A stretch of DNA of 64,000 bases from Marsupella aquatica (lineage: Eukaryota > Plantae > Marchantiophyta): the NCBI GenBank assembly GCA_973895155.1, contig OZ316891.1, forward strand, positions 17,730,095-17,794,094, given 5' to 3'. The translations under genes were made by a program, and so were the position numbers. The notes below the pieces were generated by a model that saw only the letters and a program-made list of their open reading frames with translations, ran no database searches and was not told where the DNA came from. Below, piece by piece: positions 1-64,000 of the stretch (the first letter of the stretch is position 1; the number at the start of each line of letters is the position of its first letter).

Positions 1-1290
1 ATTTTATCTGTGGCTGATATAACAAAACTTGGTCACCATTTTGAACGACCCACAATTGTATAGCTTGTGCTTCGTCAGAGCAGTAATCCGGTTGCCGACG
101 TCGCATAGAATCCCTGACTGTTTGGACATCTCGCGGAGTAAGCTGCATGTCCCTGGACATGATCACATCTGCATCCTCGTCCGGGTGATCTTTCCGCCAT
201 CTTGTAAGAATCTCTTCAAAGTGAGCATCAACAATTGCCTTGGCTGTCAAACCTGCCCTCAGGTACCGTTCTATTTTAGTCCGTAGCTTCAATGAAATTC
301 TGGGGGCTATGTGTGCATTTGCTTCAAATGCAGTGGGATCCTGCAGGCCATGGCAAACCAAATTCTGTCTGTCCAAATGATCTTTGCGGATCCATCTGAT
401 CAATAGAGCCCCTGGACGATCCTCAAATTTGGTAGAAGTAAATGAACATCTGCATCCACGACGGACAAACATCCCTGCATGCAGGACAGGAAAACAACCC
501 AACAAAAAGCGTGTTATAGTGAAACGCTGATGGACAAAAATGAGCAGAATGAAATGAATGAAAAAAGTGGAGTGATTATAATTCAAGTCACCTGTTAATG
601 TTTTTCTCTTTAGAAAAACGCCTGCCTCCTGTGATTTCAGTTTATCAGGGACCTTCGTTGATTTCCAGCCTCGGTAATCTTCCGGACCAAAGCAGCAGCA
701 ATATAAAGTTGTGGTCTTCACCAAAGGGCCAGTTTTGTAGATTCGGTTCTCCACCATATGTCGGGTGGTGAACTGAGTGTGGAAATTATCTCGCATGTTC
801 TCCCCCCATATAAAATCTGTAAGCCGAGCCTCAGGAATCCAAGCGTAATCCTCTTTCGATCCAAACCATTGAAGAGCAGTATATTCGAATTCCCCGGGAG
901 GCGGAATCTGAATTCTATCACATGTTGAGTAGGTACAGTGGCTTCTGCGTATGGCAGGACATTTCCGTGGAAGGGGGTCGAGCTCAATTTCTGCATCGTC
1001 ATCGAAATTCAGGTCCCGCACATGTTCTTCAATGCCATCCAGTGCATGTTGCACAACATTTTCCGATCTTGCGACCTTAAATTCATGGAGCCCGCTGTCA
1101 AATGTGTGTACCGGCAGAGATTCCCTTCCATTGTTGAAGGCGACCATCCTCTCCTGCAAAAAAGCATCGGACATTGGCATAGGCCCAGTATGGGGTTCAG
1201 TGCTTCCATTGCGCACGACTTCCCGCTGTGCATGTGTTGACGCAGATGTCGTAGACATCGATGAAACCAGTCGAGTCTTCTCAAAAGTTA
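1..1290 (-). pseudogene. Mutator-type/SWIM-family transposase-like gene (At4g13970/At1g60560-like), frameshifted, running off the left edge
   Basis: Minus-strand translation gives LYCCCFGPEDY (family: YWCSFGPDD), an intron with AG|GTGAC donor at 592/591, then RRGCRCSF..HLDRQNLVCHGLQD..HIAPRIS..SRDMQLTPRDV..DEAQAIQLWV, matching recalled family motifs in order. There are frameshifts and the 5' boundary is approximate. Confidence 0.65.
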
Positions 1291-4200
1291 GCACGAGGCA
1301 ACTGCATGCGGCACACAGGGAACACGAATGATAAACTGGAATGAGCCAAACATTCCATTCCTCATGCGGAAATGTGCATGCTGTGGCAGAGAATGTGCAG
1401 GAGGCTACATTCCACCACCACATGGAACTGTGCAGAGTACACACACGTTCGCTGCCATTCCAATCCCGCTCAAAACAAAGTATACTCATGTTTGAATGCG
1501 TACACACTGGTGGTCAAATTTTGACAAAGTATGATTCCATGTACATACAACTTGGACAAGGGGGGCGACTGTGTCGAAGGTAGCAGCCCACGAGGACTTG
1601 GGGTGCGGGCGGGCGAGTGAACTGGGCCCGGAATGCCTTGCGAAGGGGATAGGGACAGCCCGGTCTGGCCCTTGGGAACAGGTGCGCTGACTCACCGAAT
1701 GGCAAGGGACACGCTGCCCGAAAACCTCACTGACTCCCCAAACTCGTAATCACATGTAAGTAGGCTCGCGTTACTGTAATCCGTCCTGCCTCGATGCATT
1801 AATGTGCATCGAGACTGGCGATCGCGCTGAATTGCTGCTCTTTCTTTCAGTTTTCATGTAATCAAAGCAAGCTCTTTCGTCATGGATCAGGTTACAGGTT
1901 TTTATCTATACAAGGCAGCTCCACTATCCATCTTTAGGTCATAAATAGAGATTACGCCCCTAATCAAAGATTTCATTCTTGATTAATAAAATTCTTAAAG
2001 AATTGGACACTGTAGGTTTGAGATATATTTATGTGGTATAATGATCACTTATTGACAATCCGTATACATAGCCTGACACCCTCTTCTGGGGCATAGTGGG
2101 CTATAATGTCCCCAGACAAGGGCTTTGGCCTAAGGTTAGAGGGGCTGTTAATGTCCCATATTGCCTTGCTAACAAGGAATAAATGCACTTTCATCAGTGA
2201 AGTATGTGTCACACTTATTGCACTTAGTCATTTCTCTTTGTAATGTGCAAGACATTTACGAAGAAGAATGCACAGTCAAGATCTGGGTCAGTTAATTCTG
2301 AAAATTCTCCTTTATTTGTACTGAACTTAGAAAAAATTAAAACTCTCTCCAAGAATTTAAGTGTATTAATATTTTATGAAGATATTAGGGTGACAGTATA
2401 TCAAAAATCGGGCCACAGATATTATCTTGCAGGCACAATGCCCTACAAACAGGACTTTATTATCTAAGGCTCTTTTCTTCATGTACCCACACCACCAAAG
2501 CAAATGAAGATGTTGCTGTTTACCAGGAGAGAAGTACTTTACAGTGATGATTTTACCAATTACCAAGGGACAAATAGAGAACAAATCTAAAAAATACACA
2601 CCTATAGCCACCACTGATGGGAGTTTTGTTTAGTGAAGTATAGAAAAATACCACTGAAAACTGTTCTCTGAATACTTGTTTTTGGAAATGATCCAAATAA
2701 AATATAAATCACACTGCCAAAAAGACAGTAATGCCAAACGGGAGACATGATCCCAAGGCAAAAGAACCCAATAAAGTGGGGGAGGTGGGAAGGAGACCAT
2801 CAAAAGGCCTAAAGTCTTTGACATCCAGATACACTTCCGATGAGCATATGTTGCATGCGGGCCATCATACTTAATATAGAGTATTGGTGAACTGTTTCTT
2901 TTTGCTTCTGAAAAATCATTTGAATGTCAATTAAAAAATCACACAATGAAAGAGGAATATTGCTGAAGCTTGTAAGTGCAAGTTGTGACCTGTTTCCAAA
3001 TGTAGGTTTTGGTAGGATGAACCTCTATCCCAATCACCCTGAACTTGAAAGTTTTCAAGATTGGACTATACGAATGTATCTTTTAGTTACTATCTTTAAG
3101 TATATAACACACTGCCAAAGGGAGACATGATCTTAAATGGCAATGCAGCCCAATGAAGAGAAGAGTCCAATCCTTACCTGTTTCACAGAAAAGGTAGAGG
3201 TGAGATTTTGCATGATTCCTGGGTTGGCTGGATTGACCTGAAAGTCTAGATCAATGTGGTCTATATAGTCTAAAAGATATGAACAGAAATGCTGCTCGGA
3301 GATCTCTTTTAAGGAACATGTTTAATTATGGAAGAAGTTCATGTCATCTACATGACATATAGGTTGCACATACACATAGTTGCACAACATACATTGTCTG
3401 TCACCCACATCCAAACATAATCATAATTCTACAACACAAACATAAGAGAATGAAGTACAAATGAAATACATGTTCGCACATGCCCAAAATGGGGCCCAAA
3501 ACCCACAATAAATCTTCAATAGTGCAAATAAAATAACAATCAGTGCCGATCCAACAATGATCATGCTTGATGTGATCACACATTTATGGCAGTTTGGTCT
3601 TCCTGAGTGTTTTTCTTGTTTTCTCCCCTTGATTGTGTTTCGGGTTTTATGATCCTTCGGTTTGGTGCTCTTTGTTCTTTGGCATGGTGATGAGTATAGT
3701 ATGCTTGTTTCACCTATCCCGTTTGAAAAGCTTTCCATACTTTTTAAAGAGGCAAGCCCTACAGGAGTCATGGGACCACATAATTGCCCACACAATTGGC
3801 CCCCATAAACCCTCAAATTACTTTCAATATTATAAGTGTTTGTACTTATGTTAGTACTTTGTAAATAAAGTGTTCATCTTCTTTGCTCATCTTCTTAATC
3901 TTACTAAGTGCACTTCTCATAAATATTTTGAATGAGACTGCTATATGGCTGGACACCTTCTCCCTATCTTGTCTTATAGAAGAGATTGTTAAGTATATTA
4001 ATATACATATGGTCTAGTCTATGCTCTCACTTTGTATTAATTTGAGTTTAGCTATTTCTCCTACCCTTCTAAATTTTTAATTCCTTAGTTTTTATTAGGT
4101 ATGTTAGAAATATATATTTATACACTAAAGTTTTAATTTGACTTAACAATTTTTCCTAAATACCTATGTTATTAGGTGACAAGGTTCACCTCACCAGGCC

Positions 4201-4503
4201 CAAACATGGACACAACCAAACAATGCACTATAACTTATATATCTATTGGTTAGTTTTTTAAGAATGTTTATGGTTTGCCCAAAGAGGCATGATTTTGTGA
4301 TAGCTCACTTGAGTAGAGACTTATAGGTCTTAGGTTCAACTATTTTAGGTTCAACTATTGTGGCTGACTCTTCCCTTTCTGTGGGGTTTCACAAATTCCC
4401 CAAAAAAAACAATAAAAAAAAATTTATGGTTTATACTTTACTAGGTGTCACCTAATAGAGAGACTCTCAAACTGGATACTATACCCCTAATGTACATTGA
4501 TTT

Positions 4504-4803
4504 TGTTAGGAATTGACTTGAGTTCCCAACTTCTAGTTAGTTTGGCATTACTAGGGTTAGTTAACCTTTATGTACATTAGGATAAAATCCACTTAGATTA
4601 GGCCCACACATCTTGCCCCCTTGGGGGGTATAGGTCCTGGTATAGGCTGGAGATTCTTCAAATGTACTTTTGCATGAGCTTTGGATCCTTCAAGAGTTTC
4701 TCCATTGTGGTGTCTTGTTGGGGGAGTGTGAGATTGAGTGTTCTCATGTTCCACATTGGTGTCCAGTCCGGAGCCAAAGATTTTCTACAAGTGGTATCAG
4801 AGC
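4504..4803 (+). mobile_element. Putative 5' LTR plus tRNA-iMet primer-binding site of a decayed LTR retrotransposon
   Basis: TGTTAGG at 4504 to TTCTACA at 4789, followed after 2 nt by the canonical PBS TGGTATCAGAGC (4792-4803). The LTR start is uncertain and no downstream ORF is recognisable. Confidence 0.45.
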
Positions 4804-5013
4804 ATTGTGTGCAACATTTGGTTGCCTAGACATTGGTGAGAGTATTCTCTTGTTAAATCAAGGCGGCAAATTGGATGATTGTCGACAAGCGTACGATCAT
4901 GTCACTAATCATTTGCATTGGAGGTTTTGTGTTGGAATAGGTGATGCTATCCCGATCAAAACTTCAATGGAAGTGTCAAGCTCAGGGGGATCAATCCAAG
5001 GGGTGTCCCATAT

Positions 5014-5202
5014 CACGCGCAAAGTTTTGGGAGAATAAACACCCTAAAACTTAAGTCAATAAAGTATTTGAGATGAATTTTTAAAAACCCAATGATTCTT
5101 ATAATTCTCAAACTAGATTACAATAACCCTAATGTTGTTCAACAAAAATTTAAATGTCTTTCACTAAACCCAATATTAAAATGTTATACTAATTCGCGCG
5201 TG
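5014..5202. mobile_element. Small AT-rich MITE with CACGCGC(A/G)AA termini and AT flanks
   Basis: at|CACGCGCAAA ... TTCGCGCGTG|at with an AT-rich interior; termini resemble the insertion at 32362-32592. Confidence 0.5.
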
Positions 5203-5474
5203 ATGGGTTGAAAGAAAAGAAGTGAGGACCTCAGATGTGTTCACTGTGCTTCTAAAGGTACTGTTCGGTGGATAATCCTTCAATCTCTTGTGCACATCTA
5301 TGTGTACTAAGTTTTGGTGGAGATCTCATTGTTTTTCATCATACAAGTGTGGAGCAATGTTGTTTGAGGCAACATTGGGCTAGAAAAGCAAAATGTTTCT
5401 GGTGGCGGCCACAACTGTGAGTTGCATGATGCAGCTATATTAACTCATTGATTAGGGCACAAATCAAAGTTTGG

Positions 5475-5777
5475 TGTTGACACTCGGGGGGTTGACTATC
5501 AAAAATCTTAGGAACCACGTGCGATCCAAAATAAGTATTTTTGATAGAAATTAACTAAATTTTTAAAAAACGTAGGAGGCAAAAGAAGGTATTATAAACT
5601 CATGTTTAGAGAATATTCTCTAATATATAATTTTTATAAAATAAAATAGGTTATTAATATTGAAAATGGAAAATATTCTTGGAATATTTTCTTTATAAAA
5701 TAGGTCTATTTATATTAGACTAGGATCGCACGTGGTACCCCAAAATATACACTTAGTTAACCCCCCGAGTGTTGACA
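5475..5777. mobile_element. MITE with nested inverted repeats
   Basis: TIR CTCGGGGGGTT(G/A)ACTA at 5483 and 5769, flanked by the direct repeat TGTTGACA (5475-5482, 5770-5777); inner IR ACCACGTGCGATCC / GGATCGCACGTGGT; very AT-rich core. Confidence 0.65.
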
Positions 5778-7749
5778 TTGGAAGATTGGTTAATTATGAG
5801 ATAGCTTTCATCGTTTCAATTCCAACGGTGTAAAGTGGAGATCAAACCGAGCTCCGGTTATGGAGTTATGTTTCATCAAAGTTCCTTCCGTTTGTGATAC
5901 AAAAGCCGGGTACAAAAGAAGTGGCGCACATTGTGAAGGACGCTTTTCTACACTTGGATTGTGAAAGCTTGTGTAGAACCTTGACTTGTTGGGGCCACAA
6001 AGGCCTAGACAAACAGGTTTTCATGCATTTTATCTTGAGGTGGCAAAGTCTTTCTATGCAAGACTCGCATATAAGTTTTGGTTTGTTTGACCAAATAGGG
6101 CTTGGACAAATGGTTTGAATAATCTTTCTTGAGGTGGCGGAGACCTGTTTCTACACAAGGGTCATGTAGAGCTCACCCCCTACACGAGAGTTGTGTAGAA
6201 ATGTGACCAGTTTCATGTTTTGGTACTATTCCTGTAATTCAACGGGGCAAACAAGTTTTGTTTTTTGAGATTTTTTGCACAAGTGTTCCTAGGGGAGTAG
6301 GGAAGGGGCCTGAAAAACTGGTTAAGAAAACATATGTGTGGAAGTTTTTCTTAAAACCGTTTCTCTCAAGGGGCCCAAAATGATGTTTTAACCCCTTGCA
6401 TTGAACATTTAATAACTCCCTGCTCAAGTGTCCATTTGAAGAGCCGCTTGGTGTTTTGAAAATCTGACATGTCATGAACTCCAACTTGCACTAAAAGCCA
6501 TCATGTACATGTCATTTTTTGAGTAAATAGACAGAAAAATGATGTAAAATGCTAGCCCTCAATTGAGTACAAATCATGATCTTCTCTTCTTCTTGTGACA
6601 TTCCATCACCTTTATATCTATTTCTTTGCAGACTTTTGAGTGGCAATTGCCACTAATATAGGCTTTTTTTTGTTCCACTTGACATAGTTTGGATCATCCA
6701 CTTTTGGGCACTTATAATCTGAACATTAGGGTTTTTAATATCAAAATTTGGAAGGCAAAGCCTAGAACTGTTGTACATGCTCAACCCATTGATAGACAAT
6801 AGTGGTGATCCTGCTCCAAGGTTGTCTGACAAGCCTTGCCTTCCAATCTCTCAATTCATATTTTGTCAAGCCAACACGCCTTCCCCGCAATGTCCATTCT
6901 TGCTCAATCTTGCTTGCACAAATTGCTCAATCTCACCTCCGTAAAGCCTGACTTCTTGTAAAATTTCACTTTCTCTAGAGGCTGTCGGACAGCCCTCGAG
7001 TGGTGGACCTTGCCACCCAACGCCCTCACCAATCCCAACACCCTCTCCTAAATGCCCTTGGTGCCCAAACGCCTACACCAAACTTCTTGAGCAAGCAACT
7101 TGGTTCCTCTTGCACCTCCAGCGGCAACTCCCATACACAGCCGCACTTGCTCCCTAACACGACCGCCGTTCAATGGTCCTCATTGTTTGCACAAGCAACA
7201 AACACCTCGATAAGTAACCCGTAGGATCTAGGAACTCCAAGTCTAGTATTCTAACTCAAGCTCACTAGACATTGGTAAGTAGGTCAGTGAATAGAACTTG
7301 TCCGGCCCGCATGGGCTTCCCATAAGCGGGAGCCATAACCGACACCCATTGTTCATCCAAAATAGCTCCTCTTTGGGTGCCGCCCATGCTTCCCCACTTT
7401 CTATCCATCATTGGCTGACTGACATATCCCTAGTACATGTTTATGGCCCAAATAACGTAGCTTGTTCCAGAGTTTTTCTTAAAATACCAAGACCAGATTG
7501 GCCCCAACTCTAGCAACCAACTCCAATGTTCCCACCCAACTGATAGTCTAGGGGTCAAGTGCATTTGGAACTCAACCTCCATACCTACTCTACTTTTTTT
7601 CCCCAAAACCCCAATTTAAGGAATACTGAAGTATTAGATTAATTCCAGTTTTATCTAAATATTATTAGTTAATGAATGATCAACCTCTTTAACATTTGTT
7701 GGGATACTCAAAAACACGACTTGGTTGTTGTTTTGTCGGGATTTGGCAA

Positions 7750-10700
7750 GCAAGCAAGATAGCCCTTGCAAACCCCAAGAATCCATGACACCCCCAGACT
7801 CCCCAAGAGCTTTCCAATTCATCCAAGAAGTATTCCATCGGACTTCACATTGAGAAATTATCGTCATTTCTGTTTGATATTTCTTAGTGTCACAACCACC
7901 GCGGCTCAAGACTTGGGCTCATCATTGGCCCCCAGGGAGATACCACTCCCCTCATATATGCTTCTAAAGACTTGTCACCCTTTGACCGGCTTTGGTCCCC
8001 TATATTTGATCCTCAACCTGGACTCCAACTTGCACACATGGACATGTAACTAACTTGCTATGCCCATAAATATTGGCTAGACGTCCATAAGCAGAGTGCC
8101 TTAGCCCGTTGTGACCCGGCCAACCTAGTGCTCGTGCCTAGGCCTTGAGAACCCATCGTCAATCAAGGTTCCCAAATGGTCACGTTGTATCTCATGCACC
8201 AAACGTCCGTTGTGCATGAAGTAAACTTCATTAGCCTTGGGCCCAAGAGGAGCTGTCACTCAAGCCCTCAAAACTCAAAGTCTGTATGGGGTCTGGATGG
8301 TTCTCTTGAGTTTGACCCTTCCCATGACCCAACCAGCTCCAAGCTAGTCTAAGTCCTTAGTGTGTGTCACCAGCTTAGCGTCTTGCCCTTGCTAGTCAAC
8401 GCCTTGTTGCGAACTAGTCTCCCCATAATTAGTCCCCTCCAGATGATCATTCCGGAGGCTTGGACCATAGAGGGGCTTGGCGTCAGAGTCAGCAACGCCG
8501 GAGCTAAGTGTTAAGGTAGTTGAGTTCCGCAACTCCTCCCTTTAGATCTCTGCCCACATTTTGTCAAGCCCAATAGGGTAAAGCAACACAAGAGAACATG
8601 AATTAAATGAAATTAAGCACAATAATGAGAAACAAAAATGGCACCCAATAGGTTTTGTAAAGGGCAAGCACACCTGAATTTCAAATTTCCTTTCTGCTTT
8701 GCATGCAATTAGCACAATGTATTTAATTAAACACGGAGGCTGGGGGGAAGTGGACTATGGTGCTTGCGTGCTCCAATGTACGCTGCCCTAAACCCTTCCT
8801 ATGAAGTGTGTATACAATGCACACAAAGTATTCCCACAAGTAGAAGGGCCAAGGGTTGCGGAGCATTCGTGCTCCAATGCGGGTCAAGTCATCCCAACAT
8901 TGCACAATTACCATTTGCCATTTTAGGACCAATCACGATGATACAAAGGTACATGGGAAGCCCAACTGTACATGGTAGAGCACCTCACAAGAACATGGCT
9001 ATACAAACTTGTGCACGGAGTGGGCCTAGAAATCCACTGAGAGAGAATATGAACGAGAGAGTCAAGTTCTCTCGGGAGTTTGGTCCACTAAGCAAGTTGG
9101 TCCACTAAGTTGATGTTGGGAGTCAAGTTGGTCCACTAAGTTGCAAGCTAAGTTGTTTTTGAAAAATGATCTTAAAGAAAATGGAGCCATTAGACCAGTT
9201 TACTCCAGGGGCCAGAACACACAAGAACCAAAAGCCAAAGAGTCAAAAACTACCCAAAGAAGCCTAAAATTGTCTCAACACACCAGTGTGACATGCAGGA
9301 TGGAGGCAAGGTTAGCCACCCAAAACAAAACAAAAACAGTCAAGTCACAAGGCCTAGAGCACTCCCAAAAGAGTATGTGGCAGTCACACTGACAAGAGCA
9401 AGCATTACAAACCAAAATGAAACCAGTGGAAGAGCAAGTTCACAACATTGCTCTTTCAGTTGACATCGAAGTGAGTTTGGTGGTAGTCTGACTCAACTGT
9501 CTAGCGTTTTGCACACACCGAGTAAGTTGAAGCATAGCTTGAACATTCACAATAGTTCCCTGGAAATGAGTTGCAATGGGAACTGGGCACTATTAGCTTA
9601 AATGTGCATTGGCCACAGTCAATCCAGATGTTACAAAGCATCTCATGAATTAGAAGAAGCAAGCCAAGATTACATTTTTGGGACCAAATAGCAGTATTAA
9701 TCTTGCCAAATAATGAGTAGCCTGCAGCCTTGTTCATACTAGGGGGCACTGCAGCATGCTCTAGTTGAGTCCATTAGGGTTGAAGCCATGGGCAAAAATA
9801 GAACGTATGTTCAATCATTTCAGTGTCCCCCCTCCCAACCACGGGGGTCTGGAAGGCGAGAGGGTCCATGAAATATTCTCGCACGAACAACCCTCCGGAG
9901 CCCTTGATATGCCGTGCACAGTCCACCACTCACATCCCCGCTCACATCCCATTGAAGAGCATGTGAATTGGAGAAAAAACTACCTTGAAGCAACCTTCCA
10001 AAAATCAAGTTTAACCCTAGTAGGAGAGGACAATCCTTTCCAGTGATGAATCCACCATGTCCTCCATATCACATGAGAATCAATAGAGAACCACAGGCAA
10101 TTGAGTTGGAGAGTGGAAGGTGGAGGCTGTAGCTATAGAATGGCCCAAGTTCAAATGGCTGTATAGCTAAGCCCCCTTTGTCATATGATCCACTAAGTAT
10201 ATCTCTCTTAGTTTGCCCTGAACCTGACAGTATTGCTTAGGGGAGACAATGCAATGGTAGACAACAACTGGTGTATTGTAGTCAGTTGCATAAGCTCTAC
10301 ATGCAAGAGCAAAGAGTCGTTGGGAATCTGTTACAACGATGTCAAGTTGTAGAGTCAGGTTAAAGCAGTCTTTAGATAAGGAAACACAATGAAATCATTT
10401 TTTGCCTTAGTTAGAGAGTGGTGAAGGTAATTCTCTACTAACCTTGTTATTTTACAAGAGGTGTGAGATTTATTTATCCTAGCTACAAGTCACAGTGTTT
10501 CTTCCCAATACAAGGAATTTATAGACACACATTGCTGATTTATTATTGGTCAACAATAGCACTAACAAAGAGTTAGGCCATATCAAATAGACATAGAACC
10601 GGGGAAAGAGTGCCATCCACTATGTAGTCAAACCCATGCCTATCTAATTTGCACACTGCACAATCATGACTTTTTTAGTACAGATTGTTAGATTAGAGCA

Positions 10701-11050
10701 ATTAAAGTCAGTGGTGAAACCTGCACCAGCACACACACCCATCTCATCAACAGTGGACTATTGACAAGCCACTCCTTAGGGGGGCTTTCCAATAACAAGC
10801 GGATGGAAAGTGCTACATTTTCCTAAACAAAACAAGTGGACAACTAGAGCTTCCAGGTCTATGATAAATGGAGGGGCCTATGTGTTGATTGCAATCAATG
10901 CATTCAAAGGGATTTAACCTACAAAAGTTTAGACCACCTCTTGAGGTGGTCTTAATTTTGGCCACAAAGAAGGGAACAAGGCACCATTCTTCCATTACTC
11001 ATTAGGACCCACCAGCTGCCATGTGGGTTTGGGTATACTAGTGTTAAAGT
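7750..11050 (-). pseudogene. Highly degenerate Ty3/Gypsy pol remnants
   Basis: Fragmentary minus-strand motifs: SSSCPLVLFRK (SP.SSPVVLV.K-like, about 10830), LKTALT (RT-RH linker-like, about 10360), YSLFGKIN (FSKID-like, about 9700), IKYRGP (GPY/F-like, about 8000). Many stops; boundaries and element number unclear. Confidence 0.35.
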
Positions 11051-11399
11051 GGCTGCCAAAAGTCTTCTATAGTCAAGAATGGCCAGCCACCTTAGATAAC
11101 CACTTGGGATGACATCTCAGTCTAGTGAAGGATGACTTGTATGTCCCCTCATTTTTGTAAGGGCCCCCTTACATCAGCATAGCAATAATATTGGCAAATG
11201 CTACTCAACTCAACATCTTTGGCTCTGGCAAACTGTTGCTCGTCTCCCACACTAGCTACTGTGTTTTATACGCCATCAATCCCACAATCACTTAAGTTTA
11301 CAAAGCGGATTGGTCCTTTCTATAGTTGGAAGTGTCATCGATGCTACAATAACATTACTCATATCCAAGTTCTTGCCAAAACAGGTACACAAAGTGGTA

Positions 11400-12270
11400 T
11401 GTTGTGCGCATACACATCGCTACACAACATACATCGCTTGTCACATACATCCAAACACAGTCACACTGTCACATCACAAACACAAGAGAATGGAATACAA
11501 GTGGAACTCATGTCCACACATGTCCAAAACCCACAATAAATCTCAATCTGAATCAAACCACGATTGAAGTCAATCAAACATCCGACCCCGCCCAAAATGA
11601 TCACATACAGATATTGAGCCAAATGCACCTCGCACTTCAAGGAATCTTGTCGTGCGCATACACATCGCTACACAACATACATCTAGACATAGTCACACTG
11701 CCACATCACAAACACAAGAGAATGGAATACAAGTGGAACTCATGTCCACACATGTCCAAAACTCACAATAATCTTCTCAACAATCGGCACAACGATCCCG
11801 GTCAATCCGATCACACACATATGTCGAGCCAATGCACCTTGCACTCAAGGGATCCACACTACATAGAGAGAGCTCTCAGCCACCATAGCCACCACACAAG
11901 CTCCCCTCTCCAAGGCTCAACATTGAAAGATAACCTTTCAATGCCTCACAAGAGAGAACTACCCTCTCACACAAACCTAACGGAACCTTATCGGCTCATA
12001 TAGCACACATACCAAACATACGGATCTAGATAGTACGATACACTCTAACACTACCTAGAATGGTGTGACAATCTACGTTACATATACACAAAACTGGCCA
12101 GCTCATGCTCAAAGGCTCATCGTCAAAGAAGTGAGGCCTTTGAGCCACAACAAAGGGATAACTATCCCTCACAATCGTGACCTGAACCCTATCTGCTCAT
12201 ATAGCACACACATGAAACATATAAACCTAGATAGCACAATACACTCTAATACTACCTAGAATGGTGTGAC
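11400..12270. repeat. LTR-like repeat region: two copies of an about 250-bp CA-rich unit plus two about 90-bp direct repeats ending GAATGGTGTGACA
   Basis: GTGCGCATACACATCGCTACACAACATAC..CACAAACACAAGAGAATGGAATACAAGTGG at about 11404 and 11652, with a diverged copy at about 3365-3520; ACTACCTAGAATGGTGTGACA ends at about 12070 and 12271. Confidence 0.5.
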
Positions 12271-14823
12271 AGGTACCCTACATTGCGGTACCACTTTGTG
12301 GCATAGCCTCATCAAGTTGTGAGGGGTTAGCATAGTGTTTTTGTTGGATACCACTTGTGACCGTGACCTGATTATAATATTAATGTTCTAAGAAAAATAT
12401 ACTACAAATGTTTCTACTTTGAATAGTCGATGACCTACTTACTTTGTAAACGATATAATATAAAAGATAATTTGCATTTCTGTGTTCTACATATCTTATT
12501 TTACTTTTCTTGCTTTATAGATTTGGTCACAATAAAACCTATCTCTATACTTGCATTTCATTTGGTTCCTCTTTTGCCCGTCTTTGGACAACACTAACCT
12601 GGCTTTTGACCAAAAAACGGCCCTAGTGTTCTTCGACATAAACGGCCCTATGCTTCATTTGACCTGATGTGTCACATTTGCGGAAAATGAAAGGACCTTT
12701 CTCTCTAGTGCTGATGAAACTTTCCCTCTCTCTTGCATACCAGATAGGCCCCAAGTGTTGAACAGCCTTCCATGGCCGCAAGTCTTGCCCTCTCACTCTA
12801 CAGCCTCCCTCCACCAGCCTTTTCCCTTTTCACTCAATGTTTCTCTTTTGTGCTCCTACCTTTCAGCCTAATTTAATATTCCTTTCACCTTGCCTTCAGG
12901 CATTTAGGCAAGCCCCCAACTTCCACTCTTTCTTCATGCAGATTCACTTTTAGTCTCTCTTCCTTTTACCGGTCATGCCACTCTATGGGCTCATGTTGTA
13001 CTGATGTGGCTTTCTTCCCTTTAATGCATTCTTTCAGGCCTCGGATATCCTTCTCCTCTCCAACAAATAAAAGTCTAAGAGTGGGAGAGAACCCATAATA
13101 ATGGACTTGAATTGTAGATCTTAATTTAGAAATGAGATTTTGAAAGCCTGTAAGTGATGCACTAAGTCATGTGTCTAACTCATGAGAGACCATTTCTTCA
13201 CATGTTACTCCCAAAATTGAGCAAAATTTGCAAGGTTGCCGATATGCTACTTACGATATTGCCTCCTTGCAAGGAAAGGACGTCCATAAATAAAGTAAAT
13301 AGTTTGCAATGTGCGGCATGGGGCAGCTTATATTAAATTGGGTTTGGGAGCAACTTAGGATAGTTGTGCAAGTTTGGTGGTAACTTAGTAATTGCAGGCA
13401 CGAGTAAGAGGCCCAACTGGCTGAGAAGAAAACTCCATATTCATATTTTAAAATTCTTTTCTACAAGTGAGAGAAAATCCGCGCTCAATGATTGTAGAGA
13501 ATCTTCGTGTCTCTAGACCAAGATATGGAATTTACTCAGATAACGCTAGACTCTACATGTATGCCTGTATCCTTTTGTGAGCTCATACAACTCACTGCCC
13601 CTTGACAAAGTGACAAACTTTTACTCCTCGCCAAGATGTCAAAAATGAACCTGCCGAATTCTTAAAAAAATAATCTGCCAAAAGATACCAAAATATACGG
13701 TGCAGTGGGGCCGGCAAAGTACATCCAAGTGTATTTTGACATCATTTTCTCGCGAGACATCACCGAGGAAGTTGATAGCTCATAATTATGTCAACCTGAC
13801 TCGAATATGTTCTAATGTCCTATGTTGTGATATGTTTTTAGAATTAATTTGTTGTGCGCATAAATGCATGTTGTCCTCCTGTGGTTTGCAGGATCCACTT
13901 CGAATTTTGATTCACTTCCATTTCTCCTACAGTCCATCATGCTAGAGCACGTAAGCATTGCAGTTGATTTTCATCAATCAAATGTGAATAATGCTTTGCA
14001 GTTTCTCCATCTCTTAATGGAAATGCAGAGCATACCCCTCTAGTTCCTGAACATCCCACGAGTTGGTAGATCCATCTCCATATCGGAGGACAGTTTTATA
14101 AACCACGAACCCAACTTTCAACTGTTTGAGGGATTATTGACTAGGTTTCTAGAGTGTACTTCACGAGTATGAATGACAGCAAAAAGCATTTTTTATGCCT
14201 TCCTTGGCTAGATAGAAGAATATGTGATGGTAGAGTTTGGGCCACTTTGTCCATGGTCAATATTGTCAGCGAGAAAATCTGCTTTTTGCCATGTGCGCTG
14301 GCTTTTCCTTGACGTTGCTATACTACAATAGACATTACAGTGGAGTGTGTGCGTGTGTCAGTGCTACGCCATGCAACGGAAAAGCAGATGATCCCGATTT
14401 TGGGAATTCCACAACATTAATTTACAGAGCCCATCGTTTCTTCGAAACTTTCCTAGAAGAATCGCCGGGCTGATATGAGTTTCTGCCACTGTCCTATGCT
14501 ATCAATCTTGCAGAAGGTTTATTGCTGAGCCTACCTAGGATAATAATCAGGACACCACGGAAAAATGGGGCCGAAACAGTTTGAAAAAGGTAACAAAAAT
14601 ACTTTTCATGTCCAGGGTACGACAAGCCTTTCTTGGCTCTTGGCCAAAGCGACCTCTAGGAAGTGAAATTGACTATGATCAATGGGAGATATCAAAACGG
14701 GATTCGTCTGCACTGAGTGTAAGAGGGAGAGAGGTCACTGGACCAAGAATACTAAGAATATTGTATGCAGTTGAAGAACCCTTGCTTGTAATCGCAAGCA
14801 TGCACGTATTATGCACCTTCTCA

Positions 14824-14978
14824 AAGAGCTTCTCCTGGAAAGGTGTGAGCAAGACCTGGACAATCCTCGATGTGGTTTGGCAGTAAAACTGGTGAAAGAT
14901 GAGAAGAGCTTCTCCTGGAAAGGTGTGAGCAAGACCTGGACAATCCTCGATGTGGATTGGCAGTAAAACTGATGAAAG
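14824..14978. repeat. 80-bp tandem duplication (about 1.9 copies)
   Basis: AAGAGCTTCTCCTGGAAAGGTGTGAGCAAGACCTGG... starts at 14824 and again at 14904, with 2 mismatches. Confidence 0.9.
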
Positions 14979-16704
14979 TAGGACAGACATTTTTAAATGA
15001 AGTGCGTGAAAACTCTTCAAAAGTGTTTCAGACTCTTCACATGACACTGAAAATGCGGTGGTACTCCATACCATGACTGTGTTTAGGGTTCATGCAGTCC
15101 ATACGAACCAAGGGGTCAAGCCACCAGCCCCAAATCTCAAATCTGCCAAAGCTACCTCCTTTCCGAAGGATACCATTGCTGATTTGCTGCCATTCAGACA
15201 ATATCAATTTCTCCAAAACGACCCTCAACAAAGTCCTAAACAAACAAGCTTGAAGGCGCAGCTAACTCTCTCAAAGATATCCTGGACGCCACAAAGATAT
15301 CTGATTTAAGTCTATCCAGAATGAAATATACATCGATTGGACAGATCTTGCGGCCTCCAAGGCAGATCTTTAGGATTAGGCCTGTAAGATTTTGACCTCT
15401 GGGCAGCTACTCCGAAAACACAACTCGATATGATGAAAACAATTTCACTGACTGAGCTTGGCACTTATTTCCAGTGCAGATGCGGCTAAATACAAGGGAA
15501 GGACATAGGTTCCAATTCTCTAGCACTAGGTATTTCCAGGAGTCAGAAACAAGGCCTAAAGGTGAACATAAGAAAAGTAACCTCTCGGTTCTGAAACAAT
15601 ACCCAAAAGAAAACCAGAAAGCATTGTGAATTATTAGGTGGTCCATATCCGAAACTCGCCATGCAACAATAGATCAAAGGTAGTGACTCTTTTTTCAGAA
15701 AAGGACCCAGGCTTAACCGGTGGCTCTTTTTTGGAAAAGTGGCCCAAAATGAAACAGAAAAGATTTGCGCGAAAAAAGTTTCGCTGCAAATGGCTAAAGA
15801 TGTTTTTAAAGGCATGCATCAACACATCCGAAAAGTCGTGAGTTTTCGGATAGGTCTAATAATAGGAAAAAGATCTAACCAATCCCCTGATGAGGATAAG
15901 ATAAAAATCTGAGAGAAGCACCCAAAAATCTGAACTTGTTCATAATTTTACCATGACATTCAACTTCTAAGAATAGAAGTGTCCGTACCGAAAACATATT
16001 GCACTGCACTAACATGACCAGAGCCGGTGAAGGTATTGTAAAAGATTACGCCTTGTCCAAAATAACAAACAAGTTCAATAGAAATGTTGATCCTCTCTGT
16101 TATGTCTGATGTTCTGATGAGCAAGATTTGGCAATTTAAGGACCAAGAAAGAATTTGCACGATCACAGTACTCTAGTAAAACTTCAATAGGATATAACCC
16201 TTTCGCAATTTTGGGTATGGAACCAGCACTGCAACCTTTTGATAGACATTGCTACTTTTGTACTCGAAAGATGTCCATGAGACCACCAAAACTCATTGTA
16301 AATGAGCGCTTTCAGATAAAGATTACGTTTTAATAAATGGTCGTAATCATAACTTGCAAAAAGCTTAATCAATGTACCAGCTCGGCAGGGAGCTCTTTGT
16401 GGTTATCCGATCCAATTAGGCTGGAGATCCAGTGCAATTCGGTCTCCTAGAATCACAAAGGATGACGACCCACTCCTGGACTTAATACCAGTATCCTGTC
16501 CCTCGGCCACTCTGTCGGCAGCGGTTGGGATCCGCGCACTTTCCAGAACTCTGAGTAGAGACGACTCACAATTGACATCGGACTTGAGATCAAGATCTCA
16601 CTTCACGCTTCATTGGCCAGCCTTTGTACTACCTATTATCCATACTGCACTGTGATTGTAAGAAAACCAAAAGAAGAACCCCACAACATGATCTTTGTTG
16701 ACAG

Positions 16705-19700
16705 CTATTGGTAAGGTCTCACTATATCCTCGAGTTCATCCACAAGTACCTCATAGATAAAGCGGTACTGTTCCTGTTGATTGCACGTCACAAAAACATA
16801 TCAGGCGCATGCCCTTATCATTTGAGCAAGGCCACGGTGGTTAGATCTAATCCCTTCATTATTACACTACTTCAATCGAATTTACCTTCAGACAAACAGC
16901 AAATTGATAAACGCAAGCTTCAACATGCCTTAGTTTGAACCATCCCACTCCGTTGAGATCTGAATTGGATGACAGTTTGGCCGACGTCTAAAGCCGTCAC
17001 ATCACCGGAAAGTATCCTTCGGAGTGAATGATCTATAGTGCAAAATGTGCCTGTCCGGCCTATTCCAGCACTGCGAGCACGTTCAGGATCATTGTATCAA
17101 GTTGTGAGCACCTTCATTCATTAACAGTAAAGGCAACCTGCCGACAAAACTTTAAGGGCACTTTGTACCACGGGAAATGGGGCTTAGTTATCATTCCTTT
17201 ACATTCGCAAATTAACAGGTACCCGATGTATACATAAATCTACTCTCTCTGAGGGTCCAACTCTCACCTGCAATGAACTATATAGGGACCAGCGTTTGCC
17301 GGTATCCAATGCAAACTTCTGATCATATCTCGAACAGGAGCTGTTGAAGATGGCACACCAAAGTCTGGCCAATCACGGAACTCCAGATGTATCAATGTGT
17401 GGGAAGCAGCATCAGACTGCAGAGGAGCACTTCATGAGCCAAGGCACACATCTGTTGTGGTGATACGCAGAGGACGGAGGCTTTCACAAAGGTCCATTTG
17501 ATGAACCATTTGACAACAGAAGAGACAAGGAACCAGCAAACAACCCCCGATACTGACAGAGCTTAAGAAGAGGGAGGGAAGAGTGGATGTCAGACGTACA
17601 TTTGTCATGTTTTGAACTTCAAGGAGTCTTTGAAGTATGCGTCCATCACCCAAGCAACGTAAGGACTTATTTGTAACTTGGAGATGGCCAAATACTTGAG
17701 AGTGGTTCTCCCCGATTGGATAATAATGGGCACAGCTTTCCTAGAATTTCAGTACGAGCTGTTATGAATTAGCAGCCGGCTGAGAGGAAAGAAACAAGTT
17801 CTCCTTGCATAATATGATTTAATGAACTTCTAAGTTGCAGGCACTAAAGCTACAACGGATGGTGCCAGCAGCATGAGGAACAACTCGATATTATTTGTGA
17901 ATACTCGTCCTTTCATGAAATAATCTTAAAGAAACTTTGATTTCTTCCCGACAAATATTTACCTGATCGTCGTCCAGCAATCTTGTCAACATTACGACAA
18001 CAGGCGCCCTCTGCTGCACTGTCATCTGCCAAAAGTCCGCGACTGTGGAACTGAGAGGTCCCTGGGTAGCAATGAATATGGGTAGACTCTGATGCACGGG
18101 GTCCTACAAGACACCACACAATAATGAAAGGTGATGCAGTCTGGATTTGTCAGAGGCGGCTAGGGCTGAGTGATCAATTCAAGGCTCATATCCACTTGTT
18201 GAACCTCCAACGTTCACAATATACCACACGGACAGAGAATGTTATGGGCCAAGGACACCGTACCAGAATAAAACTTGCGTTGATGTAGTCTCCAAGAACT
18301 AGAGACCCGTTATCTGAGACCAGTTTCACCCTATTTTGATCAACTGAATGGCTTTGTCAAGGTTGACATTTTCGATAGCAAACTAGCCCAGTGGGATGAG
18401 AAAACGCTAAATGAATCTCAAATTCATTCCACATTTAACAGTGCGGCTTTATATGCTCAAAAGGGATCAAAATGAGAGGATACATGGGAGCACGTTCACG
18501 TATCGATTTTTCAGGCGATTTCGAGTCAGTTGTGCAGCATGCATCTTGGTTTGAGCGGAGAATTGCTGTGACTGCACACGAAGAAATCGATTATAGGTTA
18601 AAAAGGGGCGTTGACGACCGGAGTACAGTCTCAGTGATGCCTGCCCGTAGTAAACTTTACCCTTGATGCAAATTATGAATATTTGATTTGGCATACTACC
18701 TAAATATGAATATTCAAACAATACCTTACGAAATAAACTGTGTTGACCGCATACATAGTTTGTGTCAATCGCTTTCCTTACGTTGGTTCTTTATTGAGAG
18801 GAACAGGGGATTCTTCAATTCTACGACTGAATGTATTAACAAATTATACATATTCCGTGCCAATCGCTTTCCTTACTTCGGTTCTTCTTTGGGGAAAATG
18901 GGGAATTTTTCAGCTCCACAATTGCATCTAATGTTCACTTAACCCGCATTCATTATCATATCTTGCTTATGCTGAATCGTGACTTGACCTTAATTTGGAC
19001 ACCAGTGCAGATCTCGGTTCAAATTACGAAGATCACAAAAGGCGATTATTCAAACACGCGTTCTGGCCTCCCGTTTCCATGGATCGGAACAAGAAACAAA
19101 TAACCCAACAACAATTAACCGTGGAGACATCTTTACAAGGCTTGCAATAGGTGAATTTGCAAGCTTGGCTTCCAAAGCACTGCGGATCGACGCCACGTAT
19201 TCCTCAAAACTATGCATTACCGTAACAACAAATAACGGCAGTCTATTCCATCTTACGCGGTAGGAGATGTATGTAAAATCATCGACCGCAGGCGTGTCTT
19301 TCTGCCCTCTCGACATAGTCAACCGCCGCCCAAACGAATTACTGTCAAGTAGAGGAGTTGAACCAACGCCTTCCCTACACGACGAGTAATCCACTGCCAT
19401 CGATGGGAGGTCGGTTCAGCTACAGAGGGTCATTTAGGTGGAGTTCCTTTTCAGCGTGGTAAGAATTTGTAGGCAACAAAAAAAATTTAGCCCCTAGACT
19501 GGCAACAAAGTGACGCTACCAGCTTAACTCCATGTACAGTATCACCGACATCATCCTCATAAACTTCCGGCAGGTTATCTTGGGGAAATGTGTTCCTTGA
19601 CAAAGGTGCTTTGGAATGAGCAATATGTAGCTATAATTCCTTCCTGGGCATTGGAGTCCCAATGATCGACTTCAAACAAAAATTACAACACGTCACAACC

Positions 19701-20368
19701 AATGCAGCGCAGAGTACTGCCCACAAGGTAAGTGGCCGTTGCATCAGATTCCACTGTGTGCCATAAGCCTTCATGCCTCTACCTGGTGATGCACCTTTGT
19801 AGTTAACCTCTTGTAGGGTGTCCAGACAACGTGTTGGCTAAGGAGAACGCACATTGTGCTCATAGTACTTGCAGAAACAGTGATCTGCTGCCCAGGAAGG
19901 TTGACGTCCGCAACTTGAAGTAAGGGGATGGGAGGTGAAATACCCCGAGGACCGGACCTTTAAGCCGTTCCTTCATACATTGATTACTGCATTCATTCAT
20001 TCTTTCCTTCCTTGTTCATTCATTAAGTAGGTATACCAACAATGACAAGGTACAGGGGCAGAAGAGAATCGTTCAAATGGCGCATCACAACAGCGAGAAC
20101 AATGTGTCACCACGTGCCAAACAGTAAGCGTGGGAATTCAGTAGAGTAGACTCACAAGGGTCAGAAATTCCTTGTCGGCTGAGCCCATCTTCTCCTTGAG
20201 TTGTGCTATGGCATTCTTGTAAAAAGCTATTTGCTCGGATGTGAAGGTCGGAACAAATTCCTGCTGGCGCTTGAATGCCTCACTCACGTCAAAGCTCACT
20301 GTTGGAGGCCTCGGATACGAGAATTTCGCCGGAGGAGGAGTAAATGGGGACTTGCTCATTGCCATCAT
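16705..20368 (-). CDS. PTP1: Tyrosine-specific protein phosphatase (plant PTP1 ortholog-like), 8 exons, 340 aa
   Basis: Exons 20368-20156, 18571-18484, 18343-18264, 18103-17963, 17740-17600, 17416-17268, 17070-16929 and 16773-16705 join in phase (1023 nt). Motifs: [29 protein letters not shown], catalytic [22 protein letters not shown]. Intron 7 needs a GC donor. Confidence 0.93.
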
Positions 20369-20465
20369 ATGACTTGCATGTAGAACACACCTCCGTATTC
20401 TGTGTGGGCGGAGCAACAGCTTCCGATTCCAAATTGCTCCCTCCTTTCTTCTCCGTCCAGTCAAA

Positions 20466-20474
20466 TTAGGGTTT
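20466..20474 (-). promoter_or_regulatory. Telo-box (AAACCCTAA) about 100 bp upstream of the PTP1 start codon
   Basis: TTAGGGTTT on the + strand; a typical motif of plant 5' regions, but short. Confidence 0.35.
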
Positions 20475-21529
20475 AATTAAACTCCCTCGAAACAACTTTT
20501 CGCCCACGCGGTATGGCAAAGTCTGGCATCGAATCCAATCCACTCGACGAAAGAAACAACTACAATCAGCCGCCTCACTAAGAAAGCCCTTCATAATCTA
20601 TCGGTAGGCTGGCACCTCATTAAAGAAGTACAAAACTTATTCAGAAAAAACACGCCGAGATAATAATTAGCAGTTTCTGCACATTCACCTCCCCAGTTCG
20701 ACACCCCGTCCAACCGACCAACTCCTTCACGCGCATGAAATTTCTTCACAAGAACGATCACCTCAGCCGCTAAGCAAGACGAGAACAAGGAACCCATAGA
20801 CTACGGACGACTTCAGTCCAAAGCCTTCCCTAAAACCCTCTGCGAGACAGTGAGCGATCGGGTGGAAACGGTAGCTCAAGCGACCTGATGGACCAGCCAA
20901 GAGCCCGACGCTGTGTGTTAGCCGTGAGGGGGGGGACCGGGTGACCGGACCTAAGTTGTCGAATGTGACCAAGAGGCAGGCTGTTCCTAACTGTGACAGC
21001 CGGTACCGGACACTACACGAGCCACATCAGTGAACGCCGAGAAAATCGTGATGGAGGGTGGGTTCATCGACGCGGTTTCATTGAAATGGACGACCGGGCA
21101 TGAACTCAGCCTACGTGGTCAACTTAACTCGGTCAGACGTTTAGTATCCTCGACGGAGTAGTGCCACTACCGCAAACGGTAGTACCACGTAGGACAAACT
21201 ACCTGCTATAAAGTTTGCTATAAAGTTTGCTATAAAGTTTGATTGTAATGCTATTAGGGACTGTCAAAGTACTCATGTAATCAAAGTGCTATTACTTTTA
21301 TTTGCTGGACTTAGGTACCATCCTTATGTGGTAGTTATTTTGGTAGCCCATAGCAAATCTGTACTGGCAGTAAGAAAGTTTGATGTCCTGAACTATAACT
21401 CAGTTATGGCTATGCTTTGACACGCCTGATTATAATGATGAGGTAGATTTAGCCTAGCTCAATTCCCATGCTTTACAAAAACACGTTCGTTTGTATCTAT
21501 CTTCTGATATAAGATATAATTAAGTAGAA

Positions 21530-21830
21530 ATATGTTGTGACACTAAAAATGCTGTTATGCCAAAAAATGTTGTCAAATATAAATGTAGTGGAACCAAAGA
21601 TGTTAAGTAAGAGGATGTCATTAGCAAAAGATGTTGTCAAGTAAATAATGTTGATTTCAAGGGAACAAAAATTAATTTTAAAAATTCAAGGAAGTAACTA
21701 ATGTTGTTAATAGCAAAATATTGTTAGCAAAAGATGCCATTGACGTAACATCTGTTGGTAACCAAAAGATGCCGCCAAGTAACAGATGTTGCTTAGTAAA
21801 GATGTTGTTGAGGTGACAGAAGTTGTTAAG
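21530..21830. repeat. Degenerate low-complexity array of AAAGATGTTG-like units
   Basis: About ten AA(G/A)ATGTTG/ATGTC variants at roughly 20-30 bp spacing; a 12-bp CTATAAAGTTTG x3 repeat lies nearby at 21207-21241. Confidence 0.55.
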
Positions 21831-21920
21831 CTGAGCCGTGTCATTGCCCCAAGGGGTCTTGGCATTGGGTCGAAGTGGCAAGGTCGAGTCAAGGCGCAAG
21901 GGGAATAGAGGCAATGCAAG

Positions 21921-22027
21921 GGAACACATTTCCCCAAGATAACCTGCCGGAGGTTTATGAGGATGATGTCGGTGATACTGCCCATGGAGTTAAGCTGGTA
22001 GCGTCACTTTGTTGCCAGTCTAGGGGC
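21921..22027. repeat. 107-bp inverted copy of PTP1 intron-1 sequence (19490-19596)
   Basis: GGAACACATTTCCCCAAGATAACCTGCCGG...GTCTAGGGGC is the reverse complement of 19490-19596, with about 3 mismatches. Confidence 0.9.
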
Positions 22028-22867
22028 GTGGAGTGGCTTGTTAAAATTATGACTTCCCCCTCCATATTCTCCCCTCCCCTCCACTCCCTCTCCTGCCTCC
22101 ATAGCCACTACATTCAAATCTAGTTTTCCCCAAAGAAAATGCAACTTTTCTATAACAAATCAAATGTTTTTGCAGCACAATCCACCTGAACTTCAATTAC
22201 CATATCTTTGGACTGGATAGACAAAAATGAGCGTAGAGTAGCTTGTTGGAACCACAATTCTCCCCTCCATCGTCTTCCCTCCCCACTCTCCTCCTTCTCC
22301 TGCCTCCATAGCCACTACATTCAGATAGGAACTGCCCCTGCAAAAATTAGTTTTTTCAGTAGCATAGTTTTTTCAGCTTTGATTGACATATCTCTGGGTT
22401 GGACAGGCAAAAATGAGGGAGTAGCTTGTTGGAATTCTGGTTTATCCCTCCATAACTTCCTCTCCTCTACCATCCCTTTACTACCTCCTTACTAGACCGT
22501 TTTATTAGACCAGTTTACCCCTAGATTGCTGCCCAAATTGAGCTGCAATTTCTATCAATTTTTACCAGAACTGCAGAGGTTGTTGACTTTGCATTTTTTA
22601 TTAGTATTGGAGATCTTGTGAGTGGCCAACATTGCAAGAGAGGGCAAGCTTGGGGAAGATGGATTCATTTGTCTGCAATCAACTTCTTGAAGGAGTTTTG
22701 TGGCCTGGTCTTGGCTTGAGATTGGACATAAATTTCAAGCTTTCAGCTGGACTTATGAGCAATTGTTTCTAGTTTTGAAATGAATTACTATAATGCATCA
22801 TTGCTCTAGGCTGTGCTCAGTCTGCTTCAATTCACTTTGCACAATGAAAATTTGAGATTTCACTGGT

Positions 22868-22987
22868 GACAATTCACCAGCTTGAGCACAGAGAGCCAAG
22901 TCAAGACCTACTGATAAATCCAGTTCCGACAATTCACCAGCTTGAGCATAGAGAGCCAAGTCAAGAGCTACTGATAAATCCAGTTCC
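22868..22987. repeat. 60-bp tandem duplication
   Basis: GACAATTCACCAGCTTGAGCA(C/T)AGAGAGCCAAGTCAAGA... at 22868 and 22928. Confidence 0.9.
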
Positions 22988-23361
22988 TAGGAACTTCCAT
23001 AACGTACTAATGTTTAAGGCAATATATGTTTTGGAGACTATTTTGAATGTGTTTCAATTGTCCAACTACCATTTACATTGTGCACAATCCACAAGTGTTT
23101 GCCTTCAATTTGTTATTGGAACTACATATTGGAGCCAAGAACAAGTCATTTGTATTATCTCCTTGGTCCTCAAAAAATTGTCATGAATTTCTATTGGATG
23201 TTGAATTTGAACCCAACACACACGGCCCAGGTTGTCATATATTCAATCTATACTTATCCTGTAACACACTGGGCAGCTAATAAAGTGAGAGTAATACCCA
23301 TGTTCATTGTCTTGCTGAGAATTAAACAAATTTGTGACCTATTGAGACATCAGTGATATAT

Positions 23362-24741
23362 CTAGAACTTCTTGACTAGATTCTCCTCCTTTATTATCAG
23401 ATATGTAAGCATCCTTTCTGCCCGACTCTGCATTGACAGCAAACTCTGGATCATCTTCACATTCACAATCTGACAAATCATCTTCCGGCTACTCACCTCC
23501 CCTCTCACCTCCGGCCTGTGCATGAGCATCTGCCAACTTCTCAAGGTCCACACTATTCTCTTGGTCTGAGATTTCTTCTTCACTGCCTTTTGTTGGCCCT
23601 ATACCCCTTGCTTGTGACAACATTGCATCACAAGCTGGGCACTTTCTCCTATCATGCCCGAGTTCCTTACAAATGGCTACATTGTCTGGGTCCAAGCTGG
23701 ATCCTCCGGTGAAAATCTTGGTCGTGCCTTTTCCGATGGGCGGCCCCTGTTCCGCTTGACCAGCAACTATCTCCCCACAAGTGTTGTTTGGCACAAGGCC
23801 ATCCTGCAAAATTGCTGGCACACTTCATGAATATGTCTGCTGAAATGTGAGAGTAGAATAAAATTCAGAAACATAGTCATATTGGCGCTTGTGCAACCTG
23901 GTGCAAGCCCTCCATGCATGGACACAAGGCAGGAAAATGTCTTGCCAATCTCAACACCTGCATTTCCATTCAGGTTCAAATTTGACCAAAAACATTATGC
24001 CTAGCTAAAAAGTCAGTAACCCTACACTCAGTAGGACATGAAGCATTAGCAATGAGAAGGGAGTCTTTCTCCTAAGTATCCCTCAATAGAGTCATAATGT
24101 TGGGCGGAAATGGTGTACTAGTGATTGATTCAGCAAGTTGTTGCTTCTAAAAATTTGTCATCATCATGTAGTCCCATAACGTACATATTGGACTGCTTGC
24201 AAGCCACTTCTTGTTGTTGCGGCTTCAAAGCCCTACTCAAGCTTTCAGCTTGCTGACTGGTTTCATGTCCCCATCTGCCAACAAAAATTGTTGGTGAGAA
24301 TAGTCACAAGCAACAGTACAATTGACATATGATGTTCAAACAAACTTATCATATACCTTTTAACTGGACAGACAGTTCAAGAATAGTGTTTGGGGTCTGC
24401 TGTCCTTTCAATGTACTCAGCAAGCCTTGTATTATTGGCTTTTTAATTTGTTTGAGCCTTCTCTTGAATTGCTCTAGAGAGGTAGTGTACACCCAAGGCT
24501 CAAAATCTTTTTCTTCTTGCTTGTTAAAGTGCTTTCTACAGAAAAACCAATGAGCGAGTGATGCAATGATATTTATGCAAGTTACTATCAAAAAGAAACA
24601 TTTACACAATAAGTGACGATGTAAAAAGTAGTGTACCTGCAATCATCTCCAAGATGCTAGGAGCCAAAGGCATGAAATCCCCTTCGGAAAATCTCTGCCA
24701 CACCATCCTACAAACCCTTTTCTCTATCTGAAATGACTACA
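23362..24741 (-). pseudogene. MULE (MuDRA-like) transposase, 3' part: DDE second Asp, SWIM finger, Zn knuckle
   Basis: VVISDREKG..FHAF..HL; RWGHETSQQAES; KCRC*DWQDIFLPCVHA (SWIM); CKELGHDRRKC. Multiple stops and frameshifts. Confidence 0.8.
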
Positions 24742-25567
24742 CACTAGTAGAAACCGGGGGGTATTTAGACCCCATTAAATGACTATTCAGTACCGTATAG
24801 GACTTGGAAACGACTGGGAAGGACTCCAGTCCTTTATAGGACTGCGAGTCGTATGTTTTGTTACTATAATCAACTGAGTCCTTTATAGAACTGGTTTATA
24901 AGTCGTTTAATAGACTGGATTTTCAGTCTATTTTAGTCTTTGTGTGGGTAGCTTTGGTGAGTCGTTTTCAGTCTTTTATGGGCTGCGATGATGAGTCGTT
25001 GGGAACGACTAAAAAGGTTATGGAGGGTAGTCTTTAAATATACTTTGTGGGGTATGTATAAGTCTTTCATGTCAACTGGATATGAGTGATGAAGACCCCA
25101 CTATACTACTTGGAATGAACCCACTCTTGTGCACAAATAACATATTGCATTCATGTTTTATTGTGTACTTGGAATGAACTCACTCTATAAGTTCACCATT
25201 CATCATGTTAACATTAGAATACATAGTTTCAGAAAGCCATCTTCTATACCATGTACACTAATATGAATTCACAGATTCAAACTTCATAGACTACAAAGAA
25301 GGTCACAAAGTATTCCTCTATACCATACACACTAATACTGAAATGATAAAATAGATTCAAGTATCATAGACAATCACCATAGAGCCATAGTTTGACATCA
25401 ATCACTTGTTTCATACATACAGAATTCAGAAATATCAATGTCACACACAACGTCTCCTTCATCCTCTTTACCAAATGGAAAAATTGGTACAGATATTTCT
25501 TGGATCTTTCCAAGGCAATGTCAAAATGTGACACAATTCACATGATTCTATCTACACTTGCATTCAG

Positions 25568-28500
25568 TCACTGCAGACTAACACACTCTGATGGCCAGAG
25601 CACAAGAGATCCTACTGCATCTGCAATTATTTCCTGAGGTGGATCATCGACTCTATTCGGAAATGGCAAATTACAATCAGATACAATCACTGTAGTCAAC
25701 TCGGAAATGGCAAATTACAATCAGATACAATCACTGTAGTCAACAACACTACTACATGGTCATCAGGGACCACTTTGCCATGGAATTTTGCATGATCCGG
25801 TCGCAAAATGCCTGTACCCACACATACCTGCGAGTCATCCTCCCATGATAGAAGATTATGGACTGGCTCTGCTGTGGCTATCACCTCCACCTTACCCTGG
25901 CTATTTTTCTTGGCTTTCCTGGGTGGCTTATACATGACATTATTCATACCTTGGTTGCGAGTCATGACTTTGGCACGAGTGTTTTGTGCTGGTGATCGAG
26001 AATTGGCTACACTCTTCTTCAAAGAATCTGCATCCATATTTGACACTTCTGATTGTGTAGCAGGATTTCCCTGCGACATCATCTCAGTATCTGCCAACAT
26101 TGTACTTGCTTCAATTGAAGCATCTACAATCTTACTTGCATCCAATGTTGCTCCCAAGTTTCGACGTCGCTTCACCCTATTCTCACTTGGTTGAGAGTCT
26201 GTCAACTCTGCATCAACTTCAATTCAGTGTCATGTCCAACATAAGTCAATCACTCATCACATGTGCTAAATGTACATGTCACCAACCACAAAGTTGTCAC
26301 TATCTCCTTACCATTATGAACAGCCTTCTTCCCCTTCTTTGCCATTGCCATATGCTCCATGTCTGCTTCTGTTGATCAATAAACACACCACAATATTCAG
26401 GTTGAATCTATTAACCACTGAATTGTTGCTCAACATTCATATAGAGGAATTTAAAGCATCAGCTTACCTGATACCTCCTTGGCTATGGTCACTGAGGCAC
26501 TGGGCACATCTTCTTCATTATTGCTCTTCAATCATGATGTCACTTTAGATCCCAGTTCATCCAACCAGTTCTTACAGAAAAGATTACCTCCAACCGGCTT
26601 AAGCTTCACAAAACTCCATGCACTTTTCAAATGTAATGTACTGGATCATAGCAGGTTACCTGTCTCAGCAACCTTCTTGCCCTTCTGCTTATTGATTACA
26701 GGGTCCTTCTCTGCCTCCACTCTTCCTGCATTCAAACCATTCACTCAATTCATGAAAACTTACTTCTAACATTTGAACATAGGACACAATGAACAATGGG
26801 CCGGTGTCATTTCCATACCTGTGTCAGATTTGCCAATTCCCTTTTTTGTTAACAAGGGTACACTTTGTACAATGTTGCCCTCATTGTTTGGTTGGGAACC
26901 ACCCAATTTTTCAATCACAAGCTTGAAATTAGATTCCACTGATGCAAGAAGGTTCGCTACAGATGCCTCCACAATATCCAAACGATCAGCCAATTTACTT
27001 TCCACTCGAGGGAGTCCACACTCTAATGACTTCAACCGTTCACACATCTCTGTGAGAGTTGTAACAGTTCCCTGTCATAACACAGCTTACATATCTCAGA
27101 TAACTGTCCCCAAGAACTGGTTGCTTACTTCCTACTACATTTCTTTCTGATGCTCAAGGCCAAATAGTCACAGAACATACAGAATTACAACATAATCACC
27201 TGTTTGGAAGTTACACTTGTCACCTCACTCCTTTGTTTCATGAACTCCTCTCTCACTTCTTGTGCTGATGGTTCTTCACCTGTCAATTTCTTCTGCAGTT
27301 CACATCAACATACATATGAATGAAACCAAGTGTTGATTGTCAATGAAAATGTAATAATGGTAGCAAGATGATAAGTTTGAGGCTTACTATCAGGCATGTC
27401 ACTGCCTTACCAATTGTTCTTTCACTGGAGCATAACTTCCTCTCCCAGCCTGTGAAAGGTGTTTCACTTTGCCTCGAGCATTTGACATCAGTTCACTCTT
27501 GCTCTGTCCAGCCTCCGACATGAACCCTTTGATTAACCGTGTCCATTGATCCAGTTCCAATGATGGGGGTGGTGGCATTCTCCTGTTAGAACCATTGTCT
27601 ATCCACATCCTTTTCAACCTATGCCTCTCTTGTTTCAAAATCCTCATTGCATAATCTGATATGCAATCTTCAACTGGGCCCTTACCATCATTACCAACAT
27701 ACTCCCACCGTTCAAGAATGTCCTTGCAGATAGCAGCCCAATCAGCTTTGTTCTGACTCCTAAACTTTGTAATGCTCAAATCTAACCAACGCAATACTTC
27801 TCCTCTTAGGTCAGAATGCCAACGGTTCTTACCATCACATGTGGGAGTTATCCAACCTTCGGAATTCACTTCTACTTTACCAAATTTGTTACTGTCTCCT
27901 GCCTTGGTACTCCCTGAAGCGCTACTAGGTGTCCCTCCACGGCCTGGTGTCCCCCCACGGCCTGGGGTCCCTCCACGGCCTGATCTCCCCCCACGGCCTG
28001 GATTGCATTGTCCAAACCTCCCTGGAGTCCCTGCACATTTACAGGATCCATTTACAGTCACTTACATTAGGTAAGTATGAATCATAAATCCTGCTGCCAA
28101 ATATACACTGGACTTCAGAGCAATTCTACAATGACCAAGTTACCTCTCCCTTGGCGCATAGATGGTTCTGGACCACCTGTCCTATTGCTTTGTCTTGATG
28201 AATTAGGGCCGTTTCTCCCGCCTGTGAATGATTGCCGCCTATTTGAACGTGGATGGCCTTTGTTGTTTTCGTGATTGTCCCAATCAGAGTCTCCATACCA
28301 ACAGGTACATGCCACACTCATGGACCTGTAAGATAAACTCTTTGCCCTAGCTACACATCAGATAAGTCCATATTGAGCTAAATCTCTACTACCATCACAA
28401 AATCACTAGCACAAGGCACTTACTTGTCCAATCATCCTCCTCACCTTTCCATTGCCCTCTGTACCCGTCTCTACCACGCTCTGGGTGTTCATATTCATCC

Positions 28501-28930
28501 CATCCATCTTCTGCTCCATCATAGTCATCATCATAATTATCAAGCGTCCCTTGCCAATAACTCTGGCTCCTTCTAGGGTATGGATTATGTGATTTCTCTC
28601 TAGCTGCCCACCTACCTGGGACTTGATGAGGGCCCTGTGCAGGATGCACAGGTGCATTTTTCTGTGAGCCCCCTGCATCTGGGTCTCCATCCATATCCAA
28701 TCTTTCCTCTTCACCCCACTCTCCAAGCCCCATGTCTGTCTCCATGTCATCACCCTCTTCCCCCATAGCTTCTGCACAGCACCCACAACCAAACAGGGAG
28801 AATCAGCACACTAAATTCAAAGTATCAATCAATTTCATGCATATCCAACTATCCTAAACATCATTCCAGGCAGCAATTCCCGTTCTGTGACTCTGTGCAG
28901 GTAGTCATCCTCAACCTCATACTTGCCAAT
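25568..28930 (-). pseudogene. CACTA TnpA-like multi-exon gene
   Basis: Exonic pieces: acidic N-terminus, PGRGG repeats, ..QERHRLKR..PPPSLELDQWTRLIK..SELMSNARGKV..AGRGSY (Ptta/En/Spm type), a coiled coil, and C-terminal FHGKVVPDDHVVV..LPFP..DAVGSLVLWP. A 44-bp tandem duplication (25657-25744) frameshifts the last exon. Exon limits are approximate. Confidence 0.75.
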
Positions 28931-28943
28931 CGCCAGCTGTTGC

Positions 28944-31900
28944 CTATTGCAAATCATCAACCTCATCATATTCCATTTGCCCAGGTTCATCATATGTCTC
29001 TCTCAATATTAAGGGGATGTAGTCAGTCCCTACCCGAGTTGGAAGTACAGTCTCATGACTAGGATGCTCGAATGCAGCATGGTCATCCAAACTGAACTCT
29101 ACTTTACTTCCATCCATCCGCCTGTTCCGTGCTTGGCTATGGCATACCACCCTCCAGCCATGTGACTCCTCCACATCTGCAAAGAAACCCTGTTCAACTT
29201 GGCTAGGGAAAACAAAAGGCTCAGACCATTCTGGTACTCTGGACCTAAAATTGGCCAACAAGAACCCATCATGATCACGCTTCATGGTGGCCCTTGGTCT
29301 CTGCCACTCTGATTTCACCCATGATCCCTTCATCAATATCACTGGGACACTTGTGTTACCATAATTCAACACCCAAATGTCGGTCAACTCCCCCACGTAA
29401 CCCATCTTCATCCACCCCCTCTGTTCTTCAGAGGTTCTCTGCTCAAACACAGAAATCAAACCACAATCATATGATACACAATGGTCACCCTGCTCATCCC
29501 TCACTCGATAATGATTTCCATAAGCTCTCATCCGTTTGTAGGTCAGAATAGACAATCGTGGTGGCACAGATAGAAGATACAAATCTTTCTCCATATCTGG
29601 ATGATGTCTACTATGCTCTCAAATTGTCACCCGAATCCACTGCTCGAACTATGGGAAGGGATCCTGCTGCCTAGAGTGTGCAGCTTTTTGCATATCATAT
29701 TCCCTGCAATATGAGGTACAGGCATAGTTAGGTCTAAACAACACATGACAACCTAAGATCACCCTTGGAACAGACAAGAAGCATCACAACAAAGGCAAGT
29801 CAATTCAATCACTCACCTCCACCATGGTTGCATAGGCTCTGTGTTTGCCAGCACATATGAATGAGCCTTGTCTCGAATCGCAACAAGCAGCTGAATAGCA
29901 CATCCCACACCTTCAACAACCTCGCCACTCACTCCATCATCTTCACCAGATTTCCAAACTCTTGTCATAGCTTCACCAGACCCAGCCATGTACTCTGTTA
30001 GGAATCCCAACGTCTCATCCTTAATGTACCCCAATGCCATGGAAGCCTCTGGCCTGTAGTATGTTCTCACATGACCTTTCAACAACTTCATGTATCGCTC
30101 CATAGGGTACATCCATCTGGTACTGACTGGCCCATACTGCCCTAGCTCTTCTACCACATGGATTAGGAGATGAGTCATAACATCAAAGAAAGCAGGGGGT
30201 AGTATATCTCCAAGTCACAGAGGACATAAGCAGCATCCTGCTTCAACTGCTCCAATCCTTGGGGATCCCACACTTTCACACATATACGGCGAAATACATT
30301 GCATAGTCAAAGAATGACATTACGGACTGGTTTCTGCATGAGACCTCTGAGGCATAGGGGCAGAATGTGCTGCATCAACACATGGTAGTCATGTGTTTTC
30401 ATACTGCCAAGTTTATTCTTTGTAATATGCTTCTTGAAGGCACTTTCAGACAGCTCAATCTATACAAGAATGTCTTCCATTCATCCTGTGTGCACACATA
30501 GGGAGCTTGGAACTTGAGAAGTACATTGGGATTGCTTGCATGGGGCTTCAACCAAAGGTGAGGGCCAATCCCCTTCTGTTGCATATCAGCTCGAACTGCT
30601 CCTGTATCTTTCTCACCCGACAAGAACTTCAGCAAGCTCTCACAAATATTTTTCTCAATGTGCATGACGTCCACATTGTGTTTGCTGGCCTCGAATTCCT
30701 GCACTCCACAAAGCAAAGAATTCAACAACAGAAACACTAATTAACCACATAGGAGGATTGTAACCAACATCAATCCACCATTGCTCGTATCTAAAATTGC
30801 AATCATACAGGGGCTGGAGGCTAAGTACATTACCCTCCAGTACTCCAACTCCAAGTCCATCAAGGTCTGTCTTTTCACACCGTGTTTCACCACTGGATCC
30901 TCGGGTTCTCGATCAGTGGCACTTCTCTTGTCCCAATCAGCCTTCCTGGCTGCCCACCTCAGGACTTGCTCTCTGGTGACCCTCTGTGGTGGGCCACGAA
31001 GCTCTGTTTTGTTGTTGAAGTGTGCAATTTGAGACCGTGTGTGCCTGTAAGGATGATCAACAGGCAGATACCTTCTATGCCCCTGAAATTTCATACTGTG
31101 CAGGGCATGCGACCACTCACTTGTCACATTTTTCCCACATGGTGTGCACCCCACATAGCCCTTTGTCACTCGTCCAGATATGATGCCATGGCCTGGGTAA
31201 TCTGCTATATCCAGCAAACAAATTGCATGCAGTCTAAAGGGGCTGGGTCGAAGAAGCCCCTTCAGAACATCATGGGTTAACACCCCTTCTATCCACAAAG
31301 TCTTCCACTCTTCCACTGCTGGAGCCAACATGATATCTATGAATTGCTCGGTCACAGAAGCTGGTCCAGGGATTAACAACACCATCATGACAAAAAACCT
31401 CTTTGTAGTCATCCATGGGGGAAGGTTGTAATTTAGCAGCGTAACCGGCCAACATGAATAACGGTTGTTTTTGTCTCCAAATGGGTTTACTCCATCCAGT
31501 GATAGACCAAATCGAAAGTTCCGCTTCTCTACAACAAACTGTGGCCACCTCTCATCAACAAATTTCCAATGGTTGGAATCTCCAATGTGACGTTGCAGGC
31601 CATCACTGCTCTTGTTATCAGGAGTCCATGTCATCAGCTTGGAAATGGCAGGGCATCTAAACAGACGTTGTAGTCTAGGAATGAGAGGAAAATGACGAAG
31701 AACCTTGGCAGGATGTGTACATTTCCCTACATTCTTGTACCTGTGCTTACCACAATGAGGGCATGTCAATTTATCTGCATGCTCTTTGCGAAAGAGAACA
31801 CACCCATCAGGGCATGCGTCAATAGACACATAGTTCAGCCCAAGGTTAGACATCAATTTCCTAGCCTCGTACATATTTTTTGGAATTGAATTACCATCTG

Positions 31901-32929
31901 GTAACACATTTCGGCGCAGGAAGGTCAACAACTCTGTCACAAATATATTGGGAACATTGTGATTGCCACAGATGTTCAACAACAACACGACAAAACCCAG
32001 CTTGGAGCAGTTCGACCCCTCGTAGATAGGAATGCAAGCTTCTTTGATGTGTTTTGGGCCCCCAAACACCCACTCCCTCTCTGCTGCACCTTCCCCAATG
32101 TCAAAGTCAGGTTCAGCTTGGCCATCGCCAATGTGTGGCTGCGGTTCATTGTCCTCTTCTGATTCCACTGTGTCGTAAAAAGCATCAAGGTCTTCAAAAA
32201 TCTCTTGAACCATTCTTGGGACATCCATCCCACCGTCCTCAGTGACTGCCTTTGCCTCTCCATCTTGGTCATCCACGTTCTCATGTTGGACCCCAGGACC
32301 ATCCTCTGCACAGTCTATGTCCTGCTCTCTCGGGGGTTTCACTTCCACAAAAATGGCACATCACGTGCGACGAAGTATAGGGTTGATTTATTGGTTTGAA
32401 GGGAAGACTTAAGAATTTTTGTAGAAGAACAATAGGGTCCTTTAAATTCAATTTTGAGACTTATAAGAACATTAGGGTCTTTTTAACCAAAATTTTGGAA
32501 TATTCCAAGAATATTCCAACTTTATAGGGGTTGAAAAATTAAAAAAAATTCTTATATTTTAGGGGGTCTGAGGCCTAAAAACGTCGCAGGGGATGGGGAG
32601 ACATCCATATAGTGAGACCCCTGAGCCTGCTCTACGTAGTCTCTACGCCTAGCTGTATTAGAATCCACAAAGTCAGCTCTCCACTCTTCATCAGAGGAGT
32701 CTTCTTCTGCTGGTACATTCCAAACCCTCCACCGAGGGTGTCTTTCATGCCGCAGCAGGTGAAGGTGCACAGTGTTCAAACTCAACGACTTGAATCCTTG
32801 GCACTGTGTGCATGGGCATCTCATCCTCCTACTCCTACCTTGGGCGGCCCGGGCTTGTTCACGCATCCACAATTTAGAATCATGATGCCTAATCCTAAAT
32901 GGGTTGTGAAGAGGCAACCTTGGAGCCAT
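28944..32929 (-). pseudogene. CACTA TnpD transposase (Transposase_21/DUF4218/DUF4216 type), disrupted
   Basis: RCPCTQC..VHLHL; IDACPDGCVLF; LRHFPLIPRLQRLF; LSLDGVNPF..YSCWPV..NYNLPPW; DYPG; DVMHIEKN; KTHDYHV; MTHLLIH..GPV..RWMYPMERYMK; EPFVFPSQVEQ. Broken by a MITE (32362-32592), a frameshifting deletion near 30435, a TGA near 30307 and a frameshift near 30200. Confidence 0.92.
32362..32592. mobile_element. 231-bp MITE inserted in the TnpD coding sequence, AT target duplication
   Basis: at|CACGTGCGACG ... CGTCGCAGGGG|at. Removing the element plus one AT restores the TnpD frame (..MDVSPCAIFVEVKPP..). Confidence 0.85.
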
Positions 32930-33282
32930 CACTATACACACGCACTCAGCACCCTATCATTTTATTATGCAAGTGAAAAATACACTTCCTGTTAAGGATT
33001 TCACCCCCGACTGTACTTGCCAAAATACGTAACATTCCAAAAAAACAAAAAAACAAAAAATATAGGTGCCTGAGTCATGTACCTATTCTCAAGTGAATGA
33101 GACAAAATTCCTAAATGTTTGAGGGTGTCAACTCCTCCGCTGTCCTCACATGTATTGCCTCTGCACGTACATCCATGACCATATCAGAGTCCAATCATGT
33201 ATAGTCATAGACACAGGTGCCAGGTGCGAGACCGGTGTGAGATGTCCTCATCTTACTACCACATCAAATACGGATACCAATC

Positions 33283-33789
33283 CTATTGTCGATGCCACTC
33301 AGCCCTGAGGTACTCAGGCATGTACATTAAGTCATCAAGGTCTAAACCCTGCTCATGCCATGGTGGTCTTCGATCCGTGCCTACAAGCAGTGGTAGCAGT
33401 GCCCTCCATGGTGCACATGTTGCTACTAAGTCCCTCCACTGGGTACTAATTAGTCTATATTTGCAGATATCTTGTGCGCCAGACACCACAAGAACCCTCG
33501 GCCAGACATGTGTAAGAACTATATCATCTGCCAAATCAGGCAACAAGGAACCACCTACAGCATCGTGCTTGTCTAACTCATCTGCTGAAAAGTAAATGTC
33601 CTCTTCCGACTGTGCATCCTCATTCACCACAGCATTCACAACACATCCAAGGTCTGCAGGCATTATCTCGGATGGAGCTACACTCTGTCTGGTTACCAAC
33701 CCACACAAGTAAGCCCAAGCAGTAGCCATGCACGATGCAACCCGTAGGAGGACCCTACATAGGGCCTGACGGTCTGGAAGAGGCAGCAT
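33283..33789 (-). CDS. F-box-motif protein carried by the CACTA (possibly C-terminally truncated)
   Basis: LLPDLADDIVLTHVWPRV..CKYRLISTQWRDLV fits the F-box consensus LP.E/D....I...L.........VSK.W..L. The stops after 33283 are TAG/TAA/TGA, explainable as C-to-T of Gln/Arg codons. Confidence 0.6.
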   Translation of the reverse strand: MLPLPDRQALCRVLLRVASCMATAWAYLCGLVTRQSVAPSEIMPADLGCVVNAVVNEDAQSEEDIYFSADELDKHDAVGGSLLPDLADDIVLTHVWPRVLVVSGAQDICKYRLISTQWRDLVATCAPWRALLPLLVGTDRRPPWHEQGLDLDDLMYMPEYLRAEWHRQ

Positions 33790-33965
33790 ACCCACCAAAG
33801 TCTTCAACCAAACAGAGCCCAGCAAGTAGATTCACAGTCACACCCCACACAGCAGGAAACAACAATCACTTCAACTGCGACCAACCATGACAAGATGAGT
33901 TAGTTCAAGGATCACATTTATTACAAAATTGTGATTTATACAAAAATATGAGGGACTCCTACTCC

Positions 33966-34814
33966 TCACTCTCTCCCACCTTTGCTAAGCATACATCTCC
34001 GCTGAATCTTGGAGGGCCAGGCCTCAAAAATATCAAAGTCCCAAGCATGCTGTCGCTTCCCTCTAACTGCTGATTCCAGAAGCCAATCAGGGGAAAGCAC
34101 CCAAAGATTGTTGTTCATGACAAAATCACGCACTATTGTCTTAAAGAATTTTCTGCATATTTTCATGTATGACAGACCTACAACATGAGTGGAGGTTTCT
34201 GTTAGACTCTCCTCCACTGTCCCACCTAGCTCAACAACTATGGACTTGTATAGTCTGCACTTAGTCTCCCCAATTCCTTCTTCTGCAAATACCACACTGA
34301 ACCCCTTCATAATGGTATTTCTCTCCTTGCCATGCTCATTCAATATAGCATCTGCACGCATAGGATGGTGTCCTATGTTGACAACAGGTCCATATTGGAC
34401 AGAAGCAAAGTTGGGTTTCTCTGCCGCTGCTTCATAGGCTTCCTTTTCAGCCAAAGCCTCTGCAGTGGCCTCCTCACTCTCCCACAACTCATATTGCTCA
34501 GTACTCTGTACACACCTATGTTTAACAGAATCGGTCAGCCAAGAGACTTCAACTACTTTTAGACCTTGGTTGGTAATGGCAGAATCAATGAAGGACCATG
34601 ACCACTTGTTCATCACATCCAGCCATGTCCCCGCAACAACATGTGTAGTCTGTGGAGTGATGTCCTTGACTTCAGTCCCATGGAACTCTGAGAATCGTTT
34701 TTGTACGATTGGCCAACTCACTTGGGTGAACCCATAGTGGCCAGGAATCAAAATGGCTTTGATTCCAGCCAACAGAGGCGGGTGGTCAACCTTTGTACGT
34801 TTCCTAGAGGCCAT
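33966..34814 (-). CDS. Tandem BRCT-domain protein (DNA polymerase lambda-type BRCT), intact 282-aa ORF in the CACTA
   Basis: Two repeats: LLAGIKAIL..HGT..TTHVV..VVEVSWLTDSV and MKGFSVVF..GIG..ELGG..STHVV..VLSPDWLLESA..FDIF, with the BRCT GG, THVV and W..(D/E)S hallmarks; basic NLS-like N-terminus (RKRTK). Confidence 0.85.
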   Translation of the reverse strand: MASRKRTKVDHPPLLAGIKAILIPGHYGFTQVSWPIVQKRFSEFHGTEVKDITPQTTHVVAGTWLDVMNKWSWSFIDSAITNQGLKVVEVSWLTDSVKHRCVQSTEQYELWESEEATAEALAEKEAYEAAAEKPNFASVQYGPVVNIGHHPMRADAILNEHGKERNTIMKGFSVVFAEEGIGETKCRLYKSIVVELGGTVEESLTETSTHVVGLSYMKICRKFFKTIVRDFVMNNNLWVLSPDWLLESAVRGKRQHAWDFDIFEAWPSKIQRRCMLSKGGRE

Positions 34815-35412
34815 GTACACACGGGCCACCTAATCACTACAGACCAGAAGATAATGCGTTCACCTGATAATCGGAGGGCCCTTAAAATGCTGCGTTTATA
34901 ACTTGGTCCAGTCCAGTCGTCTGGTGAGTCTCTGCTCCGATTCCAAACGGGAGAAATATTGGGACAAACATACTAGACACCTGCAAGCATGCACCTCATA
35001 GTTTGAATATGTGCCTTCACAATATTGAAGGTGACAAGTGCAATTGTTTTGTGATGCCACATACAGATGTTGTAAATGGGCAGACATTCAATGAGAATAC
35101 AAAATGTTGGTACACTTTAAGGGAATTCTCACAAATTAAATAGCCTTGTAACTTATATGCTCATAATGAGAAGTCCTGATTTAATTTAAGCAGTGTCATG
35201 TAAGTCGTGATCAAAATGATTGCAGAGTTAAAAAAGTTCCTAGAAGGCTTAAGGGGAGTTTTTGAAGGCATGTACCCAGGAACAAGTAATGAACTTAGGG
35301 TACTTGTTGCCTAAGCATCCTCTCCTACAGAGGTCCTTCTTCTCAAAATTGGAATGTCTGCAATCTCCAAGGTATCCACATCAGGTGCACTATGCATGTA
35401 CATTATTCAGGT

Positions 35413-36093
35413 TCAAAGCCAAGAAATGTGATCTCTCATGGGAGTGTGCAAAGTAGGATCTATGGCATGGCGATGACAATAGAAGATCCATCGATCAACA
35501 CCATGTGCAGAGTGATCATAGATGTGTCTGTCACAAGCATAGCCTTCTGCTTGACGCTCCTTCAAACAATGAAAGTGCCACATGGTGGGACACCTAACAC
35601 AGTGGACTATGTCCACCCAGAAATCTTCATCGTGCTGACCACATGCCTTGCACTTATGAAGTGGGCAAGTTGTGGCAAGATCGGGCAAACATGAAAAACA
35701 AAAGAACCTCACACAATATCTGTCAGGGCATTTCCTAACAAGTGGTGGAGCATCAACAGAGCCCTCATAAGACCCCAACTTCCCACACTGTGCACACTTA
35801 GCCTACTTCTCCAAACAATTAGTGCACATCCAGCCTCCCTGGTGTGCTGACGGGAGGCCCACCCCTGGACAGTTGTTTTCTACAGCAAGGTCAGACTCTG
35901 GGTTGAGGTGGAAATGCCTCATGCAAGGGCCCTCACATATGGCTAAGCCACCACCATCGTCACAAATGGCACAACAATGAGCTGCCTTCTGGAAAATCTG
36001 ACTTGCGGAGAAGTTACTACCATCTGGCCCAACTACACCTGTGTTGCTCACCTCTGTCCCCCGCTTCTTGGCTCGGATTTTAGGGCGTGCCAT
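35413..36093 (-). pseudogene. EDM2-like (NSD-type) PHD-finger cluster; one ORF of about 226 codons with a single in-frame TAG at 35803-35805
   Basis: CAICDDGGGLAICEGPCMRHFH..WMCTNCLEK*AKCAQCGKLGS..CPLHKCKAC..CVRCPTMWHFHCL..IFYCHRHAIDPTLHTPMRDHI aligns by eye with recalled Arabidopsis EDM2 (CAICDNGG..CEGSCLRSFH..CPLHKC..CRRCPKSYHRKCL..IYCQEHEID..TPVRDHV). The two listed ORFs are in the same frame. Confidence 0.85.
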
Positions 36094-36758
36094 GCCTACG
36101 CATGAGACAGATAGTACAATTTAGCAGAGTGCACAGACAATACAATTTAGTGCAGTGTACAAAAAGTACAGTGTAGCATATAGACTAGAGTGGCAATTGC
36201 TACTGCAATGAAATGTTCACACACATGTGCAGAGTAGACATACTTTTTGGTTTGTTGAGCCCACACTAAAAACTGATCCCCTCAATAGCTCCACCTACAC
36301 CTAAATTTTGTGGCTATGATTCACCAAAGGAGATCTGCAACAAGATTTAATGCATTCGAATCACATATAACAGTCGTGACATGTAAAACAGGCATTTTTT
36401 GAACAGGATTGGTATCAAGCACTGTGATCAGGGTTGTAATTTATACATCCTAAATAGGCTATGATAGTGAATGAGACAAATAAGTTAGGCAAAAATCACT
36501 TTTTCCAGGTTATCACATGGCCCATTAATTCCAGTCTTTGAAAGGAGACTTTTAAGTGAGCTTGCTAGCCTCTTAAATTAGGATATTGTACTTAGTGCAG
36601 CCATAATAGGATAAGTTATGTACTGTTGACCCTAAACCCTGGACCCAGAATTGGTCATAATTCAAAATCTTAAGTAAATATCCTCTCTGTTCAAGTCAAA
36701 GTGTTAAGTTATAGGTCAATGGTCTCTGGTTTGTGCATGCGGTGTGACAAGTGGTCCT

Positions 36759-37208
36759 CTAGAGCGTGTGATCCAAACATGTGTAGACACCAAAGTGACC
36801 GGTGGTGGGGTCTGGGAGGGCAGGACAAGTGACATCGCCAGGCACACTGCAGGATGGCGAGTGGTTCCAGATGATACATTGTGCTCTGTGAAAAAACCGA
36901 CATCCAAGAGAACGGTCATCCAACTCTAGGCCAGAAGCCCTACAGGCAGGACAGTCATATTGGCAACTGTGCACACACCCTTGGGCCCTAATTTGTGGCG
37001 GGTCATGTACGAGAGACAGAAATACCAAGGATGTTGGGAAGGGTGGAGAAGCAGGTACAGGCCGGCTGTAGTTGTTCCTGGCAACAACTGGGTACTCAAA
37101 GTACCATGCAGACTGGGCTGGAAGGATCCCAAGTCTGACATACTCAAGGCGCAACATCTCTGCCTTGCGTGCAAGCCGCACATGTTCAGCGTTGCGGGTC
37201 CTCACCAT
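36759..37208 (-). CDS. Cys/His-rich hypothetical protein (149 aa) in the CACTA
   Basis: ATG-initiated ORF co-oriented with the other cargo; basic N-terminus (MVRTRN..RLARK) and CVHSCQYDCPAC..CRFFHRAQC cluster. No family recognised. Confidence 0.45.
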   Translation of the reverse strand: MVRTRNAEHVRLARKAEMLRLEYVRLGILPAQSAWYFEYPVVARNNYSRPVPASPPFPTSLVFLSLVHDPPQIRAQGCVHSCQYDCPACRASGLELDDRSLGCRFFHRAQCIIWNHSPSCSVPGDVTCPALPDPTTGHFGVYTCLDHTL

Positions 37209-40200
37209 AAGTGTTGCTTTTGTGGAGATGTCGTGTGTTCACGTCCTCTGATAAGCACCTTCGATCAGCAAGGTGAGCAGGAGCTGTACTTGCCTCACCA
37301 ACAGCAACCAACCTTAAATTATCAGTTCCCACTCACTGTGTCATTCCATTGGTTCCAGCTAGGGGTCACAGTGTAAACATAGCATGAAACACTCCTAATC
37401 AACTTGCTTACAAACTACAATATCCAGAAAGAGTGAAAGTCTCACCCTCCAGTGAGCAGCAGAGAGGTAGTTCACTAGATGTGTTGATGTGCAGTTAAAC
37501 CTCCACTATTGCTTACTTCTGGTGTATGCTGCTCAGAAGAAGACATATTAGTAGCAGCAAATTGCAAATAATGGCCATAAGCAAACCGTGAGAGTTTGCA
37601 GAATGCTACAACAAATCCATCACAGCAGTGCTCCACAGGAATGAAACCAAGCAAAATTTGGTGACCTCGGCCAATGACAAGGCCAATGTAGTGAACAATC
37701 CTTGACCGATCAGGATATGGATTGGAATTACAATTAGTCAGCTCTTCTTCTTTGTTTTCTAACTCTGGGGCAAATGAGCATGACCAGGGAATTCTTTGAG
37801 AAATAGAAGTGCACAGGGAAAATGAAATTGGCTCATTGAGTTGCGCAAGACCGACCACTGCAGCATAAACAAACTCATGAAGAGGCAGAAAGGATAGCGT
37901 TGCCACAAGCGCAAAATCCCAACAGGTTTAAGTTGCAAAAAACTAACCCCTCCAAATGTGATTGCAACGGTGTTGAGGTCGTCTGTTCACCACCCCACTC
38001 CACCGTGGGAGCATTGGGCACAAGGCATGTTCGGATCCAGGGAGGAGAAAAATAGTCATGTGAAGCAACAAGTGTGGAGAGACCAATAAGTAAACAAAAA
38101 TAGGGAAGAACAATGCGGTGATCATGAGCAGCAGGAAACAAGAAAGTTGATTTGGGAGGGATTGTAGGGACAGAGCTTTTGGTGGGCTTGGCTGCGCGTT
38201 CATATCGGAAGATAGATGCGAGAGAGTGTGAAGAGGGTGGCAACCAACAAAGGCAGTGGCAAGCAAGCAAGCAATACACGATGATAACGGCAATCGGCAA
38301 TGGCGGTGGGAGGCAGCAATAGGCTAAATGAATATTCAGTACCAATCCGCAGCTCGTCCGATGAGAATGAGTGACATGAGGAAAATGCCAACACACTGAC
38401 CCACTACCAAGAAGAAAGAAAACCAATCTCAACCACCCTCTATCATCAATGACAGGACATATATTCAAAAATCCAAGCTGCAATTGATGGAAACAACAAC
38501 ATAAACAGAATTCTGAACATAAACTGCTCATGAAGCTTTCGGGATCATATATTCCAAGAGCAAATGTGAACATGCCAATATATGAAAGCTCTGGCATACA
38601 GTTCATTGCATTCCATAGAGACGTCTGCACCAAAGAGCTTGGAAGCAATTGCCTATCTGCTGGAAGCAGGAAACATATATGTAAATCCCAAGCCCATACT
38701 ACATTGGAGATGATCAGCTCACTCAGACAGACATTGCATTTTGATTAACCAAATGTAGCAGGCTAGCAGTGGGACGAAGGATAGGGCCAACACTAATGCA
38801 CAGCAGTGAACAACTATGATTAACCAAATGTCAGTAGCAGGCCAGTAGAGGGACGGAGGATAGGGCCAACACTAATGCGCAGCTGTGAAAGACTGACAAA
38901 TAGAAAGCAAACAAGAGCTTCAAATATAGAACATCAAACCTTCTGCAGCGGTCGATGGGCTTTGATTCACAGGTCGCCTGGCTCGGTCCCTTGTCGCAGC
39001 TCGCCCAGCTCCACAACACCGTAGACAAGGAGTTGGTTGGTCCAATTTCCACCATGCAGCGTTAGCAAAATGGCAATGCTTGATCTTCGCCCTCCGCCCT
39101 TTGCCCGAACCCCAAAATATCACAAGCACAGCTCCAACGTCCAACTGGCAACCCTCCCCCGAGCTTGCTTAGACGAAAATCAGCATAGCATAGCTGAGTT
39201 CAACGGAAATCATCTCAGCACCCACCCCAGCTGAACAAAGCTCACACAAGAGCTCATACGGGAGCTCACTATGGGAGTAAAAGAAAAATAGGAGGGCCGT
39301 GTGGCGCAACTACATGGACCTGTCAAACTCAGCGCCTCCTGAGAAGAACATTCCTGTCCGACCGCGACTGTAAAACCCTTCAAAACACTATGAACAAACA
39401 CTCACCTCTGACTTGTAACTTTGTCAATGTGGCCGACAAATCCCAGAGCGCTGCCGAGCTTGGTTGTTGCTCGAGTTGTAACAGTGCTCAGCTCAGCGAC
39501 GGTGACCCTAAACCAAATCCTTCGTCTCTAAGTCCGCACGTCTCTTAGTCCGCAGCGCCGACCACAAGAAAGGTGGAACACTAAACCTCACTATACAGTA
39601 GTGGCCGTGAATGCCCGTGAATGCCTGCAAAGACAACACAATAAAGTGCAAAGGGTTAGAAATGTGGCGGGATTAGGGTGTGACAGAGTGTGGAGGTGCA
39701 AAGTGTATGCAGAGTTGACCCTCCAACGGATGCTCCAACTCGCTCCCCTCCAACGGTCGCGCAAGTAGAAGCCCCGGCCCCTTGGGATTCCCTTACCGTA
39801 GTTCGCTCCAAAGCCAATGCCTTCTGTAGCAGGAGCGATCACCTCTACTGAAGCAGCTTCAATCGAACACACAACAACGGGGCGGGCAGCGACAACACTA
39901 ACAGTGAACGATAGACTACTCAAACGACCTCAAAATGGAACAAAAGCACGAGAAAACATTGAGGCAGAAGGCAAGTCCCTAGCACCAGGCAACCAAAGGA
40001 TCGGGACCAAAGGAAGGGATGACATGCCATTCCAACAACGGGAAGGGGGAACGGGACGCGGGAACGGGCAATATTTTGATGGTGGGGATGGATGCCGACA
40101 ATCCAATGGTCCCTAAACCCCCATCCCCTTAACATGCAACCCCCGACCCTTGACATCAAACCCCCCCTAAACCCCCTTTAGTGAAAACCCAGCCACCCCC

Positions 40201-40879
40201 TAGCCTTGACATATAAACCCCCTAAACGTCTTGACAACTCGACTGTGGCCATACTATCTTTGCAATGCCAGGGGCCATTTTTAGAGTGCCGCTTGCAAGC
40301 TCAGGCTCTCAAGATCCTCCCAAGGCAGCAAACAAGTTAGGGTCCCTAAACATGTTCCTTTACCCTAAACCATTGCATCACTATTTCAATCGAGTGTTCT
40401 TCGGCTGGACAACCCCCTAACCCTAAACCCACACCCCCTTGAGACCGGTACAAATCTACCTTTGTGCATCTCGGCCTTTTATAGATGGAGTTAGTAATCG
40501 ATCCCTCCGTAGTCCACTCTCCATGAACCTCACTCCAAAACCTTTTTGGTCACAAATAAGGCCATTTATTGAGTTATGCCCCTTGCTATCACCCTCTTTA
40601 TAGAATTACCCCTCCTCAACATAAGTGAACATTACCCATGATGTGCTAGACTATTCACCGTTCACAAAGTAGCAAGGTTACTTCTCATAGTCTTTTAGTG
40701 AACCATCAAACACTAATAGTCTTTTGTAGTCTTCAACAAAACCGGTGCAATGGGTGCGAGTCGTTTCAAGTATGGAAAAAGGACTTAGTGGGCTTAGTCC
40801 TATAAGGTATGGTCTAAATTGCCCCGGTTTCTACTAGTGACAGTTCTTCCTAGGGCCAACTCATGTATAGCATTTTTAT

Positions 40880-41290
40880 TGTTGAGCATAGACGACAATC
40901 GCAACGGCAAACCCATGAACCATCCAACACACAAGAGTTGACACAGAGAGATACGTGGTTCACCTCCTCATGAGGCTATGTCCACGGGAACACACATGAG
41001 CTTTACTGCACTCTAGGCCGACCGACCATACCAAGCATCCACAACGCAAGCTCTCTCTATCTCTCAACTAGCTCTATAATAATGAGCCTGAGTTCCCACT
41101 CTCCAAGCAAACACCGCTTGGTTATAGAGTGTGCACAACATGACTAACTTAACCAAGTCTGCGACTAAGGTTAGCCTTAATTACGATATAGTCGTAACTC
41201 TAGACCTAAGAGTAAATCGTAACACTAATTAATTGTAAAAATCTCAACTATTGTGTGGGGTTTCCAATGGGAACCATACAATACTCAAGA
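40880..41290 (-). mobile_element. Solo LTR (Copia-like), no matching TSD
   Basis: Ends ..CTCAACA on the minus strand at 40880; contains the U5-type CCCGTGGACATAG..GTGAACCACGT motif; homologous to 60688-61030. The other end is 41249 or 41290. Confidence 0.7.
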
Positions 41291-41325
41291 ATGAGCACAA
41301 AATTGTTTGCATCCGGAATTTGTGG

Positions 41326-41510
41326 CTAGGAGCAAAATCTGTGGGTAAGAGAAGGTATTTTTTTGTTGCATGTGTGGTGTGATATGGTATGTCTTCTTTC
41401 TGTTTGCACTCCATCATCAATAATATAACCCTTCAATTCTTCAAATGAATCAAAGTTCTGCCCAACTTTTAGTCTAGTTTTCCATTCAAAAATATCATGG
41501 TGGTTCATTG
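41326..41510 (-). pseudogene. MULE transposase 5' part (MuDR N-terminal domain)
   Basis: LKVGQNFDSFEELKGYI matches the MuDR L.VG..F.S.EE.K motif. 40843-40877 encodes KNAIHELALGRT, in frame with VVISDREKG across the CACTA insertion. Confidence 0.7.
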
Positions 41511-44437
41511 CCCTACAAAGAGAAAGCAACATCAAATTCAGCATCTGGAATTAAAGCTCACCTGAAAGTGCACATGGTCATAGAGTTAAGCAACGATAGC
41601 AAACTAAGGGCAACTATTCAATACGAATGCATAGACGTAACACACAGAAAAGACAATCTTTGAATCACAATCACACAAACAAATGAGAGATAATGCAACA
41701 ATTCAATCACAATCCCACAGAGAAAGAGCAGAGTTTATCAAGCTCACATAGTTGAAGAAATTGATCAAATTCCTACCAGATCATAGACATTTGAATAGTT
41801 GCAATTTGATTGTTGTCTTCAGTTGTGCTTGAACACTTGTCTATGGAGATAGGAGCCAGCTGCTTATGGAGCCATGTTGTCCAATCACAAAATCTCCAAG
41901 ACAAATAAGAAACACACAGTCAACAACCTCTGAAATTTTGGTAAAAACCGACAGAAATTGCAGCTCAAATTGGGTAGCAATCTAGGGGTAAAATGGTCTA
42001 ATGTGGAGGTAGTAAAGGAATGGGAGAGGAGAGGAGGTTATGGAGGGGGAACCCACATCCCAACAAGCTACCCCATGCTCATTTTTGCCTGCCCAAACCA
42101 AAGATTGATATCTCAAATCAACGTTGAACAAACCGTGCCGCTGGAAAACTAATTTTTGCAAGGGAAGTTCCAATCTGAATGTAGTGGCTATGGAGGCAGG
42201 AGAGGAGGGGAGACTATGGACAGGAGAATTGTGGTTCCAACTAGCTACTCCACTCTTGCTTTTGTCTATCCAATCCAAAGACATGCTAATCAAAGTTCAG
42301 GTGAATTGTGCTGCAAAATTGATTGTTTAACAGAAAAGTTGCATTTTCTTTGGGGAAAATCCAATTTGAATGTAGTGGCCATGGAGGCATGAGAGGGAGG
42401 GGAAGGGAGGGAAGAATATGGAGGGGGAAGTCACAATTATAACAAGCTACTCCACGCTCATTTTCACCTACCCAATGGAAAGATACATGACATATATCAA
42501 AGTGGAAGGTCTGCTGTCACTATCAACTCCTATTTCCTTAGGCAAAACTGTAAGTCCTTTATTCACTTTGCATTTTCTTTGGGAAAAACGTGAATGCAAT
42601 GTTTGTGTTTCTCTCCTATGCTACAAGCATTGATTAGGAGCCGACGGGATTGAGAGGAACCAACAAAAAACATCAGGGAGAGGTTTTTGACAGCGGGAGA
42701 GGGCTGGCAGGGGGGAGCTCACACTAGGCGACCAACCCCTTCAGTTGGGGCAGAACAAGTTGGGCAGAGATTTTTTGAGGGAAAATTCCCACCATTGGAT
42801 GCATACATGTGGCATGATTTCAGCCGTTGGATGAGTATGAGTTAAACATAGGTGGTTAACTTAACCCCTGCTGCAAAAAGGTGGCATTCTAGTAAATAAG
42901 CATGACAAGGTAATAATTTTGCAATAAAAAGGTGGCAAAGCAGTAAGTCTCAATTTTCAAGTGGCCACTCTCTAGCATTTGGGGAAAGGGAAGCAACCGG
43001 CTGCCCAGCCTAGTAATGACCCAAAGGCTTTGATTTTGGACACCTCCTGACTGGGAGAATTAACTTACTTTGTTCTTCCCAAAAATTTCCTAGCGTGTGA
43101 AGACAAAAGACAATGCACTGCCCATGACATAGTGCATGCCCTATACTTTAAAAAATGCCCTCCTAGGGATTCCATCAAGGCACTTTGATTTTTGTCCATA
43201 ATTTCTTAACTTAGTGTCATCAAGAGAATGCATGGCAATGACACAATGCTCAATATTGTGACAAAATGCTCCTGGCTTGCTACACTAGGGAGGGAAAGTA
43301 CTCTCAGGCCATGGGTTGCTGGTGCTATTTGTTTAGACGTTTACAAGGGGAGGTTTTGGGCTCTGGTGGGGACTTGCTTGCTTTGATTGCCTTCTTTGTC
43401 GGGAGGATTCTACTGACTTGGTTTGTTTTATACGTCGCAAGATGCTATGGGTATTGTGGAATGGTAGGAATAAGAGGGTATTTACTCAAGCGGCTGCCAT
43501 TCGCCCATTCATTTATTTTTGCCTAGTGCTCTTAAATGACTGATCCTTTGCAAGTGGTTAGCTTAATTGCATACCCCTAAGCAGGAAACTTATGTGTCCA
43601 CTAAGTGCAAAAGAAGTGCTTATTAGGGAAAGAAAACTATTATGGGCGCACAGTGGCACTCATTTTCTTTAGGAGGAAATTTTCATTGGTTTGTGAGTGT
43701 TAGAACCAGTTTTATTGTTGGCTAATTGGCATTCAGAAACACTAAAATACTATGAGCTATGGGCCATGTCTTAGGTAGGATGTGGTGTTTGCTGTCTTTT
43801 ATGGCTTACAGCCTGGTTCTGCCCTCCTTCAAGGAATTGTCCTTTTATGTTCCTTGTTCTTTTGGGCTGTATTACTTCCCCTTTCTGTAGGGTTATCACG
43901 GTTTAAATAGGGGGTCTCAAATATTGGGCCAGGCAATTCCTACAGATGACCGTTTTAGGTGGCGGACGCGGCTAAAACTTGTACGACACTCCCTCTGTGT
44001 GGCCTGCACACTCATATTGTGGCAATTTACCATTTCCCGAGAAAAGTTTGGCCCGAACGGTCAGCACAATTTAAATTGGTGGTCTAACACTCTTATCATC
44101 CTGTCATACACAAATTTCCACTCTCACAAGAGGGAAATGCTATCGCAATCAAGTTGGGAGCTTATCGTCGACGATCGCGAATTGATCAGAGGTGCATAAC
44201 GGAGTGTGTGTCAATGGAGAGTGTTTCAATCAGACGTCAAAGTGTTTAGAGTTTAGCATTGACAGCCAACATTGGGAGCTTATCATCAACGGGACGCCAA
44301 TGCCAGCAAGCTTGAATCAACAATCTTGTGTAAGTTCTTTTGACTCTTGACATGCATGCTCTGTTGTCCACTCTTGAAGTACCATGCATGAAAATATTTG
44401 GGGCCTGAGTCTAAATTTTTCTTTGCCATAAAAAGAG

Positions 44438-44924
44438 ATGGCACAGTGGACATCCCTATCTGAAGTGGACGATAGTAGGGGCAAAGGCATCATGATGACA
44501 TTTCGAGCAACATTAGTGTGGATAGCCAACTACATTGCGCCTAATCCCTATCCTCAAAAAATTCTCTATCAAGCCTGCTCTAAGAGACTACCTAGCGGTC
44601 AAATTTGTTCTAAGTCACTTGAGTTTGGCCATGTCCCAAACATGACGAAGCTCTTGTATGGAACTTTTGATTTAGGGTCGTTATTTTGATGTTGTTCATG
44701 GAGAAATACATCCTCTCCATGTCAACTTGTGGGACATGGCTTCTGTACTACTTCGATGCTCAGCTAAGGAATTTAGTGCAAGAACCAAAATTCAACAACT
44801 TGGGTATATGCAAGCGCTGATGGAGGGCACTCCACGAGCAGAGTTCGTGCTGAGAACAACAGATCAGGATGTGGTAGTGTATAAATTAACATGTTGGACA
44901 ACCCACACATCCCTCTACCTATAG
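44438..44924 (+). pseudogene. RPA70 C-terminal OB-fold-like ORF, frameshifted
   Basis: MTFRATLVWI..LYQACSK..CSKSL, then after a frameshift VNLWDMASVLLRCSAKEF, resembling RPA1 DBD-C (Y.AC..C.KK..LLG.SA.E). Confidence 0.55.
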
Positions 44925-46369
44925 CAAGAAGGGCTTGTTGGACTCCTGAAGTAGTCGGTGCAAAAAACACGGCAAGAAACAGGGGAATGCCAAGAAACTA
45001 TTTGAAAAACTCTATAGGGCCATTAGGAGCACTCATTTAAGTGACTGTGACTGATTTTAATGAGGGCAGGGAGGTAGGGTTTATGGCTTCTTATGTAGCA
45101 AAGCTTTCAATGGTGGGCAATTAGGGCTTTAATTGTACTGTGTAACACCCTGTACTATTGTGCTGGATTATTGTGTAATTCATATGCCTACTATAAATTG
45201 AAATCCTGCCTTGGCATTTTGCACATTGCTGCCCATGATTTTGTGATTTGCTTGAATCAATTTCCCATGTATTTGTTGTTGTGTCACAGGGTGAAGAAGC
45301 CATTCTGAATTATATCAAAGATCTCCAATCGCCAACAATGCTTGAAATAGGTTTGTGAGCATCTGTATTTGAGTGTTCTGATGGAAACCTCAAGTGATGA
45401 TGATGGCATGAGTGGCTCTTCAGATCACTCCTCTCAGATATTCATGTCGCCAAATACTGACAGTGATTCTAAGTGTGGGTCATCGTCTGTTTCAGAGGTT
45501 GGATTTGTTGATGATCCTAGTGATGTCCATGCAAAACCGGCAGAGTGGATTCACTTATATGTTTGTGTGGATAGTCAGATGTGTGCAAAGATTCTCCTAA
45601 ATCTGATTTTTGTTCCTTTGCTCCATTTATCATAGTCACAAATGCCTATGAAGGCCGTCTTGTCAAATGGATGGCCTGACACAACCCACAATCGCTTACT
45701 TGTACGCATTAAGTCATCTAAATGAGATGGCATGATTGCTTGAATAAAGTATAAGCGAAAGGAATGGATTGCCTAAGGTAAGACGAATGAAACTTAGGGA
45801 TTCAAGAACACCTCCCTACAAATTGTCCTCTATGAAAAGACACAGGGTGGACTAATAAGATGGAAAAACGCATAATACAAACAACTAAGGGTGAATGGTA
45901 ATTAAGGGACCCTAAAACATGAACTATGTCTAAGTGCACAATGCACATGTCCAAATTGTCATACACAAACCTGACTGGCTTGCTTGTCATTCATAAACCG
46001 ATTCACAAAAACCAGCAATAGAGAACTAGTATAGAAAGCAATCTTTGACTTGTCAATGAAATAAAAATGCAAAACTCTTTGAAGAAATGCATTTATTTAG
46101 AATTTGCAAAAAGTTTCATACATGTGCCAAACTGACCATCCGCCTCAGGATTGAACACAAATCTTGACATTTCTTGCCTCCCTGTACTATTTCTACCCCT
46201 GCATGTAACTAAGGTGAACATGTCATTACTAAAGACCTTGTCCCACACATACTATTACTCATCTTCTCCATCAATAGGTGGAATTGAATCTGTTAGTGAA
46301 GGTGCATTCTACCATGTTGATGAGCCTACCAATTTCTGTTTGGGTTTTGTTGCTCTTAAACAATTATGT

Positions 46370-47841
46370 CATCAGTTGTGCCTTTGTGTTCATCTAAGTC
46401 ATAAAGTGTTGGTGACGCTAGCTGATCCATCCTGAGGCGCTACTCAGCTTGTGACGCTGAGAATATCTCTAGCTTCATTTTGTGGCCCCTGTCCAACTTG
46501 TCCTTCTTGGCAAGATTGGCTCTTGCTTTTTGCCTATTGTCAATCTCATCCTTCTTCCACAGACTGGACTTTGCTATGGATCAACTCCTTCCAAAAGCCT
46601 GTGTTCTCCTTTTGTTGCTCTGCATACATAGCTGCTAGACTGCCTTTTGAAGTGGCAATCCCTTCAAAGTTGGGCTTCTTCTTACTTGTTGATGGGTTTT
46701 CATTCACGTTCCCTCTTGATGTGGACCCAGTTTGATTGGGTGCTCCAGCTACACGGGCCGCTTGTCCTCCACTCTGGTTGGGCCTACATGGATGTTGAGT
46801 TGGAGGAGGATTTGCTTGTTAATTTGTGGTCTCATCTATGTAGTTCTCACCTCCTCGGTTCCGGCAGTAGGGCATTGTTCGGTTTACCCTGGCCTTGGAG
46901 TCGGAACTTGTTCCTTGCCAAGAGGATGAACAGAATCTTTGTCTATTTCTGGTGGAGAATCTACAAGCAAAGATTTCAATATTGTGTGTGTAAGCCTGGC
47001 GAATAAGATAGTACCAAGATGAGTTGCATGCGCAACAGAGATTGGGAATCAAATTAAAAATTAGTTGATTCTAAAAGTATGCAAAAGAACTGGCCTTGCA
47101 TTGCAGATTGACAAGACAATACTACGATTATCACAACACTTGCCATAATTAAGCCAAGTATCCACCACATTATTGTTATCCTTTCTTTCTTCACCTTGTT
47201 CATCAGTTGTGTCTGGGGCTTCAATGATGCCACATCCTGCAAAGCCATGACTGACTAAGCCTGGGGGTTGGAGGTTGGCTCGTTCTGCACAAATTGCATG
47301 CATCCTGCTAAACAAAGGGCACATCTTGTAACTCCTCCTCCACATTGTAACTCCTCCTCGGTTAGGCCACCACATGAGGAATTCTTCAGCATCAAGGCTT
47401 TCTTGTACATATCCTGGTACCTTCCAAATCTCTTGGCCAAAATTGCTCCATCCATCTTTGGGAAGTCGTAGTCAGCTAACACTCCTGCCATGGAAGTAAA
47501 GACAGACTTCTTGGACTGATAACAATTTCTTGGCTTTGTCTTTCTACCTGCTCCAAAAATGACATTGTAATTGTCATGAACTTCTAACTAGTCTATGATC
47601 AATGCATAGTATTCCTTGTCCACTTCCTTGTTGAGGATTGGGTACCACCTACTTGACGACTAGTTCCTTGGGTACTCGGCATTGCTGGACGTGCAGGTAC
47701 TGGCTAGCAAGGACGCATTGCAGGTGGTGTAAGCTCGCGCACAGGAGTATGGGGGAGCACAACGCGTGGAGGGATGGAGGTGCATTGAGCTCCACCACCC
47801 GACCTCCAATCCATTCCGGAAGCCAGAGCCTGCACATCCAT
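46370..47841 (-). pseudogene. Harbinger-associated Myb/SANT-like DNA-binding protein
   Basis: RKWT..IID*LEVHDNYNVIFGAGRKT..KRFGRYQDMYKKA..GGLTEEE..KMCPLFSRMHAI..RANLQP, then a charged C-terminus; stops and frameshifts; 3' limit approximate. Confidence 0.6.
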
Positions 47842-49885
47842 CAGCTCATCTAAATGCGCGACCTGCTCAACGTTCTCCACGTTTTTGCTACACTCTTCCC
47901 GTCTTCCCCCTTTGCGCTGATTTCGAAACTCTTTAAATGTTTCTTCTTTCCTACATAGTGCGATGTATTGAGCATTTCAAAATGAATGTGCGGGGCCTCT
48001 CAAAATTCTGAACACCCTGTCTTGCGGCAAAGACCCCATTCCCGTAGTTGACGTTCCCCGGTATGTAAAAAAACTATTTAAAAAAAAATCTGGACCGCTG
48101 TCAAACTTGTCCGTGGGCTGACTTACAGGCAAAATATTTCGTCCGGGAAAACATAAAGCGACCCTATATTTGAGACCCCCTAATATAACATGTTCCTGGG
48201 AATTATTGTTTGAGGATTTTCCGTGATAGAGATTTTGGCCAGGTTTAACCTGACGGGCAAGTTGTCATGCCGAGGGACAGTGCCGCTTGTGCACATCGGC
48301 ATGTCCCTCGCATGCCCGCTAGGTATGTAGTTAGGGCTAGTGTACTACTTGAGTTAGTGTCATGTTCTTGTAGCAAGTCTGGGCCGTTCTTGAAGCAAAA
48401 CGTGTTTGTTAGTGTGACGCCTTGACTTGATCTACTTAGGGCATGTCTTTCTTTGTCGGTTTTCAGTTCTTCTTGAATCGCTGTGAGACAGAGTTTTTCA
48501 AAGGCTGCTCGTCGGTTCCGTACACGGAATTCACACAGTGATTCGTTAGATGCTCCCGGCCGATCTTGGCATCTCGCCGGTTTTCGATTCAATTTCAGTA
48601 CGTTTGTTTCTATCACGCCTTTTATTCAAGAAGAACTCTGTCGCCGGGTTAGCGGTGAAGGGAAGAAGATCGGAGACGCTGTGCTTCTCAATTGCTCGAG
48701 ACAGTTGACGCTTTTCCGCTGATGCCGGTGCAATTTCTATGGAAAAACGTTGAGCAATGGGGTGGAAGTTATGGCTTTTGTGTATACACTTAAGTATATA
48801 CACTTAAGTCAAACAGGCCCCCCCTCACTCTTTTCCTTCGCGCTTTGCTTTCAGGGTTTTCCATTTCCCGGCCACGGCTGCCATCCTGCATCGGCTGCCG
48901 TGCGACAACCTCCGCATTGCCTCGGCCACCGTGCGACTGCTTCTCGACTACATAGGGCCTCGCGCCCGTTTTCTTTTCGCCCTTTGCTGCCATTTTTTGC
49001 CTTCGTCGGCTTGCCACTCCTTTCGCGTTGGTGTGCAGGCTGTGCATAGGGCATCGTGCCTTTGCCTCGCCCATTTTCCTTCCTTCTTTTCCTTACCGTT
49101 ATCAGCAATTAAAGCACTTAGATGAGGGGGAAGTGAGCGCAAGGAAAGGAGAGGGCACGAGGCCCACCAGGAAGCATTAAAGCAGGAGAGGAGGGGGAGC
49201 GAGTGTGCAAGGAGAGGGCACGAGGCCCTATGCTGCAATTAAAGGAGGGGAGGGGGAGCTCGTAGCTTCCCTTCGGAAGCTCTTAAGGTGGGGCACGAAG
49301 CCCTATGGAGGGCTCATGCCATTAAGAGGGCCCGGTTTCTTTCGCCTCGCCCCCTTTCTGCCTCGTATTCCGCCTCTCTCTTTTCTTTTTGGCAGTCGTC
49401 TTTCCTTCCGCCTCGCAACGACTTGCATAGGGCCTCCGCAGGCTGCCTGTGCATAGGGCGCCGTGCCCAGAGTGTGTTTACACACTCGGCCAATTCCCTT
49501 GTGGCCGATTTTGCTGCCGACGCGCGCCCGGTCTCTTTTCCATCGTGCTTGCTAGTTCCCGGGTCCACATCGGGCCCGATGTATACACTTAACCGGGCCC
49601 CATGTTTATACATTTGAAAGGGCCCATGTATACACTTAAGGGGGCCCCAGGTTTACATTTTTAAGGGCCCATTTTTCCGGGTCAATCTGGCAAGCACAAC
49701 ACCGGCACAATTGGAGTTTTTAAGGGTCTTTTCTTTGCCGACGGTTTTTCTGTGTGTTTACACATTCGACACATTTCTGCCTCACATCGTTTGTTTCCTT
49801 TGTGGGTTTTATTTCCTAGCCTTGGGGCTGCCATTTCTTTTTCTTGTCAGTTTCTTTCCCATTGGCACCCAGGTGAGCATGCAGC

Positions 49886-52800
49886 ATGTCAGCCGACGAG
49901 CCAGGAGGTAGCAGCACATCGCCACCGACACCCAGGTACCACTTATGGAGTGATCCACGACCATTGGTGCCAATTTCATTGGAGTCTCGGCAATTTTGAC
50001 GACGTCCACAAACAGCAGCAGCACCCACACCACGCAATCCTTCTGCTCCATTTGGCGGTCGCTTCACCACTACTCCCAAGCCTGCTATCACTTCATTGCC
50101 ATTTACCCCATCTGCATCCGTGGTTGTTCTTGCTTCACCGACATACAGCATGGACGCCAGCCACTCATCTGGCCGCATTGAACGCTTTAGCGGGCGGCCA
50201 GGCACTGTTTCTTTGCGTGAGTTCAAATCCACTTTCTACACTATCGTTTACAAATTGGAGTTGAAGTATGGCAGCAATTTCACAAATGCTTTTGCATTTA
50301 AGCAGCTAGCCAGGTATGTGCACCACGAGGCTTTGGATGTGTATGAGCAGCACTCTCAACGGCTGCTTGCTCTCACACAATTGCCTAACCCTGCCTATGC
50401 CACTGCAATTGCGGCTGCCTCACAACTGGCATTATAGAATGCCATTGCAGCCCATGCTGCTGCTCCTGCCACTTCCCCTCCTACTCCAGTTCCCACCACT
50501 GCACCAGTTACTCCCACTGTCTTGGCACAGGCTACATCAGGCATTTCTCCCACCATTGATTCTCCTGCCTTTGCTGATCCAGTGGCTGAGTTTTTCCAGG
50601 TTCTTGAATTGGAATTCCCAATCAAGAGTGCTGATAAAATCATGCAGTTGGCCACCTTTGTGAGGCAACGCGATGAAACATTAAAGATGATGTATCGCCG
50701 GCTTCTCAAGATGAAGGAGGACACCCAGAGCATCACTGACCTGGAAGCTGCTCATCGCTATCTTCGCGCATTGGAGGGCACACCAGCTCTCCATTCGCAA
50801 GTGTTGCAGCAAGTATTCTCAGAGTTTGGAGACAACTACACCTTGCTCAATGTCTATGACACTGCTGAGAAACTTGAATTGGCCCATGCACATTATGAGG
50901 CCAGTATTGCGCATCCACCGCGATCCAGGTACCAGGCTGTTGCCCCTACACTGACCACCCCTTCCCGTGTGCCATAGTATGGTTCCAAGACCAAGCCAGC
51001 ACATGCTGCTATCATGCTGCCATCTTGCAACTACTGTGGTAACCCTAATCACAAGGCTAATGAATGTGATATTGTTGTTGAGGACCTGTCTTGTGATTTT
51101 TGCGGGAAAGTGGGCCACTTGGAGGCAGTTTGTTTTGCCAAATTCCCCGAGAGGAAGCAACTACGACAGTAGGCCACTCATCTTGCTCTTGTTTCCACTC
51201 CCCCACCAGCTAGGAGGGCTCCTACTGCATCAACTGATCCTCCTTCCAGTGGCAAAGCATCCAGTGCCAACAAATCGCCCAAGCAGCAACAGAAGCAACC
51301 AGCTCAGAAGGAGGCTCACAACGCACAGGCAACTCAACTCCAGTCTCTGACTCATGAGGTTGAGTCCCTACGTGCCCAACTTGCCAACATCAAAGGCAAG
51401 TCAACTGCCTCTACTGGTCCTTCTCAACCGGCTGGTCACGTGCAACCCATCCCTGGCCCAGGCACCACTGACAGTTCAGCACCTCTACCCTGCTCTTTCT
51501 ATGGCTTGCCATTTGATGCTCATATGGGTGAGTGTGTGCTGTCCTCTGCTCCACAGCCTGGCCTTACAGCAGAATTTTCAGATTCATTCTGCCCTTCTTA
51601 TTTTGCTTACCAGCAGGCCAGTGCTGCCTCCCGTATTGCTCCCACACGCCGCATTGTACAGGCTGATGGTCTTGCTGTCGGTCCTATGACTAGAGCCAGG
51701 GGAGCTTGGGCTATCATGCCCCAATCTTTTCAGCCACTCACACTTGCTGAAGAGCCCACCTTGTTGGCGAGGGGGGAGGGAGCTACAGCTACATCCATTC
51801 CACCACCAGGTGCTGCTGACATTTCACAGGGAGTTGTTTCTCCTGAGCTGCTTGAGCATTTCACCTTCGGTATGGCACAAAGGATTCTTACAACTCCACT
51901 TTTCAGTTGCCATGATTTACAGCTGGATGCTAGAGCTGTCATCAGAGCGCTAGAGGGTTCATTGCATTCTTCATCAGCCCCTGTGACACCGGTTTTGGAG
52001 GTCCAATCTCATGTACATAGTGGACCTTCTTCTTCTCCATTACATGTTTCCACTGGTTTGGCTGCCCCAGTACCGATTGCTGCTGATTGTGTGACCAGAG
52101 CTACACTTGATTCTGGTCATGCTGCTCCATCTTTCCAGGCTATGTTGTTGAGTGGAAAGACCGTGGATACTAACTCCCTTCACAAGGTACCTCATCATTT
52201 GCCGAGAGTGGTGCCTAGTGATAGGACTTCAGTTTCCACCACCATTGCCATTGTTGACAACAAGAATTCAGTGGTCAAGTTGGAGGGTCACACTCCTCAG
52301 GTGGTCATGCTAGACACAGGTGCTCAACCAGTGATATTGGGCATTCAGTTTGCCAAGAAGATGGGACTGTTGACTGATCATTTACAGCAATCCAGGTGGC
52401 ACATTCGGACTACTAGTGGCACTGTGGAGGATGTGCTGGGTGAGAGTTCTACTTTACTCACTCTCACTTTTAATGGAGGTACAGATCAGGAATTGCATTT
52501 CCCAGTCAGATGTTTGGTTACCAATGCCACTACGTATGATGTGCTCATTGGCCAGGAGGCTTTGTTCCCACCAGGTTTTACCATTGACAATTGGCATGAG
52601 CATGCATACTACAGAGTTGATTGGCATACGGATGGCTCACACTTGGGCTACATTGCACTTGATTTGCATGGTGCCCATACACCTATGGCTCACCACTATG
52701 TGTTGAAAGCAGTGCACACAGCTACCTATGTCAACCACCCATTGCAGGATTGGATTGAGGAGGATGATGATGAGGTGGCTACTACACATGCTGCTGCACG

Positions 52801-55800
52801 TATAGCAGCACTTTCCAGCAACGTGGATCATCAACCAGAGGTGGTACAACGGCTCCAAGCAGCCCATGGACCTTTGGTGGCTGCATTGCGCAAATTTGAG
52901 GATCTAGGGCAGCACAATGGCCAACCAATAGCCCCAATCTTGAGCGCACCAGTTACATGGACTCCTCCTTCAGATGGCCTTACATTGCTTGAGTTTTTTG
53001 GTGGCATTTCTACAGGCCTGGAAGCTCTCCTACAGTCTGGCATGGTGGTGAAGCAGTACATCTATGTGGATATTGATCCAGGTGCAAGGCAAGTGTCTGA
53101 ATCCCGTCTGCTGGAATTTTCAGAGCGATTTCCCCAGCAGTTTCCACATAGTGCATGGAAGTTTGCATTCTTTCTTTCCTCCAGATATCCAGCTTGTCCA
53201 GCACCGACATTTAACCCTTCTTGGCTCCCTTGATTTGATCATAGCTGGTTGGGAATGCCAAGGGTTTTCAGCTGTTGGTCACGGTGCTGGACTGCATGAT
53301 TCTCGTTCTGGCCTTTTCACAGCATTGGTTCAGATTCTCACCTGGGCTCAATCCCTTCATCCTGCTGTTGGTTATATCATTGAGAATACTCCATCTCAGT
53401 TTGACCAGCGTCCACAGGTCAAAGAGGATTTCAGTGTGGTCCAGCACTACTTGGGACCACCCCTTCTCATTGATGCAGTGCACTGTGGTTCTTATGCACA
53501 TTGTCTTCGTAACTTTTGGACTAACCTTGCACCACCTTCCTTGTTGGAGTTAGCTCTTCACCACACATCCAGGGACACTAACCTCACAGTGGACCAGATT
53601 TTGGATCCTGACAGCTCTTGCCAACCAGTTACACGGCAAGAGCCAGCACCTTGGTATCCAGCCAATACCATTGGACAGCCCCGTGCTTCTTGGCCTACAT
53701 TTGTATCCTTTCCAGGTGCACATGCCTTTCAGGGTGATGGTCCTGGCCTGGTTTATCGACATTCTACCGGTACTTGGGATGAACCTAGTCCCGAGGAGAG
53801 AGAACGGGCTATGGGCTTCCAATCCGGTACTACAGGCCACACCCACATCACCAGGCTGGTCAGGAATGCTTTACTTGGCAGGGTAATGGATCTTAATGCT
53901 CTCACTTGGCTTCTGGTCACTTGCATCCTTTTTTAGATGTACATTCATCCAGCATCTGGAGTTCCCGCTCTACCACTCCATGGTGCTGCTACATGGCATC
54001 CAGACCAGGTGCACTTACCTCTATTCAACACTCACCACTTCAGTCCAAGTGTTGGGGGGGAGGAGGTCCCTTGTAATGTGGCTGACATTATTTCTGAGTT
54101 TCATGGTGTGGATCAGACTAGAGCAACAAGTACAACAGGCCTTGGAGAGGCCTCATCACCTTATCAGCAGCATGCTAGCAGCGTGGACAGTGGAGAGGCT
54201 GGCACTTCTGGCTCTTCAAGCACGAGTACATCAGGTCCTATTCATAGTGTTGCCAACTACACATTCATCATGGGCAACCACCTGAGTAAAAGATAGAAGG
54301 ACCAGCTGCTGAATTTGCTCCTCAAGCATGAGAACGTGTTTGCTTTCTCTATGAAGGACTTGGGTAAGTGCAAGACTATGCAGTTCTCCATTGAGTTGGC
54401 TGACGAAACACCTATCTTCAGGCGGAGACACCGTTTGAGTAAGCATGAGTGGCAGCTGGTGGATGAGAGGTGCCAAGAGCTCTATGAAGCTGGTCTTATT
54501 CAGCCATCTACATCAGATTTTGCGGCAGCTACAGTGATGCCAGCAAAGAAGGATTCCAGTGGATTGTGGACAGAGAAGCGCATGTGTGGGGACTACAGGC
54601 CATTGAACCTGATCACACCCCAGGACAGGTTCCCCATGCCACGGCCAGAGGAGCTATTTGACAACATTGGAGACTCAGACATCTTCACTCTTGTGGATCT
54701 AAGGCAAGGCTTTAACCAGATTTTGCTGCTTGCAAAGGACCGCAAGAAAACAGCTTTCCATGGCAGTAACCAACTATGGGAGTGGTTGGTGATGCCATTT
54801 GGCTTGAAGAATGCGCCCATATTCTTTCAAAGAGTCATGGACCAGGTTCTTCAAGGTGCTGAGTTTTTGAAATGCTACATTGATGATGTGTTGGTCCATA
54901 GCAAAGGATTTGACCAGCATCTACTTGACCTTGAGGAGCTATTCATGAGGCTTAAGAAGGTGAACCTAAAGATACACCCCAAGAAGTGTGAATTTGCTGT
55001 CAGATCAGTAGTATACCTTGGGCACCGCATTCTTCCAAATGGAACCATGGCTCACTGGGCCAAGGTGGTATCCATCTTGGAAATGCCCACTCCTACCGAT
55101 GTTCACACTTTGAGGAGTTTTATTGGGTTGTGCAATTACTACCGGATCTACATCAAAGATTTCAGCACCATTGCACACCCATTGTATGCTTTGTTGAAAA
55201 AGAATGTGACTTGGACATGGAGTACAGATGCTGAGGCAGCATTTGCCACTTTGAAGGAGAAGTTCTCAGAATACCCGGTGCTGAGAAGACCTGATTTCAA
55301 CAAGGTCTTTGTGCTACACACAGATTGGAGTGCCCTTGGGATTGGTGCCATTCTGGGCCAGCATGATGAGGAAGGTAAAGAGTACGTCATTGCCTATGCA
55401 TCCAGGAGCAACAATCAGGCAGAGAGTCATTATTCTTTGTATGAGGGTGAATGCCTTGCTGTTGTGTGGGTTGTCATACATTACATGCCCTACCTCTATG
55501 GGACCAGGTTTGTCCTCTACACCGACCACCAGCCCTTGAAGTGGTTGATGACCAATGACAAGCTTACTGGCAAGCTTGCTCGTTGGGCGCTCATACTCCA
55601 GGAGTATGACTTTGAGGTAATTCATAGGCCTGGTGTGACACATCAGAATGCTGACACTATGTCCCGTAGCCCTTTGATTACCTCTGATGATTCCTCAGAT
55701 GCACGGCAGGATTTTGACCAGGTTTCCATCCTGCCTACATTTCATGCATCTACCTATCTTGCTTTGCTGCCATGCTATATTGTTGACCAACCTGTGGTGG

Positions 55801-57169
55801 ACATATGGGAGGACAGCGACACTCTGAGATTTCTGCAGCATGGGGAGTACCCCACCCATGTTACTACTGCCCAGAGAGACCGAATTCAGCAAAGGTCCAA
55901 GCGCTACTTGTGGAAGGGAGATCATCTTGTGCGCTGCCTGCCAGACAGGGAAGTGGTGGTTCCACCCATTCATGAGAGGGTTGGCCTTATCCGTAAGGTA
56001 CATTCTGAGCTTGGTCATTTTGGTGTTAAGAGGACTTATAGCCTCTTGGTCCCCCATTATCATTGGAGAGGCATGCATGGCCAGGTTCGAGATGTTATTG
56101 CCCGGTGTGAGCAGTGTGATAGGGTAAGGACTTCTTTCACATCTCGGCAACCCACACTTCATCCACTCCCTATTCAGGGCATGTTTTATCGTTGGTCATG
56201 TGATTTGGCTGGAGAATTACCCCTCACATCTCGGGGTAATCTCTACATCATGATCATGATAGAGCATTTCTCCAAGTGGATAGAACTTGTGGCATTGCCG
56301 GATAAGACCTCTCGTAGCACCAGCCAGACATTCCTGCAACAAGTTCTCAGCCGCTTTGGAGCTTGTGCAGAATGTCTCACTGACCAAGGATCAGAGTTCA
56401 GAGGAGAGTTCCAGGAGCTGCTTGATCAGGCCCTCATTGATCATCGCCGAACGTCACGAGATCACCCACAAGCAGATGGCTTGGCAGAGCGCATGGTTCA
56501 GACATGCAAGAAGGGTCTCCGGAAGATTTGCCTCACCAAAAACAAGGAGAATTGGGACCTGGCCTTACCCTACATTGCCATGGGGTATAGGATGTCCAGA
56601 CATGCATCACTGTCTAACTTTTCTCCCTACTTCTTGTTGTTTGGTCGTCACCCAGTTCCACCTTCTGCTATTGCTGCTCACATGCTTCAGGTGGTGGACT
56701 TGGATTCAGCTGTGACTTGGTCTGATGTGATCTCTGAGAGGGCTGCCCTATTCAGGAGAGTTATGCCCATGGCCATGGAGAATTTGGCCATTGCACAGCA
56801 CAGGGACACATTGCGTTATGCCCACACACGAGGGGGCACTTTTCAGCCCAAGGTCAGGAAGTTTGATGTGGGAGATTTTGTGTACTTGCAGCGGCAAGCT
56901 AACGACACCCTGGACACCTCTACCAGTCGTACAATTCTCAGGGTTAAAGCTATTCGACCGTCTGGAGTGCTAGAGTTACAAGGGGCAGATGGGCGCACAA
57001 TTGCTGACAATGCCAAAATTGCGCCCCTTGTCATCTGCCTAACCTAGATCCCACCATTGTGACTTCTACTTGGATTCCACCTGTGGACTACCCTTGCAAG
57101 GCGTGTTTGCGAATTGATGATGCTGACCAGATGCTGTTGTGTGACAATTGCAATGGAGGGTACCATCTC
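49886..57169 (+). pseudogene. Gag-PR-DNMT-RT-RNaseH-INT-PHD polyprotein (about 2430 codons) with about 6 in-frame stops and 2 frameshifts
   Basis: Zn knuckles CNYCGNPNHKANEC and CDFCGKVGHLEAVC; protease LDTGA; RT MCGDYRPLN, DLRQGF, MPFGLKNAP, YIDDV; RH TDWS..IAYASR..TDHQPL; INT HHCC, DLAG, TDQGSEF, GLAER; PHD CKAC..LLCDNCNGGYHL cut at 57169. Frameshifts near 53175 and 57018. Confidence 0.93.
52979..53915 (+). other. DNA (cytosine-5)-methyltransferase domain (DNMT3-like) between protease and RT
   Basis: Motif I LEFFGGI, II YVDID, IV IAGWECQGFS (catalytic Cys), GLHDSRSGLF, VI IIENT, VIII AHCLRNFWTN (first Arg appears mutated), IX ERERAMGF, X LLGRVM, in canonical order. Confidence 0.9.
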
Positions 57170-57377
57170 CACTACGTACATACCACTTCATTTGTTTTTT
57201 CTTGGCACTTGGGAATGTGATTGGACTTTTTCTATGCATGTTGGTTGCTAGCAGCTTGCACATATGCATTGCCGGTGACTTGTATGTTTTCGATACACTA
57301 TGGCTACGATACTATATGTCACGACAAAGTTGACGGCTTGTCGGGCACATAAAACCGTCAAATGACGGCCCCAAAAC

Positions 57378-57801
57378 GGCCAGTTTGACGTATATTCGTT
57401 GATATTCCCCTGGACTCCCGACCCGGCCAGACTCCCAGCCCGACCCGGCTCCCGACCCAGCTCCTGACCCGCCTGGACCCCGGCCTGGACCCCACCCAAA
57501 CCCGGCCCTGACCCGGCATCCTGAACCCCTCCCGAACTCCTCCTGAATTCCTCCCCGGCCTCCCAAACCCCTCCCAAACTCCTTTCCGGCCTCCCAAACT
57601 CCTCCCAAACTCGGCCAGACCGGGCTCCCCAAATCCCTCCCAGGCCTTTTGAACCCATCCCAAACCTCTCCCAAACCCCTTAAACACCCGGCCCGGGCCA
57701 GCCCGGGTCGACCTCACACCCGGGCCGACCCCAACTCCGGAAGACTGGGCGACCGGGTTGACAGGTTTATGTGTTTACTGGGAAAATTGGCCAGTTTGAC
57801 G
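57378..57801. repeat. C-rich degenerate repeat array (CCCGACCCGG / CCTCCCAAAC units)
   Basis: Strongly strand-biased short repeats bracketed by the direct repeat GGCCAGTTTGACG (57378, 57789); the overlapping ORFs are low-complexity artefacts. Confidence 0.6.
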
Positions 57802-60687
57802 GGTGAATTCAAACTGGGGATTTTGGGCCAGTTGGGGGGAAGTTTTTACTCCGCTGTGCCTTCCCCCCAACTACCACAGAAAAAATTCTCCTACGTCACT
57901 AACTGAACGCTTTCTTGCCGACTTGTAAATCTATCATGGTGACCCACTCGAAGTGCAACGATTGGCCCGTAATTTCTATGGACACATTAGGGTCTGGCAT
58001 GGGAATCCGGGTACAGGAGCCAGTCCTTTGCATTCGCTTGGGTATTTAGATTAGTAAGTGTAGAAAACCCTCGTTTTCAGCACCCTCACTTTGAGCTGTC
58101 ATTTACAGTGCCGTGAATGGTTCTGTTCCACAGTCAGTGAGTTCCCAAGTCCTCACACGAAAAATGTCATGGCCCGTACCACTGTCAGTACGTTCCCCCA
58201 ACACAAAAACCGTGTGGCCACCGTGGCCAATTCGAAAGAAGTGGTCGGACTCGTCCAGGAAGATCGTTATAGGAGGAGTGCAATCTCTTCACCAGACAGA
58301 CGATTTCGATCTCTGCATTTGAACAGTTTGGCTTTCTTTGGTCGCGAGGAAATCCCTGGACGTTTGACTTCATTAATTGCCGCATACTGGTACGTACACA
58401 TGCACAAGGCTTGTGAATCTTGGCAAACCAAATCTGCACAGGTGCAACTTACAGACCAGATTGCTTCTGTAGAGTTCCTCATTTGAGCAACAATTCATTT
58501 CTTTCCCGGTTGTGAACATTCTCTGGTGCCAAAATGAATCAAGACCGGAAACGATGGCACAATGTGAGGGAGCGCGCAAGATCGACTGCAACAAACTGTA
58601 GGGGGCATGCGGACAAAAGAATGGAACGGCAGCGCTGACATTTGATTGATATGGAAAGAATAATCGATGAGTGAAGTATTGGAACCATTGTACACATATC
58701 ATTTGTATCAAATGCCACTCAAATTGGAACCCGCCTCTCTAAATGCAACAGAAGGCAAGATCCGGCAACCATTCTTGTTTGGCTCGCGCACCGAGAGTGG
58801 ATAATTGGACAGGGTGCCGTGTACAGTTGAAGATTCAAGCTACCTACAGTAACTTCCTAATCTCGATCTCGCCCCGCGTACCGAGAATGGGCAATTTGGA
58901 CAGACAGAAGATCCAAGGTATCTCCTTCATATCATCATATGTATCGATCTGAGACGCAGGCTATGATGAAGTACCGAGTCCCCGTCGAGGCGTCGACGGT
59001 CGACCTCTACTACGGTGTTGGCATCTAATAATTGTTGCGATGGTTTTGATTTGGGCGGTTTTTATTGAATGGAATTTCTTCATTCATGGGAAATTGGGAA
59101 TCATTCAGACTTCAAGGCAACACGAATTGGTGAGGTTATTATTCCAGTGACCGAGGTAAGACCCACGCGATTGAGAGGTAAGATTTGCCAGCGCAGAACC
59201 CATCCACTGATCCACCCACCCACCTGCGGTTACGGTCAGCTCGCAAAGCAAAGGCCAGCCCGAAAGACGGTCAGTCGCTCACCCGTCACTTCGGGAAGCC
59301 CAGGTACATTGACAGGCAGGCACGCCGTCAGAACTCCAGCTCTTGAAGTACTGCCCACCGTCCCTCCCGTCGCCCTGCCGATCTCCCGAATGCCTGATCC
59401 GGCCGTCTGTCCATCCGCTTCCCCATCAGGCCATCAGAGACGACGCTGGTACGGCGCTAGATGGTAGTTTAGCCCACCCATGACCCATCGGAATCCTAGA
59501 GTCCCCCTTCCTATGCCAAGCCCTGCCTGTAGGCCAGTGAAGGGACAGATAGCCTCATAGCCAGGACCAGTCGGCAGTACCGGCGATACCGGTCACTGGC
59601 CCCTTAATTATAAACGTCTCTCAAGGATTAAATCAGAACTGGAAGGACACTTTGGGAAGCTCGCTGCGGCGCTCTCCGTACTCCTTTCCTTTTCTATGTC
59701 GCGAGATGATTAGTTGCTGTTTATTAATGATTAATCACACTTTATTACTGCCGGACAAGGTCGCGCTTGCGCCGTACCGGCGATACTCCAAATTTACACC
59801 CACTGGTTCATTAAACTTACTCCCACTAGTTCATTAAACTTCGCCCTTACAGCCAACGGTAAGACCCTAAACCTCAAGGCTCAAGGCCTCAAGCGGTAAA
59901 CTGTACATACCTTACGAGACATGGAAAATACCTGCGTCGAACTCTGGCGCGGTCCTCCTTTTATCGTATGTTTCGGGTATTCGCACTGCTTACGCTAATG
60001 GTGATTAATTGGCCGTAGGTTACAGCACAGCTTGTCGGTCACCCCTGCGTTGAGGTCCTTGAGGATCACAAACGTCATGTCTGTCTCTGTGGTTTGTCCG
60101 GCAAATTGATTTTAGTCGAAGAGTCGCCAACTTCGCGCGGTAGCCATGTGGTTTGTGTTTCCCTTTCTCGATTGGACCGATGGATGGCAGTCGTATCCCA
60201 AATGGCTTTTTGGCAAAAACCAGCCACCATACCAACAAAGTCTTATGTTTTCTAGATTCTTTCAGCAACGGACAACTTTACTAACACGAAGGTTACAAAG
60301 CTACTCATACCAAGAAGGACAAAATACAAAAGGTTACACACTCCACAGAGCACCACTGTAGATTTACAAATTCCCTTTCACTGGTTGCAAGTCTTGTGAA
60401 GAAACTCAATCTAAGTCCACTTTGATCTGAATGAGGAGGTGATGCTGCTCAGGGTAATAATATTCCTGGAGATCTGCCAAATTACAGGCAGCCTCTGTAT
60501 TATTTTGGGTGAATTGAGCCAAATTCCTAACCTCTTTTCCAGATTTGTAGATCATATGCATCCACTTAGGGATAGGACTTGGCCAGTTTAAGTCCTAATC
60601 CTGAAGTACAGTGCCTCACAAGTGACGCATGGAGAGTCATTCATCATGAGAATTCCATTATGTGAATGCAGATCGTACTATATTTTA

Positions 60688-61030
60688 TGTTAGGCATTTT
60701 TACTTAGATCTAGAATAATGACCACAGTCATAGTTGGACTAATCGTAGTCATAGACTTGATTAGGTTAGGCTGCTGCATCCTATGTACACAAGCAATGTT
60801 AGCTTGTGGAGTAGGAACTTGGATTCATTTTTATGGAGCCATTGGAGCATTAGAGAGAGCTTGTGTTATGGACACTTGGGATGGCCACGGGCCAAGAGTG
60901 CAGTAAAACTCTTGTATGTTCCCATGGATGTAATCCCATCGGAGGTGAAAAATGCATTTCTTATTATCGATTACATGTTCATTGGAGTATCACATGTGCA
61001 TGCCCTTGGGAGTATCATCTTCACTCAACA
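60688..61030 (+). mobile_element. Solo LTR (343 bp) with 5-bp TSD TTTTA
   Basis: TTTTA|TGTTAGG...CTCAACA|TTTTA; shares AGAGAGAGCTTG, AGAGTGCAGTAAA and TTCCC(A/G)TGGA blocks with the LTR at 40880. Confidence 0.85.
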
Positions 61031-62814
61031 TTTTACACACTTATTCAATAAACTCTTTGTCCTTTCTTGAGTTCCTGACTCAACTTCCTTAAACTAATCC
61101 ACTCAAAGGACATAACCCAGTGCATGGCTTATTCTCACTATGAACATAGACTGAAGAATTTGTGGTGACAAATTGCATGAATGGTGGTTCAATAAAGTCT
61201 TCTATTCAAAACAAAACTCAGAGTCTATTGTTGAGTAATATTGTGTCATCTGGATGGATAAGTTTGATTAGGGGATTAAAAAATACGAAGCAACAACTAT
61301 GGTGATATCACCCTTTTACAATATATTAGTGTGTCCCAAAGTTTCATAGTTATGGATGATGGCTTTTGGCCATAGACAGTTGACCAAAGCTTTTTTGATC
61401 GGGCCATATTAAAGCCTCTCACTAAACCCTACAATTGCTCATGGTCATGGCATATGACCAATCTTTATGACAAAAGTTATGGATCATGAATTTGGTAGTT
61501 CATAAATTTTTAAATTAATAACCTTAGGAGTTCAGGTCCATCATATTTTGAAGTTTGAGACCCCCTGTTGTCTCACTTAATGGAGATGTGGAGAAATGTA
61601 TGTCAAATGGATAAACATTTTGCTCATTATGTTGTCTCCAATTATGGTTCTCCTTTAGCTTTAATGTCTTCTTGTGGTCCCCAAGCCATGGATTCTAACA
61701 AGGAGTGAAACATTGGAGAAGTTTGAATCACATTGATGGCTCTCTATTGGTAACTTAACTGGGTGACTCATACATTTTCTTTGAGGGGAATACACTAACA
61801 AAACAACAAAAGAAACTGTGTGAAGTGCTCAGGTTGCAACTCGTCCCCGTTAAAGTTAATGGCCCCTCCTAGATGTGCTTGATTGACTGTTGAACCTTTG
61901 AAATTTGGAGTAGACGTGAGCCAACATTATGTGCGAAAGAAAACCTGAGATTGTGATCAAGCTGCACTCTATCTCTTGCAAAGCCATGAACTGCTTTGAT
62001 CTACTGTTATACAACCCTATCTATCACAAGCTTTTCAAACCTCTAACAGTTCCTAGGCAGATGAAAGATCTAGGTTGTCAAAGAAACATTGTTTTTTTCA
62101 TAGTAGGGCCTTTTGCGGTCATGATCCGCTGGCCTTCAACAACTTGCAATGTCTGGGGTGGGACCATGACTTTGCTAAACACTCAGTGAGAATTGGAAAT
62201 TAAAGGCGATAGAAAAAGAATTCAAGGCGATAGAAAAAGTCATTATAGGTTGTTTATTCATGGCATCATTTCTCTATCTTGCTTCACAAATCTTTGCATG
62301 ACTGAATTATTTTCATATAATGGAGGGGAATTGAGCCAATGACAATTTAGGACTCATTTGCTTGAACTCATGGCTTAAAAGAAGAAGCTGACTTCACCTG
62401 AGGTCCCTTGAATGCAAAAGAAAAGTACTTTCCATGTGAACCGAGCATCGAACACCTTATCATTGGATTTAGTATGAGATTTTTAAAATTCTATTATAAT
62501 GATAGAATAAAACAAATATGAACTATTTTACTTGTTATTTAAAATAACTAAGAATATTCTTATTACATACGTGGTGTAAGTGTTTACTCTTACGTTACTT
62601 TGTCCAGGTGAGTGCCACCTTCAAGTCCATCCGAGTTTAATTAAAGTTTTAGAAAATTATTGTGCATCATAAGGGAATCGAAGTTTGAACTGATAGAAAC
62701 CGTAGATGTTGAAGATGGACGGTAGTCAGATCAGCCCGCAAACCTGTGACGAAAAATGTTTGATTCTCTACGGGCCAGTAAAACATTCAGCGAGGACTAG
62801 TCAATATTCGGGAC

Positions 62815-63086
62815 GTACTCTCTCGTCTTCCATCCAGTATTTATAACCGTAATCAACACGGTCTCGCATCTTCTTGTGACGTACTGTACAGAACAACGTA
62901 CAGAGTGTATACTGTACAGTACAGCGTCGATCCAACGTATGTGTCGGGTAGCGCGGATAGGCTATGTAGTAAGAGTACTAGGGACTACACGTAGGGGCGT
63001 GAAGGGCAGGGGTGGGCCCGGGGCAGTCCCGGGCAGGAAAGGACAGGAAGGGACCGGCGGGGCCGCGGGGGCGTACCGCAGTGTAC
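62815..63086. promoter_or_regulatory. Cluster of nine GTAC cores (SBP-box / copper-response-element-like)
   Basis: GTAC at 62815, 62881, 62886, 62898, 62914, 62919, 62975, 63073 and 63083; about one is expected by chance in 272 bp. Confidence 0.4.
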
Positions 63087-63302
63087 TGGACGCGGAGGGC
63101 GGGCAGGGGGCGCGGCAGGACAGGACACGGAGGCAGGCGGTGGGGGTGGTCGTGGGGACGTGCCGTGTGTTGGGGGCGGAGGGTGAGTTTGTTTGGGGGT
63201 ATCTTCGTGCACCAAATCACCAAATGTGCCTCTCACGAGGACTTTAGTTTCTTCAGGAGCAGCCGCCTCATTAATTGAGCTTTGTTGAGGAGTTTGCGCC
63301 AT
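62985..63302 (-). CDS. Possible small proline-rich protein (105 aa)
   Basis: ATGGCG start and a GC-rich open frame in a CpG-rich, gene-like region; no recognisable domain. Confidence 0.25.
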   Translation of the reverse strand: MAQTPQQSSINEAAAPEETKVLVRGTFGDLVHEDTPKQTHPPPPTHGTSPRPPPPPASVSCPAAPPARPPRPVHCGTPPRPRRSLPVLSCPGLPRAHPCPSRPYV

Positions 63303-64000
63303 CTAAGATCTGAGTTGAGCTGAGTTGAGTTGGGCTGCTGCTGGGGGCCACAATTCCTGTTCAGGATGCTGCTACAGTCGTAATAATGAGTACTTATCAA
63401 CGATGCCCCACAATCTTTTCCCTTCCTCGTCGTCTTCCTTTTACTTTCCTTGGCTGGTAGATTCCGCGTCAACTCCTTTCTCTCTACTCTTCCTTCTAGA
63501 GACATGCCCCGCCCCCCTCGCTCTCAGTCACTCACTCATTCAATCACTGCCGACAGAAAAGGCCAGTACTGGAGTCCCCACCACGCGACGCCACTACAGG
63601 ATTGGACGATTCTTCCGTGTATCCCGTCATATTATTGCATCGATCATCAGTCAGGAGGAGAGGAGGAGCGAGCCAAATAGCAGCAAGGAGGCTTTGGTGG
63701 TGGTGTGGTGTGGTGTGGTTTCGTTTGTTGGTTGCGGTCTGCGTGGGGGAACGACGAGCCAGTGGTGACAGTGTGACAGTGAGTTCGCTCAGCGGAAGGA
63801 GAGGAGCTTCCCGTTCTGGAGCATTTCACGGAGGAAGTGCACCTCCGAGACTGACGAGTAGTATGGAGATGTAAGTTGAGGTCGGTCAAGGCCTCGGGGA
63901 AAGCAAGCCGAGGATAGGAAGGGAAGGACAGGAAGGAGGAGCACGAGGAGGATCAGCCGGAGGGGAGGGGAGGGGACGGGAGGAGCGAGAAAGTGCTCTC

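Follow-up and report, generated by a model that had tools for sequence, protein, structure and literature searches.

A decayed CACTA element of Marsupella aquatica with four accessory genes, including a putative minimal EDM2

Accessory gene cassettes are already known in the EnSpm transposon superfamily: red-algal Plavaka elements of 17-19 kb are reported to carry chromatin-related accessory domains (10.1101/2025.02.11.637652). A structural survey covering 962 predicted Spm proteins mentions other accessory domains, and the parts of its main text considered here name no PHD, BRCT or F-box (10.64898/2026.08.24.746577). The gene set described below was not found in the literature on CACTA/EnSpm accessory genes and, within those sources, appears to be new. 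Like canonical plant CACTA/EnSpm elements, the element has CACTA terminal inverted repeats (TIRs), a 3-bp target-site duplication (TSD), subterminal repeats and the TnpD domains, with a weak Transposase_24 match downstream of TnpD; unlike them, it has four additional genes upstream of TnpD.

The element and its decay

The window analysed is a 64,000-nucleotide stretch of M. aquatica contig OZ316891.1, and all coordinates refer to it. A CACTA element of 16.1 kb occupies 24742-40839, with TIRs matching at 18/18 positions and an ACA duplication; among 21 listed candidate end pairs, 24742/40839 was the only one with a TSD. These ends, the TnpD-type transposase and the subterminal repeats are features of CACTA/EnSpm elements. 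The parts of the element outside the accessory genes are as follows.

24739..24741, left target-site duplication ACA, repeated at the right end
24742..24759, plus strand, left terminal inverted repeat of 18 bp beginning CACTA, 18/18 against the right end
24810..25066, left subterminal repeats, a 6-bp motif ten times in either orientation
25571..28802 (approximate limits), minus strand, probable TnpA-like gene of several exons, damaged, weak Transposase_24
28944..32929, minus strand, TnpD transposase, broken here (Transposase_21, DUF4218, DUF4216, Transpos_assoc)
32321..32625, 305-bp insertion within TnpD, missing from the main copies in sequencing runs X1 and X5
38350..40011, 5' internal region with no recognisable gene, in a minority of copies only (depth ~8-fold lower in X1)
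40689..40764, right subterminal repeats, the same 6-bp motif four times
40822..40839, minus strand, right terminal inverted repeat, pairing 18/18 with the left
40840..40842, right target-site duplication ACA

Within its first 325 and last 150 bp lie 14 of the element's 24 copies of the 6-bp motif, a count given without a p-value because the motif was chosen from these same ends. The Pfam domains of TnpD were Transposase_21 (E = 4e-59), DUF4218 (7.5e-17), DUF4216 (4.7e-5) and Transpos_assoc (2.4e-5). In other copies the insertion-free joint is 32320-32626 (8 letters fit both sides), and 1 and 19 extra letters are found at 30194 and 30438, the sites of two frameshifts here. For the TnpA-like gene, the region 27399-27647 matched Transposase_24 at E = 0.002 (18.7 bits against a cut-off of 28.7); the remaining pieces had no Pfam match, and a 44-bp tandem duplication was present at 25652-25739. 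With the insertion and two frameshifts in TnpD and a stop in the PHD gene, this copy is dead.

The ORFs scanned in the flanks gave no meaningful Pfam match and no host gene was recognised among them. A 243-aa ORF (37875-38606) and the other ORFs in 37209-40839 matched no family and were left out of the cargo.

Four accessory genes

The four accessory ORFs lie on the minus strand, upstream of TnpD and in the same orientation.

36759..37208, minus strand, ORF1 of 149 aa, conserved but unnamed Cys/His-rich family with 8 relatives, putative zinc binder
35413..36093, minus strand, ORF2 (mini-EDM2), 226 codons, PHD-finger region and C-terminal motif only, stop at 35803-35805
33966..34814, minus strand, ORF3, 282 aa, two BRCT domains (Pfam BRCT), linker of ~55 aa
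33283..33789, minus strand, ORF4, 168 aa, F-box-like core (weak F-box match) without a C-terminal substrate domain

A preliminary description of this DNA had reported four co-oriented ORFs inside perfect TIRs and a TSD, and the 18/18 TIR, the ACA and the ORF coordinates confirm this. Its term head-to-tail holds for order and orientation, yet the spacers are 665, 598, 176 and 353 bp and ORF1 lies 3.6 kb from the right end. Basic N-termini were likewise found on three ORFs, with 5, 6 and 4 K/R among residues 1-15 versus 2 in the F-box-like ORF, and the colinear homolog alignments suggest that the genes are intronless, as had been stated. The proposal that each gene was trimmed to a module is borne out for the PHD gene only, no host donor having been found for the other three. 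The EDM2-like PHD and BRCT assignments stand, but the F-box match is weak, its E of 0.097 falling below cut-off. The PHD gene itself is now delimited as 226 codons, cut in this copy by a TAG; nearly all depth at position 35805 in runs X1, X2 and X5 has another letter, which restores Gln, and the stop is therefore specific to this copy.

Five of 111 candidates were confirmed as relatives of ORF2, all triple-PHD proteins of 217-245 aa with 38-80% identity. An RDHISW-type motif ends all five, in the same column in four, and the query Cys columns are 93% conserved versus 53% elsewhere. Across nine proteins 28 columns are invariant, and the repeated atypical PHD fingers keep their zinc ligands; the profile match of the PHD proteins to NSD2 (E = 1.3e-10) ends at profile position 170/217. 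The motif that follows the fingers also occurs in full-length EDM2 (L002), where it aligns with ORF2. Identity to grass EDM2 is ~30%, a comparison with this one full-length grass protein. The RFD, which L002 has, the methyltransferase-like domain and the other EDM2 domains are absent from ORF2, of which the zinc-finger scaffold is retained. In a phylogenetic tree the cargo PHD proteins make up a single clade, separate from the grass EDM2 and EDM2-like proteins (100/100, with long branches). Judged by sequence, the ORF2 gene derives from the PHD region of EDM2.

In PHD1, Ala-Ala-His-Cys stands in place of the Asn-Glu-Asp-Glu of AIRE, and the six cargo-type proteins all lack the acidic residue that EDM2 L002 and L001 carry 2-3 positions ahead of the first Cys. 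In AIRE the acidic patch before PHD1 binds the H3 tail; its alteration here makes canonical histone reading by mini-EDM2 doubtful. Host EDM2 is reported to bind H3K9me2 chromatin and to promote full-length transcripts through heterochromatin (PMC7472560). In Arabidopsis it is described as repressing the DNA transposon Mu1 and de-repressing the retrotransposon COPIA4 (PMC3632883), so any mini-EDM2 effect might run in either direction.

Of 221 candidate stretches in metagenomes, the PHD alignment confirmed 11, with identities of 25-46%. They proved to be EDM2 genes, EDM2-like genes or unrelated PHD genes, without a cargo-type locus among them. Scans of viral contigs confirmed 0 of 42 candidates for PHD, 0 of 95 for BRCT and 0 of 70 for the F-box-like protein, and so lend no support to a viral donor of these three.

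ORF3 matched Pfam BRCT in two stretches (E = 1.7e-13, 51 bits against a cut-off of 21.3), its halves being 24% identical to each other, and its nearest atlas neighbours are BRCT clusters. Only one of 737 candidates was confirmed as a relative (one cluster, 61% identity over 95% of the length). The best profile match was to the BRCTs of DNA ligase 4 (E = 0.0057), and the TdT BRCT matched at E = 0.39; the profile matches, the atlas neighbours and the BRCA1 alignment identified no BRCT donor. The protein may resemble the BRCT of plant DNA polymerase lambda. Phosphopeptide-binding pairs of the BRCA1 type have Ser/Thr-Gly and Thr/Ser-x-Lys in the first repeat and a short linker. In a non-significant alignment to BRCA1 (E = 0.16), ORF3 has Ser at the pocket Lys and Tyr before the Gly.

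On the F-box profile ORF4 scored 13.1 bits (E = 0.097) and its relatives P0008 and P0009 19.3 and 17.7, and all four proteins, ORF4 included, fall under the Pfam cut-off of 20.5. Weak profile matches were to FBXW11 and FBXL5 (E = 0.6-0.7). Three of 84 candidates were confirmed as relatives (50-55% identity), and ORF4 stops 5-8 residues before their ends; at its stop codon a diverged contig of run X9 reads Gln, unlike a near-identical piece from X6. The ~40 aa after the F-box-like motif, where a substrate-binding domain was sought, matched no family, and the AF2 model (pLDDT 39.5) was unusable.

For ORF1, eight of ten matches were kept as relatives (144-200 aa, 30-56% identity), most beginning with an M-x-R-T-R-like motif; P0016 and P0019 were excluded for their long low-complexity repeats. 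The nine members gave nothing better than E = 0.04 in Pfam. ORF1 had no match in the atlas, a PDB sequence search with it returned nothing under E = 0.4, there was no similarity to the PHD profile, and Foldseek searches of PDB and viral libraries with a pLDDT-69 model had no match at E <= 0.001.

Copies of the cassette and retention of its genes

In run X1 the main contigs have a depth of ~1,700-2,100 over the TnpA-like gene, TnpD and the cassette, versus 19 for the flank contig; the cassette contigs are as deep as those of the transposase, ~90-100x the flank contig, depth in a sequencing run not being copy number. Parts of the cassette occur in 11 listed runs from 7 organism codes, four of these runs holding more than half of its words, and uncovered bins of X9-X11 were not counted as absence. 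The cargo is therefore not confined to this copy; such confinement is what the preliminary description had named as one outcome fatal to its view. In run X6, seven of the eight bins with depth above 100 are ORF bins, against 17 of all 30 (p = 0.047), and it is thus mostly over the coding parts that diverged relatives of high depth match. In the same run, depths of hundreds to thousands are seen for diverged PHD-like and F-box-like contigs, as for TnpD-like ones, and of 3-20 for near-identical pieces. No contig among those listed spans a pair of cargo genes or joins cargo to TnpD, and the linkage in other copies is accordingly deduced from depth.

Could the four ORFs be host-gene fragments taken up recently in a passive Pack-CACTA capture, decaying neutrally with no role for the element? 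CACTA elements are reported to capture host DNA, most pieces of which decay (PMC13317346), and this copy is broken. At the DNA level, 11 of 32 changes in ORFs were synonymous versus ~22% expected (p = 0.085, not significant), in a test covering 40 of 172 rows, of which these 32 lay in ORFs; in one diverged BRCT stretch, 10 of the 13 changes listed were non-synonymous. Against this, each of the four is a complete ORF with a start and stop of its own and has whole relatives at 30-80% identity, the PHD stop is confined to this copy, and derived features are common to all six cargo-type proteins. Nor does the PHD gene look like a near-identical copy of host exons: its identity of only ~30% to the single full-length grass EDM2 compared argues against recent passive capture. 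The element also departs from Pack-CACTAs in that its family encodes TnpD and its cargo consists of whole ORFs, of which the PHD gene is ~30% identical to grass EDM2. We consider such a capture very improbable. Neutral evolution is thus opposed at the protein level by the intact relatives, and the DNA-level result does not reach significance.

The distant relatives could instead be single-exon host genes, and in a second alternative the cassette consists of lineage-specific genes of this kind, picked up as a cluster and amplified by the element. The relatives P0001-P0020 are known as proteins without genomic context, grass contigs hold stand-alone EDM2-like PHD genes (L001, L003-L007), and the listed contigs include no bridging one. 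However, the grass stand-alone proteins cluster with EDM2, outside the cargo clade, and the depths of the diverged PHD-like and F-box-like contigs in X6 fit repeats better than single-copy genes. Such hitchhiking appears unlikely. The earlier view of dedicated genes and not random fragments was upheld, given the cargo in other copies and the compact relatives at 30-80% identity, and from these comparisons the four ORFs are likely genes maintained by the element.

Possible roles and comparison with known systems

On balance, we favour a reading in which this dead element belongs to a multi-copy CACTA family, the four extra genes are kept as adaptors and mini-EDM2 counters silencing. Selection on the element would keep four compact genes whose products are non-catalytic adaptors; at silenced chromatin, mini-EDM2 would be a mimic or competitor of host EDM2, and this action would let the element stay expressed and mobile. 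We lean towards mini-EDM2 having chromatin or the EDM2 (ASI1-AIPP1-EDM2) pathway as its target. Speculatively, and with little confidence in each case, the BRCT pair might dock repair proteins at the breaks that excision leaves, the F-box-like protein might bind SKP1 as an adaptor or decoy, and the Cys-rich protein might bind zinc, perhaps nucleic acid.

A different use of the same reader would be target-site steering, with mini-EDM2 joining the TnpD/TnpA complex and guiding insertion into gene-poor heterochromatin with no relief of silencing. Chromodomains are thought to guide integration into heterochromatin. The flank ORFs scanned include no recognisable host gene, and a captured reader used for integration has a reported precedent in the Copia MBD (PMC6673714). 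However, the PHD protein is encoded apart from the transposase, to which it is not fused, the histone-binding acidic patch is altered, and a single insertion site is uninformative on bias; we rate steering as improbable.

It is also unlikely that an old plant CACTA lineage built a virus-like counter-defence cassette of four proteins acting jointly. Mini-EDM2 would then hijack or jam the host heterochromatin read-through complex, the BRCT pair would capture break repair at excision sites, the F-box mimic would steer a silencing factor into proteasomal degradation, and the new zinc-binding family would join in. If true, a plant DNA transposon would have an anti-silencing system based on a histone reader, whereas VANC and TnpA depend on DNA motifs. 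The preliminary coupling of heterochromatin reading, break repair and SCF-mediated degradation gained no supporting result: the F-box is sub-threshold with no recognisable substrate domain, the BRCT pair lacks canonical phosphopeptide residues (in the weak BRCA1 alignment) and the PHD1 acidic stretch is lost. An integrated reader-repair-degradation toolkit is speculative.

The favoured anti-silencing reading is directly testable, with near-identical multi-copy families whose PHD frame is open in the runs of several organisms. If retained for function, mini-EDM2 would offer a naturally occurring probe for the binding partners of the EDM2 PHD region, and the cassette adds an unnamed conserved Cys/His-rich family.

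Compared with EDM2 (AAE) and NSD-type PHD1-3, mini-EDM2 has the same triple atypical PHD scaffold and the EDM2 C-terminal motif. It differs from EDM2 in size (226 versus 1,305 aa), in the loss of the RFD and later domains, in lying inside a transposon, and in the lost acidic stretch before PHD1, the absence of a ~21-aa PHD2 insert and a His-to-Cys ligand change.

The red-algal Plavaka elements with PAG1-3 share with this element the EnSpm superfamily, a similar size and an accessory cassette of several genes, which have chromatin-related domains and include one of unknown function, and multi-gene EnSpm cassettes are probably now extended from red algae to a plant lineage. The PAGs are described as predicted enzymes (adenine methylase/SET, ParB/2OG oxygenase), whereas the proteins here look non-catalytic and belong to different families.

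VANDAL VANC, KIU-ULP1 and Spm TnpA are likewise transposon accessory proteins, and theirs are reported to act on host silencing (PMC13317346); one such protein is said to have captured a host domain (PMC13317346; 10.64898/2026.08.24.746577). VANC and TnpA bind DNA motifs sequence-specifically with demonstrated activity, according to these accounts, whereas the present cassette is known from its genes alone and no homology was seen; a retained minimal EDM2 would be a different route from such motif recognition. Like the present element, CopiaMBD and Gypsy-DNMT3 are mobile elements described as retaining a host epigenome module (PMC6673714; 10.64898/2026.05.21.726589). Those are retrotransposons with a DNA-methyl-based domain within or beside pol, as reported there, whereas here a DNA transposon carries a free-standing histone-reader-type gene with three companions.

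Structure of the CACTA element and state of this copy

A scan for CACTA/G ends (21 candidates listed) returned a sole end pair with a target-site duplication, at 24742-40839. The preliminary description had placed four co-oriented ORFs inside a CACTA transposon, and the ends and ORFs listed here bear this out.

Features of the CACTA element
24742-40839, whole element; terminal inverted repeats match at 18/18 positions, with the ACA duplication flanking both sides
Element-wide, 6-bp motif present 24 times (10 in the first 325 bp, 4 in the last 150 bp)
36759-37208, minus strand, ORF1, Cys-rich
35413-36093, minus strand, ORF2, mini-EDM2 (PHD)
33966-34814, minus strand, ORF3, BRCT
33283-33789, minus strand, ORF4, F-box-like
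Start codon at 32929, minus strand, TnpD gene (Transposase_21 E 4e-59, DUF4218, DUF4216, Transpos_assoc)
27399-27647, minus strand, downstream of TnpD, weak TnpA-like match (Transposase_24 E 0.002)

TnpA-like proteins appear confined to flowering plants, according to 10.64898/2026.08.24.746577. At 2-15 nt ahead of the PHD, BRCT and TnpD start codons (36093, 34814 and 32929, minus strand) there is an AG after a T-rich tract; this looks as if splicing from a shared leader may have reached each ORF, or it may be due to chance.

Contigs from four sequencing runs were aligned onto 24500-41100. A 305-bp stretch inserted into TnpD (32321-32625) is missing from the main contigs of runs X1 and X5, and other copies carry 1 and 19 extra letters at TnpD sites 30194 and 30438, respectively. 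ORF2 is interrupted here by a TAG at 35803-35805; an alternative letter at 35805, giving Gln, accounts for all depth in X1 and X5, 99% in X2 and 74% in X6. The copy at 24742-40839 is dead, and the CACTA family as a whole is probably not old debris. The 305-bp insertion has high depth and 8 letters that fit both sides; possibly it is a non-autonomous element of small size, flanked by a duplication of 8 bp. X1 depth is ~8-fold lower across 38350-40011 and one contig skips 39593-40543, so the 5' internal region varies between subfamilies. A CACTA-like palindrome lies at ~39589-39603.

The element is surrounded by an inverted repeat of ~600 bp (22026-22635/41871-42485, main arms 83-95% alike). Its arms may be the long terminal inverted repeats of a larger, enclosing element, or a short repeat present twice. 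Two further long inverted repeats, 19490-19596/21921-22027 (97% over 107 bp) and 40970-41135/60775-60939 (74-80% over 50-110 bp), are probably ends of other elements. A 504-codon open frame (2-1513, minus strand) runs past the window start and has no meaningful Pfam match. A broken Gypsy-like LTR copy (51173-57047, plus strand) carries a DNMT3-like cytosine methyltransferase ORF (53052-53936; PF00145 E 6e-6, DNMT3A E 6e-5) between its protease and RT-RNaseH-integrase ORFs; it is probably of an already known type, because Gypsy-DNMT3 elements have been reported for streptophytes (10.64898/2026.05.21.726589). Together with the transposase families and the EDM2 match, this neighbouring element suggests that the host is a plant.

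The four accessory proteins

ORF2 (226 codons, stop read as X) gave NSD-type PHD matches. A protein search covering lengths of 124-396 aa found five relatives among 111 candidates (217-245 aa; 80, 74, 53, 40 and 38% identity), all ending in an RDHISW-type motif, and in the alignment the Cys columns of ORF2 were 93% conserved vs 53% at the remaining columns. A metagenome scan yielded a full-length EDM2-type protein, L002 (frame of 1,305 aa that includes RFD and PHD domains), as well as stand-alone EDM2-like PHD proteins (L001, L003-L007), probably from grasses, with a common C-terminal motif. The match of ORF2 to L002 coincides precisely with the PHD region (~30% identity), and the two have the C-terminal motif in common, which bears out the EDM2-like assignment. 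The six cargo-type proteins (ORF2 product plus relatives) have derived features in common and form a single clade in a midpoint-rooted tree with long branches, where two stand-alone EDM2-like proteins join EDM2, not the cargo clade.

In AIRE, an acidic patch before PHD1 holds the H3 tail. This stretch is Ala-Ala-His-Cys in ORF2, and the acidic residue 2-3 places ahead of the first Cys, present in L002 and L001, is absent in 6/6 cargo-type proteins. The altered stretch counts against a simple reader role for mini-EDM2.

For ORF1, a full-library HMMER search gave 10 matches, of which 8 were retained (144-200 aa, 30-56% identity); the other 2/10 were discarded as long low-complexity repeats. Because the eight compact relatives carry an invariant core, C-x-H...C-x2-C-R, ORF1 represents a real family without a name, and it had no match in Pfam, PDB, atlas and fold searches. 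In its model (pLDDT 69), a helix at the N-terminus is followed by three strands and another helix further along.

The tandem BRCT assignment of ORF3 was confirmed by Pfam (E 1.7e-13, two stretches, 24% identity between halves). Its relatives form one two-member cluster among 737 candidates (61% identity across 95% of the length). No donor was found, the top PDB profile match being the ligase 4 BRCTs (E 0.0057). The Lys and Ser positions that serve phosphopeptide binding in BRCA1 are not kept in a weak alignment with ORF3. Among the cargo ORFs, evidence of deep conservation is thinnest for ORF3.

ORF4 has three relatives among 84 candidates (50-55% identity), conserving the F-box-like core and the next ~40 residues. 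All F-box scores are below cut-off (E 0.097 for ORF4, 0.0011 and 0.0034 in two relatives). A substrate-binding domain is absent from the ORF4 protein.

Copies of the cassette and selection

Main X1 contigs have depths of ~1,700-2,100 at the TnpA-like, TnpD, F-box-like, BRCT and spacer positions, and a flank contig outside the element has 19. This even depth, which is not itself copy number, is consistent with perhaps a hundred nearly identical family members, cassette included. The cargo is not private to one copy: cassette parts are present in 11 listed runs (seven organism codes), and four of these runs contain more than half of the cassette words; the run with the largest share may come from the source sample. 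None of the contigs listed bridges two cargo genes; for the other copies, gene order is therefore an inference.

At the protein level, whole ORFs, matching ends and conserved ligands at 30-80% identity would be hard to explain by drift, if the relatives are element-borne. At the DNA level, the signal of selection was weak and not significant: synonymous changes were 11/32 in ORFs vs ~22% expected (p 0.085, from the 40 of 172 rows listed). Among diverged high-depth X6 contigs, 7/8 bins above depth 100 were ORF bins (17/30 bins overall; p 0.047). In one BRCT stretch, 10/13 changes were non-synonymous.

Proposed role and known systems

The accessory genes are likely non-catalytic and maintained by the CACTA element. 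Host EDM2 is an H3K9me2-binding protein that, together with ASI1 and AIPP1, favours the production of full-length transcripts across heterochromatin (PMC7472560, PMC7529245); it influences transposons in both directions (PMC3632883). Mini-EDM2 is predicted to mimic or compete with host EDM2. Going by domain name only, the BRCT pair could dock repair proteins and the F-box-like protein could be an SKP1 adaptor or decoy. The host-manipulation reading in the preliminary description is partly supported: its dedicated ORFs and its relation to EDM2 hold, and nothing in these results joins the four proteins in a common pathway.

In the literature searched, with Repbase and most subscription papers outside its scope, we found neither a CACTA-borne PHD finger with anti-silencing nor a transposon-encoded EDM2; equally, no title described the four-gene set, with F-box and BRCT, in a CACTA. 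PHD, BRCT, F-box and EDM2 are absent from the main text of the Arabidopsis TE-product atlas (PMC13547354, term search). Supplements to preprints on 962 Spm structures and the EnSpm tree could list such ORFs. The new part, not found in this literature, is the EDM2-derived member of a CACTA accessory-gene cassette. Known anti-silencers or captured domains include VANC, KIU-ULP1 and TnpA (PMC13317346; 10.64898/2026.08.24.746577), and Copia elements have captured an MBD reader (PMC6673714). Red-algal EnSpm/Plavaka elements also carry accessory cassettes (10.1101/2025.02.11.637652).

Follow-up and report, generated by a model that had tools for sequence, protein, structure and literature searches.

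Cut-and-paste transposons gain copies only through repair of the excision gap from a homologous template, or through excision after replication. Because copy gain depends on the gap-repair template or on the timing of excision, the choice of repair pathway matters to these elements. The accessory proteins known from transposons mostly counter silencing. Those of TIR transposons are an established class, as set out in the portion of PMC12973397 available to us. Table S6 of that survey (1007 genomes, elements of 2–12 kb), in the same portion, holds three BRCT rows, all RTT107-type singletons; one belongs to an accessory protein from a CACTA element (1 of 775 clusters), and none is named plain BRCT. 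Full-text literature searches pairing BRCT with transposon terms gave, among the matches listed, no title or abstract start describing transposon-encoded BRCT proteins. Transposon accessory genes are already known as a class, and a two-BRCT cargo is a variant of which no description was found.

The window analyzed here is a stretch of 64,000 nucleotides from Marsupella aquatica. The original prediction placed a gene for a stand-alone tandem BRCT protein (33966–34814) inside a cut-and-paste transposon. Scanning the window for CACTA...TAGTG pairs gave nine candidates, and only the pair at 24742/40839 combined a perfect match with identical 3-bp flanks. This pair bounds a CACTA transposon of 16,098 bp (24742–40839), with perfect 18-bp TIRs at 24742–24759 (plus strand, similarity running to ~30 bp) and 40822–40839 (minus strand), and with the target-site duplication ACA at 24739–24741 and 40840–40842. 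On its minus strand the element carries, in this order, PHD, BRCT, F-box-like, TnpD-type transposase and TnpA-like genes, a domain set that would fit a plant host. The TnpD-type transposase (28944–32953) contains Transpos_assoc, Transposase_21 (E 4.9e-59), DUF4218 and DUF4216 domains; with the CACTA TIRs and the 3-bp duplication, these domains assign the element to CACTA/En-Spm and confirm the predicted location of the BRCT gene. The TnpA-like second gene (25696–28061) probably has several exons, and a Transposase_24 match in 27399–28061 (E 0.014) falls below the curated cut-off.

Long inverted repeats at 22.0–22.6 kb and 41.9–42.5 kb were rejected as the element ends, because the true TIR/TSD pair lies inside them. 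These repeats (22026–22635 and 41871–42485) consist of 83–95% complementary blocks ~19–20 kb apart that enclose the CACTA element. They represent either an older element of foldback type or a dispersed repeat present twice in opposed orientation. A further inverted pair (40970–41135 and 60775–60939) shows 74–80% complementarity. The bin adjoining the right TIR had very high sequencing depth in all runs, and the CACTA element therefore lies beside or within another abundant repeat. At 50438–57047 (plus strand) the window holds a Ty3/gypsy-type retroelement with protease, RT, RNase H and integrase. Between its protease and RT lies a match to C-5 cytosine methyltransferases (PF00145, E 6.2e-6, 53052–53936). 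Gypsy-DNMT3 elements have been reported for streptophytes, according to the available part of a preprint (bioRxiv 10.64898/2026.05.21.726589).

The window copy of the CACTA element is dead, its transposase being both interrupted and frameshifted. The disruption of the transposase ORF at 32321–32625 contains a MITE-like insert of 297 bp (32329–32625; 32321–32633 with its 8-bp target duplication), the TIRs of which are imperfect and ~14 bp long; contigs of sequencing runs X1, X4 and X5 join 32320 to 32626 in frame. Near 30194, a one-base difference shifts the transposase frame in the window, and all four runs have one base more. The PHD ORF has one in-frame stop in this copy (35803–35805). In the same decayed copy, the BRCT ORF is whole.

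The BRCT ORF is flanked by two other cargo ORFs on the minus strand. An F-box-like ORF at 33283–33831 is a stop-to-stop frame with an uncertain start (PF00646, E 0.082, below the cut-off); it carries an acidic stretch and lies directly downstream of the BRCT gene. A multi-PHD ORF of NSD type at 35413–36093 (PF23011, E 7.8e-6; PF23004, E 9.4e-6; both just under the cut-off) has a basic N-terminus and is a candidate chromatin-reader cargo. The three cargo ORFs, each in a single frame, run head to tail upstream of the transposase. Farther to the right, the element holds a 148-codon frame on the opposite strand (36930–37376, plus) that weakly matches a FYVE-like zinc finger (E 0.009, below the cut-off), and an open frame of 289 codons at 37875–38744 (minus strand).

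This arrangement on one strand would suit an anti-silencing or chromatin-targeting module, in which the PHD protein reads histone marks, the F-box-like protein recruits a ubiquitin ligase and the BRCT protein bridges the two, the target being something other than DNA repair. We take the PHD ORF to be EDM2-like, although Pfam assigns only an NSD-type PHD. A literature search for EDM2, PHD and CACTA gave, among the papers listed, no title on such a PHD cargo. In the available parts of the sources, EDM2-type PHD proteins influence transposon silencing (PMC3632883), and epigenetic cargo is described as TET/JBP in EnSpm and other elements (PMC12730594) and as VANDAL accessory proteins (PMC12973397). 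The argument is, however, one of adjacency; the F-box match lies below its cut-off, and the PHD ORF is stopped in the window copy. We consider this module quite unlikely.

The BRCT gene itself (33966–34814, minus strand) is an intact, intronless ORF of 282 aa, running from ATG to TGA without an internal stop. A possible TATAAA promoter element (34895–34900, minus strand) lies 86 nt upstream of the ATG, and a possible AATAAA poly(A) signal (33917–33922, minus strand) lies 44 nt past the stop; both are sequence matches only. BRCT was the only Pfam family matched by the protein (PF00533, E 1.7e-13, 51 bits against a cut-off of 21.3, in two stretches), and the scan found no catalytic domain. An AlphaFold2 model built on a 12-row alignment contains two BRCT folds, at aa ~12–111 (repeat 1, 34482–34781) and aa ~165–264 (repeat 2, 34023–34322), with a mean pLDDT of 80.5; the single-sequence model reached a pLDDT of only 31.5. 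The alpha3 Trp residues W92 and W244 are invariant, in agreement with membership of the BRCT superfamily. Thus, the predicted stand-alone tandem BRCT protein without a catalytic domain was borne out. The packing of the two repeats is modeled with low confidence in the domain orientation (pTM 0.48; linker pLDDT below 50 at aa 134–153). A conserved linker helix follows repeat 1 on its C-terminal side (aa 114–131, 34422–34475; T117 in 11/13 rows, E123 in 10/13), and the N-terminus is basic (4 K/R among the first 12 aa). The C-terminal tail (33966–34010) is short and basic in the window protein and acidic in its closest relatives; the net charge of the last 30 aa is +3 in the window protein versus −6 to −9 in those relatives, and run X1 has no listed indel there.

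To place the protein in a family, 1.84 billion representative sequences were searched with HMMER, giving 15 proteins of 62–313 aa at E ≤ 0.001; P0021, P0018, P0020 and P0027 came from additional searches and from cluster look-ups. Eight relatives of 264–321 aa share the arrangement in two repeats, and their identities are 61, 53, 29, 29, 26, 25, 25 and 17%. The longest relative has 321 aa, and no polymerase or other enzyme domain was found in the 17 family rows scanned. None of the relatives bears a specific name (three are labeled 'hypothetical protein' and one has a domain label), and no named host parent was present among the 15 representatives and their clusters. Among longer proteins of 549–2000 aa, 0 of 7632 matched the family, which is a weak negative. 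A second search of longer proteins gave 5 matches out of 7993, comprising two family members, two REV1 (E 1.1–1.8) and one Rtt107 (E 3.6), and is likewise weak as a negative. Matches in the ESM Atlas were confined to generic BRCT clusters, none above 0.90, and a viral fold library gave one match at E ≤ 0.001, which was uninformative.

The residues conserved in the family beyond the generic BRCT positions are W64 and W73 in repeat 1 (both 13/13 rows), T117, and R229, D261 and E264 (each 8/9). Both repeats share a long alpha2 region specific to the family, which suggests an internal duplication. A tree of 26 repeat rows split roughly into repeat-1 and repeat-2 types; with weak deep branches and one outgroup, it is silent on the origin of the family (P0007, P0010, P0015, P0016, P0017, P0019 and P0023 were omitted as duplicates or fragments). 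Weak matches to RTT107_BRCT_5 occurred in 4 of the 17 family rows. The CACTA row of RTT107 type in PMC12973397 may for this reason be a relative of the twin-BRCT family, of which that survey, in its available part, may have caught a glimpse.

When the ORF was mutated at random to 61% or to 53% identity, 0 of 300 copies remained free of stops in each case, which suggests long-term constraint; the argument is biased, in that databases contain only called ORFs. Searches for the DNA loci of the relatives yielded nothing, with 0 of 486 and 0 of 590 pattern matches in metagenome contigs, and 0 of 1 and 0 of 45 in viral contigs. Since these searches gave no DNA context for any of them, the distant relatives could be host genes.

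Other copies of the element were sought in sequencing runs. Ten runs from eight studies hold the BRCT stretch wholly or partly, with at least half of its words present in five; no RNA run is listed among them. Over 16 bins of the element, run X1 had a median depth of 2455, compared with 43.6 in the left flank bin (~56x). Near-identical contigs of this run covered the BRCT ORF at a depth of 1767–1931 (0–2 differences per 161–421 nt) and the transposase at 1817–2073, where summed contig depth is no copy number and the BRCT gene is covered by choice, the runs having been found through it. In runs X2 and X4, the BRCT bins had about half the depth of the transposase bins, and runs X7 and X9 had too little coverage to use. 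Among the contigs listed, none bridges the BRCT gene and the transposase. The presence of high-depth contigs within ~1% of the window sequence suggests a young element family. With a depth of 35265 in X1, the bin of the MITE-like insert greatly exceeded all other parts of the element. Over the right part of the element (37432–40351), depth dropped 10- to 50-fold in all four runs, and this part may be variable or subfamily-specific.

Run X1 also contains a second version of the BRCT gene, ~85% identical (22 differences in 142 nt), at a depth of ~1600–2000 and with no stops or indels among the rows listed. Substitutions were counted on the 40 of 49 difference rows shown. The 26 differences assigned to the second X1 version comprised 9 synonymous and 17 non-synonymous changes (22% synonymous expected, p 0.10), the 14 differences in one X8 contig comprised 3 and 11, and six rows near the window-type version comprised 3 and 3. 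None of the differences shown creates a stop, and no indels are listed. The counts in the X1 and X8 contigs therefore give no significant signal of recent purifying selection on the BRCT ORF.

These counts do not reject neutrality, as would be expected if the gene were a passenger, that is, a host gene, processed or without introns, from a BRCT family restricted to one lineage, captured in the manner of Pack-CACTA elements and amplified without serving the transposon. Capture of gene fragments is frequent in CACTA elements, according to the available parts of PMC8978399 and PMC6379663. What the window holds is, however, no fragment but the entire ORF, accompanied by TATA-like and AATAAA elements. 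Two diverged versions persist at high depth without listed stops or indels, and the 15 representatives and their clusters supplied no named host parent. A mere passenger is, in our judgment, very unlikely.

The original prediction also likened repeat 2 to Pol lambda's BRCT domain, which it described as recruited to Ku-containing end-joining complexes. The recruitment is supported by the available parts of PMC12056208 and PMC12910108, in which the domain binds Ku through helix alpha1; the key contacts are R57 and L60 (PMC12056208), with R55 as a further contact (PMC12910108). The motifs quoted in the prediction are present in repeat 2, and those it gave for human Pol lambda agree with the sequence of 2jw5. 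Against four family profiles, the human Pol lambda BRCT (2jw5) had whole-sequence scores of 32.3, 22.9, 30.6 and 33.6 bits. The corresponding scores were 33.1, 35.6, 34.9 and 33.9 for the best BRCA1 chain and 33.0, 34.0, 29.7 and 34.3 for REV1. The 2jw5 alignment spans repeat 2 in full; it has a single gap of two residues, and none in alpha1. In one profile search, its single-domain score (31.7 bits, versus 29.5 for BRCA1 and 28.5 for REV1) was the best of the five alignments shown. Pol lambda was absent from the single-sequence searches of the PDB, including those with repeat 2, P0021 and P0014.

Structural comparison of repeat 2 ranked 2jw5 24th of 50 (Z 10.7, rmsd 3.1, 99 aligned); the other Pol X structures scored Z 10.1 (9g9l), 10.6 (TdT) and 8.7 (Pol mu), where NMR and cryo-EM targets, such as those of Pol lambda, may score lower. 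Pol X chains did not figure among the rows listed in two other fold searches. The best folds were the PARP4 BRCT (Z 16.2–16.4; at Z 16.2, rmsd 1.7 with 96 aligned) and XRCC1 BRCT2 (Z 14.3–15.5). Human Pol lambda aligns over the full repeat, but the data do not support a specific resemblance: this human form, the one compared, ties with or trails BRCA1, REV1, Rad4 and Rtt107. The BRCT of plant Pol lambda may be closer to the family than its human counterpart, as in a short alpha2 motif resembling KFGK (P0001, P0006, P0021). An origin of the twin-BRCT family from Pol lambda is possible on the sequences compared.

The Ku contacts were then compared in alpha1 of repeat 2. Numbered from the alignments, the window residues at the human R55, R57, L60 and F61 positions would be E183, K185, L188 and Y189. 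At the R57 position, the nine rows of repeat 2 have K, K, T, S, R, S, A, Q and W (Arg in 1/9, basic in 3/9), the L60 position is hydrophobic in 5/9, and the S116 position is never Ser. The Arg and Leu that bind Ku in Pol lambda are, as judged from these alignments, not conserved across the family. The lyase and polymerase domains of Pol X occur neither in the window ORF nor in the 17 rows scanned, and no Pol X protein was found among the 7632 and 7993 longer candidates, which is weak evidence.

These data bear on a reading close to the original prediction, in which both repeats derive from a plant Pol lambda BRCT, and the protein sits where Pol X would bind the Ku70/80 bridge, blocks or steers gap-filling NHEJ at excision sites, and thereby favors homologous gap repair and copy gain. 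The full-length alignment, the window K, L and Y at R57, L60 and F61, and the assumed proximity of the plant domain fit this reading. According to the available part of PMC12056208, recruitment of the Pol lambda BRCT alone to damage depends on Ku, and catalytically dead Pol lambda is dominant negative. The Arabidopsis Pol lambda BRCT binds Lig4/XRCC4, and a role at transposon excision sites is reported (PMC4444747, in its available part, citing Roy 2013 and Huefner 2011). Against it stand the ties with other BRCT families, the structural rank below PARP4, the variable contact positions, with an acidic residue at R55 in the window protein, and the lack of a Pol X protein among the longer candidates. 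Blunt end joining in human cells is also unaffected by loss of Pol lambda (PMC12056208, available part), so that a Ku decoy would alter gap filling more than it would block NHEJ generally. We regard this reading as rather unlikely.

Descent from the tandem-BRCT tail of DNA ligase IV, with the protein sequestering XRCC4, was considered from the structural side. Foldseek placed the BRCT region of ligase IV (9cq3; E 1.2e-11, 278 columns) in its top row, but with a TM-score of 0.29 and an rmsd of 21 A. Both proteins have two BRCTs and a 40–60-aa linker beginning with a helix, and a single stretch of profile A2 (21.8 bits) takes in the two repeats of ligase IV; yet ligase IV scored ~10 bits below BRCA1 and REV1 in all four profile searches. 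A tandem-BRCT fragment of ligase IV reportedly acts as a dominant negative, in work from 2009 by Wu. The XRCC4-interacting linker of ligase IV has a GDS(Y/F) core, and this core occurred in 0 of 27 family sequences. The alpha2 region shared by both repeats also points to an internal duplication. Such a descent is hardly credible.

We hypothesize instead that the intact two-BRCT gene is an accessory gene of the CACTA element, kept by selection, whose product serves as an adaptor or decoy for host DNA-damage or chromatin proteins. This is our best reading, and we hold it tentatively, at a little under an even chance. It is based on the TIR/TSD-bounded element, the equal depth of BRCT gene and transposase in X1, the second version without listed stops, the survival of the BRCT ORF where the transposase and PHD ORFs are broken, the eight two-repeat relatives without an enzyme domain, and the loss of every stop-free copy under random mutation. 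The kind of partner is suggested by the matches in sequence and fold, nearly all of which are BRCT proteins of the DNA-damage response or of chromatin. The gene would be expressed from its own TATA box, and the basic N-terminus would direct nuclear import. The binding surface would consist of the alpha2 tryptophans W64 and W73 of repeat 1 and the linker helix, rather than the Ku-binding alpha1 of Pol lambda. As a non-enzymatic adaptor or decoy, the protein would hold a host damage-response or chromatin protein at transposase-made breaks and shape their outcome. Against the accessory-gene reading, the relatives could be host genes, the depth of the BRCT bins falls short of the transposase bins in X2 and X4, the substitution counts carry little signal of selection, and the acidic C-terminal tail found in its closest relatives is missing from the window subfamily.

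A stronger form of the proposal is that the twin-BRCT family is old, transposon-encoded and descended from an end-joining factor of the host, with plant Pol lambda as the likeliest source, and that it steers the choice of repair pathway at CACTA excision breaks in a streptophyte lineage, together with captured PHD and F-box genes, helping to explain the high copy number. We find this extended version doubtful.

An enzyme-free BRCT protein in a high-copy CACTA family, if kept by selection, offers a candidate case, open to direct tests, of a transposon that acts on the DNA-damage response of its host. The surface conserved in it is distinct from those known to bind Ku or phosphopeptides, so that its partner may reveal a new BRCT binding mode. 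If the stronger form of the proposal is true, the protein would be a dedicated repair modulator of a eukaryotic DNA transposon; if it dampens end joining, it could provide a small tool to raise gene targeting in plants.

Comparison with described systems shows that the element is built like CACTA/En-Spm transposons with accessory or captured genes, having CACTA TIRs, a 3-bp TSD, a four-domain transposase and extra ORFs upstream of it. Unlike the cargo of Pack-CACTA, of TET/JBP-bearing EnSpm and, by analogy, of VANDAL elements, its cargo includes a complete two-BRCT gene.

Repeat 2 shares with the Pol lambda BRCT (2jw5, 9g9l) the fold, the gap-free alpha1 and the three window residues at R57, L60 and F61. 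The protein differs from Pol lambda in having two repeats, no Ser/Pro region or polymerase, a longer alpha2 of two helices, and better structural matches elsewhere.

The phosphopeptide-binding tandem BRCTs of BRCA1, MDC1, TopBP1/Rad4 and Rtt107 also have two repeats and similar profile scores. The window protein differs from the BRCA1/MDC1 type in its long, partly disordered linker, and the rmsd over both repeats is 13–21 A, the model orientation being of low confidence. S1655 and K1702 are the phosphate-pocket residues of BRCA1. In the family, the S1655 position is Y, F, M or V in repeat 1 and Ser/Thr in 1 of 9 repeat-2 rows (Thr), and the alpha2 Lys position is an invariant Trp in repeat 1 and Lys in 6 of 9 repeat-2 rows. 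A phosphate pocket of the BRCA1/MDC1 type in the first repeat (Ser/Thr-Gly after beta1, with the alpha2 Lys) is thus absent from these rows.

The C-terminal tandem BRCT of ligase IV is alike in its two domains and in its long linker starting with a helix, and is unlike the window protein in the XRCC4-binding core of that linker and in the low scores between the two. The single, non-phospho BRCTs of PARP4 and XRCC1 (BRCT2) are closest to repeat 2 in fold (PARP4 rmsd 1.2–1.7 A over 93–96 residues), but the identity is only 14–16%, and a common fold proves neither descent nor function.

Follow-up and report, generated by a model that had tools for sequence, protein, structure and literature searches.

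A stand-alone EDM2-type PHD-cluster protein encoded in a CACTA transposon of the liverwort Marsupella aquatica

Chromatin readers in mobile elements and in EDM2

Chromatin readers are already known from mobile elements, as the chromodomains of chromoviruses and the PHD finger of RAG2 illustrate. In the case of RAG2, a PHD reader located on a polypeptide apart from the transposase-type nuclease RAG1 couples cutting to a histone mark. In chromoviral (Ty3/gypsy) integrases, in turn, insertion is directed by a chromodomain, a reader of heterochromatin marks that the element itself encodes. Plant DNA transposons, CACTA among them, are also frequent carriers of captured host sequence.

Among host proteins, the PHD cluster of EDM2 (ENHANCED DOWNY MILDEW 2) is a module that reads heterochromatin inside genes: a review (PMC7472560) describes binding of EDM2 PHD fingers to H3K9me2 and other marks, and promotion of distal polyadenylation across intragenic heterochromatin by the ASI1-AIPP1-EDM2 complex. 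Further parts of EDM2, as given in PMC7529245, are the ELP domain (resembling N6-adenine methyltransferases), a PGR domain and a C-terminus rich in proline. What these sources say agrees with the EDM2 background (H3K9me2 binding, ASI1/AIPP1, distal polyadenylation) on which the original prediction for the present locus was built. An accessory protein of another kind is VANC of the VANDAL (Mutator-like) transposons, presented in PMC5735166 and PMC10398659 as an anti-silencing protein that binds the element's noncoding DNA in a sequence-specific manner.

Here we describe a gene for a stand-alone protein with an EDM2-type PHD cluster in a CACTA transposon of Marsupella aquatica, found in a stretch of 64,000 nucleotides (GenBank assembly GCA_973895155.1, contig OZ316891.1, positions 17,730,095 to 17,794,094 of the forward strand) which we will henceforth refer to as the window and whose numbering we use throughout. 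The protein resembles VANC in being an accessory protein of a plant DNA transposon facing host epigenetic silencing, but VANC, going by those sources, is no histone reader homologous to a host factor. RAG2 differs in having only one PHD finger, in its kelch-repeat body, which the present protein lacks, and in working with an unrelated transposase superfamily, and we claim no homology to it. The chromoviral chromodomain has another fold, belongs to a retrotransposon and is fused to the integrase, whereas the PHD protein is separate from its transposase. In full-text literature searches we came across no transposon family described as encoding a stand-alone version of the EDM2 PHD cluster homologous to it, and the main text of an Arabidopsis transposon-product atlas (PMC13547354) mentions neither EDM2 nor PHD nor BRCT.

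The PHD gene and its CACTA element

The element (see Table 1) ends in perfect 18-nt inverted repeats of the CACTA...TAGTG type and is flanked by a 3-bp target duplication, ACA (24739-24741 and 40840-40842). Its Transposase_21 match (PF02992; 4.9e-59) lies on the minus strand together with DUF4218 (3.1e-22), and the DUF4216 and Transpos_assoc matches fall under the Pfam cut-off. No TnpA-like protein was recognised, the 3' open reading frames (ORFs) of the element being without a Pfam match. Repeats near its ends are short, local ones only, and there is no second copy of the element within the 64-kb window. The PHD gene is the first gene of the element, upstream of a tandem-BRCT ORF that lies ~600 bp downstream on the same strand, and upstream of the Transposase_21 gene. 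The first repeat of the BRCT protein shows a weak likeness to the BRCA1 BRCT (E 0.17), and a homolog of this protein, P0180 (294 aa, 61% identity), is also stand-alone. The 182-codon, weakly F-box-like ORF has an atlas score of 0.90 on only 76 shared features and is a lead only.

Table 1 Features of the CACTA element and of its PHD gene, in window coordinates
Feature	Coordinates	Strand	Remarks
CACTA (En/Spm-type) DNA transposon, complete, 16,098 bp	24742..40839	-	orientation set by transposase
Terminal inverted repeat CACTAGTAGAAACCGGGG, element 3' end	24742..24759	.	18/18 nt complementary to other end
Terminal inverted repeat, element 5' end	40822..40839	.	exact reverse complement of CACTAGTAGAAACCGGGG
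Transposase gene region, several ORF pieces	28944..32953	-	
Transpos_assoc piece	32953..32555	-	
Transposase_21 piece	32360..30741	-	
DUF4218 piece	30214..29813	-	
DUF4216 piece	29618..28944	-	
182-codon ORF, weakly F-box-like	33286..33831	-	Pfam F-box E 0.082
Tandem-BRCT protein ORF, 282 aa, own ATG (MASRKRTKVDH...)	33966..34814	-	Pfam BRCT 1.8e-13, two stretches
Stand-alone PHD-cluster protein gene, 226 codons + TGA, broken at codon 97	35413..36093	-	
N-terminal tail, residues 1-39	35977..36093	-	basic start MARPKIRAKKRG; conserved F-S/T-x-x-E/Q-x-x-Q motif before finger 1
PHD finger 1, residues 41-93	35815..35973	-	Pfam PHD-1st_NSD residues 38-93; invariant columns
Premature TAG, codon 97	35803..35805	-	sister copies: CAG or CAA
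PHD finger 2, shortened variant, residues 100-146	35656..35796	-	Pfam PHD_NSD weak, E 0.012
PHD finger 3, variant type, residues 148-209	35467..35652	-	Pfam PHDvar_NSD residues 148-180
C-terminal tail ..AIDPTLHTPMRDHISWL then stop	35416..35466	-	aligns with EDM2 tail I-D-x-x-L-x-T-P-x-R-D-H-I

Two ORFs had been called in the region of the PHD gene (35803..36120 and 35413..35802), and the original prediction took them to be one frame split by a single TAG, likely a former CAG. Translation confirmed the first point: the frame from 36093 to 35413 begins with MARPKIRAKK, ends with RDHISWL followed by TGA, and contains a single in-frame stop (TAG, 35805..35803). The second point was borne out by sister copies, since + strand position 35805, an A in the window, reads G (i.e., CAG) in 42 contigs of four public runs: at all depth in runs X1 (5 contigs) and X5 (2 contigs), at 296,415 of 298,163 in X2 (24 contigs) and at 52,556 of 53,701 in X4 (11 contigs). 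A minor variant among the sister contigs, C>T at 35803, turns codon 97 into CAA, and the homologs P0001 and P0002 have Q at this position. The stop is not fixed in all copies, nearly all sisters keeping CAG; given that the 42 contigs of the four runs read CAG, we take it to be private to the window copy. The PHD gene in the window copy is thus knocked out by one CAG-to-TAG change that is absent from almost all sister copies. As the C of the family's codon 97 sits in CAG, a CHG context, this change fits cytosine deamination at a CHG site.

The sister copies, members of a repeated family that takes in the PHD gene, were sampled as contigs of runs X1, X2, X4 and X5 (labelled as three organisms), of which 1,692, 7,488, 3,129 and 244 in the four runs matched positions 32400-37400 with at least 85% likeness. 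In X1, six near-identical contigs with similar word depths (1,648-1,978) are spread from the 5' part of the transposase to the PHD gene and differ from the window at 11 of 2,095 letters. Joints in the contig alignments are short skips in repeats and were not trusted as introns. In the best 40 of 360 rows, complemented with the codon-97 check, the window differs from nearly all sister contigs at at least 20 sites, 15 of them changes to A or T; among the rows listed, 12 of these 15 changes were at CG or CHG, contexts that account for 25% of cytosines (p 1.4e-5). Read from the sequence, this concentration of private C-to-T changes at CG/CHG, the one at codon 97 among them, is the hallmark of a copy under methylation and silencing. 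Within the PHD gene, the 19 variants listed among copies comprised 7 silent ones (including CAG/CAA at codon 97), 10 that change a residue, 1 new stop and 1 change from stop to Gln, and because they are too few and were chosen by depth we give no dN/dS figure.

Three PHD fingers follow one another along the protein in the Pfam order PHD-1st_NSD, PHD_NSD and PHDvar_NSD, with scores just under the respective curated cut-offs in all three cases (26.7 against 27, 16.3 against 23.9 and 26.0 against 27). Of the relatives, P0011 exceeds the cut-off for PF23004 (31.2 against 27) and PF22908 (28.3 against 23.9), and precomputed annotations of PF23011 and PF23004 exist for P0003 and P0005. Finger 1, whose limits were read from the ligand spacing, has the ligands C41, C44, C53, C57, H62, C75, C90 and C93, and the invariant positions of finger 3 are C148, C151, C165, C168, C176 and H209. 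In finger 2, residue 132 is a Cys in place of the His of EDM2-type modules, and the loop between C135 and C143 is only 7 residues long. The protein ends 17 residues past finger 3, and its basic N-terminus MARPKIRAKKRG is a putative nuclear-import signal.

An AlphaFold2 model of the protein was of middling confidence (pLDDT 71, pTM 0.64). Its nearest Foldseek matches were histone-H3-binding multi-PHD modules, the PZP modules of BRPF1 and JADE1 (E 4e-5), with low TM-scores of 0.19-0.27 on the query. Among 679 chains compared with VIA-align none reached Z>=5, the best (Z 4.1) being the PHD5-C5HCH tandems of NSD2 and NSD3 (81-85 residues, rmsd 2.9-3.5). The structural matches, taken from a predicted model, support a multi-PHD module and nothing finer. 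NSD1/2/3 share the Pfam models (PF23011, PF22908 and PF23004) in the same order, and NSD2 residues 659-794 align weakly with the PHD protein (E 0.032). The transposon protein is without SET or PWWP, all scores are weak, and the kinship holds at the level of finger type only.

A family related to but distinct from EDM2

The closest long relatives of the protein are named EDM2 orthologs. Searching 1.84 billion proteins exhaustively with HMMER, we obtained 241 matches at E<=1e-3, the best against named EDM2 reaching down to 3.9e-18. The long matches that were looked up carry the EDM2 name at source (Arabidopsis, Cryptomeria, Neltuma, Mangifera, Aristolochia and Selaginella), and the named orthologs cover residues 22-224 of the PHD protein. 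In the reverse direction, tblastn of EDM2 proteins against the window aligned only residues 224-432 of Arabidopsis EDM2 (35976-35419, in a single piece across the TAG; E 7.6e-17) and only residues 200-404 of Cryptomeria EDM2 (E 2.7e-22), and found other parts of EDM2 nowhere in the 64 kb at E<=1. The predicted extent of the gene, namely the entire EDM2-type PHD cluster up to the tail with no further EDM2 domains, therefore holds by tblastn, as does the absence of an interruption in the window copy.

The whole module can be aligned with EDM2, from finger 1 through the I-D-x-x-L-x-T-P-x-R-D-H-I tail, and 30 columns show no variation among 6 proteins of the transposon type and 5 of the EDM2 type. 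Identity measured on the window DNA is 31% for Arabidopsis EDM2, 36% for Cryptomeria EDM2 and 35% for an unnamed Marchantia protein; the HMMER search gave 39% for the Cryptomeria protein. As to Pack-type capture of host sequence, in which one would look for close nucleotide identity to the parent gene and for a ragged piece, often with traces of introns, the protein is only 31-36% identical on the window DNA to the EDM2-type proteins compared (Arabidopsis and Cryptomeria EDM2 and three unnamed liverwort proteins), and the module is entire, with a start and a stop of its own.

As for differences from EDM2, the 226-aa protein has no DNMT1-RFD-like N-terminal domain, which is also absent from the window and which we found in Arabidopsis EDM2 (P0161), Cryptomeria EDM2 (P0025) and the Turnera protein P0020. 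It also lacks the methyltransferase-like ELP domain, the PGR domain and the C-terminal regions. Both its basic N-terminus and its stop are its own, and it is transposon-encoded and high-copy. In finger 2, the His present in 111 of 115 EDM2-type rows is replaced by Cys in 10 out of 10 transposon-type rows, and the loop, with a median of 27 residues in the former (range 10-55), has 7 residues in all 10 of the latter. Because finger 2 is changed in this way, the mark specificity of EDM2 should not be assumed for the transposon protein.

Proteins of the transposon type are stand-alone and ~187-245 aa long; identity among them is as low as 35-53%, but the zinc ligands do not vary. Five homologs of near-equal length were 38-80% identical by BLASTP and 36-80% in a MAFFT alignment, and further short ones appeared in the HMMER search. 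An alignment and phylogeny with EDM2 PHDs, proposed along with the original prediction, found the proteins to be EDM2-related but in a distinct clade: all 10 transposon-type rows fell together (SH-aLRT 100) on a stem of 0.99 changes per column. This clade falls outside the 88-row seed-plant EDM2 group (SH-aLRT 97) in a tree which is unrooted, having no outgroup, and which also contains an 11-row liverwort/grass paralog group; joining the family with the seed-plant EDM2 group was not rejected by an AU test (p 0.337). The original view of a transposon copy of the EDM2 module is thus right in that the gene is in a transposon and its cluster is of EDM2/NSD type, but it is not a simple copy, given the separate clade with its own ligand change, loop deletion, start and stop.

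Across 10 members that share 35-79% identity with P0001, invariance was seen at 20 of 39 Cys/His positions but at only 16 of the remaining 187 (Fisher p 5e-9), and start and stop are conserved in the family alignments. The tail was compared in the 10 full-length transposon-type rows, the window copy and L001, a metagenome locus of 1,867 nt. The protein ends directly after the tail motif in P0001, P0002, P0004, P0005, P0011, the window copy and L001, and overruns it by 2 residues in P0007 and by 8 in P0003; P0178 and P0179 have a variant tail, DHVSTAIL, and P0006 diverges ahead of the motif. Going by this pattern of conservation, the proteins form a separate family that is under constraint. Several members are truncated or frameshifted (P0006 and P0008-P0010), meaning that many copies decay, and as protein databases hold open frames only, the sample is biased toward intact members. 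L001 is a 44%-identical copy that ends in DHISWL-stop and has an in-frame TAG of its own, between the N-terminal tail and finger 1; its 1,867 nt show no transposon feature, and no BRCT ORF within ~670 nt downstream. Since L001 alone provides the genomic context of distant members, the link between the family and CACTA elements rests on the window element and its near copies.

Possible roles of the protein

We tentatively propose, giving the idea somewhat less than an even chance, that the protein is a transposon-encoded reader of H3 tails which tethers the transposition machinery to marked chromatin. It would enter the nucleus by means of its basic N-terminus and bind modified H3 tails in the manner of the EDM2 and NSD clusters. 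As it is devoid of an effector domain, it would act as an adaptor for the transposase, and perhaps for the neighbouring tandem-BRCT protein, and might in this way steer or license cutting and insertion on chromatin bearing its mark; RAG2 with RAG1 and the chromodomain of chromoviral integrases served as our working analogies. Several observations count against such a tether. Reader and transposase are not fused, truncation or frameshift has affected several members of the family, and the CACTA association is seen for the window element and near copies only. The Pfam matches of the window copy are all below curated cut-offs, the predicted model is middling, with weak structural matches (Z <=4.1, low TM), and finger 2 has departed from that of EDM2.

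Another explanation, which we consider unlikely, is that the protein mimics EDM2 as a decoy: by occupying H3K9me2-type marks it would shield copies from the silencing loop, or it would replace EDM2 so that the long transcript is not cut short. The nearest long relatives are indeed EDM2 orthologs, and the decay signature of CG/CHG methylation indicates that the window copy probably carried silencing marks. The idea also draws on the mark binding and distal polyadenylation reported in PMC7472560 and on the precedent of VANC of VANDAL as a transposon-encoded anti-silencing protein, as described in PMC5735166 and PMC10398659. However, finger 2 is unlike that of EDM2 in both ligand and loop length, and a protein lacking all other parts of EDM2 would be expected to compete with it rather than replace it, unless the PHD cluster recruits AIPP1 (we found no statement in the literature on the EDM2 region that does so). 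Targeting was ranked above the decoy by argument only: a reader that does no more than compete with EDM2 should promote premature polyadenylation, which runs counter to the needs of a long element transcript, and reader modules of mobile elements mostly serve the choice of integration site. A bolder version, which we regard as doubtful, is that a highly successful transposon family has turned the reading head of EDM2, a factor by which the host tolerates heterochromatin, into a weapon, with the free-standing reader, the BRCT protein and perhaps the F-box-like protein subverting H3K9me2/CHG-methylation silencing or hijacking ASI1-AIPP1-EDM2 to obtain full-length transposase mRNA from silenced copies. 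If true, this would amount to an epigenetic arms race using a stolen host domain.

The protein may also have no role at all. Given how commonly plant DNA transposons capture host sequence, it could be a host-derived passenger of no use to the CACTA lineage, with intact sister frames reflecting youth rather than selection. The near copies are in fact too young to show selection, as the window differs from the X1 majority sequence at only 11 of 2,095 letters; truncated members exist, and the AU test leaves the family joinable with the seed-plant EDM2 group (p 0.337). We nevertheless think this quite unlikely, since members with only 35-53% identity keep the start, the stop and far more invariant Cys/His than other positions (20/39 vs 16/187, in a database biased toward open frames), changes peculiar to the family have become fixed, its stem is long (0.99), and the module, which has an ATG and a stop of its own, is entire and not a ragged fragment. 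Still less probable, in our view, is that the PHD reader joins the tandem-BRCT protein in engaging chromatin where excision has left double-strand breaks, and that the two bias the repair of these breaks (e.g., copy-back from the sister chromatid) instead of choosing targets. The position of the 282-aa BRCT ORF on the same strand, ~600 bp downstream, its conservation as a stand-alone protein (P0180, 61%) and the BRCA1-like first repeat (weak, E 0.17) are in keeping with such a set, but this is an argument from neighbourhood alone: the PHD-BRCT pairing is seen only in the window element and near copies, and L001 is without a BRCT ORF in the ~670 nt downstream.

Should the transposon protein bind the same marks as EDM2, this would show that a reading head of the EDM2 type is able to function with all other parts of EDM2 missing. 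The protein would then be a compact natural tool, and would allow a direct test of the ways in which a high-copy CACTA family handles H3K9me2/CHG-methylated chromatin or turns it to advantage. If inert, the protein would still be a clean example of a host regulatory module long kept in a transposon lineage.

An EDM2-type PHD cluster in a CACTA element

The frame of the PHD gene encodes a product that starts MARPKIRAKKRG and has the C-terminus RDHISWL. Its sole interruption is a TAG at 35805..35803 (codon 97), as expected from the original prediction of a single frame split by one stop, and an in-frame TAA lies 10 codons 5' of the ATG. Pfam assigned three NSD-type PHD models in the order PHD-1st_NSD, PHD_NSD and PHDvar_NSD, each scoring slightly under its curated cut-off in the window copy.

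We searched 1.84 billion representative proteins exhaustively with HMMER, using the PHD protein as query, and obtained 241 matches at E<=1e-3, of which 119 reached <=1e-10 and 6 reached <=1e-30; they included many long proteins (about 1,200-1,400 aa) in which the matching part lay near residues 200-450. Among 20 long matches whose source names and organisms were checked, those from Arabidopsis, Cryptomeria, Neltuma, Mangifera, Aristolochia, Selaginella and Miscanthus were labelled EDM2 or EDM2-like by their sources; the others came from liverworts, moss, fern, zygnematophyte and green algae. Only residues 224-432 of Arabidopsis EDM2 and 200-404 of Cryptomeria EDM2 aligned with the window, each in one piece on 35976-35419 that spanned the TAG, and none of the remaining EDM2 parts was found in the whole 64 kb at E<=1. 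The anticipated EDM2-type module, uninterrupted apart from the TAG and unaccompanied by other EDM2 domains, was therefore recovered. Whereas EDM2 has a DNMT1-RFD-like domain before its PHD cluster and, according to PMC7529245, further regions beyond it that include an ELP domain of methyltransferase-like type, the predicted PHD protein has none of these, being an EDM2-type PHD cluster and only that. Since three defining features of EDM2 were tested and not found, we regard it as an EDM2/NSD-type putative histone reader but not as an EDM2 ortholog.

An AlphaFold2 model of the family protein P0001, run with a 14-row family alignment, reached pLDDT 71 and pTM 0.64. Foldseek ranked the BRPF1 and JADE1 PHD-knuckle-PHD modules (E 4e-5 to 2e-4) and NSD PHD5-C5HCH tandems as its top matches, and VIA-align matched it to the NSD2 and NSD3 tandems (Z 4.0-4.1, 81-85 residues). 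The BRPF1, JADE1 and NSD modules bind histone H3 tails; the model's likeness to them scores weakly and suggests only that P0001 is a multi-PHD module.

A separate family of stand-alone PHD proteins

A word-index search found five relatives of near-equal length (226, 220, 245, 217 and 218 aa, with identities of 80, 74, 53, 40 and 38%, respectively), and the HMMER search added further short proteins; all short members derive from assemblies of Logan, JGI or ENA, where their contigs measure about 1-13 kb. The family shares a basic start (MARP-K...) and a common C-terminal end: the stop directly follows D-H-I-S-W-L/I in the database proteins P0001, P0002, P0004, P0005 and P0011, in the window copy and in the metagenome locus L001, with 2 further residues in P0007 and 8 in P0003. 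The L001 relative (529-1200 of that locus, 44% identical) is another family copy broken by one stop, a single in-frame TAG (592-594) between the basic N-terminal tail and finger 1.

A maximum-likelihood tree (IQ-TREE, LG+G4, quick search) built from 125 modules grouped all 10 transposon-type rows (i.e., the stand-alone short proteins) in one clade with SH-aLRT 100, whose stem measured 0.99 changes per column; the remainder roughly followed plant phylogeny. This tree, which had no outgroup, placed the family outside the 88-row seed-plant EDM2 group (SH-aLRT 97); joining the two was not rejected by an AU test (p 0.337). Finger 2 also sets the family apart, as one ligand is Cys in 10/10 transposon-type rows and His in 111 of 115 EDM2-type rows, and its loop has 7 residues in every transposon-type row versus a median of 27 (range 10-55) in the others. 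In 10 family members with just 35-79% identity to P0001, 20 of the 39 Cys/His positions were invariant compared with 16 of 187 others (Fisher p 5e-9), a pattern expected from constraint on the zinc-finger fold, in predicted-protein databases that favour open frames and with truncated members (P0006, P0008-P0010) also present. The original description of the gene as a transposon copy of the EDM2 PHD module thus stands as regards homology to the cluster, but with its own clade, ligand swap and short loop the predicted PHD protein is not simply a copy of EDM2.

The host element and the decay of the window copy

The element, present once in the window, is bounded by an exact 18-nt inverted repeat with ACA adjoining both outer ends, spans 16,098 bp and has CACTA-superfamily termini and a 3-bp duplication; judged by termini, target duplication and transposase, it is an ordinary CACTA. 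The BRCT ORF, the 182-codon ORF and the transposase region all lie downstream on the same strand, so that, read from the element's 5' end, the PHD gene is the first that can be recognised. The stand-alone tandem-BRCT protein is 61% identical to P0180, a 294-aa database protein. The 182-codon ORF contains an F-box-like stretch (LLPDLADDIVLTHVWPRV..., weak at Pfam E 0.082) and scores 0.90 in the atlas against an F-box cluster; the two have few features in common. A second, TnpA-like gene could be represented by the 220-codon ORF.

Features of the window and their coordinates
Feature	Coordinates	Strand	Description
PHD gene	36093..35413	minus	one frame, 226 codons, then TGA
26-nt tandem units	36107-36184	coding strand of PHD gene	3 units, 69-100% alike, beginning 14 nt upstream of its ATG
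Variable stretch	36150-36234		swapped for 40 different letters in some sister copies (runs X2 and X4)
Terminal inverted repeats	24742-24759 / 40822-40839		CACTAGTAGAAACCGGGG / complement
Tandem-BRCT ORF	34814..33966	minus	282 codons, own ATG, two BRCT repeats, Pfam 1.8e-13
182-codon ORF	33831..33286	minus	between BRCT gene and transposase; at best weakly F-box-like
Transpos_assoc	32953..32555	minus	transposase region
Transposase_21	32360..30741	minus	transposase region, 4.9e-59
DUF4218	30214..29813	minus	transposase region
DUF4216	29618..28944	minus	transposase region
220-codon ORF	27399-28061	minus	element 3' part; no family match
18-nt tandem repeats	27928-27999		GGTGTCCC[T/C]CCACGGCCT, within the 220-codon ORF
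Long inverted repeats	22026-22635 / 41871-42457		~600 nt, 83-86% complementary, several blocks
107-nt inverted repeat	19490-19596 / 21921-22027		97% complementary, 2.3 kb apart
Ty3/gypsy-type retrotransposon	51173-57047	plus	gag/aspartyl protease, RT, RNase H, integrase
294-codon ORF	53052-53936		overlaps the retrotransposon; matches cytosine-5 DNA methyltransferases
504-codon open frame	2-1513	minus	runs past window start; no Pfam match

The long inverted repeats lie beyond the two ends of the CACTA, by ~2.1 kb and ~1.0 kb, and could be the long inverted ends of another element in which it is nested; the 107-nt pair is possibly a small inverted-repeat element. Elsewhere, the 294-codon ORF matched Pfam DNA_methylase (6.2e-6) and the DNMT3A catalytic domain (residues 55-172, E 6.4e-5), a DNMT3-like piece within a retrotransposon that is noteworthy in its own right.

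Public runs containing the PHD-gene stretch are labelled as three organisms. The stretch 32400-37400 represents a large repeat family that occurs in numerous variants: at >=85% likeness, four runs (X1, X2, X4 and X5) yielded 1,692, 7,488, 3,129 and 244 aligned contigs per run, with every identity class represented. Six near-identical contigs of X1, which may itself be the source sample, are spaced between the transposase 5' part and the PHD gene and show 11 differences from the window in 2,095 letters; their similar word depths (1,648-1,978, not calibrated to copy number) fit a single repeated unit of which the PHD gene is a part. At 35805 the window has A and sister contigs G, which reads CAG (Gln) on the coding strand; this is the case for 5 X1 contigs and 2 X5 contigs (the full depth in each run), 24 of X2 (99.4% of depth) and 11 of X4 (97.9%). 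A minor sister variant at 35803 gives CAA, likewise Gln, and P0001 and P0002 have Gln at this position. The codon-97 stop is private to the window copy and recent, rather than fixed in all copies, and CAG was correctly anticipated.

Among the rows listed (40 of 360), together with per-site readings, we found at least 20 sites at which the window departs from essentially all sister contigs; in 15 of the 20 it has A or T and the family G or C, and 12 of the 15 lie at CG or CHG cytosines (9 CHG, 3 CG), compared with a CG/CHG share of only 25% of all cytosines in the stretch (enrichment p 1.4e-5). The codon-97 stop site is itself CHG. This bias reads as the decay pattern of a copy methylated at symmetric sites and silenced in plant fashion. 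In plants, CHG methylation accompanies H3K9me2. Given this association and the decay pattern, it is probable that the chromatin of the element itself bore the mark that EDM2 PHDs bind according to PMC7472560, which agrees on this point with the original description.

A candidate adaptor on marked chromatin

No description of such a gene turned up in full-text literature searches that paired EDM2, PHD or BRCT with CACTA or with words such as transposon-encoded or accessory, nor in a 2026 atlas of Arabidopsis transposon products, whose main text was searched by term. The PHD gene is a transposon-encoded putative chromatin reader, or a putative host module kept by the transposon. Its product, which consists solely of a basic N-terminus and three zinc fingers, would be able to bind but not to act.

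Where mobile elements have reader modules, these mostly relate to site choice; the RAG2 PHD plays an adaptor role for RAG1, as chromoviral chromodomains do for integrases. Our leading, if tentative, reading is that the PHD protein is an adaptor for the element's other products on marked chromatin. It might instead compete with or mimic EDM2 on silenced chromatin, which we consider unlikely: a bare reader set against EDM2 should favour premature polyadenylation, harmful to a 16-kb element with a long transcript. That cost and the site-choice precedent rank the adaptor higher, by argument and not by data. We give somewhat less credence to an inert passenger, and a repair-handling role together with the BRCT protein seems improbable. 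As an adaptor, the PHD protein would keep the transposase, possibly along with the BRCT protein, on chromatin bearing a given mark, and would thereby steer or license cutting and insertion.

Follow-up and report, generated by a model that had tools for sequence, protein, structure and literature searches.

A retroelement occupies positions 48263-57326 on the forward strand of the window, the whole 64,000-nucleotide stretch of DNA analysed here, and its insertion site lies within another repeat. It opens with TGTCATG and closes with CACGACA, and a 4-bp target duplication, AAGT, borders it on the left (48259-48262, read directly) and on the right (57327-57330). TG..CA termini and a short target-site duplication, the integrase-type insertion by which Ty3/gypsy elements are recognized, are thus both present in the window. 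Contigs of the host's runs contain the empty site, in which 48258 joins 57327 with 5-6 shared letters, and the left flank of the element precedes 57327 in 21, 22 and 7 contigs of runs X1, X4 and X6, respectively. Loose ends that follow 57326 in host contigs are mutually discordant (agreement 0.41-0.6), which indicates that other insertions have different flanks. Related loci with TGTCATG...GTCACGACA ends each carry their own 4-bp duplication: L031 (GGTC), L071 (ATAA) and L021 (TCTA). The interval 49886-57169, given in the earlier note as the element, holds the coding part; the whole element is larger and ends at 48263 and 57326. A plant-type CACTA transposon, together with the relatives of the element, is the basis for regarding the host as a land plant.

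Pfam domains fall on one strand in the order PF13975, PF00145, RVT_1, RT_RNaseH, Integrase_H2C2 and rve, confirming the proposal of a Ty3/gypsy element with a cytosine methyltransferase (DNMT) between its protease and its reverse transcriptase (RT). The succession protease-RT-RNase H-integrase is that of gypsy-type Pol, and 2685 homologues were retrieved at E<=1e-20. The gag-like region (49886-51172, + strand, frame 2) contains two CCHC zinc knuckles (51026-51067 and 51092-51133), and the gag regions of the related proteins P0007 and P0153 align to 50576-50770. Downstream on the same strand lie an aspartic protease at 52274-52564 (LDTGAQ at 52310-52327; PF13975, E 2.5e-6, 28.4 bits against a cut-off of 28.2), the DNMT, the RT at 54570-55031 (YIDD at 54876-54887; PF00078, E 2.2e-28), RNase H at 55218-55607 (PF17917, E 1.2e-36; PF17919, E 1.8e-30) and, at 55965-56468, an integrase with an H2C2 zinc-binding domain (PF17921, E 9.5e-14) and a DDE core (PF00665, E 3.2e-13). 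The family very probably encodes a single polyprotein composed of gag with two CCHC knuckles, protease, DNMT3-type C5 methyltransferase, RT, RNase H, integrase and PHD finger, and is bounded by split direct repeats.

The DNMT3-type C5 cytosine methyltransferase domain (52994-53891, + strand; PF00145, 26.3 bits, cut-off 22) carries motifs I to X in order, as originally described. By motif reading, motif I lies at 52994-53017, motif IV (GWECQGFS) at 53247-53270, motif VI (IIENTPS) at 53376-53396, motif VIII (AHCLRNFW) at 53496-53519, motif IX at 53793-53819 and motif X at 53871-53891, all on the + strand. In an intact relative the motifs succeed one another in the same way, and its domain can be aligned to the catalytic domain of DNMT3A; the best solved relatives of that domain are DNMT3A (E 5.6e-9), DNMT3C (2.2e-7) and DNMT3B (7e-7), with weaker matches to plant DRM (4e-4) and M.HhaI (7e-3). 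Judged from its sequence, the domain appears closest to DNMT3 and is unrearranged, unlike DRM. The DNMT is also present in the other family copies: it occurs in 77 of the 77 related loci that cover its place, and depth in the host runs is as high over the DNMT as over the RT. Between the window and L031, pN and pS are 0.178 and 0.753 for the DNMT, 0.085 and 0.780 for RT-RNase H, and 0.307 and 0.637 for the linker; the DNMT has thus been under purifying selection between diverged families.

The reading of motif IV as ECQ instead of PCQ was correct, and the window accordingly has Glu-Cys where a Pro-Cys dipeptide is the reference. Among 86 aligned relatives, the residue before the cysteine is Glu in 56, Pro in 19, Ser in 5, Asp in 4 and Cys in 1, and the catalytic Cys itself is found in all 85 non-gap rows. 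Segments from the related loci have Glu in 63 of 70 cases and Pro in 0 of 70, the Calypogeia fissa model P0407 likewise reads ECQ, and at least nine E/P switches are required on the DNMT tree. ECQ is the family's ancestral motif IV, not a lesion. Across 125 aligned domains (35-45% identity), the motif I G, GW.C, EN and AHR.R..W.N are each at least 90% conserved.

The PHD finger reported after the integrase is present at the place of a chromodomain, but only as half a finger, since the sequence breaks at 57168/57169. This N-terminal half (57095-57169, + strand, in the frame from 57047) reads C-x2-C-x12-C-x2-C-x4-H, or five of the eight zinc ligands, and is reached only past a 1-base frameshift near 57016, a position behind which many other copies in host contigs carry one extra G. 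The complete Cys4-His-Cys3 pattern (PF00628) is absent from the window and complete in P0168 and most relatives; no chromodomain match (PF00385) follows the integrase in the window. A GT after the break was considered as an intron start and rejected, because homology to all eight related loci compared ends at 57168/57169. An intron is also ruled out by the loose ends after 57168, which carry on the PHD reading frame in other copies, and by the following 158 nt, which are terminal B repeat. None of the listed contigs bridges the 57168/57169 junction, a gap that in itself proves nothing. The best solved matches of the finger are those of CHD4, WSTF, KDM5, KMT2C/D, ATXR5, BAZ2, PHF21A, UHRF1 and AIRE, PHD fingers that bind the unmodified H3 tail. 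By analogy with these readers, the PHD finger would probably hold the integrase at silent chromatin that lacks H3K4 methylation, in the manner of a chromovirus chromodomain.

The window copy is, in all likelihood, a dead, internally deleted member of a high-copy Ty3/gypsy family, homologous to KnitGypsy-Dnmt3 of Klebsormidium and collinear with it. Its lesions comprise six premature stops, two frameshifts, the replacement of Arg by Cys in motif VIII and a deletion that extends from the middle of the PHD finger into the last terminal repeat. Stops interrupt the gag region (TGA at 49997; TAG at 50435, 50975 and 51170), the segment just downstream of the DNMT (53934) and that upstream of the RT (54294), and five of the six are TAG. 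Within the DNMT itself lie a frameshift near 53168 and the Arg-to-Cys change at 53502. Because of the stops, the frameshifts and the deleted PHD finger, this copy cannot act. The lesions are private to it, and other host copies have sense codons and an intact PHD finger there: in the host runs, 53502 and 53934 are C in every covering contig, and 51170 is C in all or nearly all other copies. Most of the copies seen are likewise dead: a DNMT match occurs in 77 related loci, in 46 of which the first 300 residues are matched end to end; L031 is the only stop-free one of these 46, and the median is four stops.

Split direct repeats, A1...B1-A2-B2, were found in 6 of the 12 loci examined, with the A pair only in one more and the B pair only in two; the window retains A1 and a remnant of B. 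A1 (48263-48625, + strand, 363 bp) begins with TGTCATGCC, a start motif common to L031, L071 and L021. Contig depth rises high from its first letter at 48263, and its other boundary follows from loose ends in host contigs, in which the last letters of A join the start of B. The B remnant (57169-57326, + strand) lacks the first 16 nt and terminates in the end motif common to the related loci. In other copies the loose ends before 57167 show the last part of A followed by 16 nt of B; the sequence lost ahead of the remnant comprises the remainder of the ORF together with B1 and A2. Both A|B and B|A junctions occur in host contigs, the latter as joints from 57326 to 48263 or 48265. Three repeat searches detected no flanking direct repeats or LTR pair in the window, which is explained by the split-repeat layout together with the 3' deletion. 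The two identical flanking long terminal repeats of a standard Ty3/gypsy element are lacking, and relatives have A1...B1-A2-B2; the earlier note's call for two-LTR copies was therefore wrong for this family. Split direct repeats are otherwise carried by PAT, Ngaro and DIRS elements, which use a tyrosine recombinase. The A1-internal-B1-A2-B2 layout is the same in those elements, whereas the window family joins it with a DDE integrase, TG..CA ends and target duplications.

The 5' region of the element offers a candidate priming mechanism. The leader (48638-49885, + strand) differs from that of most other host copies: summed depth at 48701-49750 is 20-60 times below that of the rest of the element, and loose ends occur at 49882. 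Directly 3' of A1 lies a putative self-priming primer-binding site (48626-48637, + strand), proposed from complementarity and RNA folds, whose exact reverse complement is a 12-nt stretch inside A1 (48465-48476, + strand). RNA folds pair the two stretches with z -2.4 in the window and z -4.7 in L031, and in moss-like loci two letters of the 12-nt stretch are changed and matched by changes on the opposite side. Given this pairing and the compensatory changes between families, reverse transcription is likely self-primed. Tf1/sushi-type gypsy elements self-prime, and the window family would resemble them in having, close to where the RNA is presumed to start, a stretch complementary to the site just after the 5' repeat. 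With a primer site behind A and a poly-G tract ahead of B1, the expected cDNA would be B-A-internal-B-A, which does not match the A-internal-B-A-B arrangement of integrated copies, so that any replication scheme for the family is tentative.

Comparison by tblastn supports the proposed membership in the lineage of the Klebsormidium element: the K. nitens protein P0207 aligns to the window collinearly from DNMT through integrase (41.5% over 1295 columns), with the same domain order. Closer matches are P0209 (73% over 805 columns, DNMT and RT) and P0168 (82% over 853 columns); P0185, P0199, P0007 and P0153 match as well, and in each of them the DNMT precedes the RT. The earlier note had suggested that the lineage persists in this plant, and named land plants, the bryophytes Calypogeia and Sphagnum, do carry it; further relatives occur in Closterium and also in chlorophytes, where the domains are ordered differently. 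Identity between Calypogeia proteins and the window is 64-82%, and about as high with moss-like loci; proteins from named bryophytes show no greater closeness to the window than to those loci. In the DNMT tree, the window pairs with L031 (SH-aLRT 100) inside a 13-row group with the DNMT before the RT, which includes two Closterium rows; a single branch parts the two architectures, 13 against 73 rows (SH-aLRT 92, from a quick search). In run X1, contig depth sums to about 5e4-1.7e5 across the element and to about 1e2 in the flank, figures that do not amount to a copy number.

DNMT-carrying retrotransposons have been described in print from dinoflagellates and one charophyte alga, with few copies (PMC5890265); no report of such elements in bryophytes or other land plants was found in the literature. 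The closest known system is KnitGypsy-Dnmt3 of Klebsormidium nitens, which likewise combines a gypsy Pol with an unrearranged DNMT3-type domain upstream of the RT, and in which the DNMT is also under purifying selection (PMC5890265). The legend of Fig. 4c of that paper calls its repeat structure 'the same as that of a DIRS retrotransposon', which fits A...B-A-B (PMC5890265). It differs in host, the window's being plant-type with bryophytes as the nearest named relatives, in abundance, with few copies in K. nitens (PMC5890265) against very high abundance here, and in motif IV, which is PCQ in P0207 and ECQ in the window. The main text of the paper makes no mention of a PHD finger, 4-bp duplications, TG..CA ends or a self-complementary primer site (PMC5890265). 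SymbioDIRS-Dnmt3 and SymbioLINE-Dnmt of Symbiodinium are also retrotransposon-borne C5 methyltransferases, and SymbioDIRS-Dnmt3, a DNMT3-type enzyme located in Pol, is described as the only one with demonstrated CG methylation (PMC5890265). Their carriers are a tyrosine recombinase DIRS element and a LINE, in another host lineage and with neither integrase nor PHD finger, and the authors regard the Symbiodinium captures as independent (PMC5890265).

A second architecture occurs in chlorophyte gypsy elements (Scenedesmus sp. PABB004 'pol' KAF8056149.1 and many unnamed metagenome proteins). These share the kind of DNMT (GW[EP]CQ..S, EN, AHR.R) and the same RT, integrase and PHD families, but their order is RT-RNase H-DNMT-integrase-PHD, with the DNMT after RNase H and not before the RT; a literature search found no paper on this form. 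Chromoviruses also fuse a chromatin reader, the presumed integration guide, to the integrase C-terminus. Their reader is a chromodomain where the present family has a PHD finger, and the nearest chromodomain-bearing matches are about 35% identical in Pol. PHD fingers are a common accessory domain of green-lineage retrotransposons (PMC8557442, citing Perez-Alegre 2005 and Craig 2021), although those reports concern Chlamydomonas elements without a DNMT (PMC8557442).

In intact relatives, the DNMT, made within Pol, may methylate the newly reverse-transcribed cDNA, as the earlier note proposed, or the insertion site, an interpretation that we put forward tentatively, as possible and somewhat short of probable. 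It is unlikely, though conceivable, that the domain methylates nothing and is kept as a pseudo-enzyme, a module of Pol that binds nucleic acid or SAM or has a structural role. Most members have Glu in place of the Pro of Pro-Cys, and the KnitGypsy-Dnmt3 domain produced no methylation in yeast, a result its authors call inconclusive and the sole published assay of the lineage (PMC5890265). However, residues that a pseudo-enzyme would be free to lose are kept, namely the invariant motif IV Cys and, at 90% or more, motif VI EN, motif VIII AHR.R and the motif I glycines, and the repeated Pro/Glu interchanges suggest that both residues are tolerated in a working site.

Another improbable reading makes the host chromosome the substrate, at or around a new insertion or on resident copies, so that the element damps its own expression and limits harm to its host. 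The discussion of de Mendoza et al. considers such an effect (PMC5890265). The decay of the window copy fits cytosine methylation, with its predominance of TAG stops and with T here against C elsewhere at 51170, 53502 and 53934, and the insertion sits inside another repeat. These data nevertheless do not separate chromosomal from cDNA methylation, and methylated copies in decay are what the host's own CMT, DRM and MET1 pathways would produce unaided. Much less likely still is a DNMT2-like action on RNA, either the genomic RNA or the primer, with effects on packaging, stability or priming. This was raised for LINE-borne DNMTs in the 2018 discussion and would explain the missing DNA methylation in yeast (PMC5890265), but the best solved relatives DNMT3A, DNMT3B and DNMT3C are DNA enzymes, and no DNMT2 chain was matched at E 0.01. 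The frameshift inside the domain and the stops on both sides might suggest that only this copy has the DNMT, as a piece of a host gene or a nested insertion foreign to the element. This is refuted almost beyond doubt by its constant place in every related locus covering it, its occurrence in the intact ORFs P0209, P0007 and P0185 and in Klebsormidium, Closterium and Calypogeia models, and its full depth in the host runs.

Plants rely chiefly on cytosine methylation to combat transposons, so that one with its own de novo methyltransferase inverts the usual picture. The KnitGypsy-Dnmt3 lineage reaches very high depth in a plant-type genome and also occurs in assemblies of named liverworts and mosses, with a sister architecture in chlorophytes and with Glu-Cys as the conserved norm of motif IV. 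The window copy itself is a fossil, and experimentally tractable bryophyte relatives offer abundant material for the questions of DNMT action on cDNA and PHD-steered integration. In its broadest form, which we consider doubtful, the interpretation holds that this DNMT- and PHD-bearing gypsy lineage is among the most abundant and recently amplified bryophyte repeats, that its Glu-Cys enzyme works and methylates cytosines of the element's cDNA or insertion sites, and that self-priming, split repeats and a DDE integrase together form a new replication route. If the Glu-Cys enzyme were indeed active, land-plant epigenomes would include de novo methylation encoded by transposons as a functioning component.

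The element is a dead copy of a Ty3/gypsy retrotransposon with a DNA methyltransferase (DNMT) in Pol, and its limits were set from contigs of public sequencing runs that contain element sequence. The empty site, with 48258 joined to 57327, occurs in 4, 2 and 1 contigs of runs X1, X2 and X6, and the left flank stands directly before 57327 in 21, 22 and 7 contigs of X1, X4 and X6. On the 3' side of 57326, the contigs carry many differing sequences (agreement 0.41-0.6), which is the pattern that the edge of a dispersed repeat should give, and contig joints lead from 57326 back to 48263 or 48265 with 1-4 letters in between. Together, the empty site, the divergent 3' flanks and these joints place the element at 48263-57326 on the plus strand. 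It starts with TGTCATGCC and ends with GTCACGACA, with AAGT on either side; the end motifs are common to related loci, which have 4-bp duplications of their own (GGTC in L031, ATAA in L071 and TCTA in L021). The element is inserted within another repeat. This target (48001-48258 and 57327-57397) is insertion-free in more than 20 contigs per run and is directly followed by a C-rich low-complexity array (57380-57740) made of variations on CCCGACCCGGC; contigs part from the window sequence at 57397.

Pfam domains follow in a single order on plus-strand stop-to-stop ORFs within 50000-57047: an aspartic protease (PF13975, 52274-52564), a C5 DNA methylase (PF00145, 26.3 bits against a cut-off of 22), reverse transcriptase (RT), RNase H, the integrase zinc-binding domain and the integrase core. 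Upstream of the protease and methylase are two CCHC knuckles (51026-51067 and 51092-51133, plus strand). On the 3' side of the integrase, the frame from 57047 encodes C-x2-C-x12-C-x2-C-x4-H, which supplies five of the eight zinc ligands that make up a PHD finger, counted from its N-terminal end. The series protease-DNMT-RT-integrase, the PHD sequence and a catalytic motif reading ECQ rather than PCQ had been claimed in the earlier note, and all three hold, the PHD as a half finger and the last as GWECQGFS (motif IV, 53247-53270, plus strand). The span proposed there, 49886-57169, is sound for the coding part and falls short of the whole element as defined by the contig junctions.

Counting frames from an ORF start at 49886, premature stops occur on the plus strand in frame 2 at 49997 (TGA) and at 50435, 50975 and 51170 (all TAG), and in frame 0 at 53934 and 54294 (both TAG), with frameshifts near 53168 and near 57016. 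Motif VIII reads AHCLRNFW, against AHR.R at 90% or more in 125 aligned domains. This damage is private to the window copy, since every contig covering 53502 and 53934, and all or nearly all of those covering 51170, have C where it has T, and many contigs carry one extra G behind 57016.

Repeat searches of the 64-kb window found no LTR pair. The earlier note had looked to intact two-LTR copies; the related loci show split direct repeats instead, with the full layout A1-internal-B1-A2-B2 in 6 of the 12 examined (L031, L062, L045, L071, L021 and L053), the A pair alone in one and the B pair alone in two. In L031 (5558-5849 and 14229-14882), A measures 292 bp with 92% identity between copies, and B 185 bp with 94%. 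In related loci, the DDE integrase, the TG..CA ends and the 4-bp duplications occur alongside the split repeats. The layout agrees with the Klebsormidium element, to which de Mendoza et al. 2018 (PMC5890265, Fig. 4c legend) ascribe a DIRS-type repeat structure with gypsy domains.

Repeat A1 of the window copy spans 48263-48625 (plus strand). At the other end, homology to all eight compared loci breaks off at 57168/57169, where other copies continue with the remaining PHD reading frame; a deletion in the window copy therefore took out the 3' part of the ORF and the opening 16 nt of B and, on one reading, B1 and A2 as well. Loose ends of host contigs join the end of A to the 16 letters preceding 57167, which indicates that A2-B2 is present in other copies. 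Alternatively, the window copy may derive from a form with one B, by a shorter deletion.

Directly 3' of A1 come 12 nt (48626-48637) that match the reverse complement of 48465-48476, within A1, at every position. Moss-like loci differ at two positions of this stretch and carry matching changes in the partner. In L031, L006, L045, L053 and L062, the complementary stretch covers 11-14 nt; in L071 and L021, it covers 8-9 nt. Both stretches are paired in RNA folds (z -2.4 in the window, z -4.7 in L031, where the counterpart lies at 5720-5864). This compensated long-range complementarity suggests putative self-primed reverse transcription, presumably resembling that of Tf1-type elements. With a primer site following A and a poly-G tract just before B1 in related loci, the predicted linear cDNA would be B-A-internal-B-A. 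The integrated form is at odds with this prediction: it reads A-internal-B-A-B, and its integrase-type ends lie where A starts and B stops. It has the look of a two-repeat circle that was opened at the B/A junction, an imperfect inverted repeat.

Among 77 loci with a DNMT match, 46 match end to end over the first 300 residues, with a median of 4 stops; only L031 is stop-free, and most copies are dead. The intact L031 domain best matches the catalytic domain of DNMT3A (E 5.6e-9), with motifs I, IV, VI, VIII, IX and X collinear, followed among solved relatives by DNMT3C (2.2e-7), DNMT3B (7e-7), plant DRM (4e-4) and M.HhaI (7e-3). Judged from the alignments, ECQ is the family norm, not damage. 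Glu precedes the Cys in 63 of 70 aligned segments of related loci, its place being taken by Lys (4), Gly (2) or a stop (1) in the others and by Pro in none, and an 86-row alignment has Glu in 56 rows, Pro in 19, Ser in 5, Asp in 4 and Cys in 1, with the catalytic Cys itself in all 85 non-gap rows. A Calypogeia model has ECQ and the Klebsormidium protein P0207 has PCQ; at least nine Glu/Pro switches are required on the DNMT tree. Between the window and L031, pN and pS are 0.085 and 0.780 for RT-RNase H, 0.307 and 0.637 for the linker, and 0.178 and 0.753 (saturated) for the DNMT; the DNMT was thus under purifying selection during the divergence of these families. Two observations speak against activity: most copies are dead, and a yeast assay of the Klebsormidium domain yielded no methylation, an outcome that its authors call inconclusive (PMC5890265).

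Searched against 1.84 billion cluster representatives, the DNMT ORF gave 1153 matches at E<=1e-3, with 174 reaching E<=1e-30; polyproteins of 1000-3400 residues are frequent among them. Pfam annotation of 13 matched proteins revealed two architectures: CCHC-DNMT-RT-RNase H-integrase, shared by the window and protein P0007, and RT-RNase H-DNMT-integrase-PHD, found in 8 of the 13, including the Scenedesmus 'pol' KAF8056149.1. Across 291 stored proteins with a DNMT match (regex and phmmer), RT precedes the DNMT in 66 and follows it in 23, while 17 have DNMT and PHD only and 185 DNMT only. In a quick IQ-TREE search (86 rows, limited to proteins covering motifs I-X with RT or PHD, which dropped the K. 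nitens row), a single branch parts the two architectures (13 against 73 rows, SH-aLRT 92, unstarred), and the window pairs with L031 (SH-aLRT 100). The RT-first set is large (P0012, P0013, P0036, P0053 and others), has named records from Scenedesmus sp. PABB004 and Chromochloris zofingiensis, and its DNMT forms the sister group to the window's type; in C. zofingiensis P0440, the DNMT motifs are present and RNase H is the sole other listed domain.

Among named organisms, the window's architecture or its DNMT occurs in Klebsormidium nitens, several Closterium strains, Sphagnum compactum, S. balticum and S. magellanicum, and the liverwort Calypogeia fissa (P0407, protease and DNMT, 64% identity). 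A scan of metagenome contigs with protein P0209 found at least 621 stretches that encode relatives. The 80 loci retained from it share 78-86% identity with the named Sphagnum proteins, against only 50-60% for the window, and Calypogeia proteins are about equally distant from both.

Summed contig depth in X1 is ~5e4-1.7e5 over 49751-57450 and repeat A, falls to ~2e3-4e3 across the leader and is ~1e2 in the flank past 57800, and 3296 of 10482 contig pieces placed on the window are at least 99% alike. These depth figures, which are not copy numbers, show that the family is very abundant in the coded organisms A and B; related sequence is present in organism C. The leader (48701-49881), which contains short internal repeats (49108-49259), has a summed depth 20-60x lower than the rest of the element, and there seem to be sub-families with different leaders.

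Elsewhere, the window contains a CACTA-type DNA transposon of ~20 kb (22026-42457), bounded by inverted repeats (22026-22635 and 41871-42457) that are 83-86% complementary. Its minus strand encodes a Transposase_21 ORF (30744-32360, E 4.9e-59), a weak DUF4216 match below the Pfam cut-off (28947-29618, 24.2 against 30.6 bits) and an ORF with a BRCT domain (33969-34829) that may be a captured host fragment. A CACTA transposase accompanied by DUF4216 is in keeping with a land-plant genome. A 504-residue open frame (2-1513, minus strand), one base from the window's left end, has no match in Pfam.

Gypsy-DNMT3 of Klebsormidium was already reported in 2018 (PMC5890265), a report that PMC12344493 (2025), in the part consulted, restates with no added taxa; a 2026 preprint (10.64898/2026.05.21.726589) treats it as a streptophyte element. 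The literature searched contained no land-plant report of DNMT-bearing retrotransposons, and the chlorophyte sister architecture is likewise unreported there. Also unreported, and best visible in the relatives, are the Glu-Cys norm, the integrase-fused PHD, the 4-bp duplications with TG..CA ends and the likely self-priming site, with the reservation that supplementary figures 13a and 13b and Fig. 4c of PMC5890265 may already show the PHD or motif IV residues for the Klebsormidium copies.

In Chlamydomonas transposons, PHD fingers are described as commonly present accessory domains (PMC8557442). Most of the closest Pol relatives have PF00628 among their listed domains, and P0168, a relative with a complete finger, is 82% identical to the window over RT-integrase. 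The closest solved structures to its finger are those of CHD4, WSTF, KDM5A/B/D, KMT2C/D, ATXR5, BAZ2A/B, PHF21A, UHRF1 and AIRE, which we take to be readers of the unmodified H3 tail, not of H3K4me3. From this likeness, the PHD finger would likely direct the integrase to H3K4-unmethylated chromatin.
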